In this document: one piece after another, positions 1-32,000 of the stretch
Position numbering within the stretch: the first letter of the stretch is position 1
Layout: each line of letters opens with the position of its first letter
Assembly: GCA_019090615.1 (NCBI GenBank)
Contig: JAHRVQ010000052.1
Coordinates: 65,938 to 97,937 of the forward strand
Source: Pseudomonadales bacterium
GTDB lineage: Bacteria; Pseudomonadota; Gammaproteobacteria; Pseudomonadales; Azotimanducaceae
DNA length: 32,000 bases
Direction of reading: 5' to 3'
The notes under the pieces: model-generated
The model's database searches: none
Told to the model about the DNA's origin: nothing
The model's input: only the letters and a program-made list of their open reading frames with translations
Program-made: the position numbers and the translations under genes

Positions 1-161
1 AACGCAATATCTAACTGCTCAAGCTCGGCCTCATCTGGCCAAAAAACCTGCTTGATAAGCCCCATCGTCAGCTCAGCCTTAACCTCCGCGCGCGGATATT
101 CCTGGCCATGCACCAGGCTGCAATAGCATAAAATAAACAGCGTTAAACATTTCCGGTACAT
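1..161 (-). CDS. 5' end of a secreted protein (partial, runs off the window start); possibly YfiR/DUF4154-like
   Basis: Not in the ORF track because it is partial. The reverse strand reads GGAGG, 6 nt, ATG, then MYRKCLTLFILCYCSLVHG/QEYPRAEVKAELTMGLIKQVFWPDE. That is a classic signal peptide, and the frame stays open to base 1. It is divergent from the TonB receptor gene. The family assignment is a guess. Confidence 0.45.
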   Translation of the reverse strand, partial: MYRKCLTLFILCYCSLVHGQEYPRAEVKAELTMGLIKQVFWPDEAELEQLDIA

Positions 162-449
162 TGACATCCTCCGACACCTGACTAGAAACGCATGGATTTT
201 TAGTTGTTGATCATCCCATACAATAACAAACCCGCACCACATGTTGCTACTTTCAAAACCTGTTCATCTATAGCAAAGGGCTTTTTAATACCTACCCCAG
301 GCCTCATATCAGAGTAATACAACGGAGCTTAAGCTGATCTGAATGCACCCAATTTCAAGTATGTGTTGCCGAGCATAGAATACTTAAGGTAGAGTAAAGT
401 GATCAAAAAGTGGTCCCCACAAAGCCTTCAGGGGCAACCATAAAACACC

Positions 450-2522
450 ATGAAAACCCCGTCAATTATGCTTTTATTGGTCTTCATGGCAGCCTTTGGT
501 GCAGTGCTCGAGGCTGAAGAAATTAATATTCCCCTCTCTGAACTCTCACTCGCAGAGTTGATGAATATAAAAATTTCCACGGTCGGTTCTGGTTTTCAGG
601 AAAACAATCTTGACGCCGCGTCATCCATTGAGGTTATTGAAACCAGTGACTGGCAAGCCACGGGGGCACGCAATTATTGGGATGCCATTGGCCATATTCC
701 CGGCATGTTAGTTACCACTAGCCTGCTGAGTTCCGAAGCACTGGTTTATCGAGGCATCTCGATTGCACCCGGCACCCATACCACAGCCATGATTATTGAT
801 GGCGTGCCGGTCAATAGCCTATTACATAGCACCGGTTTCTATCATCTCAACAATATTGGGCTTACCACCCTGTCCAGAATAGAAATGATTCAAGGCCCAG
901 GTTCAGCCCTTTATGGCGCCGATGCCCTGCAAGGGGTTTTATCACTTCAGACCAAAATAACTGACAATACCCATACGAGGTTTGAGAGCGCTATAGGCCA
1001 TGAGGCGTATTATCAGTACGCTGCCAGCTTTGGCCGACAACTCAGCGAAAACCTAACCACCGGCCTGGCCTACGAATATAGTAAATCGCTACCCAATAAG
1101 GTGATCTTCTTTGATGCCAATGGCGGTAAGTTCTCAGCCGAGCGGGACACTCGATACGCACTCGATATGCCTAAAAAGGCCGAAACACTGACTGCATTTA
1201 TGAACTATTCACCCAATGCCAGGCTTACCTTGCACAACTCCTTTCTGCTCAACAAAACCAGTGAGCTGGTGAATCGTTTCCATAGTAATCGGCCACTACA
1301 TAATTTCCTGGAGGGCGAGTTTTACCTGGCCCAGTCGAAATTGGAATATCAGCTTTCCAACCAGCTTCAGCTCGAAGGTCAAGTTTATTATTGGCAAGGC
1401 GGCATTACCTGGGATTTTTTTCAGCATGATCCCATCACCCAACAAAACTTCAATACTGTTAATCGTTTCGATGCTAAAGACCATCGTTACGGCGCTGATT
1501 TCCGCATCAAAGCAAATAGTCAGGGTCAACGTTTACGCTGGCAACTCGGCCTCAGTGTTTCTACCACTGAGGCTGACAAATTCACCCGAGGCCTGGTAAC
1601 TAACCCACCAATCGAACAGGGCTCAACTGGACATCGGCGCGACCTGAACAGTATCTATGGCGAAATTCGAGCCGCTATTTTAAAGCACAGGCTGGATATC
1701 GTAGCGGGCGCAAGACTGGATAACTATTCTGATTTTGGCCAACAATTTTCACCAAAATTAGGCCTGATTTACCGTCTCTCAGAAATTTCACGTCTCAAAC
1801 TTTTATACGGCTATGCATTTCGCGCCCCTTCAGCGTCAGAGATTGCCGTAGAACCAGCGCCTGGGGTAGGCGGCGCTTTTGGTAATCGCAATCTAAAACC
1901 AGAGACCATCGATACTTATGAACTCATCTATATGAAAAACTGGCCTGCCCAGTATATCGAGCTGATCGCCTTCTATAACAGGATAACCGATGGCATATTG
2001 CAGGATGGTTTGCCCACCAACGATCCACGGGCTAATCTCGACCCTGAAATTAACGCCAAACAAACCGTACGCACCAACGGCGCCGATTCGCACTCATACG
2101 GTATGGTCTTTAAGCACGGGCGATCATTCAACCAGTGGCGTATCGACACCAACCTGACCTATGCCAAAGGCAAAAATACCACCGCTGATTACGCCTATGA
2201 CAGTTACCCCACCTGGATCGGTAATATCAGTATTTCTTATTTATGGCGGAGTGATTTTAAAATTTCGCTGATCAATCGAGTTGCTTACGATCGCACTACT
2301 TTCCAAAGCAGAAATACTACCGACAATCCCACAAAAACCGCAGACTATTATCGAACCGACCTTAATATCAACAGCCCGATTGGCAACAACTGGCAAATCA
2401 GCTTTGATGTACGCAACCTGCTGAATAAAAAAAACTTACACCAGGCCTCCTACCAGGGCGAAACCCTTAAACCCGAACAGGGACTCTCGGGCTGGCTAAC
2501 TGCCAGATATACCTTCAACTAA
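450..2522 (+). CDS. TonB-dependent outer-membrane receptor
   Basis: 690-aa ORF with signal peptide MKTPSIMLLLVFMAAFGAVLEA. Plug-domain motifs are present (IEVIETSD, RIEMIQGPGSALYGADALQGVLSLQTK). A long beta-barrel-like region follows, with alternating aromatic/polar repeats, ending LTARYTFN. Confidence 0.9.
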   Translation: MKTPSIMLLLVFMAAFGAVLEAEEINIPLSELSLAELMNIKISTVGSGFQENNLDAASSIEVIETSDWQATGARNYWDAIGHIPGMLVTTSLLSSEALVYRGISIAPGTHTTAMIIDGVPVNSLLHSTGFYHLNNIGLTTLSRIEMIQGPGSALYGADALQGVLSLQTKITDNTHTRFESAIGHEAYYQYAASFGRQLSENLTTGLAYEYSKSLPNKVIFFDANGGKFSAERDTRYALDMPKKAETLTAFMNYSPNARLTLHNSFLLNKTSELVNRFHSNRPLHNFLEGEFYLAQSKLEYQLSNQLQLEGQVYYWQGGITWDFFQHDPITQQNFNTVNRFDAKDHRYGADFRIKANSQGQRLRWQLGLSVSTTEADKFTRGLVTNPPIEQGSTGHRRDLNSIYGEIRAAILKHRLDIVAGARLDNYSDFGQQFSPKLGLIYRLSEISRLKLLYGYAFRAPSASEIAVEPAPGVGGAFGNRNLKPETIDTYELIYMKNWPAQYIELIAFYNRITDGILQDGLPTNDPRANLDPEINAKQTVRTNGADSHSYGMVFKHGRSFNQWRIDTNLTYAKGKNTTADYAYDSYPTWIGNISISYLWRSDFKISLINRVAYDRTTFQSRNTTDNPTKTADYYRTDLNINSPIGNNWQISFDVRNLLNKKNLHQASYQGETLKPEQGLSGWLTARYTFN

Positions 2523-2526
2523 TAAA

Positions 2527-2672
2527 TGAAGACAGCCTTGAGCGAATTAACAGCCCTGAGCGAAATCAAAAGCCTTGAGCGAAATCAAAAGCCCTGAGCG
2601 AAATCAAAAGCCTTGAGCGCATAAACAGCCCTGAGCGTAAAGACAGCCCTGAGCGTAAAGACAGCCCTGAGC
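2527..2672. repeat. Tandem array of about 8 units of 18-19 bp (core AGCC[CT]TGAGCG) between convergent genes
   Basis: Direct reading: gacagccttgagcg aattaacagccctgagcg aaatcaaaagccttgagcg aaatcaaaagccctgagcg aaatcaaaagccttgagcg cataaacagccctgagcg taaagacagccctgagcg taaagacagccctgagc. Confidence 0.85.
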
Positions 2673-2691
2673 TACACCCGTAACGTAAGTC

Positions 2692-4131
2692 CTATTGACT
2701 CCAGCGTTTAGCTTCCGCCAGCGACTTGGTATAGGCCGGCAGGCAATACCAGAACAGACCTGCCGCAACCGGATAAAAAAGAATGCAGGCGGTGGCGATG
2801 GAATAATGTAGCAAGTTATCGTCCTGGTAGAGAAAATCGGTAAATGCCGCCAGCACACTGCCACCTAGTGCCATACCAATCATACTGGTAGAAAATATAT
2901 ACACCGCCGTCACCTGGCCACGCATCTGATTAGGCGTGATTTCCACAATAGATACCGCCATTAAGCCAAGATACGAACCGGATAAAAGCACCGCTGGCCA
3001 TAATAACCATAAGGTGGTTTGCGCCTCACCTGACAAGGGCGCCAGGGTGGAAAACGGGATGGCAAGCACCGACGCAAAAAACATGGTGCGTACATTCGCA
3101 TCCTCGTAACCACGCTTACGCAGTAAACTCGCACACCAGGTGGCCAACATAATGCCAGCACTACCCGCCACCAGGATTATAATACCGAACGACGCCCCAG
3201 CTTCACTTTTTGACATGCCATAGTTACGGGTAAATAGTTCAGGATACCAGGCACCACTGCCATATTGCGCCATCGCCATCATCGATGAACCCAGTAACAA
3301 ACAGAGATAAGTGCGGCGCCTTTGCCAAATAAAATCAACCACTTCTTTAAAGGGGATTTCTGTGGGCACTTCACCATTTTTTGCGATCAGGCCTTTACGC
3401 GTGGGTTCCTGAATGGTCAGGAACAACAGACTGAGTAACATGCCCGGCAGGCCAACACTTATTATGGTTGCCTGCCACGGCTTAATCACACCGATATAAG
3501 CTAATTCGATCACCCCAAGGCTGGCGTAATAATCATATAAAAAACCACCCACCACCAGTGCAAGCCCGCCACCAATCTTGACCCCGAGCTTATAAAAAGA
3601 CATGGCAAAACCAACGTGTTGCGGCCTAAAACTATCCAGAATCAGCGAATAGGCAGGCGGTGATAAACCTGCTTCACCCGCACCCACACCCATCCTGGCG
3701 ACAAATAGCTGGGCAAAGTTTTTAGTAAAACCGCAGGATACGGTCATGATACTCCAGAAGAATACCGACCCAGCAACAATCATGCGGCGAGAATATTTAT
3801 CTGCCAGTCGGCCCAAAGGCAACCCGGCGACCGCATATAAAATCGCAAAGGCCGCACCCGCTAACAGGCTATATTCAAAATCTGTTATACCGAAGTCTGC
3901 CCGGATTGGGCCCACCAGCAGCGCCAGTATCTGCCGATCAATAAAGGATAAAATATAGGCAGAAAATAATAACCCAAGACAATAGCTGGCAGAGCCCAGG
4001 CCCGGATAATCATCTTCGGCCACCGCTGCTGTTGCGGTGGCACTTGTATCTGTGGCACTTGTATCGGTAGCGCTGGTGTCAGTTGCACTGGTTTGGGTAC
4101 TGGTTTCTAGTTCTGATTCGGATGCAGTCAT
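2692..4131 (-). CDS. MFS transporter with a repeat-containing N-terminal tail
   Basis: 479-aa ORF with about 12 hydrophobic segments. It carries the MFS loop 2-3 signature GLPLGRLADKYSRRMI. The N-terminus holds TDTSATDTSATDTSA. Confidence 0.9.
   Translation of the reverse strand: MTASESELETSTQTSATDTSATDTSATDTSATATAAVAEDDYPGLGSASYCLGLLFSAYILSFIDRQILALLVGPIRADFGITDFEYSLLAGAAFAILYAVAGLPLGRLADKYSRRMIVAGSVFFWSIMTVSCGFTKNFAQLFVARMGVGAGEAGLSPPAYSLILDSFRPQHVGFAMSFYKLGVKIGGGLALVVGGFLYDYYASLGVIELAYIGVIKPWQATIISVGLPGMLLSLLFLTIQEPTRKGLIAKNGEVPTEIPFKEVVDFIWQRRRTYLCLLLGSSMMAMAQYGSGAWYPELFTRNYGMSKSEAGASFGIIILVAGSAGIMLATWCASLLRKRGYEDANVRTMFFASVLAIPFSTLAPLSGEAQTTLWLLWPAVLLSGSYLGLMAVSIVEITPNQMRGQVTAVYIFSTSMIGMALGGSVLAAFTDFLYQDDNLLHYSIATACILFYPVAAGLFWYCLPAYTKSLAEAKRWSQ
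4039..4083 (-). repeat. 15-bp in-frame tandem repeat x3 encoding (TDTSA)3 in the MFS N-terminus
   Basis: The plus strand reads ggcacttgtatctgt ggcacttgtatcggt agcgctggtgtcagt. Confidence 0.7.
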
Positions 4132-4350
4132 AACGCAAAGGTATTATATATTGAACTATATTGTTACTACTTTTTTCATCATGTACAAGGCCGTCGCCTG
4201 TTAGCCCCCGTCAGGACATCGATAATCTACCAGCAATACGTCTATTTGGAGCCATTATTGCCGTTAGCCTTATGGGTAAATGCAGATTTTTGCGATAAAA
4301 ACTCGCAAACTAAAAAAGGATAAAAGGGAAAAAGCGAAAAGGGTAAAGCG

Positions 4351-7065
4351 TTAGAGTGCCCTGGCGACGCGAAAACCCACCCTGATGCTCGCTTCAACGG
4401 TATCGTCCCTATCGCGGTTCGCGGACCGCAAATTCGCAGGTCTGTTGAACCAGCCACCGCCGCGCAACACCTGCCGGGCGCAAGCGCCCTTATCCGTAGG
4501 CCAGGCTGATTCATCATCCGGCGCCCCCTTATAAGAACTATGCCAACAATCCGCCACCCACTCCCAAACGTTACCATGCATATCAAATAGACCAAAGTTG
4601 TTGGCTATAAAACTGCCAACGGGTGCTGTCTGGTTGTTAAATCCATCCTTTGGCCATCCATATCGTTCATCGCCATTGGCATGTTTACCACTGGGCGCAT
4701 CGCCCCAGCTATAACGGGTTTGGGTACCTGCTCTGGCCGCATATTCCCATTGCGCTTCGCGGGGCAGATAATAGGCTTCGCCCGTTTTAGTGGATAGCCA
4801 TTTAACATAGGCGGCGGCGTCCAACCCGCTAACATTAATCACCGGCCGCTTAGCACGCCCCCAACCCCTGTCAGCTGGCAGCTTTTTACCTTCTGCCAGG
4901 GCAAAGGCATCATATTCCTCAAAGGTCACCTCAAAGCGGCCCAGGGCAAAGGGTGCTTCTATCGTCACCTTATGTGCTGGCCCCTCATTTTCTTCACGGC
5001 CCGCCTCGTCTTTTTCTGAGCCCATTCTAAAAACTCCAGCGGGTATCACCACCATAGCAGGACAAAAACTACAGTCGGCAAAAGTATCACCGGCTGCATA
5101 ATCAGCTTGCGCGGGTTTTTTAGGGTTTATTACTGGTTGTTTTAAAGTACGAATTTGCGCTTTCAAGCTGGCTATGGTGCGGTTTTTTGAGTCAATAATG
5201 GCCTGTAACTTCTGGTCCGTGCTGGCATTACCGCCAACCTCGATCTGTAAGGTTTTAAGCTGTAAGTTCAAAGCAGCCACCTGCGTATTTAGCGCGGTAT
5301 TAACCGCCCCAATTTGCTGTTGCGAAAGTTCCGCCGCAACGGCCTCCTGTTCCTGTTGGTCAAGGATTTTTGTTAATTGCTGGCTGGTGATATCGGATCG
5401 TCTTTTTTGTGCTTCATTAGCTATTTGTTCCGCTCGTCTGGCGACTGTTTCGGCGGATTTTGCCTGCCAGGCATAAAACCCTGCGCCACCAACTACCAGT
5501 AAAGCAAGACTTAAAAGCACCAAAACCGCCTTCACTGTTTTAAGCGACTGGGCCTGGCGCTGGCTTTGCTGTCGATCTTTTTCAACCTGCGCATAGTGGC
5601 TGGCGCTTTGTTGCAACAGATTGTCAACCGCCGAATAATGCTCACCCGCCTCGGCTGGCCAATGCCCTGGAGTGAGAAAAAGATTGGCCCAGGGCTTATT
5701 TTGCGTTGGCCACCATAATTGTCCGGCGCGGGTAACCGTCGATGACAAAAAACAGCTATTATCTGCCGCATAGGCCGTTGCACCACGCACCAGATCGTTA
5801 TAAAAACGCCGATCCATTTGCTCCTGGGCCAGCCAACCGGTTTTAACCTCGGCCAGGCGGTGCCAATTGCGTATCAGCGCTTCATGGCTAATATCAATAA
5901 GGGTATCAGGTTGCAATGGGCTACCATAAGGTGGCATCAAAAAATTCACCCCTGGCAGGCTAAATATCTGCACCACATAGGACAACAGCGCAATGTCAAC
6001 CTCTGCCATTGCCGCGATTTTGCTTAGACTTTGCGGCGCGCGTGTTTGTCGGCCATCCTGATCAACCGCCGTAATACAGCGGAAAATTCGCGCAGCTATC
6101 GGCTGCAGGTCCTGCTCAGCTGCCGCGTCAACCGCAAGCCCGGTGTAGATTTCATCCGCATGTCTGGATAACGCTTGCGCCATACCACCAATGGCCTGGT
6201 AGTCATCGATATCCAGGTAATCAGGCTGTTGGCCCACTTCCCAGGTCCGCATCAGGGCATGCTGCATTACCGGCAAATGATCAGGGTCATCCCCCACCTC
6301 GGCAATAATCTGCTGCACCAGCGTTGGTGACATTTCACGCCCGGCGCGTAACGCCGGTTGTTCAATAGCAATACGGCGTTGCTGACGATTCATCCTTGGT
6401 ACCAGAAACTGGCCGGCATTAATTACCTCGGGCAAACCGGAAAAACGGGTACAGTCGCCCAAAAAGTCAAGCCGGGTCGTCAGCATAATATGTACCGAAC
6501 AGGTTTGCTGCAGATCAGCCTGCACCGCACGGATTAATAATTTAACGAACCGAGTTGCTTCTTCCCAGGCCGCTGGCCCGGCCTGGTTAGCGAAGCGAAA
6601 TACTTCTTCAAACTGATCCACAATCACCAGAAATTTTGTTGCCTGGGCATTTTCTTCGATCACCTCTGCCAGGCCATTACTGCTACTTAATAACAACGCC
6701 CTGGTGCGCATAAATTCCAGCTTGCTCAGATCAAAACTCGCATTGTCGGTTGCCGGTCCACGCTGAGTACGGTTATCGATCTCCAGCAGGGCCTGGGTTA
6801 ATACATCCATTGGCCTGGCCCCCGGGCGCATCACCAGCCATTGCCAACCACCGTTGCCCTCCAAACGAGGCAATAGACCTGCCCGCACCAACGACGATTT
6901 ACCACAGCCAGACGCGCCCACCACGGTAACAAAACGAGTATTATCGAGCTTGCTGGTCAGGGTTTGTATCTGTTCCTCACGACCAAAAAAATTCGCCCTG
7001 TCCTGGTATTCAAAGGGCCGCAAACCCGGATAAGGATTACCCAACACAACATTCGTACTAGGCAT
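4351..7065 (-). CDS. STAND (nSTAND-type) P-loop NTPase, single TM helix, coiled coil, C-terminal FGE/SUMF1-like domain
   Basis: 904 aa. The N-terminus NPYPGLRPFEYQDRANFFGREEQ, Walker A VVGASGCGKSSLVRAGLLPRL and Walker B FLVIVDQFEEVF are typical of novel-STAND NTPases. One hydrophobic helix (VKAVLVLLSLALLVVGGAGFYAW) lies near residue 520. A Q/A/L-rich heptad region follows. The C-terminus has GNVWEWVADCWH, VLRGGGW and GFRVARAL. The start overlaps the upstream TIR gene stop by 8 nt. Confidence 0.85.
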   Translation of the reverse strand: MPSTNVVLGNPYPGLRPFEYQDRANFFGREEQIQTLTSKLDNTRFVTVVGASGCGKSSLVRAGLLPRLEGNGGWQWLVMRPGARPMDVLTQALLEIDNRTQRGPATDNASFDLSKLEFMRTRALLLSSSNGLAEVIEENAQATKFLVIVDQFEEVFRFANQAGPAAWEEATRFVKLLIRAVQADLQQTCSVHIMLTTRLDFLGDCTRFSGLPEVINAGQFLVPRMNRQQRRIAIEQPALRAGREMSPTLVQQIIAEVGDDPDHLPVMQHALMRTWEVGQQPDYLDIDDYQAIGGMAQALSRHADEIYTGLAVDAAAEQDLQPIAARIFRCITAVDQDGRQTRAPQSLSKIAAMAEVDIALLSYVVQIFSLPGVNFLMPPYGSPLQPDTLIDISHEALIRNWHRLAEVKTGWLAQEQMDRRFYNDLVRGATAYAADNSCFLSSTVTRAGQLWWPTQNKPWANLFLTPGHWPAEAGEHYSAVDNLLQQSASHYAQVEKDRQQSQRQAQSLKTVKAVLVLLSLALLVVGGAGFYAWQAKSAETVARRAEQIANEAQKRRSDITSQQLTKILDQQEQEAVAAELSQQQIGAVNTALNTQVAALNLQLKTLQIEVGGNASTDQKLQAIIDSKNRTIASLKAQIRTLKQPVINPKKPAQADYAAGDTFADCSFCPAMVVIPAGVFRMGSEKDEAGREENEGPAHKVTIEAPFALGRFEVTFEEYDAFALAEGKKLPADRGWGRAKRPVINVSGLDAAAYVKWLSTKTGEAYYLPREAQWEYAARAGTQTRYSWGDAPSGKHANGDERYGWPKDGFNNQTAPVGSFIANNFGLFDMHGNVWEWVADCWHSSYKGAPDDESAWPTDKGACARQVLRGGGWFNRPANLRSANRDRDDTVEASIRVGFRVARAL
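4450..4648. repeat. Near-identical 199-nt block shared with 10341..10539 (inside FGE-like domain coding sequence)
   Basis: By-eye alignment shows only a handful of mismatches over 199 nt. This is far above the identity of the rest of the two genes. Confidence 0.8.
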
Positions 7066-8698
7066 CGGTATCCTCGAGGCCGTTTTTACTTGAAGGGCTA
7101 TGGTTGCCAGGGCGCTGACTTAAAGCGCTATGCGCTCGTTGAATATCTGCTGTGCGCGTCTTCAGCCTATCGATAAAAGGCTGAAACATCGTACTATCCG
7201 CCCCTTTGATGACATTAATCACGGTGTCAACCGCCGGACTGCGGAACAGGCTTTTTTGCCCGCTTTCAGGCGCTGCCAGGATCACAGCCGTTACCCCAGT
7301 GCGCGTGCCTGGGTAATTATCAGCAGCCAGATCGCGGCCCTGTAATATCATTAGTTGCTGCTGAAAATCTGCATAGGTCTGACTCCCATAATGCAGCAGC
7401 ACAGCGTCACAATGTTGTAATTGCGCCGCCTGATGTTGTGCCCGGGTATCAGCATCAGATTCAAAATCTGGCAATACCACCTCAACACCCGCATCAACCA
7501 ATATATTGTAGACAGGGGTCATTAACGCCAGGTCCTGCTGCGCATAATATAAATAGATCAATGGAATTTTTTGCTGCGCTGGTTCTACGGGCGCGGGTAC
7601 TATGGAGGTTGTTTTGATTGCTAACAGGGTATCAAGCACAGTGGTTTTCAGGTCTTCAAAGGGTTCACCATTAAGCACTTCATCATCAGGCTGTATATCC
7701 TGGTAGGTCTGCAGTTTTTCGATAAAGGATTTATGCCCAGGTTCTTTTACCTGCAGGTTTTTTTCCAGCCAGACGATACGTTTAATATCTGCTCCCTGTT
7801 GCCGGTGGCTAGCCACTAGATCAAACTGCTGGTGCACAATTGGCTGCGCCGCACCATCAGGGGTATTACCATCGGGAGTATAACCACCAGTTTGACCAAT
7901 CAGATGAATCGCCATGCTAGCCGACTGTATTTCTTCTTTGATACCCTGCAAAACCTGGTCTTGCTGCAGCGGCAGTAGCGGCTGTTGCGGCACCACTCGA
8001 TAACCATGGCTTTCGAGCTCATCACGAAGCTCCTGCCACCTGTCCAGCAGGTCATGGCTGGTGACTGCCAGATAGAGCGTTATTATATCGTTATCTATAG
8101 CCGGCACTGTATCTGGTACTGCAACCAGTGCATTTTCCGCTGTTATCGTAGATTTGATCGCTGCTAGCTGGTTATTAATCGACTTACCGAGTTGACGAAT
8201 GCCCTTCCAGTAGTCGCGGTGCAGATGTTCGCCAAAACCATCGAAGAACGGTATTTCATCGTTCTCCTGCTGATCGATATGAAAAAATTTGAAGCCGGTT
8301 TTATCACGGATCAAATCCGGCTGCAGCGCCAGATCCAGGTCCCTGATGAGTATTTTTTGAATGGCACCAGACTCGCCATCATGGCTGCTAACAAAGGCTT
8401 CAAACTCCTTCAAACAATAAGGACTATCAACCCAACAGGGCGATACTAAGGCTAAAAATACCGGTGCATCACGCACCGCATCCAGGATAACCTCATCAAA
8501 AAAAGTCACCGGGTCTATATCCCGCTTATCCCGCCATAACTCAAATGCCAGCGCCTGTTTGGTCAGCTCAATGCTCAGCGCACGATCAAAAAAATCCACC
8601 CAGCCAACAAAATTTTCACCCATGGGTGATTGATTATCGTCATGGGCATAACTTAAGAAAATCGTGTGCATAGCGTAGGCAGCGCTCCCCGATAGCAT
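7058..8698 (-). CDS. TIR-domain protein followed by two further TIR-like/Rossmann-like modules
   Basis: 546 aa. The N-terminus MHTIFLSYAHDDN...VFLALVSPCWVDSPYCLKEFEAF matches the TIR strand A, strand D and helix motifs, with a conserved Glu. Two later segments repeat the strand-helix pattern: ITLYLAVTSHDL...ASMAIHLIG and IPLIYLYYAQQDL...CDAVLLHYG. The true start may be the Met at 8671. Confidence 0.8.
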   Translation of the reverse strand: MLSGSAAYAMHTIFLSYAHDDNQSPMGENFVGWVDFFDRALSIELTKQALAFELWRDKRDIDPVTFFDEVILDAVRDAPVFLALVSPCWVDSPYCLKEFEAFVSSHDGESGAIQKILIRDLDLALQPDLIRDKTGFKFFHIDQQENDEIPFFDGFGEHLHRDYWKGIRQLGKSINNQLAAIKSTITAENALVAVPDTVPAIDNDIITLYLAVTSHDLLDRWQELRDELESHGYRVVPQQPLLPLQQDQVLQGIKEEIQSASMAIHLIGQTGGYTPDGNTPDGAAQPIVHQQFDLVASHRQQGADIKRIVWLEKNLQVKEPGHKSFIEKLQTYQDIQPDDEVLNGEPFEDLKTTVLDTLLAIKTTSIVPAPVEPAQQKIPLIYLYYAQQDLALMTPVYNILVDAGVEVVLPDFESDADTRAQHQAAQLQHCDAVLLHYGSQTYADFQQQLMILQGRDLAADNYPGTRTGVTAVILAAPESGQKSLFRSPAVDTVINVIKGADSTMFQPFIDRLKTRTADIQRAHSALSQRPGNHSPSSKNGLEDTDA

Positions 8699-8883
8699 AG
8701 TAGTTTTTATTCAAATGCTACTATATCAATAAATTACACCACTTTTACAGGATTGTGACTGGCTATTTTTCTGGGTGTTTTTAACCGGCGCAAGCCTCGC
8801 GTTATTAACGCCGTCGTCTACCCGCACCCTGGTGTATTCTTATTATCGATTCATCGCTGATCAAAACATGAACACGGCAAATA

Positions 8884-8897
8884 TTTTTTGGGGGGGG
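8884..8897. repeat. T6G8 homopolymer tract in the 279-nt spacer upstream of the TIR/STAND gene pair
   Basis: Direct reading atattttttggggggggtataac: G8 at 8890-8897 preceded by T6. Confidence 0.9.
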
Positions 8898-8977
8898 TAT
8901 AACAGATTCCCAGCTACTTTATTTTTGCGCTAATAATTTACTGCCTGTGCGTATGTAAAAGCACAAAGGGTAAAGCG

Positions 8978-10078
8978 TTAGAGTGCCCTGGCGACGCGAA
9001 AACCCACATCGAAGAACGAATCATCGGTAAGGAACCTAAGGCGGTTCGCGGACCGCAAATTCGCTGGTATGTCGTTCCAGCCACCGCCGCGCAACACCTG
9101 CCGGGCGCACTGCGCCCCATCAGCATCCAGCCAGGATGAGCCATCAACAGGCGCCCCAACATAACTATCATGCCAGCAGTCTGCGGTCCATTCCACGACA
9201 TTACCCGACATATCAGACAGCCCCAACAAATTACGTTGAAATGATCCACCTGACGCAGTATATGGATAACCATCCTCACAATCTGCAAATTCCTCAACGC
9301 CCAACTTTTTCGCCAGGGTTTCGTCAGCACCATTGGCATAAATACATTGTTGGTCATGGCCGGCGTCCTGACCCCAGTAATATGCCTCTATGCTGCCCGC
9401 GCGAGCCGCATATTCCCATTGCGCCTCTGACGGCAAATAATAATCAAACCCTGTCACCAGCGATAACCAGCGCGTATAGGCATTGGCATCACGCCAACTA
9501 ATACAGGTCACTGGATGAAGCCTGGTTTGTGGAAAACCCGGGTTACGCCAGTTACGATCCTTGCGCTGCTCGTAACCCTCCGCATCTGCATTAAATGCAT
9601 AGCAGCCGTTGGTCTCAGAATCAGCCTTATAACCGCTATCTTCCACAAAATCTTCAAATTGACCCAGGCTAACTTCGCACCGGCTGAGTGCAAAGGGTTG
9701 TTTAATGGTCACGCCATGTAATCTCTCATCAGGGTCACGGTCAGCTTCATTTTCCTCTGAACCCATATAGAAACGCCCTGACGGAATAATCACCATTTCA
9801 GGGCCAGGGGTTGCTTCTAACTCGGATATTGCCCTGTCTGTACAGGGCTTAGCGGGCAAGCTACCGGCAGGCTTAAAATCCACCAGGCTAGCATCCCTTG
9901 TTAACGGCCGGTCTGCTGGCTTCTTCCCCTTAGTAGACTTTTCTGGCCCCATTGCGATCGCGTCAGTAGGATAAGTAACCGCTATTATCAGGGGCATAAA
10001 TAATAAGACGCATAACCGTATAGTCGGCAATAAATGACAATCTTGCATCACCTTTAGGGTATTCGTTGAATCCTTCAT
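8978..10078 (-). CDS. Secreted or membrane-anchored FGE/SUMF1-like domain protein
   Basis: The ORF track gives 8978..10114. I prefer the ATG at 10078 (MKDSTNTL...), which is preceded by GGAGCAAATA. A hydrophobic leader follows (LLPTIRLCVLLFMPLIIAVTYPTDAIA). The FGE-like motifs are RFYMGS, WEYAARAG, GNVVEWTADCWH, VLRGGGW and GFRVARAL. Confidence 0.85.
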   Translation of the reverse strand: MKDSTNTLKVMQDCHLLPTIRLCVLLFMPLIIAVTYPTDAIAMGPEKSTKGKKPADRPLTRDASLVDFKPAGSLPAKPCTDRAISELEATPGPEMVIIPSGRFYMGSEENEADRDPDERLHGVTIKQPFALSRCEVSLGQFEDFVEDSGYKADSETNGCYAFNADAEGYEQRKDRNWRNPGFPQTRLHPVTCISWRDANAYTRWLSLVTGFDYYLPSEAQWEYAARAGSIEAYYWGQDAGHDQQCIYANGADETLAKKLGVEEFADCEDGYPYTASGGSFQRNLLGLSDMSGNVVEWTADCWHDSYVGAPVDGSSWLDADGAQCARQVLRGGGWNDIPANLRSANRLRFLTDDSFFDVGFRVARAL

Positions 10079-10241
10079 TATTTGCTCCAAACTTTTATGC
10101 GTCATCTGCCTCACATGGGCAACCTGTCAACCGCATTTGAACAACTGATAAAATTTATTTACCTGCCCAGAAAACGTTTTATAACCTGAGAAAGCGGTAA
10201 AGGTATAAAAAGAAAAGGGAAAAAGAGAAAAGTACCAAGGG

Positions 10242-13200
10242 TTAACGTGCCCTGGCGACGCGAAAACCCACAAGGCTGAACGAAGCACCGGAATTGATCC
10301 AATAGCGGATCGCGGACCGCAAATACGCTGGTTTGTCGTTCCAGCCACCGCCGCGCAACACCTGCTGGGCGCAAGCGCCCTTATCCGTAGGCCAGGCTGA
10401 TTCATCATCCGGCGCCCCCTTATAAGAATTATGCCAACAATCCGGCACCCACTCCCGAACATTACCATGCATATCAAATAGACCAAAGTTGTTGGCTATA
10501 AAACTGCCTACGGGTGCTGTCTGGTTACTAAATCCATCCGCTGGCCAGCCAAAATATTCACTACCATTAGCATGTTTGCCACTGGGTGAATCGCCCCAGT
10601 TATAGCGGCTACTGGACCCTGCCCTGGCGGCATATTCCCATTCTGCCTCTGTGGGCAATCGATAACTGGCGCCGGTCTGTTCTGATAACCATTCAACGTA
10701 GGCCGTTGCATCATGCCAGCTAACATTAATCACCGGTCGTTGGGCACGGCCCCAGCCTTCGTCATCTGGCAATGGGCGCCGGGTACTACGGGCAAATAAA
10801 TCATACTCGGCAAAGGTCACTTCCATCATACCCAGCGCAAATTTTCGGCTAAGGGTCACCTTATGTTGCGGACTTTCATCCTCGCGACGGCCCTCTTCCC
10901 CTACCGGCGAGCCCATCATAAAACTACCTACCGGTATGTTAACCATTCTCGGCCCCTGACCACCAACCAATAACGAATCACTGAAGGTGTTTGAGGGCTT
11001 AATAGAAGCAAAATTATCTGCAGACTTAAACTCTGTCAGTTGACCTGGCGACAAGTGATGTGCCCTGTTATCTTGCAGAATAACATCAGGGTTGGTTTGT
11101 GTGTTTGTTATACCTTCAGCGTCCTGCCATAAAACCAGGTTAATTTCATCGCTGGCCAGGGCAGTATCTAATGCCGCCGGCAAAAAACGCGCATAACTTA
11201 AATTATTCAGCCGCCGACGCACATATTGCACCTGTTGCAGGCTAACATTTTTGCCATAGGATAAGGGCTGCGCTGCCGGTCCAGTTTGCCGCAGGGCAAC
11301 CCGGTTGACGTTAAAACCGTGGCTGTATAATCGTGCTGCCAGTGCTGTAGCCAGCTTATTGGTGGTGGATGCTTCGATATTCACCACTAGATTACGATGT
11401 TGATTACGCTGATAATCCATCAACCAGTCTTGCAGCATAAACCCAATGGCCTTGTTATTTGCGGCAATACCCAACCCCAATAGCAGCGCCAGAATAAATG
11501 CTCTGGCGCCGTACAACATGGCCGTAAAACGCTGCAGGCCCGGCAGGTTGCGCGCCAATGTTTTACCCAGCCTGATATCAATTTTTTCTCCCCGGCCTAA
11601 CATCAGGCGGGCAAACACAGCATCGGAATAAACACTGGCAGGGGGTTTTGCTTCAAATAACACCCGCAGCAGATCCCAGCCACCATCCGCCTGGCGCAGT
11701 CTACGGCTCAGGTTTTGCCACCACTCACCTGCACCAGGGGGCAGAGCGATAGGCAGCACAATTTCACCACGGGTACTGCTGACACCCTGGAATAAACCCA
11801 GATAGACCCCCTTAACCCGGTCAACCTGCGCCGGTATCAATTCACGGGTTAGATCATCACGCAGCCAGTCGGGCATATATCCATGTCGGCACCAGGGCAA
11901 TTGAGCAATACGCAACATACGCTGTTCGCGACTGGCAGCGTCAGTTGCCTGGGGAAACAAACTACGATCCAGCGCCCGGGTCAGGCTCCAGTGAATCTGC
12001 GGATAGGCCGCCATGGCCCCCAGCAAGAACATACCCCTGCCATCAAGATAACTTTTAATCGCTGCCAGCATTGCACCGCGCTCGGCCTTTACCGGCGGCA
12101 GTGGTTGCAACAGCAAATCCTCATCCCGCAATAGATCCGGCAAGGGTATATAACCGCTATGCGGCGGGTTACGCGGCATCCGCTGGTTGCTCGATAAAGC
12201 GCTGTCCTGGGGGCTAGTTCTATCCAGGGGACGAAAGGGGCGCGCTATGGTTTTGGCCATAGCAACCAGACCATCGCTATCCAGCGCAGCGAGGCGAAAC
12301 CCCGCGGCTACAATATTGTTTTGAGTATCGTCAGCCACCTGGCTAGTATTCAAAATACCCCGCTGATCCCATACCTGCAGCTGGTCCGCCCAGTGATTTA
12401 AACTGCCGTCCCAGATATTAAACAGGATAGCCGGATCACCCACCAGGATAAGCCGCGAACCCCGATGCTGGGCCGCAATATCGGCCAATGAACGTAATCG
12501 ATGTTGCCCAAAGGCTTCACGCGCAAAACCTGGATTGTCACGATAATCAAAGCGGTGCACCGTTAAGCCGGCCTGTTCTAATAACGCCAGCACACGATCT
12601 GCCAGGCCAGCAATATGATCCTCCCGATGTTTAAACTCAGCCAGCAGGATAATTTCCGGAATTTCCTGTCGATCAGCATACACTGGCTGGAACAAGCCGT
12701 TAGCACGGATGCTGCTGGCCACGGTTTGTGCTTCATCCAGCCGTTGGCCTGGATAAAATACCGGCGTATGTAATGCCTTTAATGCGCGCCGCACTTGCTG
12801 GCTGGCAAATAGATCATCCACTGGCGCCCGCACCCGCAACTGCTGCAGTGGATTGGCCGGGTTAGCAGGCCCTTTGCGAAAGGCAATCCAGCGTTGGTAA
12901 TAACGCAACCCAAGCCATATAAAAGCCAGTATCAGGGGCGCCAGCGGCAACAGCCAACGGGCCGCATCCAGACCGCTTTGGTAGCCTGGCATCAGCAGCG
13001 GCGGATCAGGTTTTTTACGCAGCGGCAAGGGCTCAGGCTGGATCTGCAACCAGGCCAGTTTTTCACCCTCGGCTATACCCTCAGCGGATAATGAACCAAC
13101 AGTATCAGATGGTTGCGTCTTGTTAGACAGATCAATCACCGCAGGCGGCGCAATCTTGATAGCCGCAAATGGCCATCGACCGTAGGTCCAGTTATAACTT

Positions 13201-13664
13201 ACGCCAACCACCAACAGGATAAGCAGCATCATACTTAACAGCCACGTTGTGGGTCTGATCAACCTGGGCGTAGGTTGGGTTGATGCCGCCGCCAGCGGCG
13301 CATCCAGTACTTTGGTATGCACAAGTTTTGACGCTGCCCATTGCCGGCCTGTTTCGCGGTTAAGGTCCCTTACTTCAAGCGCCGGGTCTGTTTGATCAAG
13401 CCAGAGCTTCATTACCTCGGCAAAACTGGCCTGGTCCAGGGCACTTTTACAGACTAACGGCCCAATATAAGCACCCAGTTGCTGAGGCCGGGTGGGTAGT
13501 TGGTGGTTCAACTGAAGCTGTTGCAGCAGATCGTTTATATTAATCCAGGTGCCTGGGTCATGGCATAAATCGGCCGCCCGCAGCAACCGCCATAGCCGTG
13601 GCAGTCCATCTTGTAATAATTCATCGACGCTCAGGGTCGATAATTTAGGCGCTGACATCTGCAC
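10242..13664 (-). CDS. Large three-TM protein with an uncharacterised ~430-aa cytoplasmic region and a C-terminal FGE/SUMF1-like domain
   Basis: 1140 aa, with a GTG start at 13664 or an ATG at 13658. Hydrophobic segments are LLSMMLLILLVVGVSY, LLPLAPLILAFIWLGLRYY and AFILALLLGLGIAA. The C-terminal 250 aa are paralogous to the 904-aa protein (GNVREWVPDCWH, VLRGGGW, GFRVARAR). The gene starts 10 nt after the MoxR-like gene. Confidence 0.8.
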   Translation of the reverse strand: MQMSAPKLSTLSVDELLQDGLPRLWRLLRAADLCHDPGTWININDLLQQLQLNHQLPTRPQQLGAYIGPLVCKSALDQASFAEVMKLWLDQTDPALEVRDLNRETGRQWAASKLVHTKVLDAPLAAASTQPTPRLIRPTTWLLSMMLLILLVVGVSYNWTYGRWPFAAIKIAPPAVIDLSNKTQPSDTVGSLSAEGIAEGEKLAWLQIQPEPLPLRKKPDPPLLMPGYQSGLDAARWLLPLAPLILAFIWLGLRYYQRWIAFRKGPANPANPLQQLRVRAPVDDLFASQQVRRALKALHTPVFYPGQRLDEAQTVASSIRANGLFQPVYADRQEIPEIILLAEFKHREDHIAGLADRVLALLEQAGLTVHRFDYRDNPGFAREAFGQHRLRSLADIAAQHRGSRLILVGDPAILFNIWDGSLNHWADQLQVWDQRGILNTSQVADDTQNNIVAAGFRLAALDSDGLVAMAKTIARPFRPLDRTSPQDSALSSNQRMPRNPPHSGYIPLPDLLRDEDLLLQPLPPVKAERGAMLAAIKSYLDGRGMFLLGAMAAYPQIHWSLTRALDRSLFPQATDAASREQRMLRIAQLPWCRHGYMPDWLRDDLTRELIPAQVDRVKGVYLGLFQGVSSTRGEIVLPIALPPGAGEWWQNLSRRLRQADGGWDLLRVLFEAKPPASVYSDAVFARLMLGRGEKIDIRLGKTLARNLPGLQRFTAMLYGARAFILALLLGLGIAANNKAIGFMLQDWLMDYQRNQHRNLVVNIEASTTNKLATALAARLYSHGFNVNRVALRQTGPAAQPLSYGKNVSLQQVQYVRRRLNNLSYARFLPAALDTALASDEINLVLWQDAEGITNTQTNPDVILQDNRAHHLSPGQLTEFKSADNFASIKPSNTFSDSLLVGGQGPRMVNIPVGSFMMGSPVGEEGRREDESPQHKVTLSRKFALGMMEVTFAEYDLFARSTRRPLPDDEGWGRAQRPVINVSWHDATAYVEWLSEQTGASYRLPTEAEWEYAARAGSSSRYNWGDSPSGKHANGSEYFGWPADGFSNQTAPVGSFIANNFGLFDMHGNVREWVPDCWHNSYKGAPDDESAWPTDKGACAQQVLRGGGWNDKPAYLRSAIRYWINSGASFSLVGFRVARAR
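10341..10539. repeat. Near-identical 199-nt block shared with 4450..4648
   Basis: See the partner feature. The 3' flanks of the genes also share aaaagggaaaaag[c/a]gaaaag. Confidence 0.8.
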
Positions 13665-13674
13665 ACCGAGGCCG

Positions 13675-14811
13675 CTAAGCTGGCTGTAACCATTTGGTTA
13701 GCAGCCCCGTGGCATCAGCTTGAATTTCAGGGTTTTTCAGCAGGGTCAGCTTAACGGCCGCCAACACCTGCTGGCGCGGCTGCTGGTTTAATAATTTATC
13801 CTGATCCAGATCAAATGGGCGGTTTATGCTGCCGGGTAAAATAAGATCAAGGAAGTTAATCATTTCTGCTAGCCCAGGGCGACGGCTGATATTCACCGCA
13901 TCACTGCGCAAATACCGAAACAGGGCGGTAGCATCCCTGGCCAATTTAGAATCCTCAACAAAACGACTGCCAAGGCGTTGTTGGCATATTTTTTCTATGG
14001 TGACGATGGATTCACCGTCATTGCCATCGTTAGTCTTTTTATTATCCTTTTTATTATTCATCGCCACTGAGCCTTTAATGGCGTCCTCATTAAACGGTGG
14101 AAAGGTAAGATGGTAATAAACACAACGGCGTAAAAAAGCGTCGGGCAGATTGCGCTCTGAGTTACTGGTAATAATCACGATGGGGCGATATTTAAATTCA
14201 TCTTCGGTCAGTTCGACGCGCACTTCATGGCCAACAGCGCGTTCAAATTCTGGAATGCGGAATGCCATATCTTCAAGCTCAGTGAGGATATCGTTGGGTA
14301 CATCGCGGGGTGCCTTGTCAACTTCGTCAATCAGCACCACAGAACGTGACTGTTGATGCGCCTGTACCACCAACGCATCGGCGGCCAAATTTAACGCTGA
14401 GCCGGTTAAAAAACTGACAGGTTTTGAATTTAACAGCGCCAACCCCAGTGCTTCAAATTTGATATATCGTTGCGGTGTGGCATCACCGTCGGTGGAGGCG
14501 GCATGGAAGCGCCCCACCGTATCAAAGCGATAAAACAGGTCGGTTGCGCGGGTATCAGATTTGACCGCAAACACAAAAGGGTCAAGCAGGCCTAACTCCC
14601 AGGCGACCGCATCTGCCAGGCGTGATTTACCCGAACCTGGCTCCCCCGTTAGCAGCAGCGGCATACCTAAGGTGATCGCCACGTTAACGGCGGCGCTAAG
14701 ATCGGCTGGGGCACGATAGTTGGCCCCTGCGCGCATACGTGCCGGGTTTATTTCAGGTATTGCTATATCTGAGCTAGCCTGGCTGCCCTTGCCGGAGAAA
14801 TAGGATTGCAT
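13675..14811 (-). CDS. MoxR/AAA_5-like AAA+ ATPase
   Basis: 378 aa. Walker A is LLLTGEPGSGKSRLADAVA and Walker B is VVLIDEVDKAPRDVPNDILTELED. A sensor-like stretch reads PIVIITSNSERNLPDAFLRRCVYYHL. An AAGGAA ribosome-binding site sits upstream, and there are 10-nt gaps to both neighbours. Confidence 0.85.
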   Translation of the reverse strand: MQSYFSGKGSQASSDIAIPEINPARMRAGANYRAPADLSAAVNVAITLGMPLLLTGEPGSGKSRLADAVAWELGLLDPFVFAVKSDTRATDLFYRFDTVGRFHAASTDGDATPQRYIKFEALGLALLNSKPVSFLTGSALNLAADALVVQAHQQSRSVVLIDEVDKAPRDVPNDILTELEDMAFRIPEFERAVGHEVRVELTEDEFKYRPIVIITSNSERNLPDAFLRRCVYYHLTFPPFNEDAIKGSVAMNNKKDNKKTNDGNDGESIVTIEKICQQRLGSRFVEDSKLARDATALFRYLRSDAVNISRRPGLAEMINFLDLILPGSINRPFDLDQDKLLNQQPRQQVLAAVKLTLLKNPEIQADATGLLTKWLQPA

Positions 14812-14821
14812 CGGTTATTCC

Positions 14822-16231
14822 TTATAAAATTCTAGCCTGCTTTAATGAGTGCAACATATGCTTTTTAAGCGATTTATAACGCAGGCTGGTGCCCTCTGGC
14901 AGCGCATCATCAATACCAGTTTCTATTTTTTCGAGATCATAATATTTATCAAACTGCGCAATATCCTGATACCAGGATTCAAAATGCGCCAGCGATATTT
15001 CCCCCGGTGATGCTAGCCAGGTGGCATTGGTTGTACTTTCAATTTTCAGGTTTTGTCTATTTGCCCTGGCAGCGTCGGTTTCACGAATACAGCCAAAAAT
15101 AATCACCAGCCTTTTATGTCGTCGGTTGTTTTCTGATATGCCTTCAATTAACGCCTGGGCCGACTTAATATAACCATCAAGATAAGGTTCACTACGTTCA
15201 TCCAGTACCGTGTAGATAACTTTAATAGTCGGGTCAGAGCGCATCCACTCATCAAGGCCCGCAATTTTTTGTTCAATAGCCAAGTCTGCTTTAGTGTCCA
15301 AACGGCTGCCTTCTGGATTAGGTTGAGCACCATTATTGGCATTGGCATTGCTGCTGGTGCGAGATATCGCATTTTGCAGCATGGCGTGATAATGCGCTGG
15401 GCCACTGCCAGCCAGCACACTTAAAGCTTTTAGATTATGCCCAGGTTGCTGACTGGATATTGACACCGCACCCTGCCGCTGGCGTAAGATCACATGATCA
15501 GCAAAGGCAGCCAACGAATCTGCGGCCAGGTATTCAAGCAGAAAAATCAAACTGTCGTTACCCGTGCTATCACGGATGACTCGGTCGGTTTCGGCTAATA
15601 GTTTTTCACGATTAATCAACCGGATCAGCATTTGTTCTCGTGCCTCGAACTGGCTGCTGTCTGTTGTTGTAGGTTGCGATAGATTAGCCTGGTGTTGGTG
15701 TTGGTGCTGATGTGGATCGTGATCTTGATGCGGGTCGGTCTCAGCATTGGTCAAGCCTGCCGCAATTGGGCTATCGTCCGAGTGGCAATCAAGTTTATAT
15801 TGTAATTCTGCTACAAATTCACCGAATTTCAGCTCTTCATAGCGATAACAATTACGTTGACTAAAGGGCATTGGCAGTGCGTCATTTTCAAGCTCACCCA
15901 CCAGGATGGGGGAATATCGGCCTATATGTTCCGCCAATTCAATGTTTTGTTTAGCGGCACCGGCTTTATCCTGGCCCCAGACTAAATCTGCTTCCGACCT
16001 TACATGGTCGCTAGCAATCGCATTTTCTGACCATAATACCACCACCGCCCCAGCGAGCTTTACTCGTTTAGGAATCGCGTAGCGCCACCAGGCACCGCTG
16101 AATAGATCAATGTCCATAAATGTCTGAATACCAAAACCTTCTAGCTCCTGTCGAAACTTTAACGCGATCGCTTTATCCAGCCGAGAATAGCTGATAAACA
16201 CATAGGGTTTTGCTGGATCCAGGCGTTTCAT
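14822..16231 (-). CDS. TIR-domain protein with a His/Gln-rich linker and an uncharacterised C-terminal domain lacking a P-loop
   Basis: 469 aa. The N-terminus is PYVFISYSRLDKAIALKFRQELEGFGIQTFMD...AVVVLWSENAIASDHVRSEADL, which gives TIR strand motifs and a conserved Glu. The linker is DPHQDHDPHQHQHQHQ. No GxxxxGK[ST] motif occurs in the C-terminal 270 aa. Confidence 0.8.
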   Translation of the reverse strand: MKRLDPAKPYVFISYSRLDKAIALKFRQELEGFGIQTFMDIDLFSGAWWRYAIPKRVKLAGAVVVLWSENAIASDHVRSEADLVWGQDKAGAAKQNIELAEHIGRYSPILVGELENDALPMPFSQRNCYRYEELKFGEFVAELQYKLDCHSDDSPIAAGLTNAETDPHQDHDPHQHQHQHQANLSQPTTTDSSQFEAREQMLIRLINREKLLAETDRVIRDSTGNDSLIFLLEYLAADSLAAFADHVILRQRQGAVSISSQQPGHNLKALSVLAGSGPAHYHAMLQNAISRTSSNANANNGAQPNPEGSRLDTKADLAIEQKIAGLDEWMRSDPTIKVIYTVLDERSEPYLDGYIKSAQALIEGISENNRRHKRLVIIFGCIRETDAARANRQNLKIESTTNATWLASPGEISLAHFESWYQDIAQFDKYYDLEKIETGIDDALPEGTSLRYKSLKKHMLHSLKQARIL

Positions 16232-16270
16232 TGCTTAAAGGTATTCTTAACTGGTTGCTTTAGGTGCTTA

Positions 16271-16342
16271 TTAAAAGCCGGGCTGTGGCTTTTCTTAAAA
16301 ACCGGGCTGTGGCTTTTGTTAAAAACCGGGCTGTGGGCACTT
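16271..16342. repeat. 24-bp tandem repeat x3 in the spacer between the 153-aa gene and the TIR gene
   Basis: ttaaaagccgggctgtggcttttc ttaaaaaccgggctgtggcttttg ttaaaaaccgggctgtgggcacttc. The core ccgggctgtgg starts at 16278, 16302 and 16326. Confidence 0.85.
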
Positions 16343-16433
16343 CTCATAATCAGTTCTGGTATCTTTTTGATCATTATCTAGTCAGACTCGGTTCTTTTGT
16401 TCGGCTATTCGGCGTATCTATTTTTTTAACTTT

Positions 16434-16895
16434 TTATGTCTTTTCACCAAAAGATTCAACTCCTGCGATCTCGGCTAACATGCCACAATAATTATTCAGG
16501 TCTATCTGCAGGTTTTTTAAATCCTCACGGAATGCTGTATTTGCCCCAGGGCCACCCAGCGTATTGGCCCGTGGATGCCAGTGAGCCGTAAAGGGCCTGA
16601 TGACCTCATTAAGGATAATAACAGCGATACGAGAAAAATTGACGCTTGACCTGCCGTGGGTTTTAAGGATTTCGCGGGTCAGCGGGAACAGCTGATAAAC
16701 GCTGTTTAACGCACTGACTTCATCGCCATCCAATGGGCTTAATGGCACGGTGGTAACCCGCGTTATTAATTCAATATACATACACCAGGCCGCATCTTTA
16801 TCGGCGTCGCCTGGCTGCCATTCCCAATTAGCAAAACCTGCCTTAATGGTGACTTTTTTTAGCTGCCAGGTTTCAAATAAATCCCTGATTTTCAT
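16434..16895 (-). CDS. Hypothetical 153-aa, probably helical cytoplasmic protein; first gene of the minus-strand cluster
   Basis: This is the only long ORF in the interval, and it lies on the same strand as the cluster. I cannot name a recognisable catalytic motif. The weak ribosome-binding site lowers confidence. Confidence 0.6.
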   Translation of the reverse strand: MKIRDLFETWQLKKVTIKAGFANWEWQPGDADKDAAWCMYIELITRVTTVPLSPLDGDEVSALNSVYQLFPLTREILKTHGRSSVNFSRIAVIILNEVIRPFTAHWHPRANTLGGPGANTAFREDLKNLQIDLNNYCGMLAEIAGVESFGEKT

Positions 16896-16947
16896 TAGTG
16901 TTGCTGCCTGTTGATGTAACGCTGATTCAAAAATGAAGTACCTTTGA

Positions 16948-16975
16948 CTAACAATAACATCCTAACAATAACATC
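16948..16975. repeat. 14-bp direct repeat x2 (ctaacaataacatc), 53-80 nt upstream of the 153-aa gene start
   Basis: Direct reading ctaacaataacatcctaacaataacatc. Confidence 0.8.
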
Positions 16976-17116
16976 ATTTTTTGTGACGTACGAGCCTATA
17001 GCAGGCCACAGGTCTGCTGTGCAGAATACACGTTTTAAATTTGATTTTATGTTAAGTACGGCACGGCAATATTTGACAGGCGAAACTGATCAGGCCTCTT
17101 TATTATCTGCAGCAAT

Positions 17117-20104
17117 CTAACCATCAAGTAAACGCCTAACCCGGGCCAACAGTTCTTGCATACTATAGGGTTTTGCGAGAACACTATAACTCGACCTGGC
17201 ACTCTGCTGTTCACCAGATTTTGCCGCATCAAAGCCACTAATTAGCTGTATTTTTATATCTGGATAGTCGGCACTAACTTTAGCAGCTAGCTGGTGACCA
17301 TCCATGCCAGGCATTATAACATCAGAAAGTAGCAGATCTACTTTGTTTAAAGCCAGCACGCCAAGTGCATCAGCGCCATTACTGGCGCATAATACTTTAT
17401 AACCCTGCCGACCCAGTACATCCATAGCCAGACTAAGCAGCCCTGGTTCGTCATCTACAACCAGGATAGTTTCATTACCCGTAAAACTTGAACGCGCCAC
17501 CTGTACCGGTTTTTGCGCCGGTTCTGCGTTCGCGCCATAACGAGGAAAATACAGAATAAATGTACTACCATGGTTCAGCTTACTACGCACATGAATAGCG
17601 CCGTCACTACGCTTAACAAAACCATAAACCTGGCTCAAACCCATGCCGGTGCCCTGCTCTCCTTTGGTGGTAAAAAACGGTTCAAAAATATGGCCCAGGG
17701 TCTCGTCATCCATACCGACGCCTGTGTCGGTCACTTCAAGGCGAACATATTCTCCGCCAACAGCCAGGTCAACTAATTGCGCCTCAGTCATGGACAATAT
17801 CTGATTAGAGGTTTTAACAGCCAGAGAACCGTTGCCGGAAGTCGCATACATAGCATTAAGACAAAGATTCATTACCGCGTCTTCGAAATCCCCCGCGTCA
17901 ATAAACACCTGCCAGAGATCAACACCCAGGTCCATTTTTATTTCGATTCTGGCAGTTAGAACCTTTTCAACCATATGGCGCTGATCACGCAATATGACAT
18001 TGACATTTACAGCCGCAGCCTCAACAGGTTTGCTTTTGGAAAATGCCAGCAATTTTTGAGTTAGTTTTACACCCCGCTGCCCGGCATGGCGAATATGCTC
18101 AACATACCCGCCAAGAGTGGCATCACTACGCAAGTCTTCTTCTAACAATTCGGTAAAGCCAAGCACCATACTCAGCATATTATTGTAATCATGTGCAATG
18201 CCACCCGTCAGTTTACCCAGGGCATCCATTTTTTGGCTACGCCGCAGCTGCTCCTCAGTTTTTTTCTCCGATGACAGATCATGAAAAGTTGCAACAAACC
18301 GTCGGCGGCCATCTTCAGTCTCAGGCAGGGTAGCCACAGACAGACGTATCGGCATCAATTGGCCATTTTTGTTGACCACCGAAACTTCATGGGCCCGACC
18401 CAGAACCTGGCTTTTTCCGTGTATTAAATAATCCTCTAAAAAGTCAAGGTATCGTTGCCCAGTACTTTCCGGCATCAATTGAGAAAAGCTTTCACCTACA
18501 ATTTCATTCACCGAATAGCCAAACATTTGCGCCGCCGAAGAATTAACGTTTAACACCACACCCGCTTCATCAAAAGACACCACCGCATCCATCATGTTTT
18601 CAAGCATCTGCTCCTGTTCCTGCTGCTGTCTGCGATTTTTCTCCTCGGCTTGAACCTGCACTGTGATATCAACCACCAGCGATGTAATACCAACAACCTG
18701 TTCATCCACATCAACCAGCGCAGTATTCAACCACTCACAAATTATCAAATCGCCATTTTTGGTAATATTTTTAATGGGCCGATTAATGAAAGAACGATTT
18801 GCTAGAATTTCCTGTATTCTTACAGAAATATCTGACCGACGATCGGCTGGAACAATCAATTCAGTAGCACTGTTACCCACAGCCTCCTGACGAGTATAAC
18901 CAAAAATCCTTTCTGCAGCAGGGTTCCATGCCGTTATATTGGCATCAAGGTCCAACTCAACAACACCTAATGGCGTTTGCTCAACATATAACCGCAGCCG
19001 CTTTTGATTATCCCGCAATATTCGCCGCATTAGGTACTGGCTTGTTTCGTCACGGAACACCAGTATGGCACCAATGACCAGCTCGCCATTACGAATGGGC
19101 GCAGCACTATCGGCGACCTGATACTCTTTATTATCCCTTGTCACCAAGGTGCGATTATTGCTAAGCGTAACTGTCTCACCAGTTGCTATCGCTTCATGCA
19201 CCGGACAAGGGGTTTTTTCATGGGTCGCGGCATCAAAAACAGGAAAAACATCCAGGATAGACTGACCTATCGCAGCAACCGAAGGCCAACCCGTTAAGCG
19301 CTCAGCAACAGGGTTCATTCTGGTCACCTTGCCATTTCGGTCAGTCGCGATAACACCATCGCCAATACTATCGAGAGTCAGAGCCAGGTTTTCCTCGCTG
19401 GCGCTTAAGGATAACACTGACTTATGGAGTTGAAATTGCATAGTGGCCAGCGCTTCCACCAGCATATCCAGTTCGTCAGGCAGCCTCGATGGGTTATCAC
19501 GTCGATCCAGTACTAATGGATTTTCAATATTCGACAGCTCCAGTTGACGAGCAAATATCGCAATGCTGCGAAGATGGCGGGTAATGCCACGATTCACTAA
19601 TAACAACACCACGCCAGCGACAAAAGATGTTTGTAAGGCAATCAGCAAAATTACCAGGAAGGCATTTGCAAACAGGGATTCATAAACATCAGAGCTTGAT
19701 GCCTCGATAACAAGCTCACCAATTTCTCGAGGCTCGGCGTGAAATGGATATACAATAGGCAACCGCCTAGTTATCAAATTGGCGCTGGGATGTTTGCCCG
19801 CTTCTATTAATAACTGCCCCTGCGCCATCACAGCCACGTATTCAATGGACTTAAGTTTTAATAAGCCGGCCAGGTCGAGTTGCAATGATTCAATATCAGC
19901 GACCCATACTCTAGCACCAATACCCGCCAGATAACTGCCTTCCACTTCCTCCAGTTGCAATGTTATGTTAGCTATTTCCTTCTGCCAACGTAAATATAAA
20001 TACGCGCCAGAGGTCAACAGGGTCACTACAATACTGATCAACACCACCGCTAAAGCCAGCTGCCGTGCTAACGAACCCGTTTTAGAATCACTCAGCCTGC
20101 TCAT
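17117..20104 (-). CDS. Hybrid sensor histidine kinase (two TM helices, HAMP-like linker, multiple PAS, HisKA, HATPase_c, receiver)
   Basis: 995 aa. The H-box is GGIAHDYNNMLSMVLGFTELL and the G-boxes are DTGVGMDDETLGHIFEPFFTTKGEQGTGMGLSQVYG. The C-terminal receiver reads ILVVDDEPGLL...DLLLSDVIMPGMDG. PAS-like repeats include DGVIATDRNGKVTRMNPVAERLTGW and TAWNPAAERIFGY. Confidence 0.9.
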   Translation of the reverse strand: MSRLSDSKTGSLARQLALAVVLISIVVTLLTSGAYLYLRWQKEIANITLQLEEVEGSYLAGIGARVWVADIESLQLDLAGLLKLKSIEYVAVMAQGQLLIEAGKHPSANLITRRLPIVYPFHAEPREIGELVIEASSSDVYESLFANAFLVILLIALQTSFVAGVVLLLVNRGITRHLRSIAIFARQLELSNIENPLVLDRRDNPSRLPDELDMLVEALATMQFQLHKSVLSLSASEENLALTLDSIGDGVIATDRNGKVTRMNPVAERLTGWPSVAAIGQSILDVFPVFDAATHEKTPCPVHEAIATGETVTLSNNRTLVTRDNKEYQVADSAAPIRNGELVIGAILVFRDETSQYLMRRILRDNQKRLRLYVEQTPLGVVELDLDANITAWNPAAERIFGYTRQEAVGNSATELIVPADRRSDISVRIQEILANRSFINRPIKNITKNGDLIICEWLNTALVDVDEQVVGITSLVVDITVQVQAEEKNRRQQQEQEQMLENMMDAVVSFDEAGVVLNVNSSAAQMFGYSVNEIVGESFSQLMPESTGQRYLDFLEDYLIHGKSQVLGRAHEVSVVNKNGQLMPIRLSVATLPETEDGRRRFVATFHDLSSEKKTEEQLRRSQKMDALGKLTGGIAHDYNNMLSMVLGFTELLEEDLRSDATLGGYVEHIRHAGQRGVKLTQKLLAFSKSKPVEAAAVNVNVILRDQRHMVEKVLTARIEIKMDLGVDLWQVFIDAGDFEDAVMNLCLNAMYATSGNGSLAVKTSNQILSMTEAQLVDLAVGGEYVRLEVTDTGVGMDDETLGHIFEPFFTTKGEQGTGMGLSQVYGFVKRSDGAIHVRSKLNHGSTFILYFPRYGANAEPAQKPVQVARSSFTGNETILVVDDEPGLLSLAMDVLGRQGYKVLCASNGADALGVLALNKVDLLLSDVIMPGMDGHQLAAKVSADYPDIKIQLISGFDAAKSGEQQSARSSYSVLAKPYSMQELLARVRRLLDG

Positions 20105-20148
20105 ATAGCTTTATACCCTACGGCCCAATACCCAACAACCTATTTTGG

Positions 20149-21333
20149 CTATATGACCTTATCCCCTGTCAGCTGATCAATTTCATCAGCTGGCAGGCCC
20201 AGCCAATCTGCATAAACTTCGTGATTGTTCGCGCCAACTTCAGGGAAAAATGTGATTTCACTCGACTCATAATCAGAAAACCTGATCGGGCTGGCGGGCA
20301 ATACAATATCTCCCATATCCGGATGGTCCATATGCTTTAACATGCCCCGCGCATGTAAATGTGGGTCTTCCCGTACTTCGTCAATTTCACGCACTGGCGC
20401 TACCGGCACACGCTGCTCGCGCATCATGTTGTAGGCTTCGTCTCGCGTCAGCTGCTGGCTCCAGGATTCAATAATGTCGTTCACTCGGTCTTCAATTTTT
20501 TTCCTTTTTCCTGAACTGGAAAATTCAGGATCCTGCAACAGATCGTCCCTGCCGACGACCTTTAAAATACTCGCCCAATGTCCTTCACTGACAGTAATGA
20601 TCGCGATCCAGCCATCTTTACACCGATATCTACCGTACGGACACGCACTTGAAGGCGATCGGGCACTACTGCGCTCAGGCGTTTTACCAAATGTATGGAA
20701 ATAGGTCAGCTCTGACGACAGGGTAAAATACATTGATTCCAGCATCGAGACCTCCACCAGGGTGCCCTTGCCAGTGCGGACCCGACCCAGCAATGCTGTC
20801 AAGGTACCTGAATACATTTGCGCCCCACCCATAATATCGCAAGGTGCGCCACCGGCTCTTGCGGGCGGCCGATCCATATCACCGGTAGCCCCCATAATCC
20901 CGCTAGCGGCCTGAATAGTATGATCCATTGCCAACAAATCCCGATCAGGGCCGGATAAGCCATAACCCGTGCCAGAGACGTAAACCAGACTCGGGTTTAT
21001 TTTCTTCAGTACTTCCCAACCGATGTCGAGGCGATCCATGGTGCCAGGCGCATAGTTTTCCAGCAACACGTCTGCCTTGACCACCAGATCTTTTAATAAC
21101 TGTTTGCCTCGGCTATGTTTCAGGTCCAACGTGATGCTCTTTTTGTTCGAATTGAGCATCGCAAATGCCATGGGTGTACGACTACCCCCAGCACCGCGCA
21201 GACGTTCCCCAGCGCGGGGTTCAACTTTAATCACCTCCGCACCTGCCATTGCCATTAGAAATGCTGCATAGGGGCCCTGGTATATCTGGGTGAGATCCAG
21301 GACACGAATTCCTTCAAGGGGTTTATCAGTCAT
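20149..21333 (-). CDS. Family III CoA-transferase (CaiB/BaiF-like)
   Basis: The N-terminus MTDKPLEGIRVLDLTQIYQGPYAAFLMAMAGAEVIKVEP is the family signature. The ORF track extends to 21408, but the Met at 21333 has an upstream GGAG and matches the usual family start. Confidence 0.88.
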   Translation of the reverse strand: MTDKPLEGIRVLDLTQIYQGPYAAFLMAMAGAEVIKVEPRAGERLRGAGGSRTPMAFAMLNSNKKSITLDLKHSRGKQLLKDLVVKADVLLENYAPGTMDRLDIGWEVLKKINPSLVYVSGTGYGLSGPDRDLLAMDHTIQAASGIMGATGDMDRPPARAGGAPCDIMGGAQMYSGTLTALLGRVRTGKGTLVEVSMLESMYFTLSSELTYFHTFGKTPERSSARSPSSACPYGRYRCKDGWIAIITVSEGHWASILKVVGRDDLLQDPEFSSSGKRKKIEDRVNDIIESWSQQLTRDEAYNMMREQRVPVAPVREIDEVREDPHLHARGMLKHMDHPDMGDIVLPASPIRFSDYESSEITFFPEVGANNHEVYADWLGLPADEIDQLTGDKVI

Positions 21334-21589
21334 AATTTCACAAGGCTCCAGGCTTAAAGCTATCCGACAGGTTAATGCCTGTTGGAAAAGGTGCAGATCG
21401 AAAGACAAAATTGTCTTCTCACCGGCTAAATAGCCGCCAGTGATACTTTTGTACTAACACCAATTAATTTGGCCTACGAATTAACCACCTTTTGTTATCA
21501 TCGTCAACATATTGCATGACTACCCTTTGACATTGGCTAACGCCTTAGCCGGCAAATTTTAACAACTTTTTTTAACAACTTTAGTTGCC

Positions 21590-22189
21590 ATGGCAGAAAT
21601 AAACCTTAATCATCCCTTACCTAATGTTGAACAGGCGTTATGGCCGATGAAAACACTCCCCGATCTACTCGCCCCCAATCTGCGTATACTCTCTGTGGGT
21701 ATTAACCCCTCCTTGCGGGCGGTGCAAGAAGCGTTTTATTTCCCTAATCCGCGCAATCGCTTCTGGCCCGCGCTCAACGCCTCAGGGTTGTTAGCGGAAC
21801 CACTGCTGCCCTCTCCTGCTGCCATGCAAATTTTGTTAACACAATATCGTATTGGCTTCACTGACCTGGTTAAAAAACCCTCCAGTATGGCCACCGCACT
21901 ACGCGCCGCTGATTACCGCGAAGCTGCGCCCCTATTGAAGCAACGGGTGCTTGAGCTGGAACCCGCGATTGTCTGGTTTCATGGCAAGCTGGTGTTAAAT
22001 AATTATCTTAAATATACCGACGCGAACCAGGCAGATAAGCAGCCTACCCGCTGGGGCCTACAAGCTGTTGGTATTGGGACCAGCCAGCTATATGTGTCGC
22101 CCAATCCAAGCCCTGCCAATGCGCAATTTTCGCTGCAATACCTGACCGAAAGTTATCATCAGCTCAGCCTGTTAAACAAAGAAATTTAA
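21590..22189 (+). CDS. mug: G/U mismatch-specific uracil-DNA glycosylase (Mug/TDG family)
   Basis: LLAPNLRILSVGINPSLRAV, NRFWPAL, GFTDLVKKP and LYVSPNPSPANA are collinear with the E. coli Mug motifs (GINPG, NRFW, PNPSG). The start could instead be the Met at 21647. Confidence 0.85.
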   Translation: MAEINLNHPLPNVEQALWPMKTLPDLLAPNLRILSVGINPSLRAVQEAFYFPNPRNRFWPALNASGLLAEPLLPSPAAMQILLTQYRIGFTDLVKKPSSMATALRAADYREAAPLLKQRVLELEPAIVWFHGKLVLNNYLKYTDANQADKQPTRWGLQAVGIGTSQLYVSPNPSPANAQFSLQYLTESYHQLSLLNKEI

Positions 22190-22385
22190 ATCCATCTTGG
22201 CTATCAGGTAATGATGGTTAACATCCACCCTGTTGCCGAGTGAATAACAGGCCTGGCCCTGTCAAGACAAGTATTATCGACGCCGGTGCCGGTACTGGTT
22301 TAAGCCCAGGTGAAATCATAAAATCAAAGGCGTAAGTGACCTCAATGGTCGCTTCAACCCAGGTTCGACAGATTTCCTGGCATCG

Positions 22386-22850
22386 ATGGCATTAGCGGCG
22401 ACAGCCCTGGGAGGCGTTTTCGCGGAATATCATATTGCGTCGCAAACAGAAGCCTACAAATTTTACAACGCCGCATCAAACGCACCGGTCGCGATAGACG
22501 TTGCCGGCCCACAGAACTTCGTAGCAGATTTGCCAGCATTTTATTCCGACGGTTTTTTCGGCGCCAATAAAACTGCCGTCGAAGATATCGTATGGTTTTT
22601 AAGCGACGAAGATCTTGATGCAGGTAAAATTATATTCCATAAACCAGACGCATTCGCACCGCCTTCATTTAAACCGTTTGTGAGTATTGCTGACAATTCC
22701 AATACCTTTGCGATGTTCGATACAACCGTTTCAATTAGCTGGTTGCTGGTAGCAGATAACGCCGGCGCGGGCCTCCCAGGCCCCTCACCCCTGGCGCTTA
22801 TGGCCCTGGGCTTAATCGGTCTTGGTGCATCGCGGCGTAGATCAGCGTGA
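22386..22850 (+). CDS. Paralog 1 of a family with a PEP-CTERM-like C-terminal sorting tail; apparently 5'-truncated (no signal peptide)
   Basis: The tail is LPGPSPLALMALGLIGLGASRRRSA (proline motif, TM helix, Arg cluster). The family motif FAEYHIASQTEAYKFYN is present. The frame is open only back to 22314, and no signal peptide occurs in any upstream frame. Confidence 0.55.
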   Translation: MALAATALGGVFAEYHIASQTEAYKFYNAASNAPVAIDVAGPQNFVADLPAFYSDGFFGANKTAVEDIVWFLSDEDLDAGKIIFHKPDAFAPPSFKPFVSIADNSNTFAMFDTTVSISWLLVADNAGAGLPGPSPLALMALGLIGLGASRRRSA

Positions 22851-22920
22851 CATTAAGCGCACTTAAACCGGCGGCACACCAATGCCGCCAAGGTTTAACC
22901 TAACCAGCCAGCGCAATATG

Positions 22921-23180
22921 CCAGTTATCCGTTAGCCATAAACTTCAAAGGCACGCTGGAGAAATAATAACCCAGCCAATCAAAGCCCTTGCCGATTTTA
23001 TGGCCTATTCTGTCGGGAAATTTTACTGGTTGCTTTTAGAACAAAATTACATACCAACCTTGTTTTCATCCGACATTTACGCCAAGCCTCGTTCAGGCAC
23101 CGTTCATTTTGGCGATATCCGCGCAAAAACTGACGAATTTCCTTACAACCTCTAACCTGCAGCCTAGGTCACACAACAAC
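22921..23180. repeat. About 260-bp segmental repeat, copy 1 (partner 25837..26097; short third remnant near 27768..27800)
   Basis: By-eye alignment is collinear, without indels over most of the length, at roughly 85-90 percent identity. Confidence 0.8.
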
Positions 23181-23304
23181 AACTGATATATATATAAATT
23201 TAGTCTGCTATCTCAACAATTTATAAGCAAGAATAATAACTGGCGGTCACTCCTGGCCGGCATATCTATCACCTGCACCTCTGAAAAGACAGACGTTAGA
23301 GGTT

Positions 23305-23332
23305 AAAACTGTCGATATTATTTACAAAAACC
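23305..23332. repeat. 28-nt perfect direct repeat, copy 1 (aaaactgtcgatattatttacaaaaacc)
   Basis: The identical string occurs at 28052..28079. Weaker similarity continues for about 15 nt further. Confidence 0.85.
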
Positions 23333-23581
23333 CATGAATTCAGACTAGTAATGCACGGAACAACGTGGCCACTCGGGTCACCTACCCCAGCATGATGAAT
23401 CCGGCTGACCGTTAATAACTATAAATTCGAAAGCGATTCTTCGACAACCGTCTGGATTCAATTTTTGCTATGACCCAAATATTAAATTGCATGAGTGGGC
23501 ACTCAACACGATATTGAAACCGCTCCTGTGCCTAGCATTCAGCACGCCATGCGATCAGACGGGATTAATACAGGTAATTAT

Positions 23582-24292
23582 TTACTGACAGCTTTGCTTC
23601 GTATTCGTCCCAGCAAGCCAGGCGAACCCCAGCAGCAGTAGAAAAACACCACTGGGCGCAGGCACCTGAACTGGAGCGAATTCGACAGTCAACATCGGCC
23701 GATGATTAACAACAGAATAATTGTCTGTATAAAAGTAAGCCTGGTCTCCAGACAGGACTTCAATCAGCACGCCGAAGTTACTCGCGCCGTTGGACCACTG
23801 CTGCACGAGACTAGTAATATCGACAGCAAAACTCATGGCCGACGCATTTGGTAAAAATGTGCCTACTATCGGACCCCAGACGGCCTCTAACGCAGCAGAA
23901 CTTGTAGCCCCGGCGAAGGAATTGAACGTCACCGTCGCAGGATCCCAATCAATGATTGGACTATGTACATTCTGCACTGCGTTGGAACCCGAAAACGGGT
24001 GGGATGTAGTTGTCAACGTCAGTGTCGCATTTGTGATCACAGCACTATTGTCAACCTGGTTTACGCCGCTACCAAATACGTCATTAAAACGCACCAGGGA
24101 TGCAAAGGCCGAACCACCCGTATACATCTCGTCTTCAGAGTCAAAGTTTGTATTTGCGTTGCCTGTGGCATAGATATAGGTGGCATCGTTTCCTGCATAG
24201 CCATTTGCGCCTTCCTGAAAGGATATAACAACGGCGTTGGCGGCAGAAGAAAATAGCATCATTAGAAAAATTGCTTTGATATTATGATTCAT
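23582..24292 (-). CDS. Secreted protein with a divergent PEP-CTERM-like tail; the N-terminal domain resembles DNRLRE-type domains
   Basis: I prefer the ATG at 24292 (MNHNIKAIFLMMLFSSAANA signal peptide) over the GTG at 24316. SLVRFNDVFGSG...VITNATLTLTT follows the DNRLRE-like pattern. The C-terminus is VPAPSGVFLLLLGFAWLAG. Confidence 0.7.
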   Translation of the reverse strand: MNHNIKAIFLMMLFSSAANAVVISFQEGANGYAGNDATYIYATGNANTNFDSEDEMYTGGSAFASLVRFNDVFGSGVNQVDNSAVITNATLTLTTTSHPFSGSNAVQNVHSPIIDWDPATVTFNSFAGATSSAALEAVWGPIVGTFLPNASAMSFAVDITSLVQQWSNGASNFGVLIEVLSGDQAYFYTDNYSVVNHRPMLTVEFAPVQVPAPSGVFLLLLGFAWLAGTNTKQSCQ

Positions 24293-25061
24293 CTCACTCT
24301 CAATATTTTGTTTCACAGGGTTAGTTACAAATTGATAGCAATATTTGCGCCAACGGCATTGAAACCATTATAAAACAGACACTTACAATTCAGACTATCA
24401 ATTACATACTTCTGAAAACCCCGATAGTGTAAGGCATACCGACATTATTGGTCTTAGCGTAGTAGCTATATTGATATTGTCAGCTATAGGCAATGTACGC
24501 GGAAGCGGGCCAACGCCCAATTGTCCACGCACCAACAGGGCGATTCTAGTCGCAAATTTAGGAGTAGGCGAAACAGCACCGGGGCCCACATGGGCACCAG
24601 TAATAGGCGCGTAATCGCAATAAGGCACAGACCAAGTTTAAGTCTTTTTTTAATGCACCGCCCAGACTTTCCTGGTATGACACCCCGTATCTGTTAGACC
24701 CAGCCCCCTATACAAAAAATGAGGCTTAATCACTTTGCCTGGCTTCCTTTACACATTCACGCATTCACTCGATAGACAGGCCATCGATAATCCGCTTGGT
24801 GACCGACCATCGCCGTACACACTGGATTGAGGTCCATATATCCTTACCAACAAAGTAAGCGCCACGGGAAAAAGATTCACCCCGTTAGCCCTTCGGGTTG
24901 TATGGTGATCAACCAGGAATCAAGTCATTTGCTTCTTGACAGCCTTGCCTCGATTTTACGATAAGATTATTTTGCAACTGTTACGACTTTTCGACAAACC
25001 TTAACAACCTTTCTAACTGTTGGTGAAATACCTCGATAGGTCATGCTTCTCCGATACACCT

Positions 25062-25175
25062 GCGCGGGCGTCCCAGACCCCTCACCCCTGGCGCTTATGG
25101 CCCTGGGCTTAATCGATCTTGGTGCATCACGGCGTAGATCAGCGTGACGTTAAGCTCACTTAAACCGGCGGTACA
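25062..25175 (+). pseudogene. Orphan 3' fragment (sorting tail, stop and downstream flank) copied from paralog 1
   Basis: gcgcgggcgtcccagacccctcacccctggcgcttatggccctgggcttaatcgatcttggtgcatcacggcgtagatcagcgtgacgttaagctcacttaaaccggcgg matches 22765..22878 with a few mismatches. Nothing homologous lies upstream of it. Confidence 0.75.
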
Positions 25176-25187
25176 GGGTGTCTTAAT

Positions 25188-25727
25188 TTGGCCTCAGCCA
25201 AAGATCTCACTTATGCAGAAACGCTAACCACAACCGGTATAGGGGGTGATTTCGAGGCATTCCACATTGCTTCGCAGAGCGAGGCTTACACATTTTACAA
25301 CTCTCTCGGGGTTGCTTCCCCTGCCGTAGATGTAATCGGACAGCAGAATATTTCCAGTTTAATTAGCCCAGTCGAAGACGGCGTTTTTGGCCACAGTGCT
25401 GGCCCAAACGCGGATTTAGCATGGTTCCTGTCGGACGAAGCACCCGAATTTGCCGACCATATCCGCTTATTTGACCTTAATACGACATCAAGCCAAGTCG
25501 CGATCGACGATCATAGCCGGACGATAATCAATACCGACGCATACTCCATTGGCGGCTCATCAGCGTTTCTCGCCACCGGCTGGCTATTGGTCGGCGACGC
25601 GAGCACCCCAAGCCCAAGCACTACCAGCACCGGAGTTCCAGCCCCCGCACCACTCGCCCTTATGGCCCTGGGCTTACTCGGTCTCGGCGCATCGCGTCGT
25701 AAATCAGCGTCCGTTAAGCGCACTTAA
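25188..25727 (+). CDS. Paralog 2 of the PEP-CTERM-like family; apparently 5'-truncated (TTG start in the ORF track, no signal peptide)
   Basis: The family motif FEAFHIASQSEAYTFYN is present, and the tail is VPAPAPLALMALGLLGLGASRRKS. The ORF begins 13 nt after the orphan tail fragment. Confidence 0.55.
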   Translation: MASAKDLTYAETLTTTGIGGDFEAFHIASQSEAYTFYNSLGVASPAVDVIGQQNISSLISPVEDGVFGHSAGPNADLAWFLSDEAPEFADHIRLFDLNTTSSQVAIDDHSRTIINTDAYSIGGSSAFLATGWLLVGDASTPSPSTTSTGVPAPAPLALMALGLLGLGASRRKSASVKRT

Positions 25728-25786
25728 CCCAACGTTTCAACAACACCAACACCAACACCAACAACGTTTAATAACCGCCCAGCACT

Positions 25787-25816
25787 AAAGCCATCTCATT
25801 TGAGGCGGCTTTTTTA
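25787..25816 (+). terminator. Probable rho-independent terminator after paralog 2
   Basis: aaagccatctcatttgaggcggcttttttatt has aagcc/ggctt arms followed by a T run. Confidence 0.5.
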
Positions 25817-25836
25817 TTACGCTACCACCCGCTAAG

Positions 25837-26097
25837 CCAGTTACCCGATGGCAGCTAGTATCAAAGGCGCCCTGGAGAAATAATAACCCAGCTACTCAAA
25901 GCCCTTGCCGATTTTACGGCTTATTCTGCCGGGAAATTTTACTGGTTATTTTTAGAGCAAAATCGCATAACGACCTTGTTTTCATCCGACATATACGCCA
26001 ATCCTCGCTCAGGCACCGTTCATTTTAGCGATTTCCGCGCAAAAACTGACGAATTTATTTACAACATCTAACCCGCAGCCTAGGTCACCGAACAACA
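25837..26097. repeat. About 260-bp segmental repeat, copy 2 (partner 22921..23180)
   Basis: See the partner feature. Confidence 0.8.
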
Positions 26098-26115
26098 GAG
26101 AAATATTAAATTAAA

Positions 26116-26175
26116 CTGGGATGGGCGCTCGCAATTTCACTACGTGAATTTGCTGTTGCCTTTGTGGGTTGGGTT
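26116..26175. repeat. 60-nt repeat, copy 1 (partner 29397..29456)
   Basis: ctgggatgggcgctcgcaatttcactacgtgaatttgctgttgcctttgtgggttgggtt compares with ctggatggggcgctcgcaatttcactgcgtgaatttgctgttacctttgtggactgggtt. Confidence 0.8.
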
Positions 26176-26944
26176 GAAGTGGGTAGACTAACTTGATTAC
26201 TACTGTTGCTGGCCAACAGAACTACAACGATTGCATTAAACGGGTTAGTGATTCTGGTTTCATAGACTTTCAAGCTGAACACTATGACGGGAATACTGTA
26301 AGAAAATTCCTGGCAGAGATAGCAGATCAATTCACACTAACTAATAAGCCAGGCCCGGTCGCCTGATTGTCCGGCAATCAAACCACACCATAAAAACATC
26401 AGCATTAACACACTGGTTTTGTATAGTCAGTGGCATCTAATATCACAAGGAATAAGCAATTGGGTAATGTCACAGAACTAAGCTCAAACGTAGATGAAGC
26501 TATGGTTAGGTGTTTGGGGGACTTACAGGTAGATGTCCTGAATAACCGCTTATTAAGGTACGGCAACAATCGCCGTAGCTAAAAACAGCCCCGCCCGCAC
26601 TCGCATCACGGAAGGCGACCATACTATAGTAATCGGCAAGAGGACCACGTCTAGGACCGAATTAACATTCTATACGGAAGGCATCCGGGTACCCCAAGGT
26701 GCATTTATATAGGCCCGCATCCCTCGAAAGATTAACCCGGTACGGTCACTATGCGCGTTGGCACTGGATAATTATCCATTAGTGCAGTCAGGTCTCTCCC
26801 AGTACATGCGCCCCTTTTAACCGCATTTGTTTCCACGGGCCGCATATGAAAGCCTTAGGCCCGCTTTTACGGCACGTATTTTGCTCGCATATTACACGCG
26901 TACCCAATCACATTAGATTCCATATTAATACAGGACACACGTAC

Positions 26945-27616
26945 ATGCTATGTAAGAACATTTTTGCAACAATCCCCACGCTGGTGGCCGGGGTTTTACT
27001 CAGTGCCCAAGCGTTCGCATCTACGGTGACCGTAGGCCAGCTTACATACAACGACGATTTTTTATACGTTGAACACGCCGATGGCACCCGTTTCCTGAAT
27101 TTGGGCGGTACGGGTCCTGGTATCACCGATGCGCATTTACTAACCAATCCCGGCGATATTTTCGAGGACTACCACATCGCTGACGGGTTCGAGGCTTACA
27201 AGTTCCTCAACGCGTTATTGGACGGTGTCATTCAGCAGGTATACGATCCCGCCACGGATTTACACGTGGTTGGAGGCGCCCTGGGGTTCGACTATATTGA
27301 CGATACGTTCGGCATTAACCAGGCGCAGGGCGTCGATACATTCGCATATGCGCACGACCTAACGCGGCCGTTCGGCGTCGGAATCATCCAGCTGTTTGCC
27401 GATACGGACGATTACGACATTATTGACGCCGCCAATGATTCGTTCTTATTCCAGACCAGCGTATCCCTCACGCCCGTCTTGATGGTTGCCAACGCTCCGT
27501 CGATGCCTCCCCCGCTCCCCCCCGCCGTACCGGTCCCAGCTCCCGCGCCACTAATCCTTATGGCCCTGGGCTTACTCGGTCTCGGTGCATCTCGTCGTAA
27601 ATCAGTGTCACGTTAA
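26945..27616 (+). CDS. Paralog 3 of the PEP-CTERM-like family; the only copy with an intact signal peptide
   Basis: The ATG at 26945 gives MLCKNIFATIPTLVAGVLLSAQAFA/STV, with AGGA 9 nt upstream. The ORF track starts at 26846. The family motif is FEDYHIADGFEAYKFLN and the tail is VPVPAPAPLILMALGLLGLGASRRKS. Confidence 0.75.
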   Translation: MLCKNIFATIPTLVAGVLLSAQAFASTVTVGQLTYNDDFLYVEHADGTRFLNLGGTGPGITDAHLLTNPGDIFEDYHIADGFEAYKFLNALLDGVIQQVYDPATDLHVVGGALGFDYIDDTFGINQAQGVDTFAYAHDLTRPFGVGIIQLFADTDDYDIIDAANDSFLFQTSVSLTPVLMVANAPSMPPPLPPAVPVPAPAPLILMALGLLGLGASRRKSVSR

Positions 27617-27692
27617 GCCCAGTTAATCCAGCGGCGCAGCAACGCCGCCAACGTTTAACGCAGGCAATATTTAAAATAATCACCCAGCACTG

Positions 27693-27721
27693 AAGCCAAC
27701 TCATTTGGGGTGGCTTTTTTA
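27693..27721 (+). terminator. Probable rho-independent terminator after paralog 3
   Basis: aagccaactcatttggggtggcttttttatt has aagcca/tggctt arms followed by T6. Confidence 0.5.
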
Positions 27722-28051
27722 TTGCGCTGCTCATAAAACCAACAAATCCAATGATTACCTAACCCATCTGTCGAGGAAATTTACTGGTTATTTTTCAATC
27801 AATATCACATGACAGCCCAGTAGTCATGCCGCTTTCACTGCACCTCTTATTCAAGTGCAAATGAACTCTAGCAATTGACGCTCAAAAACAGTCGATTCTC
27901 TTTACAGGTTCTAACTAGTTGATTAGCTCTCAATAAATAATTGATATCACCGAAAATAACCAGCGATATCAATCGCCTATCTAAAATTGAGAGTAAACAA
28001 AAACTATTCTTGATTGGCGATATCATCACCTGCCGCGTGTTAACAGTCCCC

Positions 28052-28079
28052 AAAACTGTCGATATTATTTACAAAAACC
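28052..28079. repeat. 28-nt perfect direct repeat, copy 2
   Basis: Identical to 23305..23332. Confidence 0.85.
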
Positions 28080-28116
28080 GTGGATATAGACTCCGACACA
28101 TTACAACTGTGGTATT

Positions 28117-28332
28117 TACCTACTGGTACGGGTATGACGAAACAAATTTTCAATTTATTGTGATTCCGGTTTTCACAAAAATCGTATCTACCTGCCATTA
28201 CATGGGTAAGCAGTAAAATACTCAATTTAATGTGATTCGGGTTTTATCAAATTATTAATATACCTACCAGTACAGGTAATCGGAAAACGTTATCCAATAT
28301 TTGGTCAATCCGGTTTTCAGAAAATCCATAAT
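28117..28332. repeat. Imperfect tandem repeat, 72-bp period x3 (plus a partial fourth unit)
   Basis: Unit starts tacctactggtacgggta, tacctgccattacatgggta and tacctaccagtacaggta lie at 28117, 28189 and 28261. The internal box gtgattccggttttca / gtgattcgggttttat / gtcaatccggttttca also recurs at 72-nt spacing. Confidence 0.8.
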
Positions 28333-28450
28333 TAAGTACTGGTGTATTACTCCCTACCTGATCACATAAATACCAAACTACCCCCCCTAGAGCGACTTCG
28401 TCAGTGATGAGGCAATACCGCCACCACATACCCTGATCAGGAGCACCACC

Positions 28451-28651
28451 ATGAGAGAAGCATTCAGAGCTTTCTTCCATTCAATCGTACTATCACTCAC
28501 CGCCTTCAACCGTACCGTTGCAACAGTAGATAACTACGCACGCTGGGCTGAAGAGGAATCAGCTGCATTCGTAGCAGAGGCAGAAGTAGAACGTGAAGCC
28601 AGGCTTAATGAACTCAAGCTATCACTAACTGAAGTACCCAGGGCAGCTTAA
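28451..28651 (+). CDS. Small hypothetical protein (66 aa)
   Basis: A good GGAG sits 7 nt upstream of the ATG. The predicted protein is helical and acidic (AEEESAAFVAEAEVEREARLNELK). It lies directly upstream of the radC-like gene, as in many genomic islands. Confidence 0.45.
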   Translation: MREAFRAFFHSIVLSLTAFNRTVATVDNYARWAEEESAAFVAEAEVEREARLNELKLSLTEVPRAA

Positions 28652-28853
28652 CTAACATCAACCAATCTGGTCCTACTCTCATATCAATTGAGGGGAGGAC
28701 TATTCTATTCCACCTTACACCATTACACATAGAGACAGTCAGTTAGATAGACAATTATCCTTACTGATAGTCAGCCTTGGTTATGTATTAGAAGTGACGC
28801 TTCGCGTAGGTAACGGAACCCTATAGCCGCCGACATACAGGAATAAATAAACC

Positions 28854-29396
28854 TTGATGCCTGGCGATTACCTAATCAAACAATCCGGATACCTCAACAT
28901 GAATAATAACTACAGCGCCACTGCCAATAGCAATAACAACAACCATGCAGACCTAAACTCCAATCAGCAAGCAACAATCCAGGAAGCAATAGGCATTCTT
29001 GAATCTCGACTACGCCGCAATACCAAACCCTTCACCAGCCCTACCGATGTTAAGCAGTTCTGCCAGCTACAGATAGCAGAAGAAAAGGATGAACATTTCT
29101 GCTGCATGTTCCTTGATAACCAGCATCGACTGATAGCTTTTGAGAAACTGTTCAGGGGCACTATTGATAGCGCAACTGTTTACCCCAGGGTAGTAGTAAG
29201 AAGGTCAATAGAGCTAAATGCTGGGGCGGTTATATTTACTCACAATCATCCCTCTGGTTTACCCAATCCCAGCACTGCTGACATCAAGGTCACAGAACGA
29301 CTGAAGGGAGCATTGGCGCTGGTCGATGTACGGGTGTTGGTATTGTGTATTTCGCATTTTCGCTATGCGATCTCTACGCCCGCGAGTTTTTCATAG
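28854..29396 (+). CDS. radC: RadC-like JAB/MPN domain protein, 3'-truncated
   Basis: FRGTIDSATVYPRVVVRRSIELNAGAVIFTHNHPSGLPNPSTADIKVTERLKGALALVDVRVL matches the RadC/YeeS family and includes the HNHPSG motif. The expected continuation (DH.IV...) is replaced after about 29339 by unrelated sequence. The likely start is the ATG at 28857. Confidence 0.8.
   Translation: MMPGDYLIKQSGYLNMNNNYSATANSNNNNHADLNSNQQATIQEAIGILESRLRRNTKPFTSPTDVKQFCQLQIAEEKDEHFCCMFLDNQHRLIAFEKLFRGTIDSATVYPRVVVRRSIELNAGAVIFTHNHPSGLPNPSTADIKVTERLKGALALVDVRVLVLCISHFRYAISTPASFS
29350..29370. repeat. Direct repeat copy 1 (tttcgcattttcgctatgcga), at the point where radC homology ends
   Basis: It matches 29462..29482 (tttcgcattttcgctttgcga) with one mismatch. 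Both copies are preceded by ttgtgt. Confidence 0.8.
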
Positions 29397-29456
29397 CTGG
29401 ATGGGGCGCTCGCAATTTCACTGCGTGAATTTGCTGTTACCTTTGTGGACTGGGTT
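29397..29456. repeat. 60-nt repeat, copy 2 (partner 26116..26175)
   Basis: See the partner feature. Confidence 0.8.
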
Positions 29457-29461
29457 TTGTG

Positions 29462-29492
29462 TTTCGCATTTTCGCTTTGCGAAAATGCGAAA
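29462..29492 (-). terminator. Perfect 14-bp-stem hairpin 4 nt beyond the 3' end of tRNA-Ser; possible tRNA operon terminator or att-site component
   Basis: The arms tttcgcattttcgc and gcgaaaatgcgaaa flank a ttt loop. No clear U-run follows on either strand, so the terminator role is uncertain. Confidence 0.35.
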
Positions 29493-29496
29493 TAGA

Positions 29497-29587
29497 TGGC
29501 GGAGAGGGAGGGATTCGAACCCTCGATGAGCTTTAAACCCATACTCCCTTAGCAGGGGAGCGCCTTCGGCCACTCGGCCACCTCTCC
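29497..29587 (-). tRNA. serV: tRNA-Ser (anticodon GCU), 91 nt with encoded CCA
   Basis: The reverse complement is GGAGAGGTGGCCGAGTGGCCGAAGGCGCTCCCCTGCTAAGGGAGTATGGGTTTAAAGCTCATCGAGGGTTCGAATCCCTCCCTCTCCGCCA. The anticodon loop is CTGCTAA. The long variable arm and the TTCGAATCC T-loop closely resemble E. coli tRNA-Ser(GCU). Confidence 0.93.
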
Positions 29588-29682
29588 GGACAATAAAGCC
29601 CTACATCTGATATACCGACTGAAGACACTGCGAGCTGTCTCTAGCCAGTGTTTTCATTCGATTATGCCTGTCTTGCAAATAA

Positions 29683-29759
29683 TGGCGCGCCAGGAGGGAG
29701 TCGAACCCCCGACCTCCTGGTTCGTAGCCAGGCACTCTATCCAGCTGAGCTACTGGCGC
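29683..29759 (-). tRNA. argV: tRNA-Arg (anticodon ACG), 77 nt with encoded CCA
   Basis: The reverse complement is GCGCCAGTAGCTCAGCTGGATAGAGTGCCTGGCTACGAACCAGGAGGTCGGGGGTTCGACTCCCTCCTGGCGCGCCA. The anticodon loop is CTACGAA, and the D-arm is identical to E. coli tRNA-Arg(ACG). Confidence 0.93.
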
Positions 29760-30001
29760 GCGAAGAGGGCGTATTATCAGGATGAGACACTTGTCAGTCA
29801 ACCACGAAATAGCCCGAAGAGGATATTTTTTCGGTTTTTTTCAATTCTATGGTCATCCCGAACAGTCCTGCATTTGTTATCACTAGTCGAATGCTATCAA
29901 CAGTCAAATGAAATTATTTCTAATATTACAAATTTGTTGCAAAAATTGATAACAAACGTAATATTACAACTATTGTGAGTTATGGGCACTATGTGTAAGT
30001 A

Positions 30002-30877
30002 ATGAAACCCGCCAATATTATCCTCGATCTACTTCGCACCTACCGCAACCGCGGCGCTAGCGCGAAGATCATTATGTCCACGGGTCGTATGTTTGGTTTT
30101 AATGAAAACCAGATGCGAGTCAGTCTGTCACGGCTGGTGGCTAAAAATACCCTGGATAACTTCAAACGCGGTTATTATCGATTGACCTTAAATACCAATC
30201 CGATCAACGAATTCATTGAACAATGGCGGTTGGGAGAAAAACGTAGACGCGAATGGACAAATAATGAATGGGCCTGCGTTGTCCTGCCGCCAACCACGGT
30301 AAGAAAAACAGCGAGCAAAAAATCCACCCGTGATTCAGACCTCAAAACCAACAAAAGTCATTGGGCATTATTCAACAACGGTTTTCGTCGAATTACTGAA
30401 AACCTGCTGGTCCGCCCAGACAATTTGATTGACACCGGTAGCCATTTAACCAACAAACTCAGAGCGCTTGGGCTGACCGCAGATGCGGTGGTGATTACTC
30501 GTGCCCAGATGGATACGAGCTCACAATCGGCATGGTTAAATCAATTCAACATATTGCAACTGGAGCAGGCATATAGCTGTATGGAACAGCAAATCAAAGC
30601 CAGCCAGCAGGGCCTCTATCATCAATCGGTGCAGCAGGCCCAACAAGAAAGCTTTCATCTTGGCGGCGAAGCCATCCAGCTGCTGGTCAAAGATCCGTTA
30701 TTACCCGAAGAGTACCAGCCACCCGCAGCACGAGAAGCGCTATGGCAAGCAATGCTTGAATACGATGCAGCTGGCCGCGACATATGGTCCGGCCCTCAAC
30801 ACGCCGCTTACCATGAACGCCCAGACATCATCCCTACCCGTAATTTTTTAGTCGATCAGTGGCCGCTACCATCATGA
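30002..30877 (+). CDS. PaaX-family transcriptional regulator
   Basis: 291 aa. The N-terminal winged-helix-like stretch is MRVSLSRLVAKNTLDNFKRGYYRLT. The C-terminal LLVKDPLLPEEYQP closely matches the PaaX motif VLKDPLLPEELLP. Confidence 0.78.
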   Translation: MKPANIILDLLRTYRNRGASAKIIMSTGRMFGFNENQMRVSLSRLVAKNTLDNFKRGYYRLTLNTNPINEFIEQWRLGEKRRREWTNNEWACVVLPPTTVRKTASKKSTRDSDLKTNKSHWALFNNGFRRITENLLVRPDNLIDTGSHLTNKLRALGLTADAVVITRAQMDTSSQSAWLNQFNILQLEQAYSCMEQQIKASQQGLYHQSVQQAQQESFHLGGEAIQLLVKDPLLPEEYQPPAAREALWQAMLEYDAAGRDIWSGPQHAAYHERPDIIPTRNFLVDQWPLPS

Positions 30878-31824
30878 GCAATCAAACAACATCAGATACC
30901 AACATCAGACAGCTACTTTCAGAACAGGAACTGGCACAGGTAACCTGCAAGAATAACTGGCTTGCACTGCGCATCGTTCTTTTCGACTGGCTGGTTATAA
31001 TTTTAGCCTTTGTACTGATGGCCAATTATCCAAATCCCTTCACGTTGCTGTTAGGAGTGCTTCTTATTGGCGCAAGACAATTAGGCCTTGGCGTTATCGT
31101 GCACGAGGCGGGACACCGCAGCTTATTCTCCTCGACTTCAGCGAATCACTTTGTCGGCAACTGGTTGGCGGGCTATTGGGTATTTTCTAATACCCAAAGC
31201 TATATGCAGTCGCATATTAAACACCATCAACATGCAGGCACCAAAGCCGACCCCGATCTGGCCAATTTCAAAGCTTATCCCATCAGCAGATCAAGTCTAA
31301 AAAGAAAGTTCGTCCGCGATGCTACCGGCCAGGTGGGCTGGCGGCGAATTAAATCAATTGCTCGATCGATTACCAAATTACCACAACTAGATCTGCGGGA
31401 GAAGAAAAATGCCCACCACAAACAGAGCCTATATCGGAGTATCGGGGTCAATCTCTGTATGCTAGCTATACTGACGTTATTCTCTGTGCCCTGGCTGTAC
31501 CTGGTGTGGGTAGGCGCTTTTATGACTAGCCATATGTTGGTGGTAAGGATCAGACAAATTGCCGAACATGCGGGCGTAACAGATCACTTCAGTACCGACG
31601 TACGATTAAATACCCGCACCCTTTACATCAATTGGCTAGAGCGGCTTTTGATAGCACCGCACCACGTGAACTATCACCTGGAGCACCACCTGCTACCCTC
31701 CGCACCTATTTACCAACTGAAAAAGTTGCACCACCTGCTATTACAGAAAGGCTACTATACAGGCATGACCTTCGATCAGGGTTATTACAACCTATTAATG
31801 CAGGTCACCTACCGAAACCGATAA
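30874..31824 (+). CDS. Membrane fatty-acid desaturase family protein
   Basis: Three His boxes are present (HEAGHRS, HIKHHQH, HLEHHLL) together with hydrophobic helices. The ATG at 30874 overlaps the PaaX-like stop as ATGA. The ORF track starts at a GTG at 30859. Confidence 0.85.
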   Translation: MSNQTTSDTNIRQLLSEQELAQVTCKNNWLALRIVLFDWLVIILAFVLMANYPNPFTLLLGVLLIGARQLGLGVIVHEAGHRSLFSSTSANHFVGNWLAGYWVFSNTQSYMQSHIKHHQHAGTKADPDLANFKAYPISRSSLKRKFVRDATGQVGWRRIKSIARSITKLPQLDLREKKNAHHKQSLYRSIGVNLCMLAILTLFSVPWLYLVWVGAFMTSHMLVVRIRQIAEHAGVTDHFSTDVRLNTRTLYINWLERLLIAPHHVNYHLEHHLLPSAPIYQLKKLHHLLLQKGYYTGMTFDQGYYNLLMQVTYRNR

Positions 31825-32000
31825 GATACACCCCAGCGCATTATATAAATTTACTTTGCCGGGCTTATTACAGCCTCAGCAACTGTTACAAACTGCCAAC
31901 AATAAATAAAGCCTCAGCAGCTATTCACAATCAACACGCGCAGGCTCTTCTGGCAGTGGCCCGAGCGTTGTATATTAGTAGTTTAAGACGCCACATTTGA

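What the first reader, a model, noticed from the sequence alone, without database searches (positions are those of the whole stretch)
4351..16895. Seven-gene TIR / STAND / MoxR-AAA+ / triple FGE-like-domain cluster: candidate envelope-sensing, NTPase-gated TIR conflict system
Seven ORFs run head to tail on the minus strand:
1. A 153-aa protein (16895-16434).
2. TIR plus a P-loop-less C-terminal domain, 469 aa (16231-14822), followed by a 10-nt gap.
3. A MoxR/AAA_5-like ATPase (14811-13675), followed by a 10-nt gap.
4. A 1140-aa three-TM protein ending in an FGE/SUMF1-like domain (13664-10242).
5. A secreted FGE-like protein (10078-8978), followed by a 279-nt spacer.
6. TIR plus two TIR-like modules, 546 aa (8698-7058), with an 8-nt overlap into the next gene.
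7. STAND NTPase, TM helix, coiled coil and FGE-like domain, 904 aa (7065-4351).

Seen directly:
- TIR strand motifs FLSYAHDD and FISYSRLD, each with a later conserved Glu (CLKEFE, VRSEAD).
- Walker A GASGCGKSS with Walker B VIVDQFEE.
- Walker A GEPGSGKS with Walker B VLIDEVDKA.
- Three copies of GNV.EW..DCWH ... RGGGW ... GFRVAR.

Established knowledge: bacterial TIR domains are NAD-consuming effectors or signal generators in Thoeris and other antiphage systems. STAND NTPases are the switch in Avs/NLR-like immunity. MoxR ATPases normally act on a dedicated partner protein.

Inference: these are two linked modules in which an NTPase gates a TIR effector, and periplasm-facing FGE-like domains supply the input. 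I do not recognise this gene combination as any named defence system.
Basis: partly seen in the sequence, partly recalled or inferred. Interest (0 to 1): 0.92.

Follow-up and report, generated by a model that had tools for sequence, protein, structure and literature searches.

The report
Retroelement-diversified periplasmic sensors wired to TIR
The seven genes are real, but they form two separate, already-described kinds of predicted bacterial "antigen-sensor" systems whose three lectin-like domains carry hypervariable tips written by a mutagenic retroelement that has since been deleted from this locus.

Summary
All seven ORFs, motifs and spacings are confirmed. The interpretation needs two corrections.

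1. The three "FGE-like" domains are variable regions of a diversity-generating retroelement (DGR), not enzymes. Their last ~100 nt differ from each other almost only at positions that are adenines in the template repeat of a related locus (Fisher p=6e-13). That locus carries Avd-RT-TR exactly between the g4 and g5 homologues. In the window the cassette is gone. Its scar is the first 17 codons of avd, fused to g5.

2. The cluster is two separable modules, not one seven-gene system.
- Module A (g1-g5): an accessory protein, TIR plus a possibly iSTAND-like domain, a MoxR-like ATPase, a 3-TM receptor and a secreted lectin. It recurs in about a dozen other loci, with swappable effectors (TIR, caspase, trypsin, PNPase) and sensors (FGS or WD40).
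- Module B (g6-g7): TIR plus nSTAND1-TM-coiled coil-FGS. It recurs on its own elsewhere.

Both architectures were described computationally by Kaur et al. (2020, 2021) and Doré et al. (2024). None has been tested experimentally.

Verdict: a new member of a known kind. Three features are worth noting: all three sensors are predicted to be periplasmic, one repeat family serves both modules, and the RT was lost recently.

The parts
16434..16895 (-). g1, a 153-aa helical protein of unknown function. It is an accessory gene of module A in a subset of loci.
   Evidence: No Pfam, NCBIfam, PADLOC or PDB match. A 50%-identical homologue (E=1e-45) sits immediately upstream of, and overlaps, the TIR gene in L015 and L016.
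14822..16231 (-). g2, a TIR effector. The TIR domain is about nt 15956-16201. A low-complexity His/Gln linker follows, then a ~280-aa P-loop-less C-terminal module (nt 14825-15673) that is positionally equivalent to iSTAND.
   Evidence: TIR_2 E=2.6e-13. The C-terminal module is related by BLASTP (1e-12 to 1e-8) to the C-termini of the caspase+TIR (L013), trypsin (L014) and TIR (L015) proteins that occupy the same position. The positional equivalents in L006 and L011 hit Pfam iSTAND. The direct profile link to g2 is weak (hhalign E~4e-3).
13675..14811 (-). g3, a MoxR-like AAA+ ATPase with Walker A GEPGSGKS and Walker B VLIDEVDKA.
   Evidence: AAA_5 E=1.3e-10. The closest solved relative is CbbQ/NirQ/NorQ, weakly. 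NCBI names it a MoxR family ATPase. It is 65% identical to the L001 orthologue and is the syntenic anchor in 12 loci.
10242..13664 (-). g4, a 1140-aa membrane receptor. Layout: conserved N-terminal helical domain (aa 1-135), TM1 (~137-157), TM2 (~236-256), cytoplasmic alpha/beta plus helical core (~257-715), TM3 (~717-738), periplasmic linker, and an FGS/C-type-lectin domain (aa 904-1138, nt 10251-10955).
   Evidence: Pfam and hydropathy with the positive-inside rule. The core family has 2287 representatives at E<=1e-3 and no Pfam model. The AF2 model has pLDDT 85, with no significant PDB fold match.
10245..10340 (-). DGR variable region of g4.
10028..10078 (-). Remnant of the avd (DGR accessory) gene. 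Its start codon and first 17 codons (MKDSTNTLKVMQDCHLL) are fused in frame to the g5 signal peptide. This is the deletion scar of the Avd-RT-TR cassette.
   Evidence: tblastn with L001 Avd. The motif VMQDCHLL occurs once in the six-frame translation of the window. It aligns with the Avd N-termini of L001 and L016 and with the L005 remnant.
8978..10078 (-). g5, a secreted or periplasmic lectin-only (FGS) DGR target. It is the short second target of module A.
   Evidence: FGE-sulfatase E=1.9e-56 and an N-terminal hydrophobic segment. Orthologous short targets follow the long target in L001, L005, L010, L013 and L014.
8981..9076 (-). DGR variable region of g5.
7058..8698 (-). g6, the TIR effector of module B. 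The TIR domain is nt 8276-8662 and carries the conserved CLKE Glu. Two further alpha/beta-like regions follow, the first weakly DUF4062-like.
   Evidence: TIR_2 E=4.8e-15. Orthologues of 44-45% identity sit directly upstream of the nSTAND1-FGS gene in L002 and L003. A g6-like region is fused to nSTAND1 in P0121.
4351..7065 (-). g7, the module B receptor. Layout: nSTAND1 NTPase (nt 5761-7035), one TM segment (nt 5467-5529), a coiled coil and an FGS lectin domain (nt 4360-5064).
   Evidence: nSTAND1 E=2.8e-90 and FGE-sulfatase E=6.3e-57. TM at aa 513-533. Of 66 related nSTAND1-FGS proteins, 52 have a TM-like segment at the same place.
4354..4449 (-). DGR variable region of g7.

Best explanation
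The region holds two adjacent but separable retroelement-diversified sensor-effector systems.

Module A (g1-g5) is a MoxR-centred ternary-type system. It consists of a TIR protein with a P-loop-less, probably iSTAND-like C-terminal module (g2), a MoxR-like AAA+ ATPase (g3), a three-TM receptor (g4) and a secreted lectin-only protein (g5). In g4 a large cytoplasmic core is linked through the membrane to a periplasmic C-type-lectin (FGS) domain.

Module B (g6-g7) is a TIR protein plus a single-pass transmembrane STAND receptor: cytoplasmic nSTAND1 NTPase, TM segment, periplasmic coiled coil and FGS domain.

The ligand-binding tips of all three FGS domains are variable regions written by one DGR template-repeat family. 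The Avd-RT-TR cassette once lay between g4 and g5 and has been deleted, leaving an avd'-g5 fusion. The sensors are therefore now either frozen or serviced in trans by an element elsewhere in the genome.

Proposed mechanism (inferred, not shown):
1. A periplasmic ligand binds a variable lectin tip.
2. The signal crosses the membrane. In module B it triggers NTP-dependent nSTAND1 assembly. In module A it triggers MoxR-driven remodelling of the g4 core and the g2 complex.
3. The TIR domains are activated and consume NAD+ or make a nucleotide signal, giving growth arrest or death.
For: DGR origin of the variable tips:
- The orthologous locus L001 has TIR - AAA_5 - 1140-aa FGE - bAvd - RVT_1 - TR - FGE. 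All 15 and 16 TR-to-VR differences lie at TR adenines.
- The three window VRs differ at 30 of 135 columns, and 23 of those are adenines in the L001 TR (p=6e-13).
- Of 28 variable columns, 24 fall at codon positions 1-2. Placing A at the variable columns gives an Asn-rich repeat, VLRGGGWNNKPANLRSANRNRNNTDETNNK. It is nearly identical to the real L001 TR.

Loss of the cassette:
- No RT or TR is present in the window.
- An avd N-terminal remnant lies at 10028-10078.
- The g7 and g4 3' ends are nearly identical for ~180 nt upstream of the VR, yet differ at 23 of 80 positions inside it. This means mutagenesis continued after the two ends were homogenised.

Two separable modules:
-.
- The g1 homologue is seen in L015 and L016.

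Other support:
- Topology.
- The FGS profile matches PvdO and the DGR variable protein TvpA in the PDB.
- Published descriptions of the same architectures: PMC7159879, PMC8195603, PMC10907252.
Against: - No cognate TR or RT could be examined for this genome. It is absent from the searchable genome and metagenome collections, so current activity is unknown.
- The iSTAND identity of g2's C-terminus is only weakly supported, and the single-sequence model failed (pLDDT 37).
- The g4 core is not demonstrably a vWA domain, so the MoxR-partner logic is by analogy only.
- No PADLOC system matches.
- The flanks are housekeeping or regulatory genes, not a defence island.
- No member of these families has experimental evidence for defence, for NADase activity or for a ligand.
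Confidence: 0.6

Rival explanations
1. One reading: one integrated seven-gene, previously unrecognised conflict system in which both NTPase-TIR modules work together on envelope input.
For: The seven genes are co-oriented and close together. All three lectin domains share one VR scaffold. The g7 FGS domain is 70% identical to g4's but only 56% identical to those of its own orthologues. This shows sequence exchange within the locus.
Against: The g6-g7 pair occurs alone among housekeeping genes in L002 and L003. Twelve module-A loci have no nSTAND1 partner. A 279-nt spacer separates the modules. Both architectures are already published.
Confidence: 0.1
2. The same anatomy, but the job is not anti-invader defence. 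The variable periplasmic lectins would tune signalling, adhesion or kin recognition (for example in aggregates or filaments), with the TIR and NTPase parts acting as regulatory outputs.
For: The locus is not in a defence island, lies next to a hybrid PAS histidine kinase, and has PEP-CTERM-type exoprotein genes nearby. Relatives occur in filamentous or aggregate-forming bacteria such as Leucothrix arctica. Doré et al. cite earlier work proposing signal-transduction roles for cyanobacterial DGR targets. Periplasmic sensors would see envelope or extracellular ligands rather than cytoplasmic phage parts.
Against: The effector slot is filled interchangeably by TIR, caspase, trypsin, PNPase and esterase domains. 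That pattern is typical of conflict systems with suicide-type effectors. No regulator output domain is present.
Confidence: 0.2
3. The FGE-like domains are periplasmic enzymes (FGE, PvdO or EgtB-like oxidative maturases) and the cluster is an envelope-protein maturation pathway.
For: The best NCBIfam and PDB matches are PvdO and formylglycine-generating enzymes. NCBI names g7 a 'SUMF1/EgtB/PvdO family nonheme iron enzyme'.
Against: All scores are far below the equivalog cut-offs (~200 bits against 500). The C-terminal segment, where FGE carries its catalytic Cys pair (established knowledge), holds no cysteine here. It is instead the hypervariable, adenine-templated region. The same fold matches the DGR variable protein TvpA. 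Avd-RT cassettes sit beside the orthologues.
Confidence: 0.03
4. The locus is a decaying relic. With the RT cassette deleted, the sensors are frozen and the system is on its way to loss.
For: The avd remnant is fused to g5 and no RT or TR is present in 32 kb. A similar scar exists in Leucothrix arctica (L005). RT-less long-plus-short target pairs occur in L010, L013 and L014.
Against: All seven ORFs are intact with catalytic motifs preserved. VR differences accumulated after the flanks were homogenised. Doré et al. documented trans-diversification of RT-less targets in another genome. Frozen receptors can still function.
Confidence: 0.15

Closest known systems
DGR 'clade 5A' MoxR-associated loci (Doré et al., PNAS 2024, PMC10907252), e.g. 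Thiohalocapsa PB-PSB1 DGR 8
   Same: A MoxR-like ATPase lies immediately upstream of a DGR target. That target has a long N-terminal extension with no recognisable vWA domain. A second, short lectin-only target is present, with an adjacent TIR or peptidase effector gene. RT-less or remote targets are also known.
   Different: Here the RT-Avd-TR cassette is deleted, leaving a scar. Both lectin domains of module A are predicted to be periplasmic. A g1-type accessory gene is present. The RT clade cannot be assigned because there is no RT in the window.
[quoted passage not shown]
   Same: Three-part logic: a third component with an N-terminal TIR, a MoxR ATPase, and a large partner with a variable C-terminal domain. 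FGS is the commonest such domain, TM segments are frequent, and the effector lies after a TM. The positional equivalents of g2 in L006 and L011 hit Pfam iSTAND.
   Different: No vWA domain is detectable in g4. The iSTAND identity of g2 itself is not established.
STAND NTPase-FGS systems with TIR partners (Kaur et al., eLife 2021, PMC8195603); DGR clade 5D STAND targets (Doré 2024)
   Same: nSTAND1 with a C-terminal FGS domain. The TIR is encoded next door or fused. There is a link to a DGR.
   Different: No EAD or Death-like adaptor pair links g6 to g7, because nSTAND1 starts at residue 11 of g7. A TM segment and a coiled coil place the FGS domain outside the cytoplasm, whereas the 2021 paper treats FGS as an intracellular sensor.
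Classical DGR variable proteins (Bordetella phage Mtd, Treponema TvpA, Legionella LdtA)
   Same: A C-type-lectin or FGE-fold domain with a C-terminal VR templated at adenines. TvpA is matched by the family profile.
   Different: Those are stand-alone surface or tail-fibre binders. Here the variable domain is the ectodomain of receptors coupled to cytoplasmic NTPase and TIR modules.
Thoeris and Avs antiphage systems
   Same: Use of a TIR effector (Thoeris) and of a STAND NTPase switch (Avs).
   Different: No ThsA-type partner is present. No PADLOC Avs or Thoeris system matches beyond a weak ThsB-like TIR hit. The sensor is an extracytoplasmic hypervariable lectin rather than a cytoplasmic TPR-type domain.

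Membership tests
DGR target (variable protein) | C-terminal C-type-lectin / FGE-fold domain | tested here: met
   Pfam FGE-sulfatase E~1e-56 for g4, g5 and g7. The family profile matches PvdO, FGE and the DGR protein TvpA in the PDB.
DGR target (variable protein) | VR differs from a template repeat only at template adenines | tested here: met
   Tested indirectly. The three window VRs differ from each other at 30 columns, and 23 of these are adenines in the TR of orthologous locus L001 (p=6e-13). The inferred TR is Asn-rich and nearly identical to the L001 TR. In L001 itself, 31 of 31 TR/VR differences are at A.
DGR target (variable protein) | Cognate TR, reverse transcriptase and Avd in the same locus or genome | tested here: not met
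   The 32-kb window has no RT and no TR, only a 17-codon avd remnant. The rest of the genome could not be reached. Orthologous loci L001, L004, L006 and L016 do carry Avd and/or RT.
Clade 5A-type MoxR/DGR locus (Doré 2024) | MoxR-like ATPase directly upstream of a target that has a long N-terminal extension lacking vWA | tested here: met
   g3 and g4 are separated by a 10-nt gap. g4 has no vWA hit. The same pairing is seen in 12 loci.
Clade 5A-type MoxR/DGR locus (Doré 2024) | Second short lectin-only target and an adjacent TIR or peptidase effector | tested here: met
   g5 and g2. Equivalents occur in L001, L005, L010, L013, L014 and L015.
Clade 5A-type MoxR/DGR locus (Doré 2024) | RT falls in RT clade 5A | not testable with these tools
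   There is no RT in the window and no reference RT tree is available.
iSTAND vWA-MoxR ternary system (Kaur 2020) | MoxR-clade AAA+ ATPase | tested here: met
   AAA_5 E=1.3e-10. The nearest PDB entry is CbbQ/NorQ, E=0.006.
iSTAND vWA-MoxR ternary system (Kaur 2020) | vWA-domain partner protein | tested here: not met
   g4 has no vWA Pfam hit even at E<=10. hhalign of the 44-member family profile against the CoxE-type vWA protein YehP gives E=0.51. Foldseek on a pLDDT-85 model gives only a weak match to NorQD chain G (E=0.011, TM 0.36), among generic alpha/beta folds.
iSTAND vWA-MoxR ternary system (Kaur 2020) | Third component with an inactive STAND (iSTAND) module carrying an N-terminal effector or signalling domain | tested here: inconclusive
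   g2 has an N-terminal TIR and a P-loop-less 280-aa module but no Pfam iSTAND hit. The positional equivalents in L006 (E=2.3e-6) and L011 (E=4.9e-8) do hit iSTAND. The profile-profile link between the two groups is E~4e-3 with low probability.
STAND NTPase-FGS conflict system (Kaur 2021) | STAND NTPase (nSTAND1, NACHT or MNS) fused to a C-terminal FGS domain | tested here: met
   g7 has nSTAND1 E=2.8e-90 and FGE-sulfatase E=6.3e-57. Thousands of proteins share this architecture.
STAND NTPase-FGS conflict system (Kaur 2021) | Effector (e.g. TIR) fused at the N-terminus or encoded next door | tested here: met
   g6 overlaps g7 by 8 nt. The adjacency is conserved in L002 and L003. A g6-like region is fused to nSTAND1 in P0121, and TIR_2 is fused in P0006, P0007 and P0009.
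STAND NTPase-FGS conflict system (Kaur 2021) | Matching EAD or Death-like adaptor domains on the NTPase and the effector | tested here: not met
   nSTAND1 begins at residue 11 of g7, leaving no room for an N-terminal adaptor. No EAD or Death-like Pfam hit was found in g6 or g7.
Formylglycine-generating enzyme (true FGE) | Catalytic cysteine pair in the C-terminal segment; score above the family cut-off | tested here: not met
   There is no cysteine between RGGGW and GFRVAR in any of the three domains. The NCBIfam PvdO, EgtB and GldK scores are all far below their cut-offs.
Thoeris / Avs (named antiphage systems) | ThsA-type partner for the TIR (Thoeris); PADLOC or DefenseFinder-type model hit for an Avs STAND | tested here: not met
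   PADLOC gives only a weak ThsB-like TIR hit for g6 (E=8e-5) and P-loop-only hits for g3 and g7. No ThsA or Avs model matches.

The most novel reading that the evidence does not exclude
This locus may exemplify a bacterial receptor logic analogous to Toll-like receptors with an adaptive twist. Hypervariable, retroelement-written lectin ectodomains in the periplasm would signal across the inner membrane to cytoplasmic STAND or MoxR NTPases that switch on TIR enzymes. One template repeat would programme three sensors that feed two different signalling modules. On this reading STAND immunity is not only cytosolic, and bacteria would survey the envelope with a diversifiable receptor repertoire. 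The recurrent loss of the RT cassette (here, in Leucothrix and in others) could be a way of fixing a useful specificity.
Probability: 0.25. Interest if true: 0.75.

Novelty: new member of a known kind. Interest (0 to 1): 0.4.

Why it matters
DGR-diversified STAND and MoxR systems are the nearest thing in bacteria to receptors that are hypermutated on purpose, yet none has been characterised experimentally.

This locus is a compact case with intact genes. All three variable lectin domains are predicted to face the periplasm, and both outputs are TIR proteins. That makes it a convenient test bed for three questions:
- Do such receptors signal across the membrane?
- What do they bind?
- Is TIR activation NTPase-gated?

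The deletion scar, together with the sign of recent mutagenesis, also bears on how bacteria switch between diversifying a receptor and freezing it.

As a discovery in itself it adds little. The architectures and the antigen-sensor hypothesis are already in the literature.

Tried and rejected
- **Finding this genome's TR and RT.** Pattern scans for the VR/TR scaffold in genome contigs and metagenome contigs found nothing. Exact look-ups of window-edge proteins and of g4 were not on record. Trans activity could therefore not be tested.
- **iSTAND identity of g2's C-terminus.**
  - The homologue search returned only the protein itself.
  - hhalign was weak.
  - The single-sequence model was unusable, pLDDT 37.
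- **'Two extra TIR-like modules' in g6.** Only a weak DUF4062 hit was found, and there is no internal repeat signal.
- **MadB / IetA / mad8 hits for g3.** These are P-loop-level matches far below cut-off. A literature search for MadB was uninformative.
- **Promoter and terminator scan of the cluster.** Nothing above chance.
- **Rfam.** Only two tRNAs outside the cluster.
- **Defence-island context.** Not supported by the flanking genes.

Full report
**Observation.** The seven minus-strand ORFs exist exactly as listed, with 10-nt gaps (g2-g3, g3-g4), a 279-nt spacer (g5-g6) and an 8-nt overlap (g6-g7). Pfam confirms the following:
- TIR_2 in g2 (E=2.6e-13) and g6 (E=4.8e-15).
- AAA_5 in g3 (E=1.3e-10).
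- nSTAND1 in g7 (E=2.8e-90).
- FGE-sulfatase in g4, g5 and g7 (E~1e-56 each).

g1 has no match in Pfam, NCBIfam, PADLOC or the PDB. The Walker motifs and the TIR motifs with their conserved Glu are visible in the translations. PADLOC recognises no named defence system. The flanks are a TonB receptor, an MFS transporter, a hybrid PAS histidine kinase, a CoA-transferase and a UDG. This is not a defence island.

**The key correction: the FGE-like domains are DGR variable proteins.** A search with the g4 N-terminal 896 residues found one relative, P0002, at 46% identity. Its contig, L001, reads: TIR protein, AAA_5, 1140-aa FGE protein, bAvd, RVT_1, then a short FGE protein. L001 carries an Asn-rich template repeat (…RGGGWNNKPRNLRSANRNRNTADETNNNVGFRLA…). 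All 15 and 16 differences between it and the two VRs lie at template adenines.

In the window, the 3' ends of g7, g5 and g4 form a three-copy repeat.
- Over 135 aligned nt they differ from each other at 30 columns. Of these, 23 are adenines in the L001 TR (Fisher p=6e-13).
- In the 117-nt comparison, 24 of 28 variable columns are at codon positions 1 or 2.
- Putting A at the variable columns reconstructs a repeat that translates to VLRGGGWNNKPANLRSANRNRNNTDETNNK. This is almost identical to the real L001 TR.

There is no cysteine in this segment, which is where true FGE has its catalytic pair (established knowledge). NCBIfam scores for PvdO, EgtB and GldK are far below their cut-offs. The family profile also matches the DGR protein TvpA in the PDB.

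**The retroelement has been deleted here.** The window contains no RT, no TR and no fourth repeat copy. The first 17 codons of g5 (MKDSTNTLKVMQDCHLL, from ATG 10078) are the N-terminus of Avd. Compare L001 MINNNTPKAVQDCHLLLEWLIPQL and L016 MNAPRVPPAIQDCHTLLEWLIPQL. The motif occurs only once in the six-frame translation of the window, just downstream of the g4 stop, which is where avd sits in relatives. Leucothrix arctica (L005) shows an independent scar, with avd codons 1-34 fused to the 3' half of the TR.

The g7 and g4 3' ends are nearly identical for ~180 nt upstream of the VR (10 mismatches). Inside the VR they differ at 23 of 80 positions, 20 of them at codon positions 1-2. The g7 FGS domain is 70% identical to g4's, against 56% to the FGS domains of its own orthologues. 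I infer that the two 3' ends were homogenised and adenine mutagenesis acted afterwards. Either the RT loss is recent or an element elsewhere acts in trans. I could not test this, because the genome is not in the searchable collections.

**Two modules, not one system.** The closest g7 relatives, P0003 and P0004 (47-48% identity), each have a g6-type TIR gene directly upstream. Neither has a MoxR or g4-type gene nearby, and both sit among housekeeping genes. A g6-like region is fused to nSTAND1 in P0121.

The MoxR-like g3 anchors a different conserved neighbourhood. It appears in Burkholderiaceae, Leucothrix, Acidobacteriia, Methylococcaceae, Verrucomicrobiota and deltaproteobacterial genomes and in several metagenome contigs. 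The order is [effector protein] - g3-like - [g4-core protein with a C-terminal sensor] - (Avd-RT) - (short FGS).
- The effector slot holds TIR, caspase+TIR, Trypco1 plus trypsin, PNP_UDP_1 or a DUF676 esterase.
- The sensor is FGS or a WD40 propeller.
- g1 has a 50%-identical homologue overlapping the TIR gene in L015 and L016, so it belongs to module A in a subset of loci.

**The unknown domains.** The g4 N-terminal/core module defines a large family with no Pfam model: 2287 representatives at E<=1e-3 and 1400 at E<=1e-10. An AlphaFold model of residues 200-760, built on 74 sequences, is confident (pLDDT 85, pTM 0.79). It shows a TM helix, an alpha/beta domain, a helical domain and a second TM helix. 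Foldseek against the PDB gives no significant hit. A weak match to the NorQD complex (E=0.011) sits among HGPRT and flavodoxin folds. A profile comparison with the CoxE-type vWA protein YehP finds nothing. I therefore cannot call it a vWA domain, which agrees with Doré et al.

g2's C-terminal ~280 residues are related to the C-termini of the effector proteins of L013, L014 and L015 (BLASTP 1e-12 to 1e-8). The positional equivalents in L006 and L011 hit Pfam iSTAND. The direct profile link is weak and the structure attempts failed.

**Topology.** Hydropathy and the positive-inside rule put the g4 FGS domain after a third TM segment and the g7 FGS domain after a single TM segment. g5 sits behind a signal-like segment. 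All three are therefore predicted to be periplasmic. Of 66 related nSTAND1-FGS proteins, 52 have a strongly hydrophobic segment at the same place, so this topology is the rule for the subfamily.

**Comparison with the literature.**
- Kaur et al. 2020 described iSTAND-type MoxR ternary systems. In these FGS is the commonest C-terminal domain, TM segments are frequent and DGRs are linked.
- Kaur et al. 2021 described STAND(nSTAND1)-FGS systems with TIR partners and DGRs located nearby or elsewhere in the genome.
- Doré et al. 2024 described the module A architecture as typical of RT clade 5A. They also described STAND targets (clade 5D), periplasmic as well as cytoplasmic targets, and incomplete loci diversified in trans.

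A further literature search found no experimental characterisation.

**Mechanism (inferred).** A ligand binds a variable periplasmic lectin tip and changes the state of the receptor. In module B this drives nSTAND1 NTP-dependent assembly, which activates the g6 TIR. In module A the MoxR ATPase remodels the g4 core with the g2 complex and activates or releases the g2 TIR. The output is NAD+ consumption or a nucleotide signal. The shown steps are domain identities, VR signatures, synteny and predicted topology. Every functional step is inference.

**Verdict.** This is a new member of a published, computationally defined kind. Its modest points of interest are three periplasmic sensors from one repeat family feeding two TIR modules, and a recent RT deletion scar.

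Noticed in passing
window 22386-27638: A family of three to four paralogous small secreted proteins ends in a PEP-CTERM-like tail (…LALMALGLLGLGASRRKS). The DNA between them is repeated, with families of 120, 265, 61 and 54 nt.
   Followed up: no
window 28114-29759: Three ~67-nt direct repeats spaced 72 nt apart lie upstream of a RadC-like JAB gene (28854-29396) whose C-terminus looks cut. tRNA-Ser(GCT) and tRNA-Arg(ACG) follow, and a 60-nt repeat links 26116-26175 with 29397-29456. This may be an old integration site.
   Followed up: no
window 4322-4350, 8957-8977, 10213-10241; L001 5320-5360 and 8163-8200; L005 14357-14400: A pyrimidine-only tract (consensus ~ACTTTTYTCTTTNTCCCTTT) is conserved immediately after the stop codon of every VR-bearing gene in the window and in relatives. 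It cannot form the hairpin known from the Bordetella phage DGR. Its role in retrohoming is unknown.
   Followed up: partly
L005 14436-14610 (Leucothrix arctica NZ_QGKL01000039): This locus has an independent deletion scar. The first 34 codons of avd are fused directly to the 3' half of the template repeat, and no RT lies between the long and short targets. RT-less long-plus-short target pairs also occur in L010, L013 and L014.
   Followed up: partly
L001 3-776: In the closest orthologous locus, the TIR domain is inserted inside the g2C-like module (…FGCLRD – TIR – WLNQPGNIS…) rather than placed N-terminal to it.
   Followed up: no
proteins of alignment A3 (relatives of g4): Two of 44 close g4-family members carry IcmF-related/IcmF_C (type VI secretion TssM periplasmic) domains in place of the FGS domain. 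TssM shares the TM-TM-cytoplasmic domain-TM-periplasmic domain layout.
   Followed up: no
L007 12883-15009, L009 11052-15008: In two MoxR/g4-core loci the sensor is a WD40 beta-propeller instead of FGS. These loci have no DGR, and the TIR is encoded as a separate small gene upstream.
   Followed up: no
window 4351-7065: The g7 protein did not appear as its own best hit in the large protein search. It is filed in a 90% cluster whose representative is an unrelated-looking 35-aa fragment.
   Followed up: yes

Follow-up and report, generated by a model that had tools for sequence, protein, structure and literature searches.

Cysteine-less FGE-fold domains at a Pseudomonadales TIR/NTPase locus are probably sensor domains with DGR-written variable regions

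What do three domains of the formylglycine-generating enzyme (FGE) family do in a locus where none of them carries the catalytic cysteine pair of a sulfatase-maturing enzyme? The question is raised by a 32,000-nt stretch of DNA from a Pseudomonadales MAG (hereafter, the window), in which FGE-sulfatase (PF03781) forms the C-terminal domain of three minus-strand genes, at positions 4351-7065, 8978-10114, and 10242-13664 (Pfam E-values of 6.3e-57, 1.9e-56, and 3.8e-56, respectively; that is, 4e-56 to 6e-57). The original prediction held that these domains are not sulfatase-maturing and suggested a ligand-binding role or an alternative catalytic one. The first claim and a ligand-binding role are supported by the lack of a cysteine pair, of a DinB_2 domain, and of a sulfatase gene. 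Beyond that, we consider it likely that they are C-type-lectin-fold (CLec) sensor domains whose variable regions (VRs) were written by a diversity-generating retroelement (DGR), and that they form the ends of two adjacent NTPase-gated modules of a defence type.

In our HMMER alignment, the segment 'rggsylChdsyC' of the S. coelicolor FGE (2q17/6muj) falls on 'rgggwnDkpayL' of the 1140-aa protein. Since the three window domains are mutually ungapped across this region, the first FGE cysteine corresponds to N, D, and D, and the second to L, L, and L, in the three copies (the human chain in the alignment, 2aft, is the C336S mutant and hence shows a serine at the first position). Alignment with characterised FGEs thus places no conserved cysteine at the active-site positions of any of the three domains, as had been claimed from peptides that are all present in the translations. 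Among 60 aligned relatives, none has the pair (first cysteine in 0 of 60, second in 4 of 60), and by this comparison the missing cysteines are a trait of the family and no oddity of the locus. The fold scaffold, also as claimed, is retained (motifs WEYAARAG, GNVWEW, RGG, and GFR), with an AlphaFold2 model (pLDDT 95.4) giving a TM of 0.88 to PvdO and of 0.75-0.78 to true FGEs. The periplasmic protein PvdO is also the nearest PDB relative, ahead of the FGEs (E 1e-47 to 7e-52; ∼42-45% identity), and the DGR variable protein TvpA (2y3c) was matched as well (E 2e-13; TM 0.77), by sequence search and fold search alike.

EgtB structures match weakly (E ∼1e-4 by sequence; TM 0.55-0.67), and Pfam finds no DinB_2 domain in any of the three proteins. 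Two enzymatic assignments were rejected, namely (i) an EgtB/OvoA-type sulfoxide synthase, because DinB_2, which contributes catalytic residues, is missing from all three proteins, and (ii) a true aerobic Cu-dependent FGE/SUMF1, because the Cu(I)-binding cysteine pair is missing despite the FGE-sulfatase fold. A search for an EgtB-like His triad is unsuited here, because part of the EgtB active site comes from the absent DinB_2. The claim that the window holds no sulfatase gene was borne out by Pfam, which found the Sulfatase domain (PF00884) in none of the ORFs of at least 120 aa in these 32 kb. From sequence and model together, the three domains are best described as non-catalytic CLec ('FGS') domains, for which ligand binding is predicted. 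The non-FGE branch of PF03781 to which they belong is large, including PvdO, TvpA, PorK/GldK, the T6SS protein Tsi3, and the 'FGS' domains of conflict systems, and to be without the cysteine pair is the normal state in this branch. Public records name such proteins 'formylglycine-generating enzyme family protein', an annotation trap that the alignment corrects, as the members so named here appear unable to make formylglycine.

In a DGR, an error-prone reverse transcriptase (RT) copies a template repeat and randomises its adenines, and the cDNA replaces a variable region. The ends of the three genes bear the marks of this process. A 127-nt block, located on the minus strand at 4356..4482 in the gene of the nSTAND1 protein (where it encodes CARQVLRGGGWFNRPANLRSANRDRDDTVEASIRVGFRVARA), at 8983..9109 in the short target gene, and at 10247..10373 in the long target gene, has 100 invariant and 27 variable columns across the three copies, and upstream of it the genes are only 56-73% identical. 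Each of these VR-like segments stops 5 nt short of the stop codon, at the C-terminal end of the ORF. Codon positions 1 and 2 account for 24 of the 27 variable columns, and at 22 of the 27 at least one copy has kept an A. In the template repeat of the intact DGR at the orthologous locus L005, 23 of the 27 variable columns have an A, as opposed to 10 of the 98 invariant ones (Fisher p = 1.4e-13), and the templates of the intact DGRs at three more related loci, L006, L007, and L008, have one at 21 of 27 versus 7-9 of 100; in L005 itself, 16-17 of the mismatches between template and VR lie at A, and 1 lies elsewhere. On this pattern, the last ∼42 codons of the three domains are probably VRs written by a DGR. 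The codon at the first-cysteine position reads AAC, GAC, and GAC in the three copies, and with the segment read as a DGR variable region it is itself a hypermutated codon. The original prediction was right that this segment lacks cysteines, but it missed the probable reason for the differences among the three peptides at just this place. What in a true FGE is the loop with the copper-binding cysteine pair would here be part of a hypervariable binding surface, and the 27 defined hypervariable nucleotide positions of the VRs, in ∼20 codons, could be grafted or randomised to probe what the sensors bind.

Neither repeat finding nor a position-specific scan found a template repeat in the 32-kb window, the only hits being the three VRs, and exact patterns of the invariant VR positions returned 0 matches to the VRs or the template in genome and metagenome collections, from which the organism itself is absent. 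As these searches found no template, mutagenesis confined to adenines is visible only by comparison with the related loci; the template inferred for the three VRs is TGGAACAACAAACCAGCGAATTTGCGGTCCGCGAACCGCAATAGGAACAATACCGATGAAACGAACAACAAAGTGGG. Just one further copy of the locus is available (L001), and it shows no differences. Downstream of the VRs, we found no conserved hairpin or cruciform, the sequence folding no better than its shuffles.

The related loci L005 to L008 have the gene order AAA_5, long FGS, bAvd, RVT_1, and short FGS, preceded by a TIR gene in L007 and L008 and, in L008, also by a relative of the 153-aa gene described below. In all of the related loci examined (L005-L008), the cassette of Avd, RT, and template sits between the long and the short target, and in the 32-kb window tblastn and Pfam found no reverse transcriptase or intact Avd. 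At the exact syntenic spot, the L005 Avd matches the window by tblastn with 9/14 identities (E 0.021), in a remnant of the bAvd N-terminus of ∼17 codons ('MKDSTNTLKVMQDCHLL'; 10028..10078, minus strand) that runs in frame into the short target. A common sequence, ...[KP]A[VI]QDCHxLLxW[LV]IPQLDKFPR, is found in the Avd N-termini of L005, L006, and L008, and the remnant follows it as far as QDCHLL before becoming a signal peptide. Judging from this synteny, the Avd/RT/template cassette has clearly been deleted here, with the Avd stub marking the deletion, and the ∼17 leftover codons would have become a new N-terminus for the short target. In Thiohalocapsa PB-PSB1, variants that still have the whole cassette coexisted.

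The two modules differ in their NTPases. In module A, the 904-aa nSTAND1-FGE protein (4351..7065, minus strand) comprises (i) an nSTAND1 domain (PF20703; residues 11-435; Pfam E 2.8e-90) with the Walker A motif GASGCGKSS and the Walker B-like motif VIVDQFEE, (ii) one hydrophobic helix at residues 513-531 (nt 5473-5529; hydrophobicity scan), with a hydrophobic helix near residue 500 in most homologues as well, and (iii) a coiled-coil-like stretch followed by the FGE-fold/CLec domain at residues 668-902 (nt 4360-5064). An 8-nt overlap links the stop of the gene for a 546-aa TIR protein (7058..8698, minus strand; TIR_2 at residues 13-141, Pfam E 4.8e-15) with the start of the nSTAND1 gene, and this TIR protein, whose ∼400-aa C-terminal region has no confident Pfam domain and a weak, sub-threshold match to DUF4062, is predicted to be the effector partner of the nSTAND1 protein. 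The pair of TIR and nSTAND1-FGS genes recurs in L002, L003, and L004, where the TIR proteins are 42-45% (L002 and L003) and 23% (L004) identical to that of the window, and TIR, nSTAND1, and FGS are fused in relatives of ∼1470 aa (P0004, P0005, and P0007).

Module B opens with a gene for a 153-aa protein (16434..16895, minus strand) that has no Pfam family and is 53% identical (E 6e-53) to a 174-aa protein upstream of the L008 TIR gene. It is followed by a 469-aa TIR protein (14822..16231, minus strand; TIR_2 at residues 11-92, Pfam E 2.6e-13), the predicted effector of this module, which has a counterpart at the equivalent position in L007 and L008 (24% identity, E 1e-10) and whose C-terminus matches the partial ORF that opens L005 (45% over 65 aa). 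Next come a 378-aa MoxR-like AAA+ ATPase (13675..14811, minus strand; AAA_5, Pfam E 1.3e-10), which has a Walker A motif GEPGSGKS and a Walker B motif VVLIDEVD and is 61% identical to the L005 AAA and 46-47% identical to the similarly placed AAAs of L006 and L008, and the long target of 1140 aa (10242..13664, minus strand). The N-terminal extension of the long target has no Pfam domain and shows hydrophobic helices at residues ∼135-153, 235-255, and 715-740; its FGE-fold domain occupies residues 904-1138, and its orthologues are P0122 of L005 (48%) and proteins of L008 (36%) and L006 (34%). The short CLec-only target is a 378-aa ORF (8978..10114, minus strand) whose likely start is M13 (nt 10078), giving 366 aa, as does the ENA gene call. 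It has an N-terminal signal or anchor with the hydrophobic core LCVLLFMPLIIAV followed by AIA|M, and an FGE-fold domain at residues 104-376, and it is 49-54% identical to its counterparts in L005 and L008. A search of PDB sequences with the TIR domain, aimed at the catalytic Glu, returned no TIR structure; by reading the sequences, we take both TIR proteins to have a Glu in the expected '...C/V-x-x-E' context. The locus adjoins a TonB-dependent receptor (450-2522) and an MFS transporter (2692-4131), Rfam detects only two tRNAs, far from the locus, and an identical protein, P0121, lies on a 159-kb NCBI MAG contig.

The hydrophobicity scan predicts an extracytoplasmic location for all three CLec domains. 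In the mechanism that we propose, module A would consist of the TIR protein and an nSTAND1 NTPase joined through a membrane helix and coiled coil to its CLec domain, and module B of the small conserved protein, the TIR protein, the MoxR-like AAA+, the long CLec membrane protein with its three helices, and the short, secreted CLec-only protein. The CLec domains, on the periplasmic side, would bind a ligand that is foreign or sits on a surface, and this event would be signalled through the membrane to the NTPase. The NTPase would then activate the TIR effector, whose output may be NAD+ consumption or nucleotide signalling, and the affected cell would stop growing or die. PADLOC gave only weak, partial matches (a ThsB-like TIR and an IetA P-loop), and the locus thus corresponds to no catalogued defence system. 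A bolder reading, which we regard as possible but rather doubtful, sees in the locus a natural 'snapshot' of a hypermutating receptor set, in which Avd, RT, and template were lost in frame and the avd translation start was co-opted for the secreted short receptor, one template family serves two mechanistically different immune modules, and three periplasm-facing receptors written from a single template (one coupled to nSTAND1 and TIR, one coupled to the MoxR-like protein and TIR, and one soluble) act in the style of transmembrane Toll-like receptors. If this were true, the sensors would have a lectin outside and an NTPase and TIR inside, in contrast to the intracellular sensors proposed so far.

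Could the combination of identical and variable columns have arisen with no retroelement at all, through gene conversion among three paralogues and positive selection on binding residues? The window has neither RT nor template, and the nSTAND1 and long-target genes share a highly similar stretch of ∼170 nt upstream of the VR (300-nt repeat D2, 88%); as this stretch is not part of the sequence to which the L005 template is homologous, some recombination between the paralogues has occurred. Selection, however, would not restrict the differences to the template-adenine columns of three independent related DGRs (the Fisher p of 1.4e-13 above), nor would third codon positions and non-A positions stay identical under it when the upstream parts of the genes are 56-58% identical, and an Avd remnant is present at the syntenic place. 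We therefore consider this explanation extremely improbable and retain a DGR as the writer of the VRs. Whether that DGR is still at work is a different matter. Because the local cassette has been deleted, the repertoire has either been frozen very recently or is kept in trans by a DGR elsewhere. The 100 non-variable columns show 0 substitutions among the three copies, which argues that all three received their VRs very recently from a single template; in Thiohalocapsa PB-PSB1, templates acting in trans on remote or 'degenerate' loci have been documented (PMC10907252); and the nSTAND1 target pairs of L002-L004 likewise have no RT nearby. Against this stand the clear loss of the local cassette and a comparison with the L005 RT, in whose 120 best relatives no RT is traceable to this MAG. 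In our judgement, continued diversification by an intact DGR that lies in another part of the genome and acts in trans has a little less than an even chance, versus a frozen repertoire.

The domains might also be enzymatic, with a catalytic centre of another kind; one such case would be a periplasmic oxidoreductase or helper that resembles PvdO and has a siderophore or another small molecule as its substrate. PvdO is by far their closest solved relative (42-45% identity, TM 0.88), it is required for pyoverdine maturation, with a Glu reported as essential, and the TonB-dependent receptor and MFS transporter flank the locus. However, a PvdO Glu that aligns to the first FGE cysteine ('WGEPP'), and that may be the one reported as essential, corresponds in the window to the hypervariable N/D/D codon, and a catalytic role at this position is disfavoured because a catalytic residue would not occupy a randomised codon. 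Moreover, neither the window nor the related loci contain pvd biosynthesis genes, the flanking transport genes are not kept in the related loci, and the fusion partners are a STAND NTPase and TIR rather than metabolic enzymes. An enzymatic role is thus very unlikely, and the sensor reading remains our preferred one.

The architectures seen here have already been described (Kaur et al. 2020/2021; Doré et al. 2024), together with the sensor hypothesis (PMC8195603, PMC7159879, and PMC10907252), and the locus is a further example of them. The closest counterpart of module B is the clade 5A loci (Thiohalocapsa PB-PSB1 DGR 8; Doré et al., PNAS 2024, PMC10907252), in which DGR-diversified CLec targets occur in MoxR-like ATPase loci of aggregate-forming Gammaproteobacteria. 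Both have (i) a long target without a known N-terminal domain that is directly preceded by a MoxR-like AAA, (ii) a short CLec-only target, (iii) an adjacent TIR, and (iv) a C-terminal VR that varies at codon positions 1 and 2. Unlike clade 5A, the window lacks Avd, RT, and template, has an Avd stub fused to its short target, and has a VR family that extends to a neighbouring nSTAND1 module. The same study (PMC10907252) mentions 'degenerate' loci; the deletion and the Avd fusion are specific to this locus.

Module A shares with the STAND NTPase-FGS conflict systems (Kaur, Iyer, Burroughs, Aravind, eLife 2021, PMC8195603) the order of nSTAND1 (PF20703) followed by a C-terminal FGS, with a TIR effector adjacent or fused. 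It differs from them in having no N-terminal adaptor (EAD or Death-like), the nSTAND1 match beginning at residue 11, and in that its TIR partner is encoded separately, by a translationally coupled gene. FGS was called an intracellular sensor in that work (PMC8195603), whereas the hydrophobic helix that separates the NTPase from FGS, both here and in the majority of relatives, suggests an extracytoplasmic one. Since this helix is common to nSTAND1 proteins, it raises the question of whether the periplasm, rather than the cytoplasm, is surveyed.

True FGEs (human SUMF1 and those of S. coelicolor, M. tuberculosis, and T. curvata) share the fold and the scaffold motifs with the window domains, which differ from them in lacking the Cu(I)-binding cysteines, in a sequence similarity far below that to PvdO, and in having no sulfatase gene nearby in the window. 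PvdO of Pseudomonas aeruginosa (PDB 5HHA) likewise has an FGE fold without the catalytic cysteines; however, it stands alone, belongs to the pyoverdine pathway, and has no VR, whereas the window domains form part of proteins with NTPase or membrane modules and are hypervariable in the equivalent loop. Treponema denticola TvpA (PDB 2Y3C) and Mtd of the Bordetella phage have a CLec/FGE-type fold whose C-terminal VR is the ligand-binding face (PMC7159879), but TvpA is a lipoprotein and Mtd a phage tail-fibre tip, and neither is coupled to NTPase/TIR modules, unlike the domains studied here. Set beside these systems, the locus offers a clean example of what are probably DGR-written sensors in TIR/NTPase conflict systems of a Pseudomonadales MAG, at a locus from which the retroelement has been excised.

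The region singled out by the original prediction lies within a block of seven co-directional, tightly packed genes on the minus strand, running from 16895 down to 4351, whose domains were assigned with Pfam. Module B comprises p153, a 153-aa protein without a Pfam family (16434-16895); a 469-aa TIR_2 protein (14822-16231); a 378-aa AAA_5/AAA (MoxR-like) ATPase (13675-14811); a 1140-aa protein (10242-13664), hereafter the long target, with an FGE-sulfatase domain at its end; and a 378-aa protein with scarcely more than a signal/anchor and an FGE-sulfatase domain (8978-10114), hereafter the short target. Module A comprises a 546-aa TIR_2 protein (7058-8698) and a 904-aa protein (4351-7065) that has an nSTAND1 NTPase (E 2.8e-90) at its N-terminus and an FGE-sulfatase domain at its C-terminus; the start of the gene for the latter protein overlaps the stop of the TIR gene by 8 nt. 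The gap between the 153-aa gene and the module B TIR gene contains a 24-nt tandem repeat (16271-16336; 2.8 copies, 95% matches). MBV1878479.1 is a protein record on the 159-kb contig of the source MAG (Pseudomonadales bacterium).

The three FGE-sulfatase (FGS; PF03781) domains are of the lectin-fold (CLec) type; the original prediction held that they lack the catalytic Cys pair of FGE and are not sulfatase maturases. The three peptides that it quoted occur in the window as written, and a HMMER alignment to FGE structures (S. coelicolor FGE "rggsylChdsyC" versus "rgggwnDkpayL" in the 1140-aa protein), together with the gap-free register of the three domains across this segment, places N, D, and D at the first Cys position and L, L, and L at the second. 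Among 60 aligned relatives, Cys occupied the first position in none and the second in 4. With the Cys pair absent and no sulfatase encoded among the window ORFs of at least 120 aa, the exclusion of a maturase stands; an EgtB-type enzyme was likewise rejected, because the DinB_2 domain that such enzymes need is absent from all three proteins. For the domain of the 904-aa protein, an AlphaFold2 model (mean pLDDT 95.4) retained an intact FGE-type fold, which superposed best on PvdO (5HHA; TM 0.88, 42% identity), followed by true FGEs (TM 0.75-0.78), and gave a TM of 0.77 with the DGR (diversity-generating retroelement) variable protein TvpA (2Y3C). Sequence searches likewise gave PvdO E values of 1e-47 to 7e-52, versus about 1e-20 to 1e-25 for FGEs. 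The same Cys loss is found in PvdO, TvpA, PorK/GldK, and the T6SS immunity protein Tsi3, and is, like the non-maturase status, ordinary for the non-FGE branch of PF03781. The observation is thus confirmed and its interpretation supported, each being unremarkable by itself.

As judged from the DNA, the quoted peptides are encoded by a DGR-type variable region (VR), a point that the original prediction overlooked and the reason why the three peptides differ. In each of the three genes, a 127-nt coding-strand block (4356-4482, 8983-9109, and 10247-10373, all minus strand) ends 5 nt ahead of the stop codon, with 100 columns invariant across the three genes and 27 variable. Since the short-target gene shares only 56-58% DNA identity with the other two upstream of the block, perfect identity within it, including third codon positions, is not ordinary conservation. 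The variable columns fall at codon positions 1 or 2 in 24 of 27 cases, and an A is retained in at least one copy at 22 of 27. With all of them set to A, the result is rich in AAC/AAT (W N N K P A N L R S A N R N R N N T D E T N N K V G F R V A R A) and has the look typical of a DGR template repeat.

Several further features accompany these blocks. A pyrimidine-rich block (…CTTTT…TTTTTCCCTTTT…) lies 3' of the stop codon after each VR, both in the window (4322-4350, 8957-8977, and 10213-10241, minus strand) and in two related contig loci (L004, 9304-9343 and 13000-13039; L005, 5320-5352 and 8163-8195); no such block follows the template repeat of L005. The block could serve as a target-site element in retrohoming. 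A conserved hairpin was looked for after the VRs and not found. The nSTAND1 and long-target genes are also nearly identical over ∼140-170 nt upstream of the VR (4483-4621 versus 10374-10512, minus strand), within a 300-nt repeat (D2, 88% overall) and outside the part homologous to the L005 template, which suggests a separate recombination or duplication between these paralogues. Three mutually similar out-of-frame ORFs of 117-139 aa (4242-4595, 8938-9357, and 10127-10486, minus strand) overlap the three FGE-fold genes at their 3' ends, on the same strand. They were rejected as genes, being shadows of the repeated VR sequence.

Related loci provided an independent test. The only full-length relative found for the 1140-aa protein, apart from itself, was P0122 (48% identity), encoded on L005, where the gene order is AAA_5, 1140-aa FGS protein, bAvd (the DGR accessory protein Avd), RVT_1, and 336-aa FGS protein. 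L005 carries a complete DGR between long and short targets, and its template repeat, which overlaps the 3' end of the reverse transcriptase (RT) gene, mismatches its two VRs at 16-17 adenines and one other base. In the same register, this template carries A at 23/27 window-variable versus 10/98 invariant columns (Fisher p = 1.4e-13); the four exceptional columns are evidently sites where the window's template and that of L005 differ. Three loci retrieved via RT relatives, L006, L007, and L008 (the last two near-duplicates of each other), share the L005 gene order, which continues upstream to a TIR gene in L007/L008 and to a p153-like gene in L008. Their templates carry A at 21/27 window-variable versus 7-9/100 invariant columns. 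Taken together, these sequence comparisons argue strongly that a single DGR template of the L005-L008 family was the source from which all three window segments were written.

RT, intact Avd, and a fourth repeat copy are all missing from the window, where just 127 nt separate the long target from the short one. The short-target ORF, read from M13, which is also where the ENA gene caller starts it, begins MKDSTNTLKVMQDCHLL. Avd proteins in L005, L006, and L008 start with ...[KP]A[VI]QDCHxLLxW[LV]IPQLDKFPR, a motif that the short target tracks as far as "QDCHLL" before becoming signal-peptide-like (RLCVLLFMPLIIAVTYPTDAIA, followed by M). This likeness to bAvd N-termini, covering the first ∼17 codons (10028-10078, minus strand), is a short one (tblastn across the whole window: 9/14 identities, E 0.021) and was taken as likely rather than proven because it is located exactly at the spot predicted by synteny. 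The arrangement is most simply read as the trace of an in-frame deletion that began at about codon 18 of avd, took out the RT and the template, and stopped immediately ahead of the signal peptide of the short target. The missing cassette could possibly be an assembly variant instead, a reading for which the identity, base for base, of L001, the sole other copy of the locus, leaves room. If the cassette was deleted, the absence of drift at non-variable positions (0/(3 x 100)) implies either that the deletion is very recent or that a DGR elsewhere in the genome still rewrites the VRs; both situations are on record for Thiohalocapsa PB-PSB1 (PMC10907252). Pattern scans of genome and metagenome collections, among which the source organism is not represented, returned no such VRs or template, and none of the closest 120 RT relatives was traceable to the source MAG.

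L004, a metagenome contig, holds two tandem nSTAND1-FGS genes (6529-9303 and 10918-12999), one partnered by a TIR and the other by a SIR2-TIR. Their C-terminal ∼130 nt show the same pattern of identity with clustered differences as in the window, and there is no RT near them; these two genes, too, are probably remote targets of a DGR.

The 904-aa protein has intact Walker A (GASGCGKSS) and Walker B (VIVDQFEE) motifs in its NTPase, followed by one strongly hydrophobic helix (residues 513-531; 5473-5529, minus strand), a coiled-coil-like stretch, and the CLec domain. The NTPase must be cytoplasmic and the helix lies between, which puts the CLec domain, by prediction, outside the cytoplasm. Most of the best 120 relatives (P0001-P0120) also have a helix near residue 500, right after nSTAND1, independent of whether the C-terminal sensor is FGS, WD40, or TPR; this suggests that a single pass through the membrane, with the sensor facing outside, is the general arrangement of nSTAND1 proteins. 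The short target has a signal/anchor, and the long target has three hydrophobic helices, which would place its C-terminal CLec domain outside if its N-terminus is inside. The TIR and nSTAND1-FGS pair occurs again in L002-L004, in otherwise unrelated neighborhoods, and the two are fused in relatives of ∼1470 aa; this recurrent pairing and fusion tie the TIR functionally to the NTPase. What the sequence shows is the parts and their linkage; for ligand, signaling, TIR chemistry, and defense role, we infer from the families involved and the cited comparative-genomics papers a mechanism in which the hypervariable lectin-fold domain would bind, outside the cytoplasm, a foreign or surface ligand. The signal would then be passed through the membrane to an NTPase acting as a switch, either nSTAND1 or, in the case of the long target, the MoxR-like AAA, and the NTPase would license the TIR effector.

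The flanking genes are unrelated (TonB-dependent receptor, MFS transporter, PAS histidine kinase, CoA-transferase, PEP-CTERM proteins, RadC, and desaturase). A tandem array of an 18/19-nt unit (AGCCCTGAGCGAAATCAAA, ∼7 copies) occupies 2532-2672, in the gap where the TonB-receptor and MFS genes converge. The segment 22386-27830 encodes three small PEP-CTERM proteins (22386-22850, 25188-25727, and 26846-27616), set among repeated blocks 54-265 nt long (families D1, D4, D7, and D11). PEP-CTERM proteins usually go with exopolysaccharide and the formation of flocs, and such a link would be in keeping with the enrichment reported for these DGR-sensor systems in bacteria that form aggregates. Three 67-nt repeats, 72 nt apart (28114-28324), lie upstream of a RadC-like JAB-domain gene (28854-29396, plus strand), which is followed by two tRNA genes (29500-29587 and 29686-29759, minus strand); together these may mark the edge of a mobile/integrative element.

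DGR VRs in the lectin-fold sensors of TIR/NTPase modules are of more interest than the Cys loss, and this biology has already been described. In the work of Kaur et al. (2020, 2021; PMC7159879, PMC8195603), FGS domains of conflict systems of the MoxR and STAND types are described as non-enzymatic interaction modules that DGRs diversify; the same authors introduced the name nSTAND1 and pointed to TIR effectors and to DGRs "in a neighbouring locus or elsewhere". Doré et al. (2024; PMC10907252) reported loci of RT "clade 5A" that combine a MoxR-like ATPase with adjacent TIR genes and two targets, a long one without known N-terminal domains and a short CLec-only one; "clade 5D" loci with nSTAND1-CLec targets; degenerate loci without machinery; trans-acting templates; and predicted localizations that were cytoplasmic as well as periplasmic. 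The window differs from these systems in that the Avd/RT/template cassette has likely been lost by a clean excision, after which the short target carries a fused Avd stub; in that one template family serves both the MoxR-like module and the adjacent nSTAND1/TIR module; and in that the predicted outside-facing topology is consistent in all three sensors.

Follow-up and report, generated by a model that had tools for sequence, protein, structure and literature searches.

A putative membrane-spanning nSTAND1 receptor with a DGR-type variable FGE-fold domain in an uncultured Pseudomonadales bacterium

The STAND-FGS conflict systems of bacteria include an nSTAND1 clade and occur with TIR effectors and DGR linkage; their FGS part has been termed an 'intracellular invader-sensing lectin-like' domain (Kaur 2021, eLife, PMC8195603). 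DGR targets have also been viewed as putative antigen sensors, some of them with a predicted periplasmic or secreted location; for Thiohalocapsa PB-PSB1, the nSTAND1 targets of DGR 1 and 6 were predicted to be cytoplasmic, and kin recognition was raised as an alternative for DGR-diversified STAND systems (Doré 2024, PNAS, PMC10907252). Elsewhere FGS is listed as an 'antigen receptor-type' C-terminus, and NACHT proteins that have TM regions are noted as possible sensors of intramembrane or periplasmic signals (Kibby 2022, 10.1101/2022.07.19.500537). Extracytoplasmic DGR-diversified sensors linked to STAND or MoxR proteins have already been predicted (Doré 2024, PMC10907252; Kibby 2022 for TM-type bNACHTs).

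Here we describe a 904-aa protein (MBV1878476.1) encoded by an uncultured Pseudomonadales bacterium, which belongs to this computationally described kind of putative immune sensor. Its intact gene (4351..7065) encodes an nSTAND1 NTPase, a predicted membrane helix, a helical stalk and an FGE-fold variable domain; positions refer to the window, the whole 32-kb stretch of DNA that was analysed, and every feature given with coordinates lies on its minus strand. Like STAND-FGS proteins, the 904-aa protein has an nSTAND1 module fused to a C-terminal FGS of DGR type and a TIR effector alongside; unlike them as described, it has a predicted membrane helix and a stalk that part the NTPase from the sensor, and its putative effector is a separate three-module TIR protein, whereas STAND-FGS systems reach their effectors by N-terminal fusion or through a shared adaptor (EAD/bDLD, bDLD3) (Kaur 2021, PMC8195603). 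With an NTPase domain that begins at residue 11, the 904-aa protein has no N-terminal adaptor. In its left half, which comprises TIR, a MoxR-like ATPase, a long target with an undefined N-terminal extension and a short CLec-only target, the locus fits clade 5A as described by Doré (2024, PMC10907252), and the nSTAND1-CLec target with its TIR gene fits clade 5D; in contrast to the loci of that study, the two types adjoin here and have one variable-region scaffold in common, an extracytoplasmic position is predicted for each of the three CLec domains, and the Avd-RT-template cassette is absent.

Three other groups of proteins resemble parts of this system. Characterised antiviral STAND proteins (Avs, bNACHT) follow the same logic of sensor, STAND NTPase switch and effector, but they are soluble proteins whose binding of phage proteins takes place in the cytoplasm, whereas the 904-aa protein belongs to another NTPase clade (nSTAND1, not NACHT or Avs) and its putative effector is a separate protein. 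DGR variable proteins of the TvpA and Mtd type are displayed outside the cytoplasm; TvpA (2Y3C) and Mtd of phage BPP-1 share with the outer domain of the 904-aa protein the fold, a variable region in the last ~40 codons and the logic of an AAY-rich template, but are adhesins or receptor-binding proteins that lack a cytoplasmic signalling module. Receptors of the ToxR/CadC and PknB kinase type are bitopic (N-in/C-out), with a large cytoplasmic domain of catalytic or regulatory function before the helix and a ligand-binding ectodomain; this likeness is a functional analogy only, with no sequence relationship, and the cytoplasmic module of the 904-aa protein would be a STAND oligomerisation switch. 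Our preferred reading, held with moderate confidence, is that the 904-aa protein is a bitopic inner-membrane nSTAND1 receptor with a hypervariable periplasmic binding domain and the TIR partner as its output.

Gene neighbourhood and proposed signalling

The 904-aa gene is preceded by the gene for a 546-aa protein (7058..8698) with a TIR_2 domain (residues 13-141), DUF4062 (209-276) and a second TIR_2-like module (381-443). The two genes share 8 nt, the stop of the first overlapping the start of the second. Orthologous TIR and nSTAND1 pairs with the TIR gene upstream are found in L002, L003 (twice), L004, L088 and L089, where the nSTAND1 proteins end in FGE or WD40 domains, and a TIR ORF lies no more than 3 kb upstream of the nSTAND1 gene in 38 of 81 genomic relatives. 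The 546-aa TIR protein is a candidate effector, co-conserved with nSTAND1 genes and predicted to be translationally coupled to the 904-aa gene; its TIR domains gave no match to a TIR structure, and the catalytic glutamate was judged by eye from the motif.

A MoxR-like ATPase, a 1140-aa membrane protein and a short FGE protein may form a second module. The short, FGE-only protein (8978..10114) has 378 residues from a GTG start or 366 from the ATG at 10078; the leader that the initial annotation gave it corresponds to a leader-like N-terminus, but this appears to derive in part from a deleted avd gene. The 1140-aa protein (MBV1878479.1; 10242..13664) has an uncharacterised central domain, for which Pfam and PDB yielded no match and the AF2 model was unusable (pLDDT 31.5), followed by a C-terminal FGE domain (10251-10955). 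Three hydrophobic segments agree with the three TM helices proposed for it, at residues about 138-160, 235-255 and 715-738 (13185-13253, 12900-12962 and 11451-11522), but the second is weak in the sole homologue (KD 1.42). The FGE domains of both proteins are predicted to lie outside, as in the 904-aa protein. The AAA+ ATPase (AAA_5, E=1.3e-10; 378 aa; 13675..14811) is encoded 10 nt upstream of the 1140-aa gene and is preceded by a 469-aa protein (14822..16231) whose N-terminal domain is TIR_2 and whose C-terminal part is uncharacterised. The same order of TIR-tail protein, AAA_5 and long target occurs in the homologous locus L087, the first gene of which keeps the C-terminal tail of the 469-aa protein. 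With the MoxR-vWA ternary conflict system (Kaur 2020) this module has a MoxR-type ATPase in common, but no vWA domain was matched in the 1140-aa partner (Pfam, PDB). Neither phage nor mobile-element genes adjoin the locus, which is flanked by housekeeping or transport genes; directly downstream of the 904-aa gene, on a separate transcription unit, are a TonB-dependent receptor and an MFS transporter, neither of which recurs in the gene tables of related loci.

In the model that we propose, residues 1 to ~505 would be the STAND switch in the cytoplasm, residues 513-533 would cross the membrane once, residues 534-645 would form a periplasmic stalk, and residues 660-904 would be the lectin-like domain. 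An extracytoplasmic ligand would bind the variable face, and a multivalent one would fit, such as a phage particle or protein, a toxin or a foreign molecule on a cell surface. Where the membrane separates the sensor from the NTPase, the usual STAND autoinhibition by contact between sensor and NOD cannot apply; instead, ligand-driven clustering or rearrangement of the stalk might bring the cytoplasmic NTPase modules together, NTP-dependent oligomerisation would follow and would recruit or activate the 546-aa multi-TIR protein, and the latter would degrade NAD+ or make a nucleotide signal, leading to growth arrest or cell death. Detection before or during genome entry had been suggested at the outset; late phage products, toxins or other cells would be equally plausible triggers of a periplasmic sensor.

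The same topology could serve a purpose other than antiviral defence, namely recognition of kin and non-kin or regulatory tuning to extracellular ligands, in which case the TIR protein would be a signalling output and not an effector of suicide. The combination of TIR, STAND and MoxR-like proteins is typical of conflict systems, and swaps of FGE and WD40 sensors between relatives and tandem variants (L003) are typical of immune diversification; both speak against a non-antiviral role, neither decisively, and we consider such a role unlikely. On its side are the chromosomal housekeeping neighbours and the lack of a match to experimentally validated defence systems: among the PADLOC models none rose above noise, the best being LmuB (E=3e-05, over the putative coiled-coil stalk), with other low-scoring matches (mad3/mad8) confined to the P-loop. 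Kin recognition has, moreover, been raised for DGR-diversified STAND proteins (Doré 2024, PMC10907252), and the apparent loss of the DGR engine is hard to square with an ongoing arms race.

NTPase module and membrane topology

The NTPase module of the 904-aa protein (residues 11-435; 5761..7035) is defined by Pfam, by its motifs and by an AF2 pLDDT above 90. The match of PF20703 (nSTAND1) to residues 11-435 (E=2.8e-90) covers model positions 1-374 of 379 and scores 304 bits, against a gathering cut-off of 27.1 bits; the AF2 model (mean pLDDT 85) has a compact NTPase module at residues 10-470. The P-loop NTPase that the initial annotation put at about residues 1-500 is borne out. The protein has Walker A (GASGCGKSS, residues 50-58; 6892-6918), Walker B (VDQFEE, residues 149-154; 6604-6621) and, in the STAND winged-helix region, the conserved His (His394, ISHEAL); an alignment of 51 sequences shows no variation at G50, S52, G53, K56, S57, S58, D150, F152, E153, E154 or H394. 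As judged from these residues the STAND switch is intact.

Beyond the module, a single helix (475-524 in the AF2 model) leads into a hydrophobic segment. A basic juxtamembrane stretch, QSQRQAQSLKTVK (residues 500-512; 5530..5568), predicted to be on the cytoplasmic side, is followed by the predicted single transmembrane helix, AVLVLLSLALLVVGGAGFYAW (residues 513-533; 5467..5529), confirming the basic stretch and strongly hydrophobic helix first noted here. The latter is the sole strong hydrophobic peak of the protein, with a Kyte-Doolittle (KD) mean of 2.34 over 19 residues; it comprises 21 residues, is charge-free and has charged flanks on both sides. AF2 confidence is low across this segment and much of the stalk (pLDDT 43-82).

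The segment recurs in relatives. An equivalent was present in 115 of the 120 best homologues, at an equal distance from Walker A; in 139 of 150 family representatives, which are members of 50%-identity clusters retrieved with the NTPase module alone; and in 79 of 81 nSTAND1 ORFs from named genomes of many phyla. In 134 of the 139 segment-bearing representatives there was no further hydrophobic segment, and the median length beyond it was 668 residues. Because the segment is conserved in position across relatives, it is normal nSTAND1 architecture, and the idea that the membrane arrangement is a special trait of the 904-aa gene has to be given up. Orientation by the positive-inside rule, with the NTPase in the cytoplasm and the C-terminal half outside, is supported in silico across the relatives: among the homologues, the mean K+R count is 5.45 in the N-terminal flank and 2.68 in the C-terminal one, with the N side higher in 95% (5.6 vs 3.2 for the family representatives), whereas in the 904-aa protein alone the signal is weak (4 vs 3 in 15-residue flanks). 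Some relatives have PEGA or CarboxypepD_reg domains, which are typical of extracytoplasmic proteins, in place of the FGE domain. A leaderless NTPase of 500 residues must stay inside, and a single inserted helix would force the remainder out; a single-pass membrane topology, with the NTPase in the cytoplasm and the stalk and FGE-fold domain outside, is very probable for the 904-aa protein.

The opposite arrangement, a wholly cytoplasmic protein in which the helix is buried or membrane-peripheral and the FGE-fold domain senses intracellular invader molecules, appears quite improbable to us, even though it accords with the intracellular role given to FGS (Kaur 2021, PMC8195603), with the location predicted for the nSTAND1 targets of DGR 1 and 6 in Thiohalocapsa (Doré 2024, PMC10907252), with the weaker hydrophobic peak of the FGE-bearing relative L007 of Gallionella (only KD 1.36), and with the small charge asymmetry of the 904-aa protein itself. 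It would have to explain a charge-free segment of KD 2.34 that stays in place in over 90% of relatives, regardless of which C-terminal domain they have, as well as the consistently more basic N-terminal flank, and in the AF2 model the helix is exposed between two globular parts rather than packed in a core. The closest solved relative of the sensor, PvdO, which is periplasmic, and the PEGA-type domains in paralogous positions likewise argue for a sensor outside the cytoplasm.

In the single-pass arrangement the helix is followed by a predicted periplasmic, helical and locally heptad-patterned stalk (residues 534-645; 5131..5466), modelled by AF2 as helices 531-612 and 617-642. The Q/A/L-rich, heptad-like character claimed for these ~110 residues holds for composition (A 15%, Q 15%, L 10%) and for local heptads: in 28-residue windows the hydrophobic fraction at a/d in the best register is 0.67, vs 0.58±0.04 in shuffled sequences, 1% of which reach 0.67. 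It does not extend to a single uninterrupted register; since the window test is positive and a Fourier test at period 3.5 over the entire stalk is not significant, the heptad pattern is supported locally. The stalk is probably a coiled coil, and comparable stalks occur in P0001, P0002 and P0006.

The FGE-fold domain and its variable region

The outer domain (residues 660-904; 4354..5088) has the FGE fold (C-type-lectin-like, PvdO-like) according to Pfam, phmmer and Foldseek. FGE-sulfatase (PF03781) matches residues 668-902 with E=6.3e-57, and AF2 gives a confident FGE fold across 660-904. The closest solved structure to residues 651-904 is PvdO of Pseudomonas aeruginosa (5HHA; phmmer 5.9e-55; Foldseek TM 0.88, rmsd 1.6 Å, 42% identity); the DGR variable protein TvpA (2Y3C) is also matched by Foldseek (E=7e-12). 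Human FGE has two copper-binding catalytic cysteines, Cys336 and Cys341, in a C-terminal loop. The segment of the 904-aa protein aligned to this active-site loop reads RGGGWFNRPANLRSANR and has no cysteine; the loop matching the two-cysteine loop reads WFNRPANLRSANR and falls exactly where the three FGE-domain paralogues of the locus vary. The FGE-like domain of the initial annotation is therefore an FGE by fold and not by function, lacking the catalytic cysteines and being hypervariable in the DGR manner. PvdO likewise lacks the FGE catalytic cysteines, and its own cysteines align with Cys665/668 and Cys840/862 of the 904-aa protein; it differs in being a stand-alone pyoverdine-maturation protein, whereas the 904-aa protein has hypervariable C-terminal loops. 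Because a DGR-type variable region encodes its putative ligand-binding face, the outer domain is very probably a hypervariable, lectin-like module with predicted binding function and not an enzyme. That it could instead be a periplasmic SUMF1/EgtB/PvdO-type enzyme of siderophore or sulfatase maturation, regulated by the NTPase, is suggested by its NCBI annotation ('SUMF1/EgtB/PvdO family nonheme iron enzyme'), by PvdO as the best PDB and NCBIfam match and by the transporter genes downstream, but is highly improbable: the PvdO equivalog model NF051459 scores 227.9 bits, below its curated cut-off of 500, those genes form a separate transcription unit and do not recur in the tables of the related loci, and a would-be active site that is hypervariable and matches a bona fide DGR template (L087) is incompatible with a conserved catalytic site.

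The DGR-type variable region of the 904-aa gene is the last ~125 nt of the sequence encoding the FGE domain. Designated VR3 (4354..4482), it has its variable sites at 4381-4475 and the invariant 3' element GTGGGTTTTCGCGTCGCCAGGGCAC at 4356-4380. Its scaffold is shared by VR2 (8981..9109), in which the 378/366-aa FGE gene ends, and by VR1 (10245..10373), in which the 1140-aa FGE gene ends. All three genes are identical at 103 of the 132 terminal positions, while just upstream of the variable region the 904-aa and 378-aa genes gave no long DNA alignment. The remaining 29 sites vary, 27 of them in a 95-nt core located 28-122 nt before the stop and bounded by invariant blocks, of which that on the 3' side is 25 nt long. 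At least one of the three copies keeps A at 22 of the 27 variable core sites, and a template inferred with A at the variable sites contains 9 AAY codons among 23. Over 119 nt this inferred template shares 85.7% identity with the real template repeat (TR) of L087, and their A-runs coincide; in L087 itself, where bAvd and RVT_1 genes adjoin, all TR-VR mismatches (14/14 and 15/15) fall on template adenines. The three paralogous copies and the homologous locus together point to the three FGE genes as DGR targets, and a single template repeat was probably the source of all three variable regions.

Neither a template repeat nor a reverse transcriptase was found in the 32-kb window or in the 10 kb to its right. 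In L087 the Avd-RT-template cassette lies between the long and the short target; from the locus of the 904-aa protein it has apparently been deleted, and unless they are served by a DGR in another part of the genome, the three receptors may no longer change. We offer only tentatively, and with somewhat less confidence than the reading of the single protein, the broader view that nSTAND1 proteins as a whole are transmembrane NLR-like receptors, of which this locus would hold an example beside two other extracytoplasmic receptors, the three written from one DGR template whose engine has since been deleted. If this is true, the variable C-terminal domain (FGE-fold, WD40, TPR or PEGA) lies outside the cytoplasm, behind one membrane helix, in more than 90% of sampled nSTAND1 proteins of many phyla, often with a TIR gene preceding; outside-in signalling through a STAND switch would be common in bacteria, in contrast to the 'intracellular sensor' view of STAND-FGS; and the STAND-linked, MoxR-linked and free receptors here would be a coordinated periplasmic 'antigen receptor' set with a frozen repertoire. 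The cognate Avd is absent from the window save for a 14-residue Avd-like remnant at the N-terminus of the 378-aa FGE ORF, which is identical at 9 of 14 positions to residues 3-16 of the L087 Avd (pairwise E=1e-05).

Architecture and predicted topology of the nSTAND1 protein

The minus-strand ORF at 4351–7065 is intact and encodes a 904-residue protein (p904) with an nSTAND1 NTPase module at residues 11–435 (PF20703; Pfam E = 2.8e-90) and an FGE-sulfatase domain at residues 668–902 (PF03781; Pfam E = 6.3e-57). The NTPase motifs (Walker A, Walker B and the STAND winged-helix His) are all kept and are invariant across 51 aligned sequences. The sole strong hydrophobic peak, AVLVLLSLALLVVGGAGFYAW at residues 513–533 (Kyte-Doolittle 2.34), has the basic stretch QSQRQAQSLKTVK directly N-terminal to it. 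In the AlphaFold2 model (mean pLDDT 85), the NTPase body (10–470) is confident, a helix at 475–524 enters the hydrophobic segment, long helices follow at 531–612 and 617–642 with low to moderate confidence, and the FGE fold at 660–904 is again confident. Judged by Pfam, hydropathy and AlphaFold2, the initial annotation described this order of parts (NTPase, basic stretch, one hydrophobic helix, stalk, FGE-like domain) accurately. Its 'heptad-like' stalk, which is rich in A/Q/L, stands for local windows, where hydrophobic a/d positions exceed 99% of shuffles (28-residue windows), but not for one register over the full length, for which a Fourier test of 3.5-residue periodicity was not significant. 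A probable coiled-coil stalk is common to p904 and the homologues P0001, P0002 and P0006; that of P0006 (8183–8518 of its locus, L003) is built of tandem 84-nt repeats (28 residues, four heptads), supporting, for this subclade, a coiled-coil spacer whose length can be adjusted.

The protein is recorded as MBV1878476.1, on a 159-kb Pseudomonadales MAG contig, under the NCBI annotation 'SUMF1/EgtB/PvdO family nonheme iron enzyme', a name that is misleading for p904. The exact sequence belongs to a 90%-identity cluster represented by a 35-aa protein, which is probably why the homologue search returned no self-hit; its best match was 48% identical.

Topology was judged by the conservation of the hydrophobic segment and of its flanking charges across relatives. 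The segment lies 425–490 residues past Walker A in 115 of the 120 best homologues, whose 15-residue flanks carry a mean of 5.45 K+R on the N-terminal side vs. 2.68 on the C-terminal side (N-terminal higher in 95%); p904 itself has only 4 vs. 3. When 1.84 billion cluster representatives were searched with the NTPase module alone, 45,784 relatives were found (E ≤ 0.001), and among the best 150 of these the segment is at the projected position in 139, of which 134 have no second hydrophobic segment (median post-segment length, 668 residues). It also occurs in 79 of 81 nSTAND1 ORFs from 80 loci of named genomes, whose phyla include Acidobacteriota, Bacteroidota, Verrucomicrobiota, Planctomycetota, Cyanobacteria and Proteobacteria. 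Since a leaderless 500-residue N-terminal NTPase is not exportable, one inserted helix would leave the C-terminal half outside, and an N-in/C-out topology for p904 is therefore well supported in silico: the conserved segment and the family-wide charge bias agree with the earlier placement of the NTPase in the cytoplasm and of the C-terminal half beyond the membrane. The arrangement is not peculiar to p904; a single-pass membrane layout is the predicted standard for the nSTAND1 family. The domains that follow the helix differ among relatives (FGE, WD40 propellers, TPR, PEGA/CarboxypepD_reg plus FGE), and many proteins that carry the label 'formylglycine-generating enzyme' or 'WD40 repeat protein' would, judging by the conserved helix, be receptors of this kind.

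Predicted variable ectodomains and the DGR cassette

The nearest solved relative of the p904 FGE domain is PvdO (5HHA; phmmer 5.9e-55, Foldseek TM 0.88, rmsd 1.6 Å), a periplasmic protein; true FGEs rank next, and the variable protein TvpA of a diversity-generating retroelement (DGR) matches too. Assignment as an FGE or PvdO enzyme was rejected, because the domain reaches only 228 of the 500 bits that the NCBIfam PvdO equivalog requires and the loop equivalent to the two-catalytic-cysteine loop of FGE reads WFNRPANLRSANR. The enzyme-like sense of 'FGE-like' is not borne out; the domain carries a DGR-type variable region (VR).

The three FGE genes of the window, which encode proteins of 904, 378 and 1140 residues, finish in a common minus-strand scaffold of ~130 nt, its copies ending at 4351, 8978 and 10242 and containing DGR-type VRs at 4354–4482, 8981–9109 and 10245–10373. 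The copies share two long invariant blocks, of which one is a 25-nt element right before the last codon, and the 95-nt core between the blocks contains 27 of the 29 variable sites; past each stop codon, scaffold DNA stays conserved for ~25–30 nt. The 904-aa and 378-aa genes show no long DNA alignment immediately upstream of the scaffold, which is thus not ordinary paralogue similarity. By our own count, A is kept in at least one copy at 22 of the 27 variable sites, and writing A at all variable sites yields a sequence in which 9 of 23 codons are AAY. DGR template repeats (TRs) are typically AAY-rich. This inferred window template, TGCGCCCAGCAGGTGTTGCGCGGCGGTGGCTGGAACAACAAACCAGCGAATTTGCGGTCCGCGAACCGCAATAGGAACAATACCGATGAAACGAACAACAAAGTGGGTTTTCGCGTCGCCAGGGCAC, can be compared with a real TR from a homologous locus with a DGR (L087), which lies at 6821–6943 and differs from its VRs (5191–5313 and 8034–8156) on template adenines at 14/14 and 15/15 mismatches; the two templates are 85.7% identical over 119 nt, and their adenine runs coincide. 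The shared scaffold and the match to this TR identify the three FGE domains, at the level of sequence, as predicted DGR-type variable domains written from one (inferred) template. DNA identical to the window (100%) is present on ENA contig ERZ23500266 scaffold_295, so no population variation is visible at the VRs.

An invariant 24-mer of the VR scaffold had no match in the genome contigs and JGI metagenome contigs, and no adenine-biased repeat pairs emerged when the window and 84 loci, L087 not among them, were screened by self-BLAST; a like comparison run on L087 recovered its TR–VR pairs. Three minus-strand ORFs of 117–139 aa (4242–4595, 8938–9357 and 10127–10486), which resemble one another (MVYLICMV..., ...CCAAVAG...), are almost certainly spurious, being VR/FGE DNA read in another frame and so a by-product of the repeated DNA. 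In L003, a conserved 73-nt segment with a GC-rich hairpin (CCAGGGGGCGAAGCCCCCTGG) follows both FGE genes (9321–9393 and 13018–13090) and resembles hairpins known to lie downstream of DGR VRs; the three window VRs have no hairpin of this type after them.

Neither a reverse transcriptase (RT) gene nor a fourth scaffold copy was found in the 32-kb window, and the 10 kb to its right hold housekeeping genes only (CsrA, aspartate kinase, AlaRS, RecX, RecA). The 1140-aa protein has just one further homologue, P0262 (46% identity), in L087, where the gene order is TIR-tail protein, AAA_5 ATPase, 1140-aa FGE protein, bAvd, RVT_1 and 336-aa FGE protein, with the accessory protein (Avd), RT and TR placed between the long and short targets (5320–7151). 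The corresponding gap in the window is 127 nt only. Residues 16–29 of the 378-aa ORF (..STNTLKVMQDCHLL..) match residues 3–16 of Avd from L087, with 9 of 14 identical (pairwise E = 1e-05). On the simplest reading, a deletion here (10028–10241, minus strand) took out the RT and template together with most of avd and would have joined the start of avd to the short target, which suggests that the 'leader' of the 378-aa protein is partly chimeric and avd-derived. A DGR target set apparently without its RT bears on how long hypervariable repertoires stay plastic.

The TIR partner and a possible route of signalling

The gene for a 546-aa protein (7058–8698, minus strand) overlaps the p904 gene start by 8 nt, and profile searches assign its product TIR_2 (13–141), DUF4062 (209–276) and a second TIR_2-like domain (381–443); when the N-terminal TIR was searched against PDB sequences, it gave insignificant poxvirus hits only, and so no solved TIR against which to place the catalytic Glu. 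Proteins 24–45% identical to it are encoded directly upstream of nSTAND1-FGE genes in three homologous loci (L002, L003 and L004), one of which (L003, 5108–12999) has two tandem TIR+nSTAND1-FGE cassettes, the second with a SIR2_2-TIR partner; in L088 and L089, further homologues immediately precede nSTAND1-WD40 genes. With FGE or WD40 on the nSTAND1 protein, the pairing points to a conserved two-gene cassette of a TIR protein and a predicted membrane-spanning nSTAND1 protein, in which the outer domain is exchangeable. More broadly, 38 of the 81 genomic nSTAND1 relatives have a TIR ORF no more than 3 kb upstream.

The hypervariable ectodomain of p904 would bind a ligand in the periplasm; activation would more likely proceed by ligand-driven clustering or stalk rearrangement, followed by NTP-dependent oligomerisation of the cytoplasmic modules and activation of the TIR protein. 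Release of a direct sensor-NOD contact could not be the activation route, since the membrane would lie between sensor and NTPase. Sensing 'before or during genome entry', as first proposed, is one option among several; the ligand could just as well be a late periplasmic phage product, a toxin or a foreign cell surface. To our knowledge, every bacterial STAND immune protein characterised by experiment is soluble and reads out phage proteins in the cytoplasm. The compact TIR + nSTAND1 pair could be used to find out whether a signal from outside the cell can drive a STAND switch, and how the switch works when the usual sensor-to-NTPase autoinhibitory contact is missing.

Much of this framework has precedent. 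nSTAND1 was defined by Kaur et al. (2021; PMC8195603), MoxR-centred ternary systems with DGR-linked FGS effectors have been described (Kaur et al., 2020; PMC7159879), and DGR-diversified CLec domains have been proposed as antigen sensors of STAND/MoxR systems (Doré et al., 2024; PMC10907252). Among the C-termini of bacterial NACHT proteins, FGS was also classed as antigen-receptor-type, and TM-type NACHT proteins were suggested to sense periplasmic signals (Kibby et al.; 10.1101/2022.07.19.500537). DGR-diversified sensors coupled to STAND/MoxR modules, some predicted periplasmic, are therefore already published, and the gain here is incremental: for nSTAND1, the predicted family-wide single-pass topology, an adaptor-less, translationally coupled multi-TIR partner and the coiled-coil stalk; for the locus, three predicted co-templated extracytoplasmic receptors and the apparent loss of the DGR cassette.

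The wider locus

Upstream of the p904/TIR pair, genes for a TIR-X protein (469 aa), a MoxR-like AAA_5 ATPase, the 1140-aa protein (MBV1878479.1; 10242–13664, minus strand) and the short FGE protein (8978–10114, minus strand) are arranged as in the 'clade 5A' loci that Doré et al. describe (PMC10907252). The 1140-aa protein has three hydrophobic segments and a basic cluster after the second, which would put the central domain inside and the FGE domain outside, in line with the exterior position first proposed for the latter. In P0262 the second segment is weaker (KD 1.42) and uncharged, and is followed by RYWRRWIALRR. No vWA domain was shown in the 1140-aa protein, whose central domain matches nothing in Pfam or PDB; its AlphaFold2 model, built from a two-sequence alignment, is unusable (pLDDT 31.5). 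PADLOC gave no match above noise, nothing of phage origin was found in the locus, and a promoter/terminator scan returned counts at or below shuffle expectation.

G+C content is 0.50–0.555 at 4001–14000 vs. 0.44–0.48 in the flanking 14–19 kb and 0.46–0.49 to the left, and this rise over the FGE/STAND/MoxR cluster may mark an acquired island. Directly downstream of the p904 gene, at 450–4131, are a TonB-dependent receptor (plus strand) and an MFS transporter (minus strand), for which no functional link to p904 was found; neither appears in the gene tables of related loci. A 153-aa ORF (16434–16895, minus strand), 200 nt upstream of the gene for the 469-aa TIR protein, is called as a gene on the ENA contig too and had no match in Pfam, NCBIfam or PADLOC. 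Small plus-strand ORFs with PEP-CTERM ends occupy 22700–29500 (22386–22850 weakly, 25188–25727, 26846–27616), with repeat families D1, D4, D5, D7 and D8 as the intergenic or 3′ segments between them and a RadC-like gene after them (28854–29396); the run looks like a paralogue array from local duplication.
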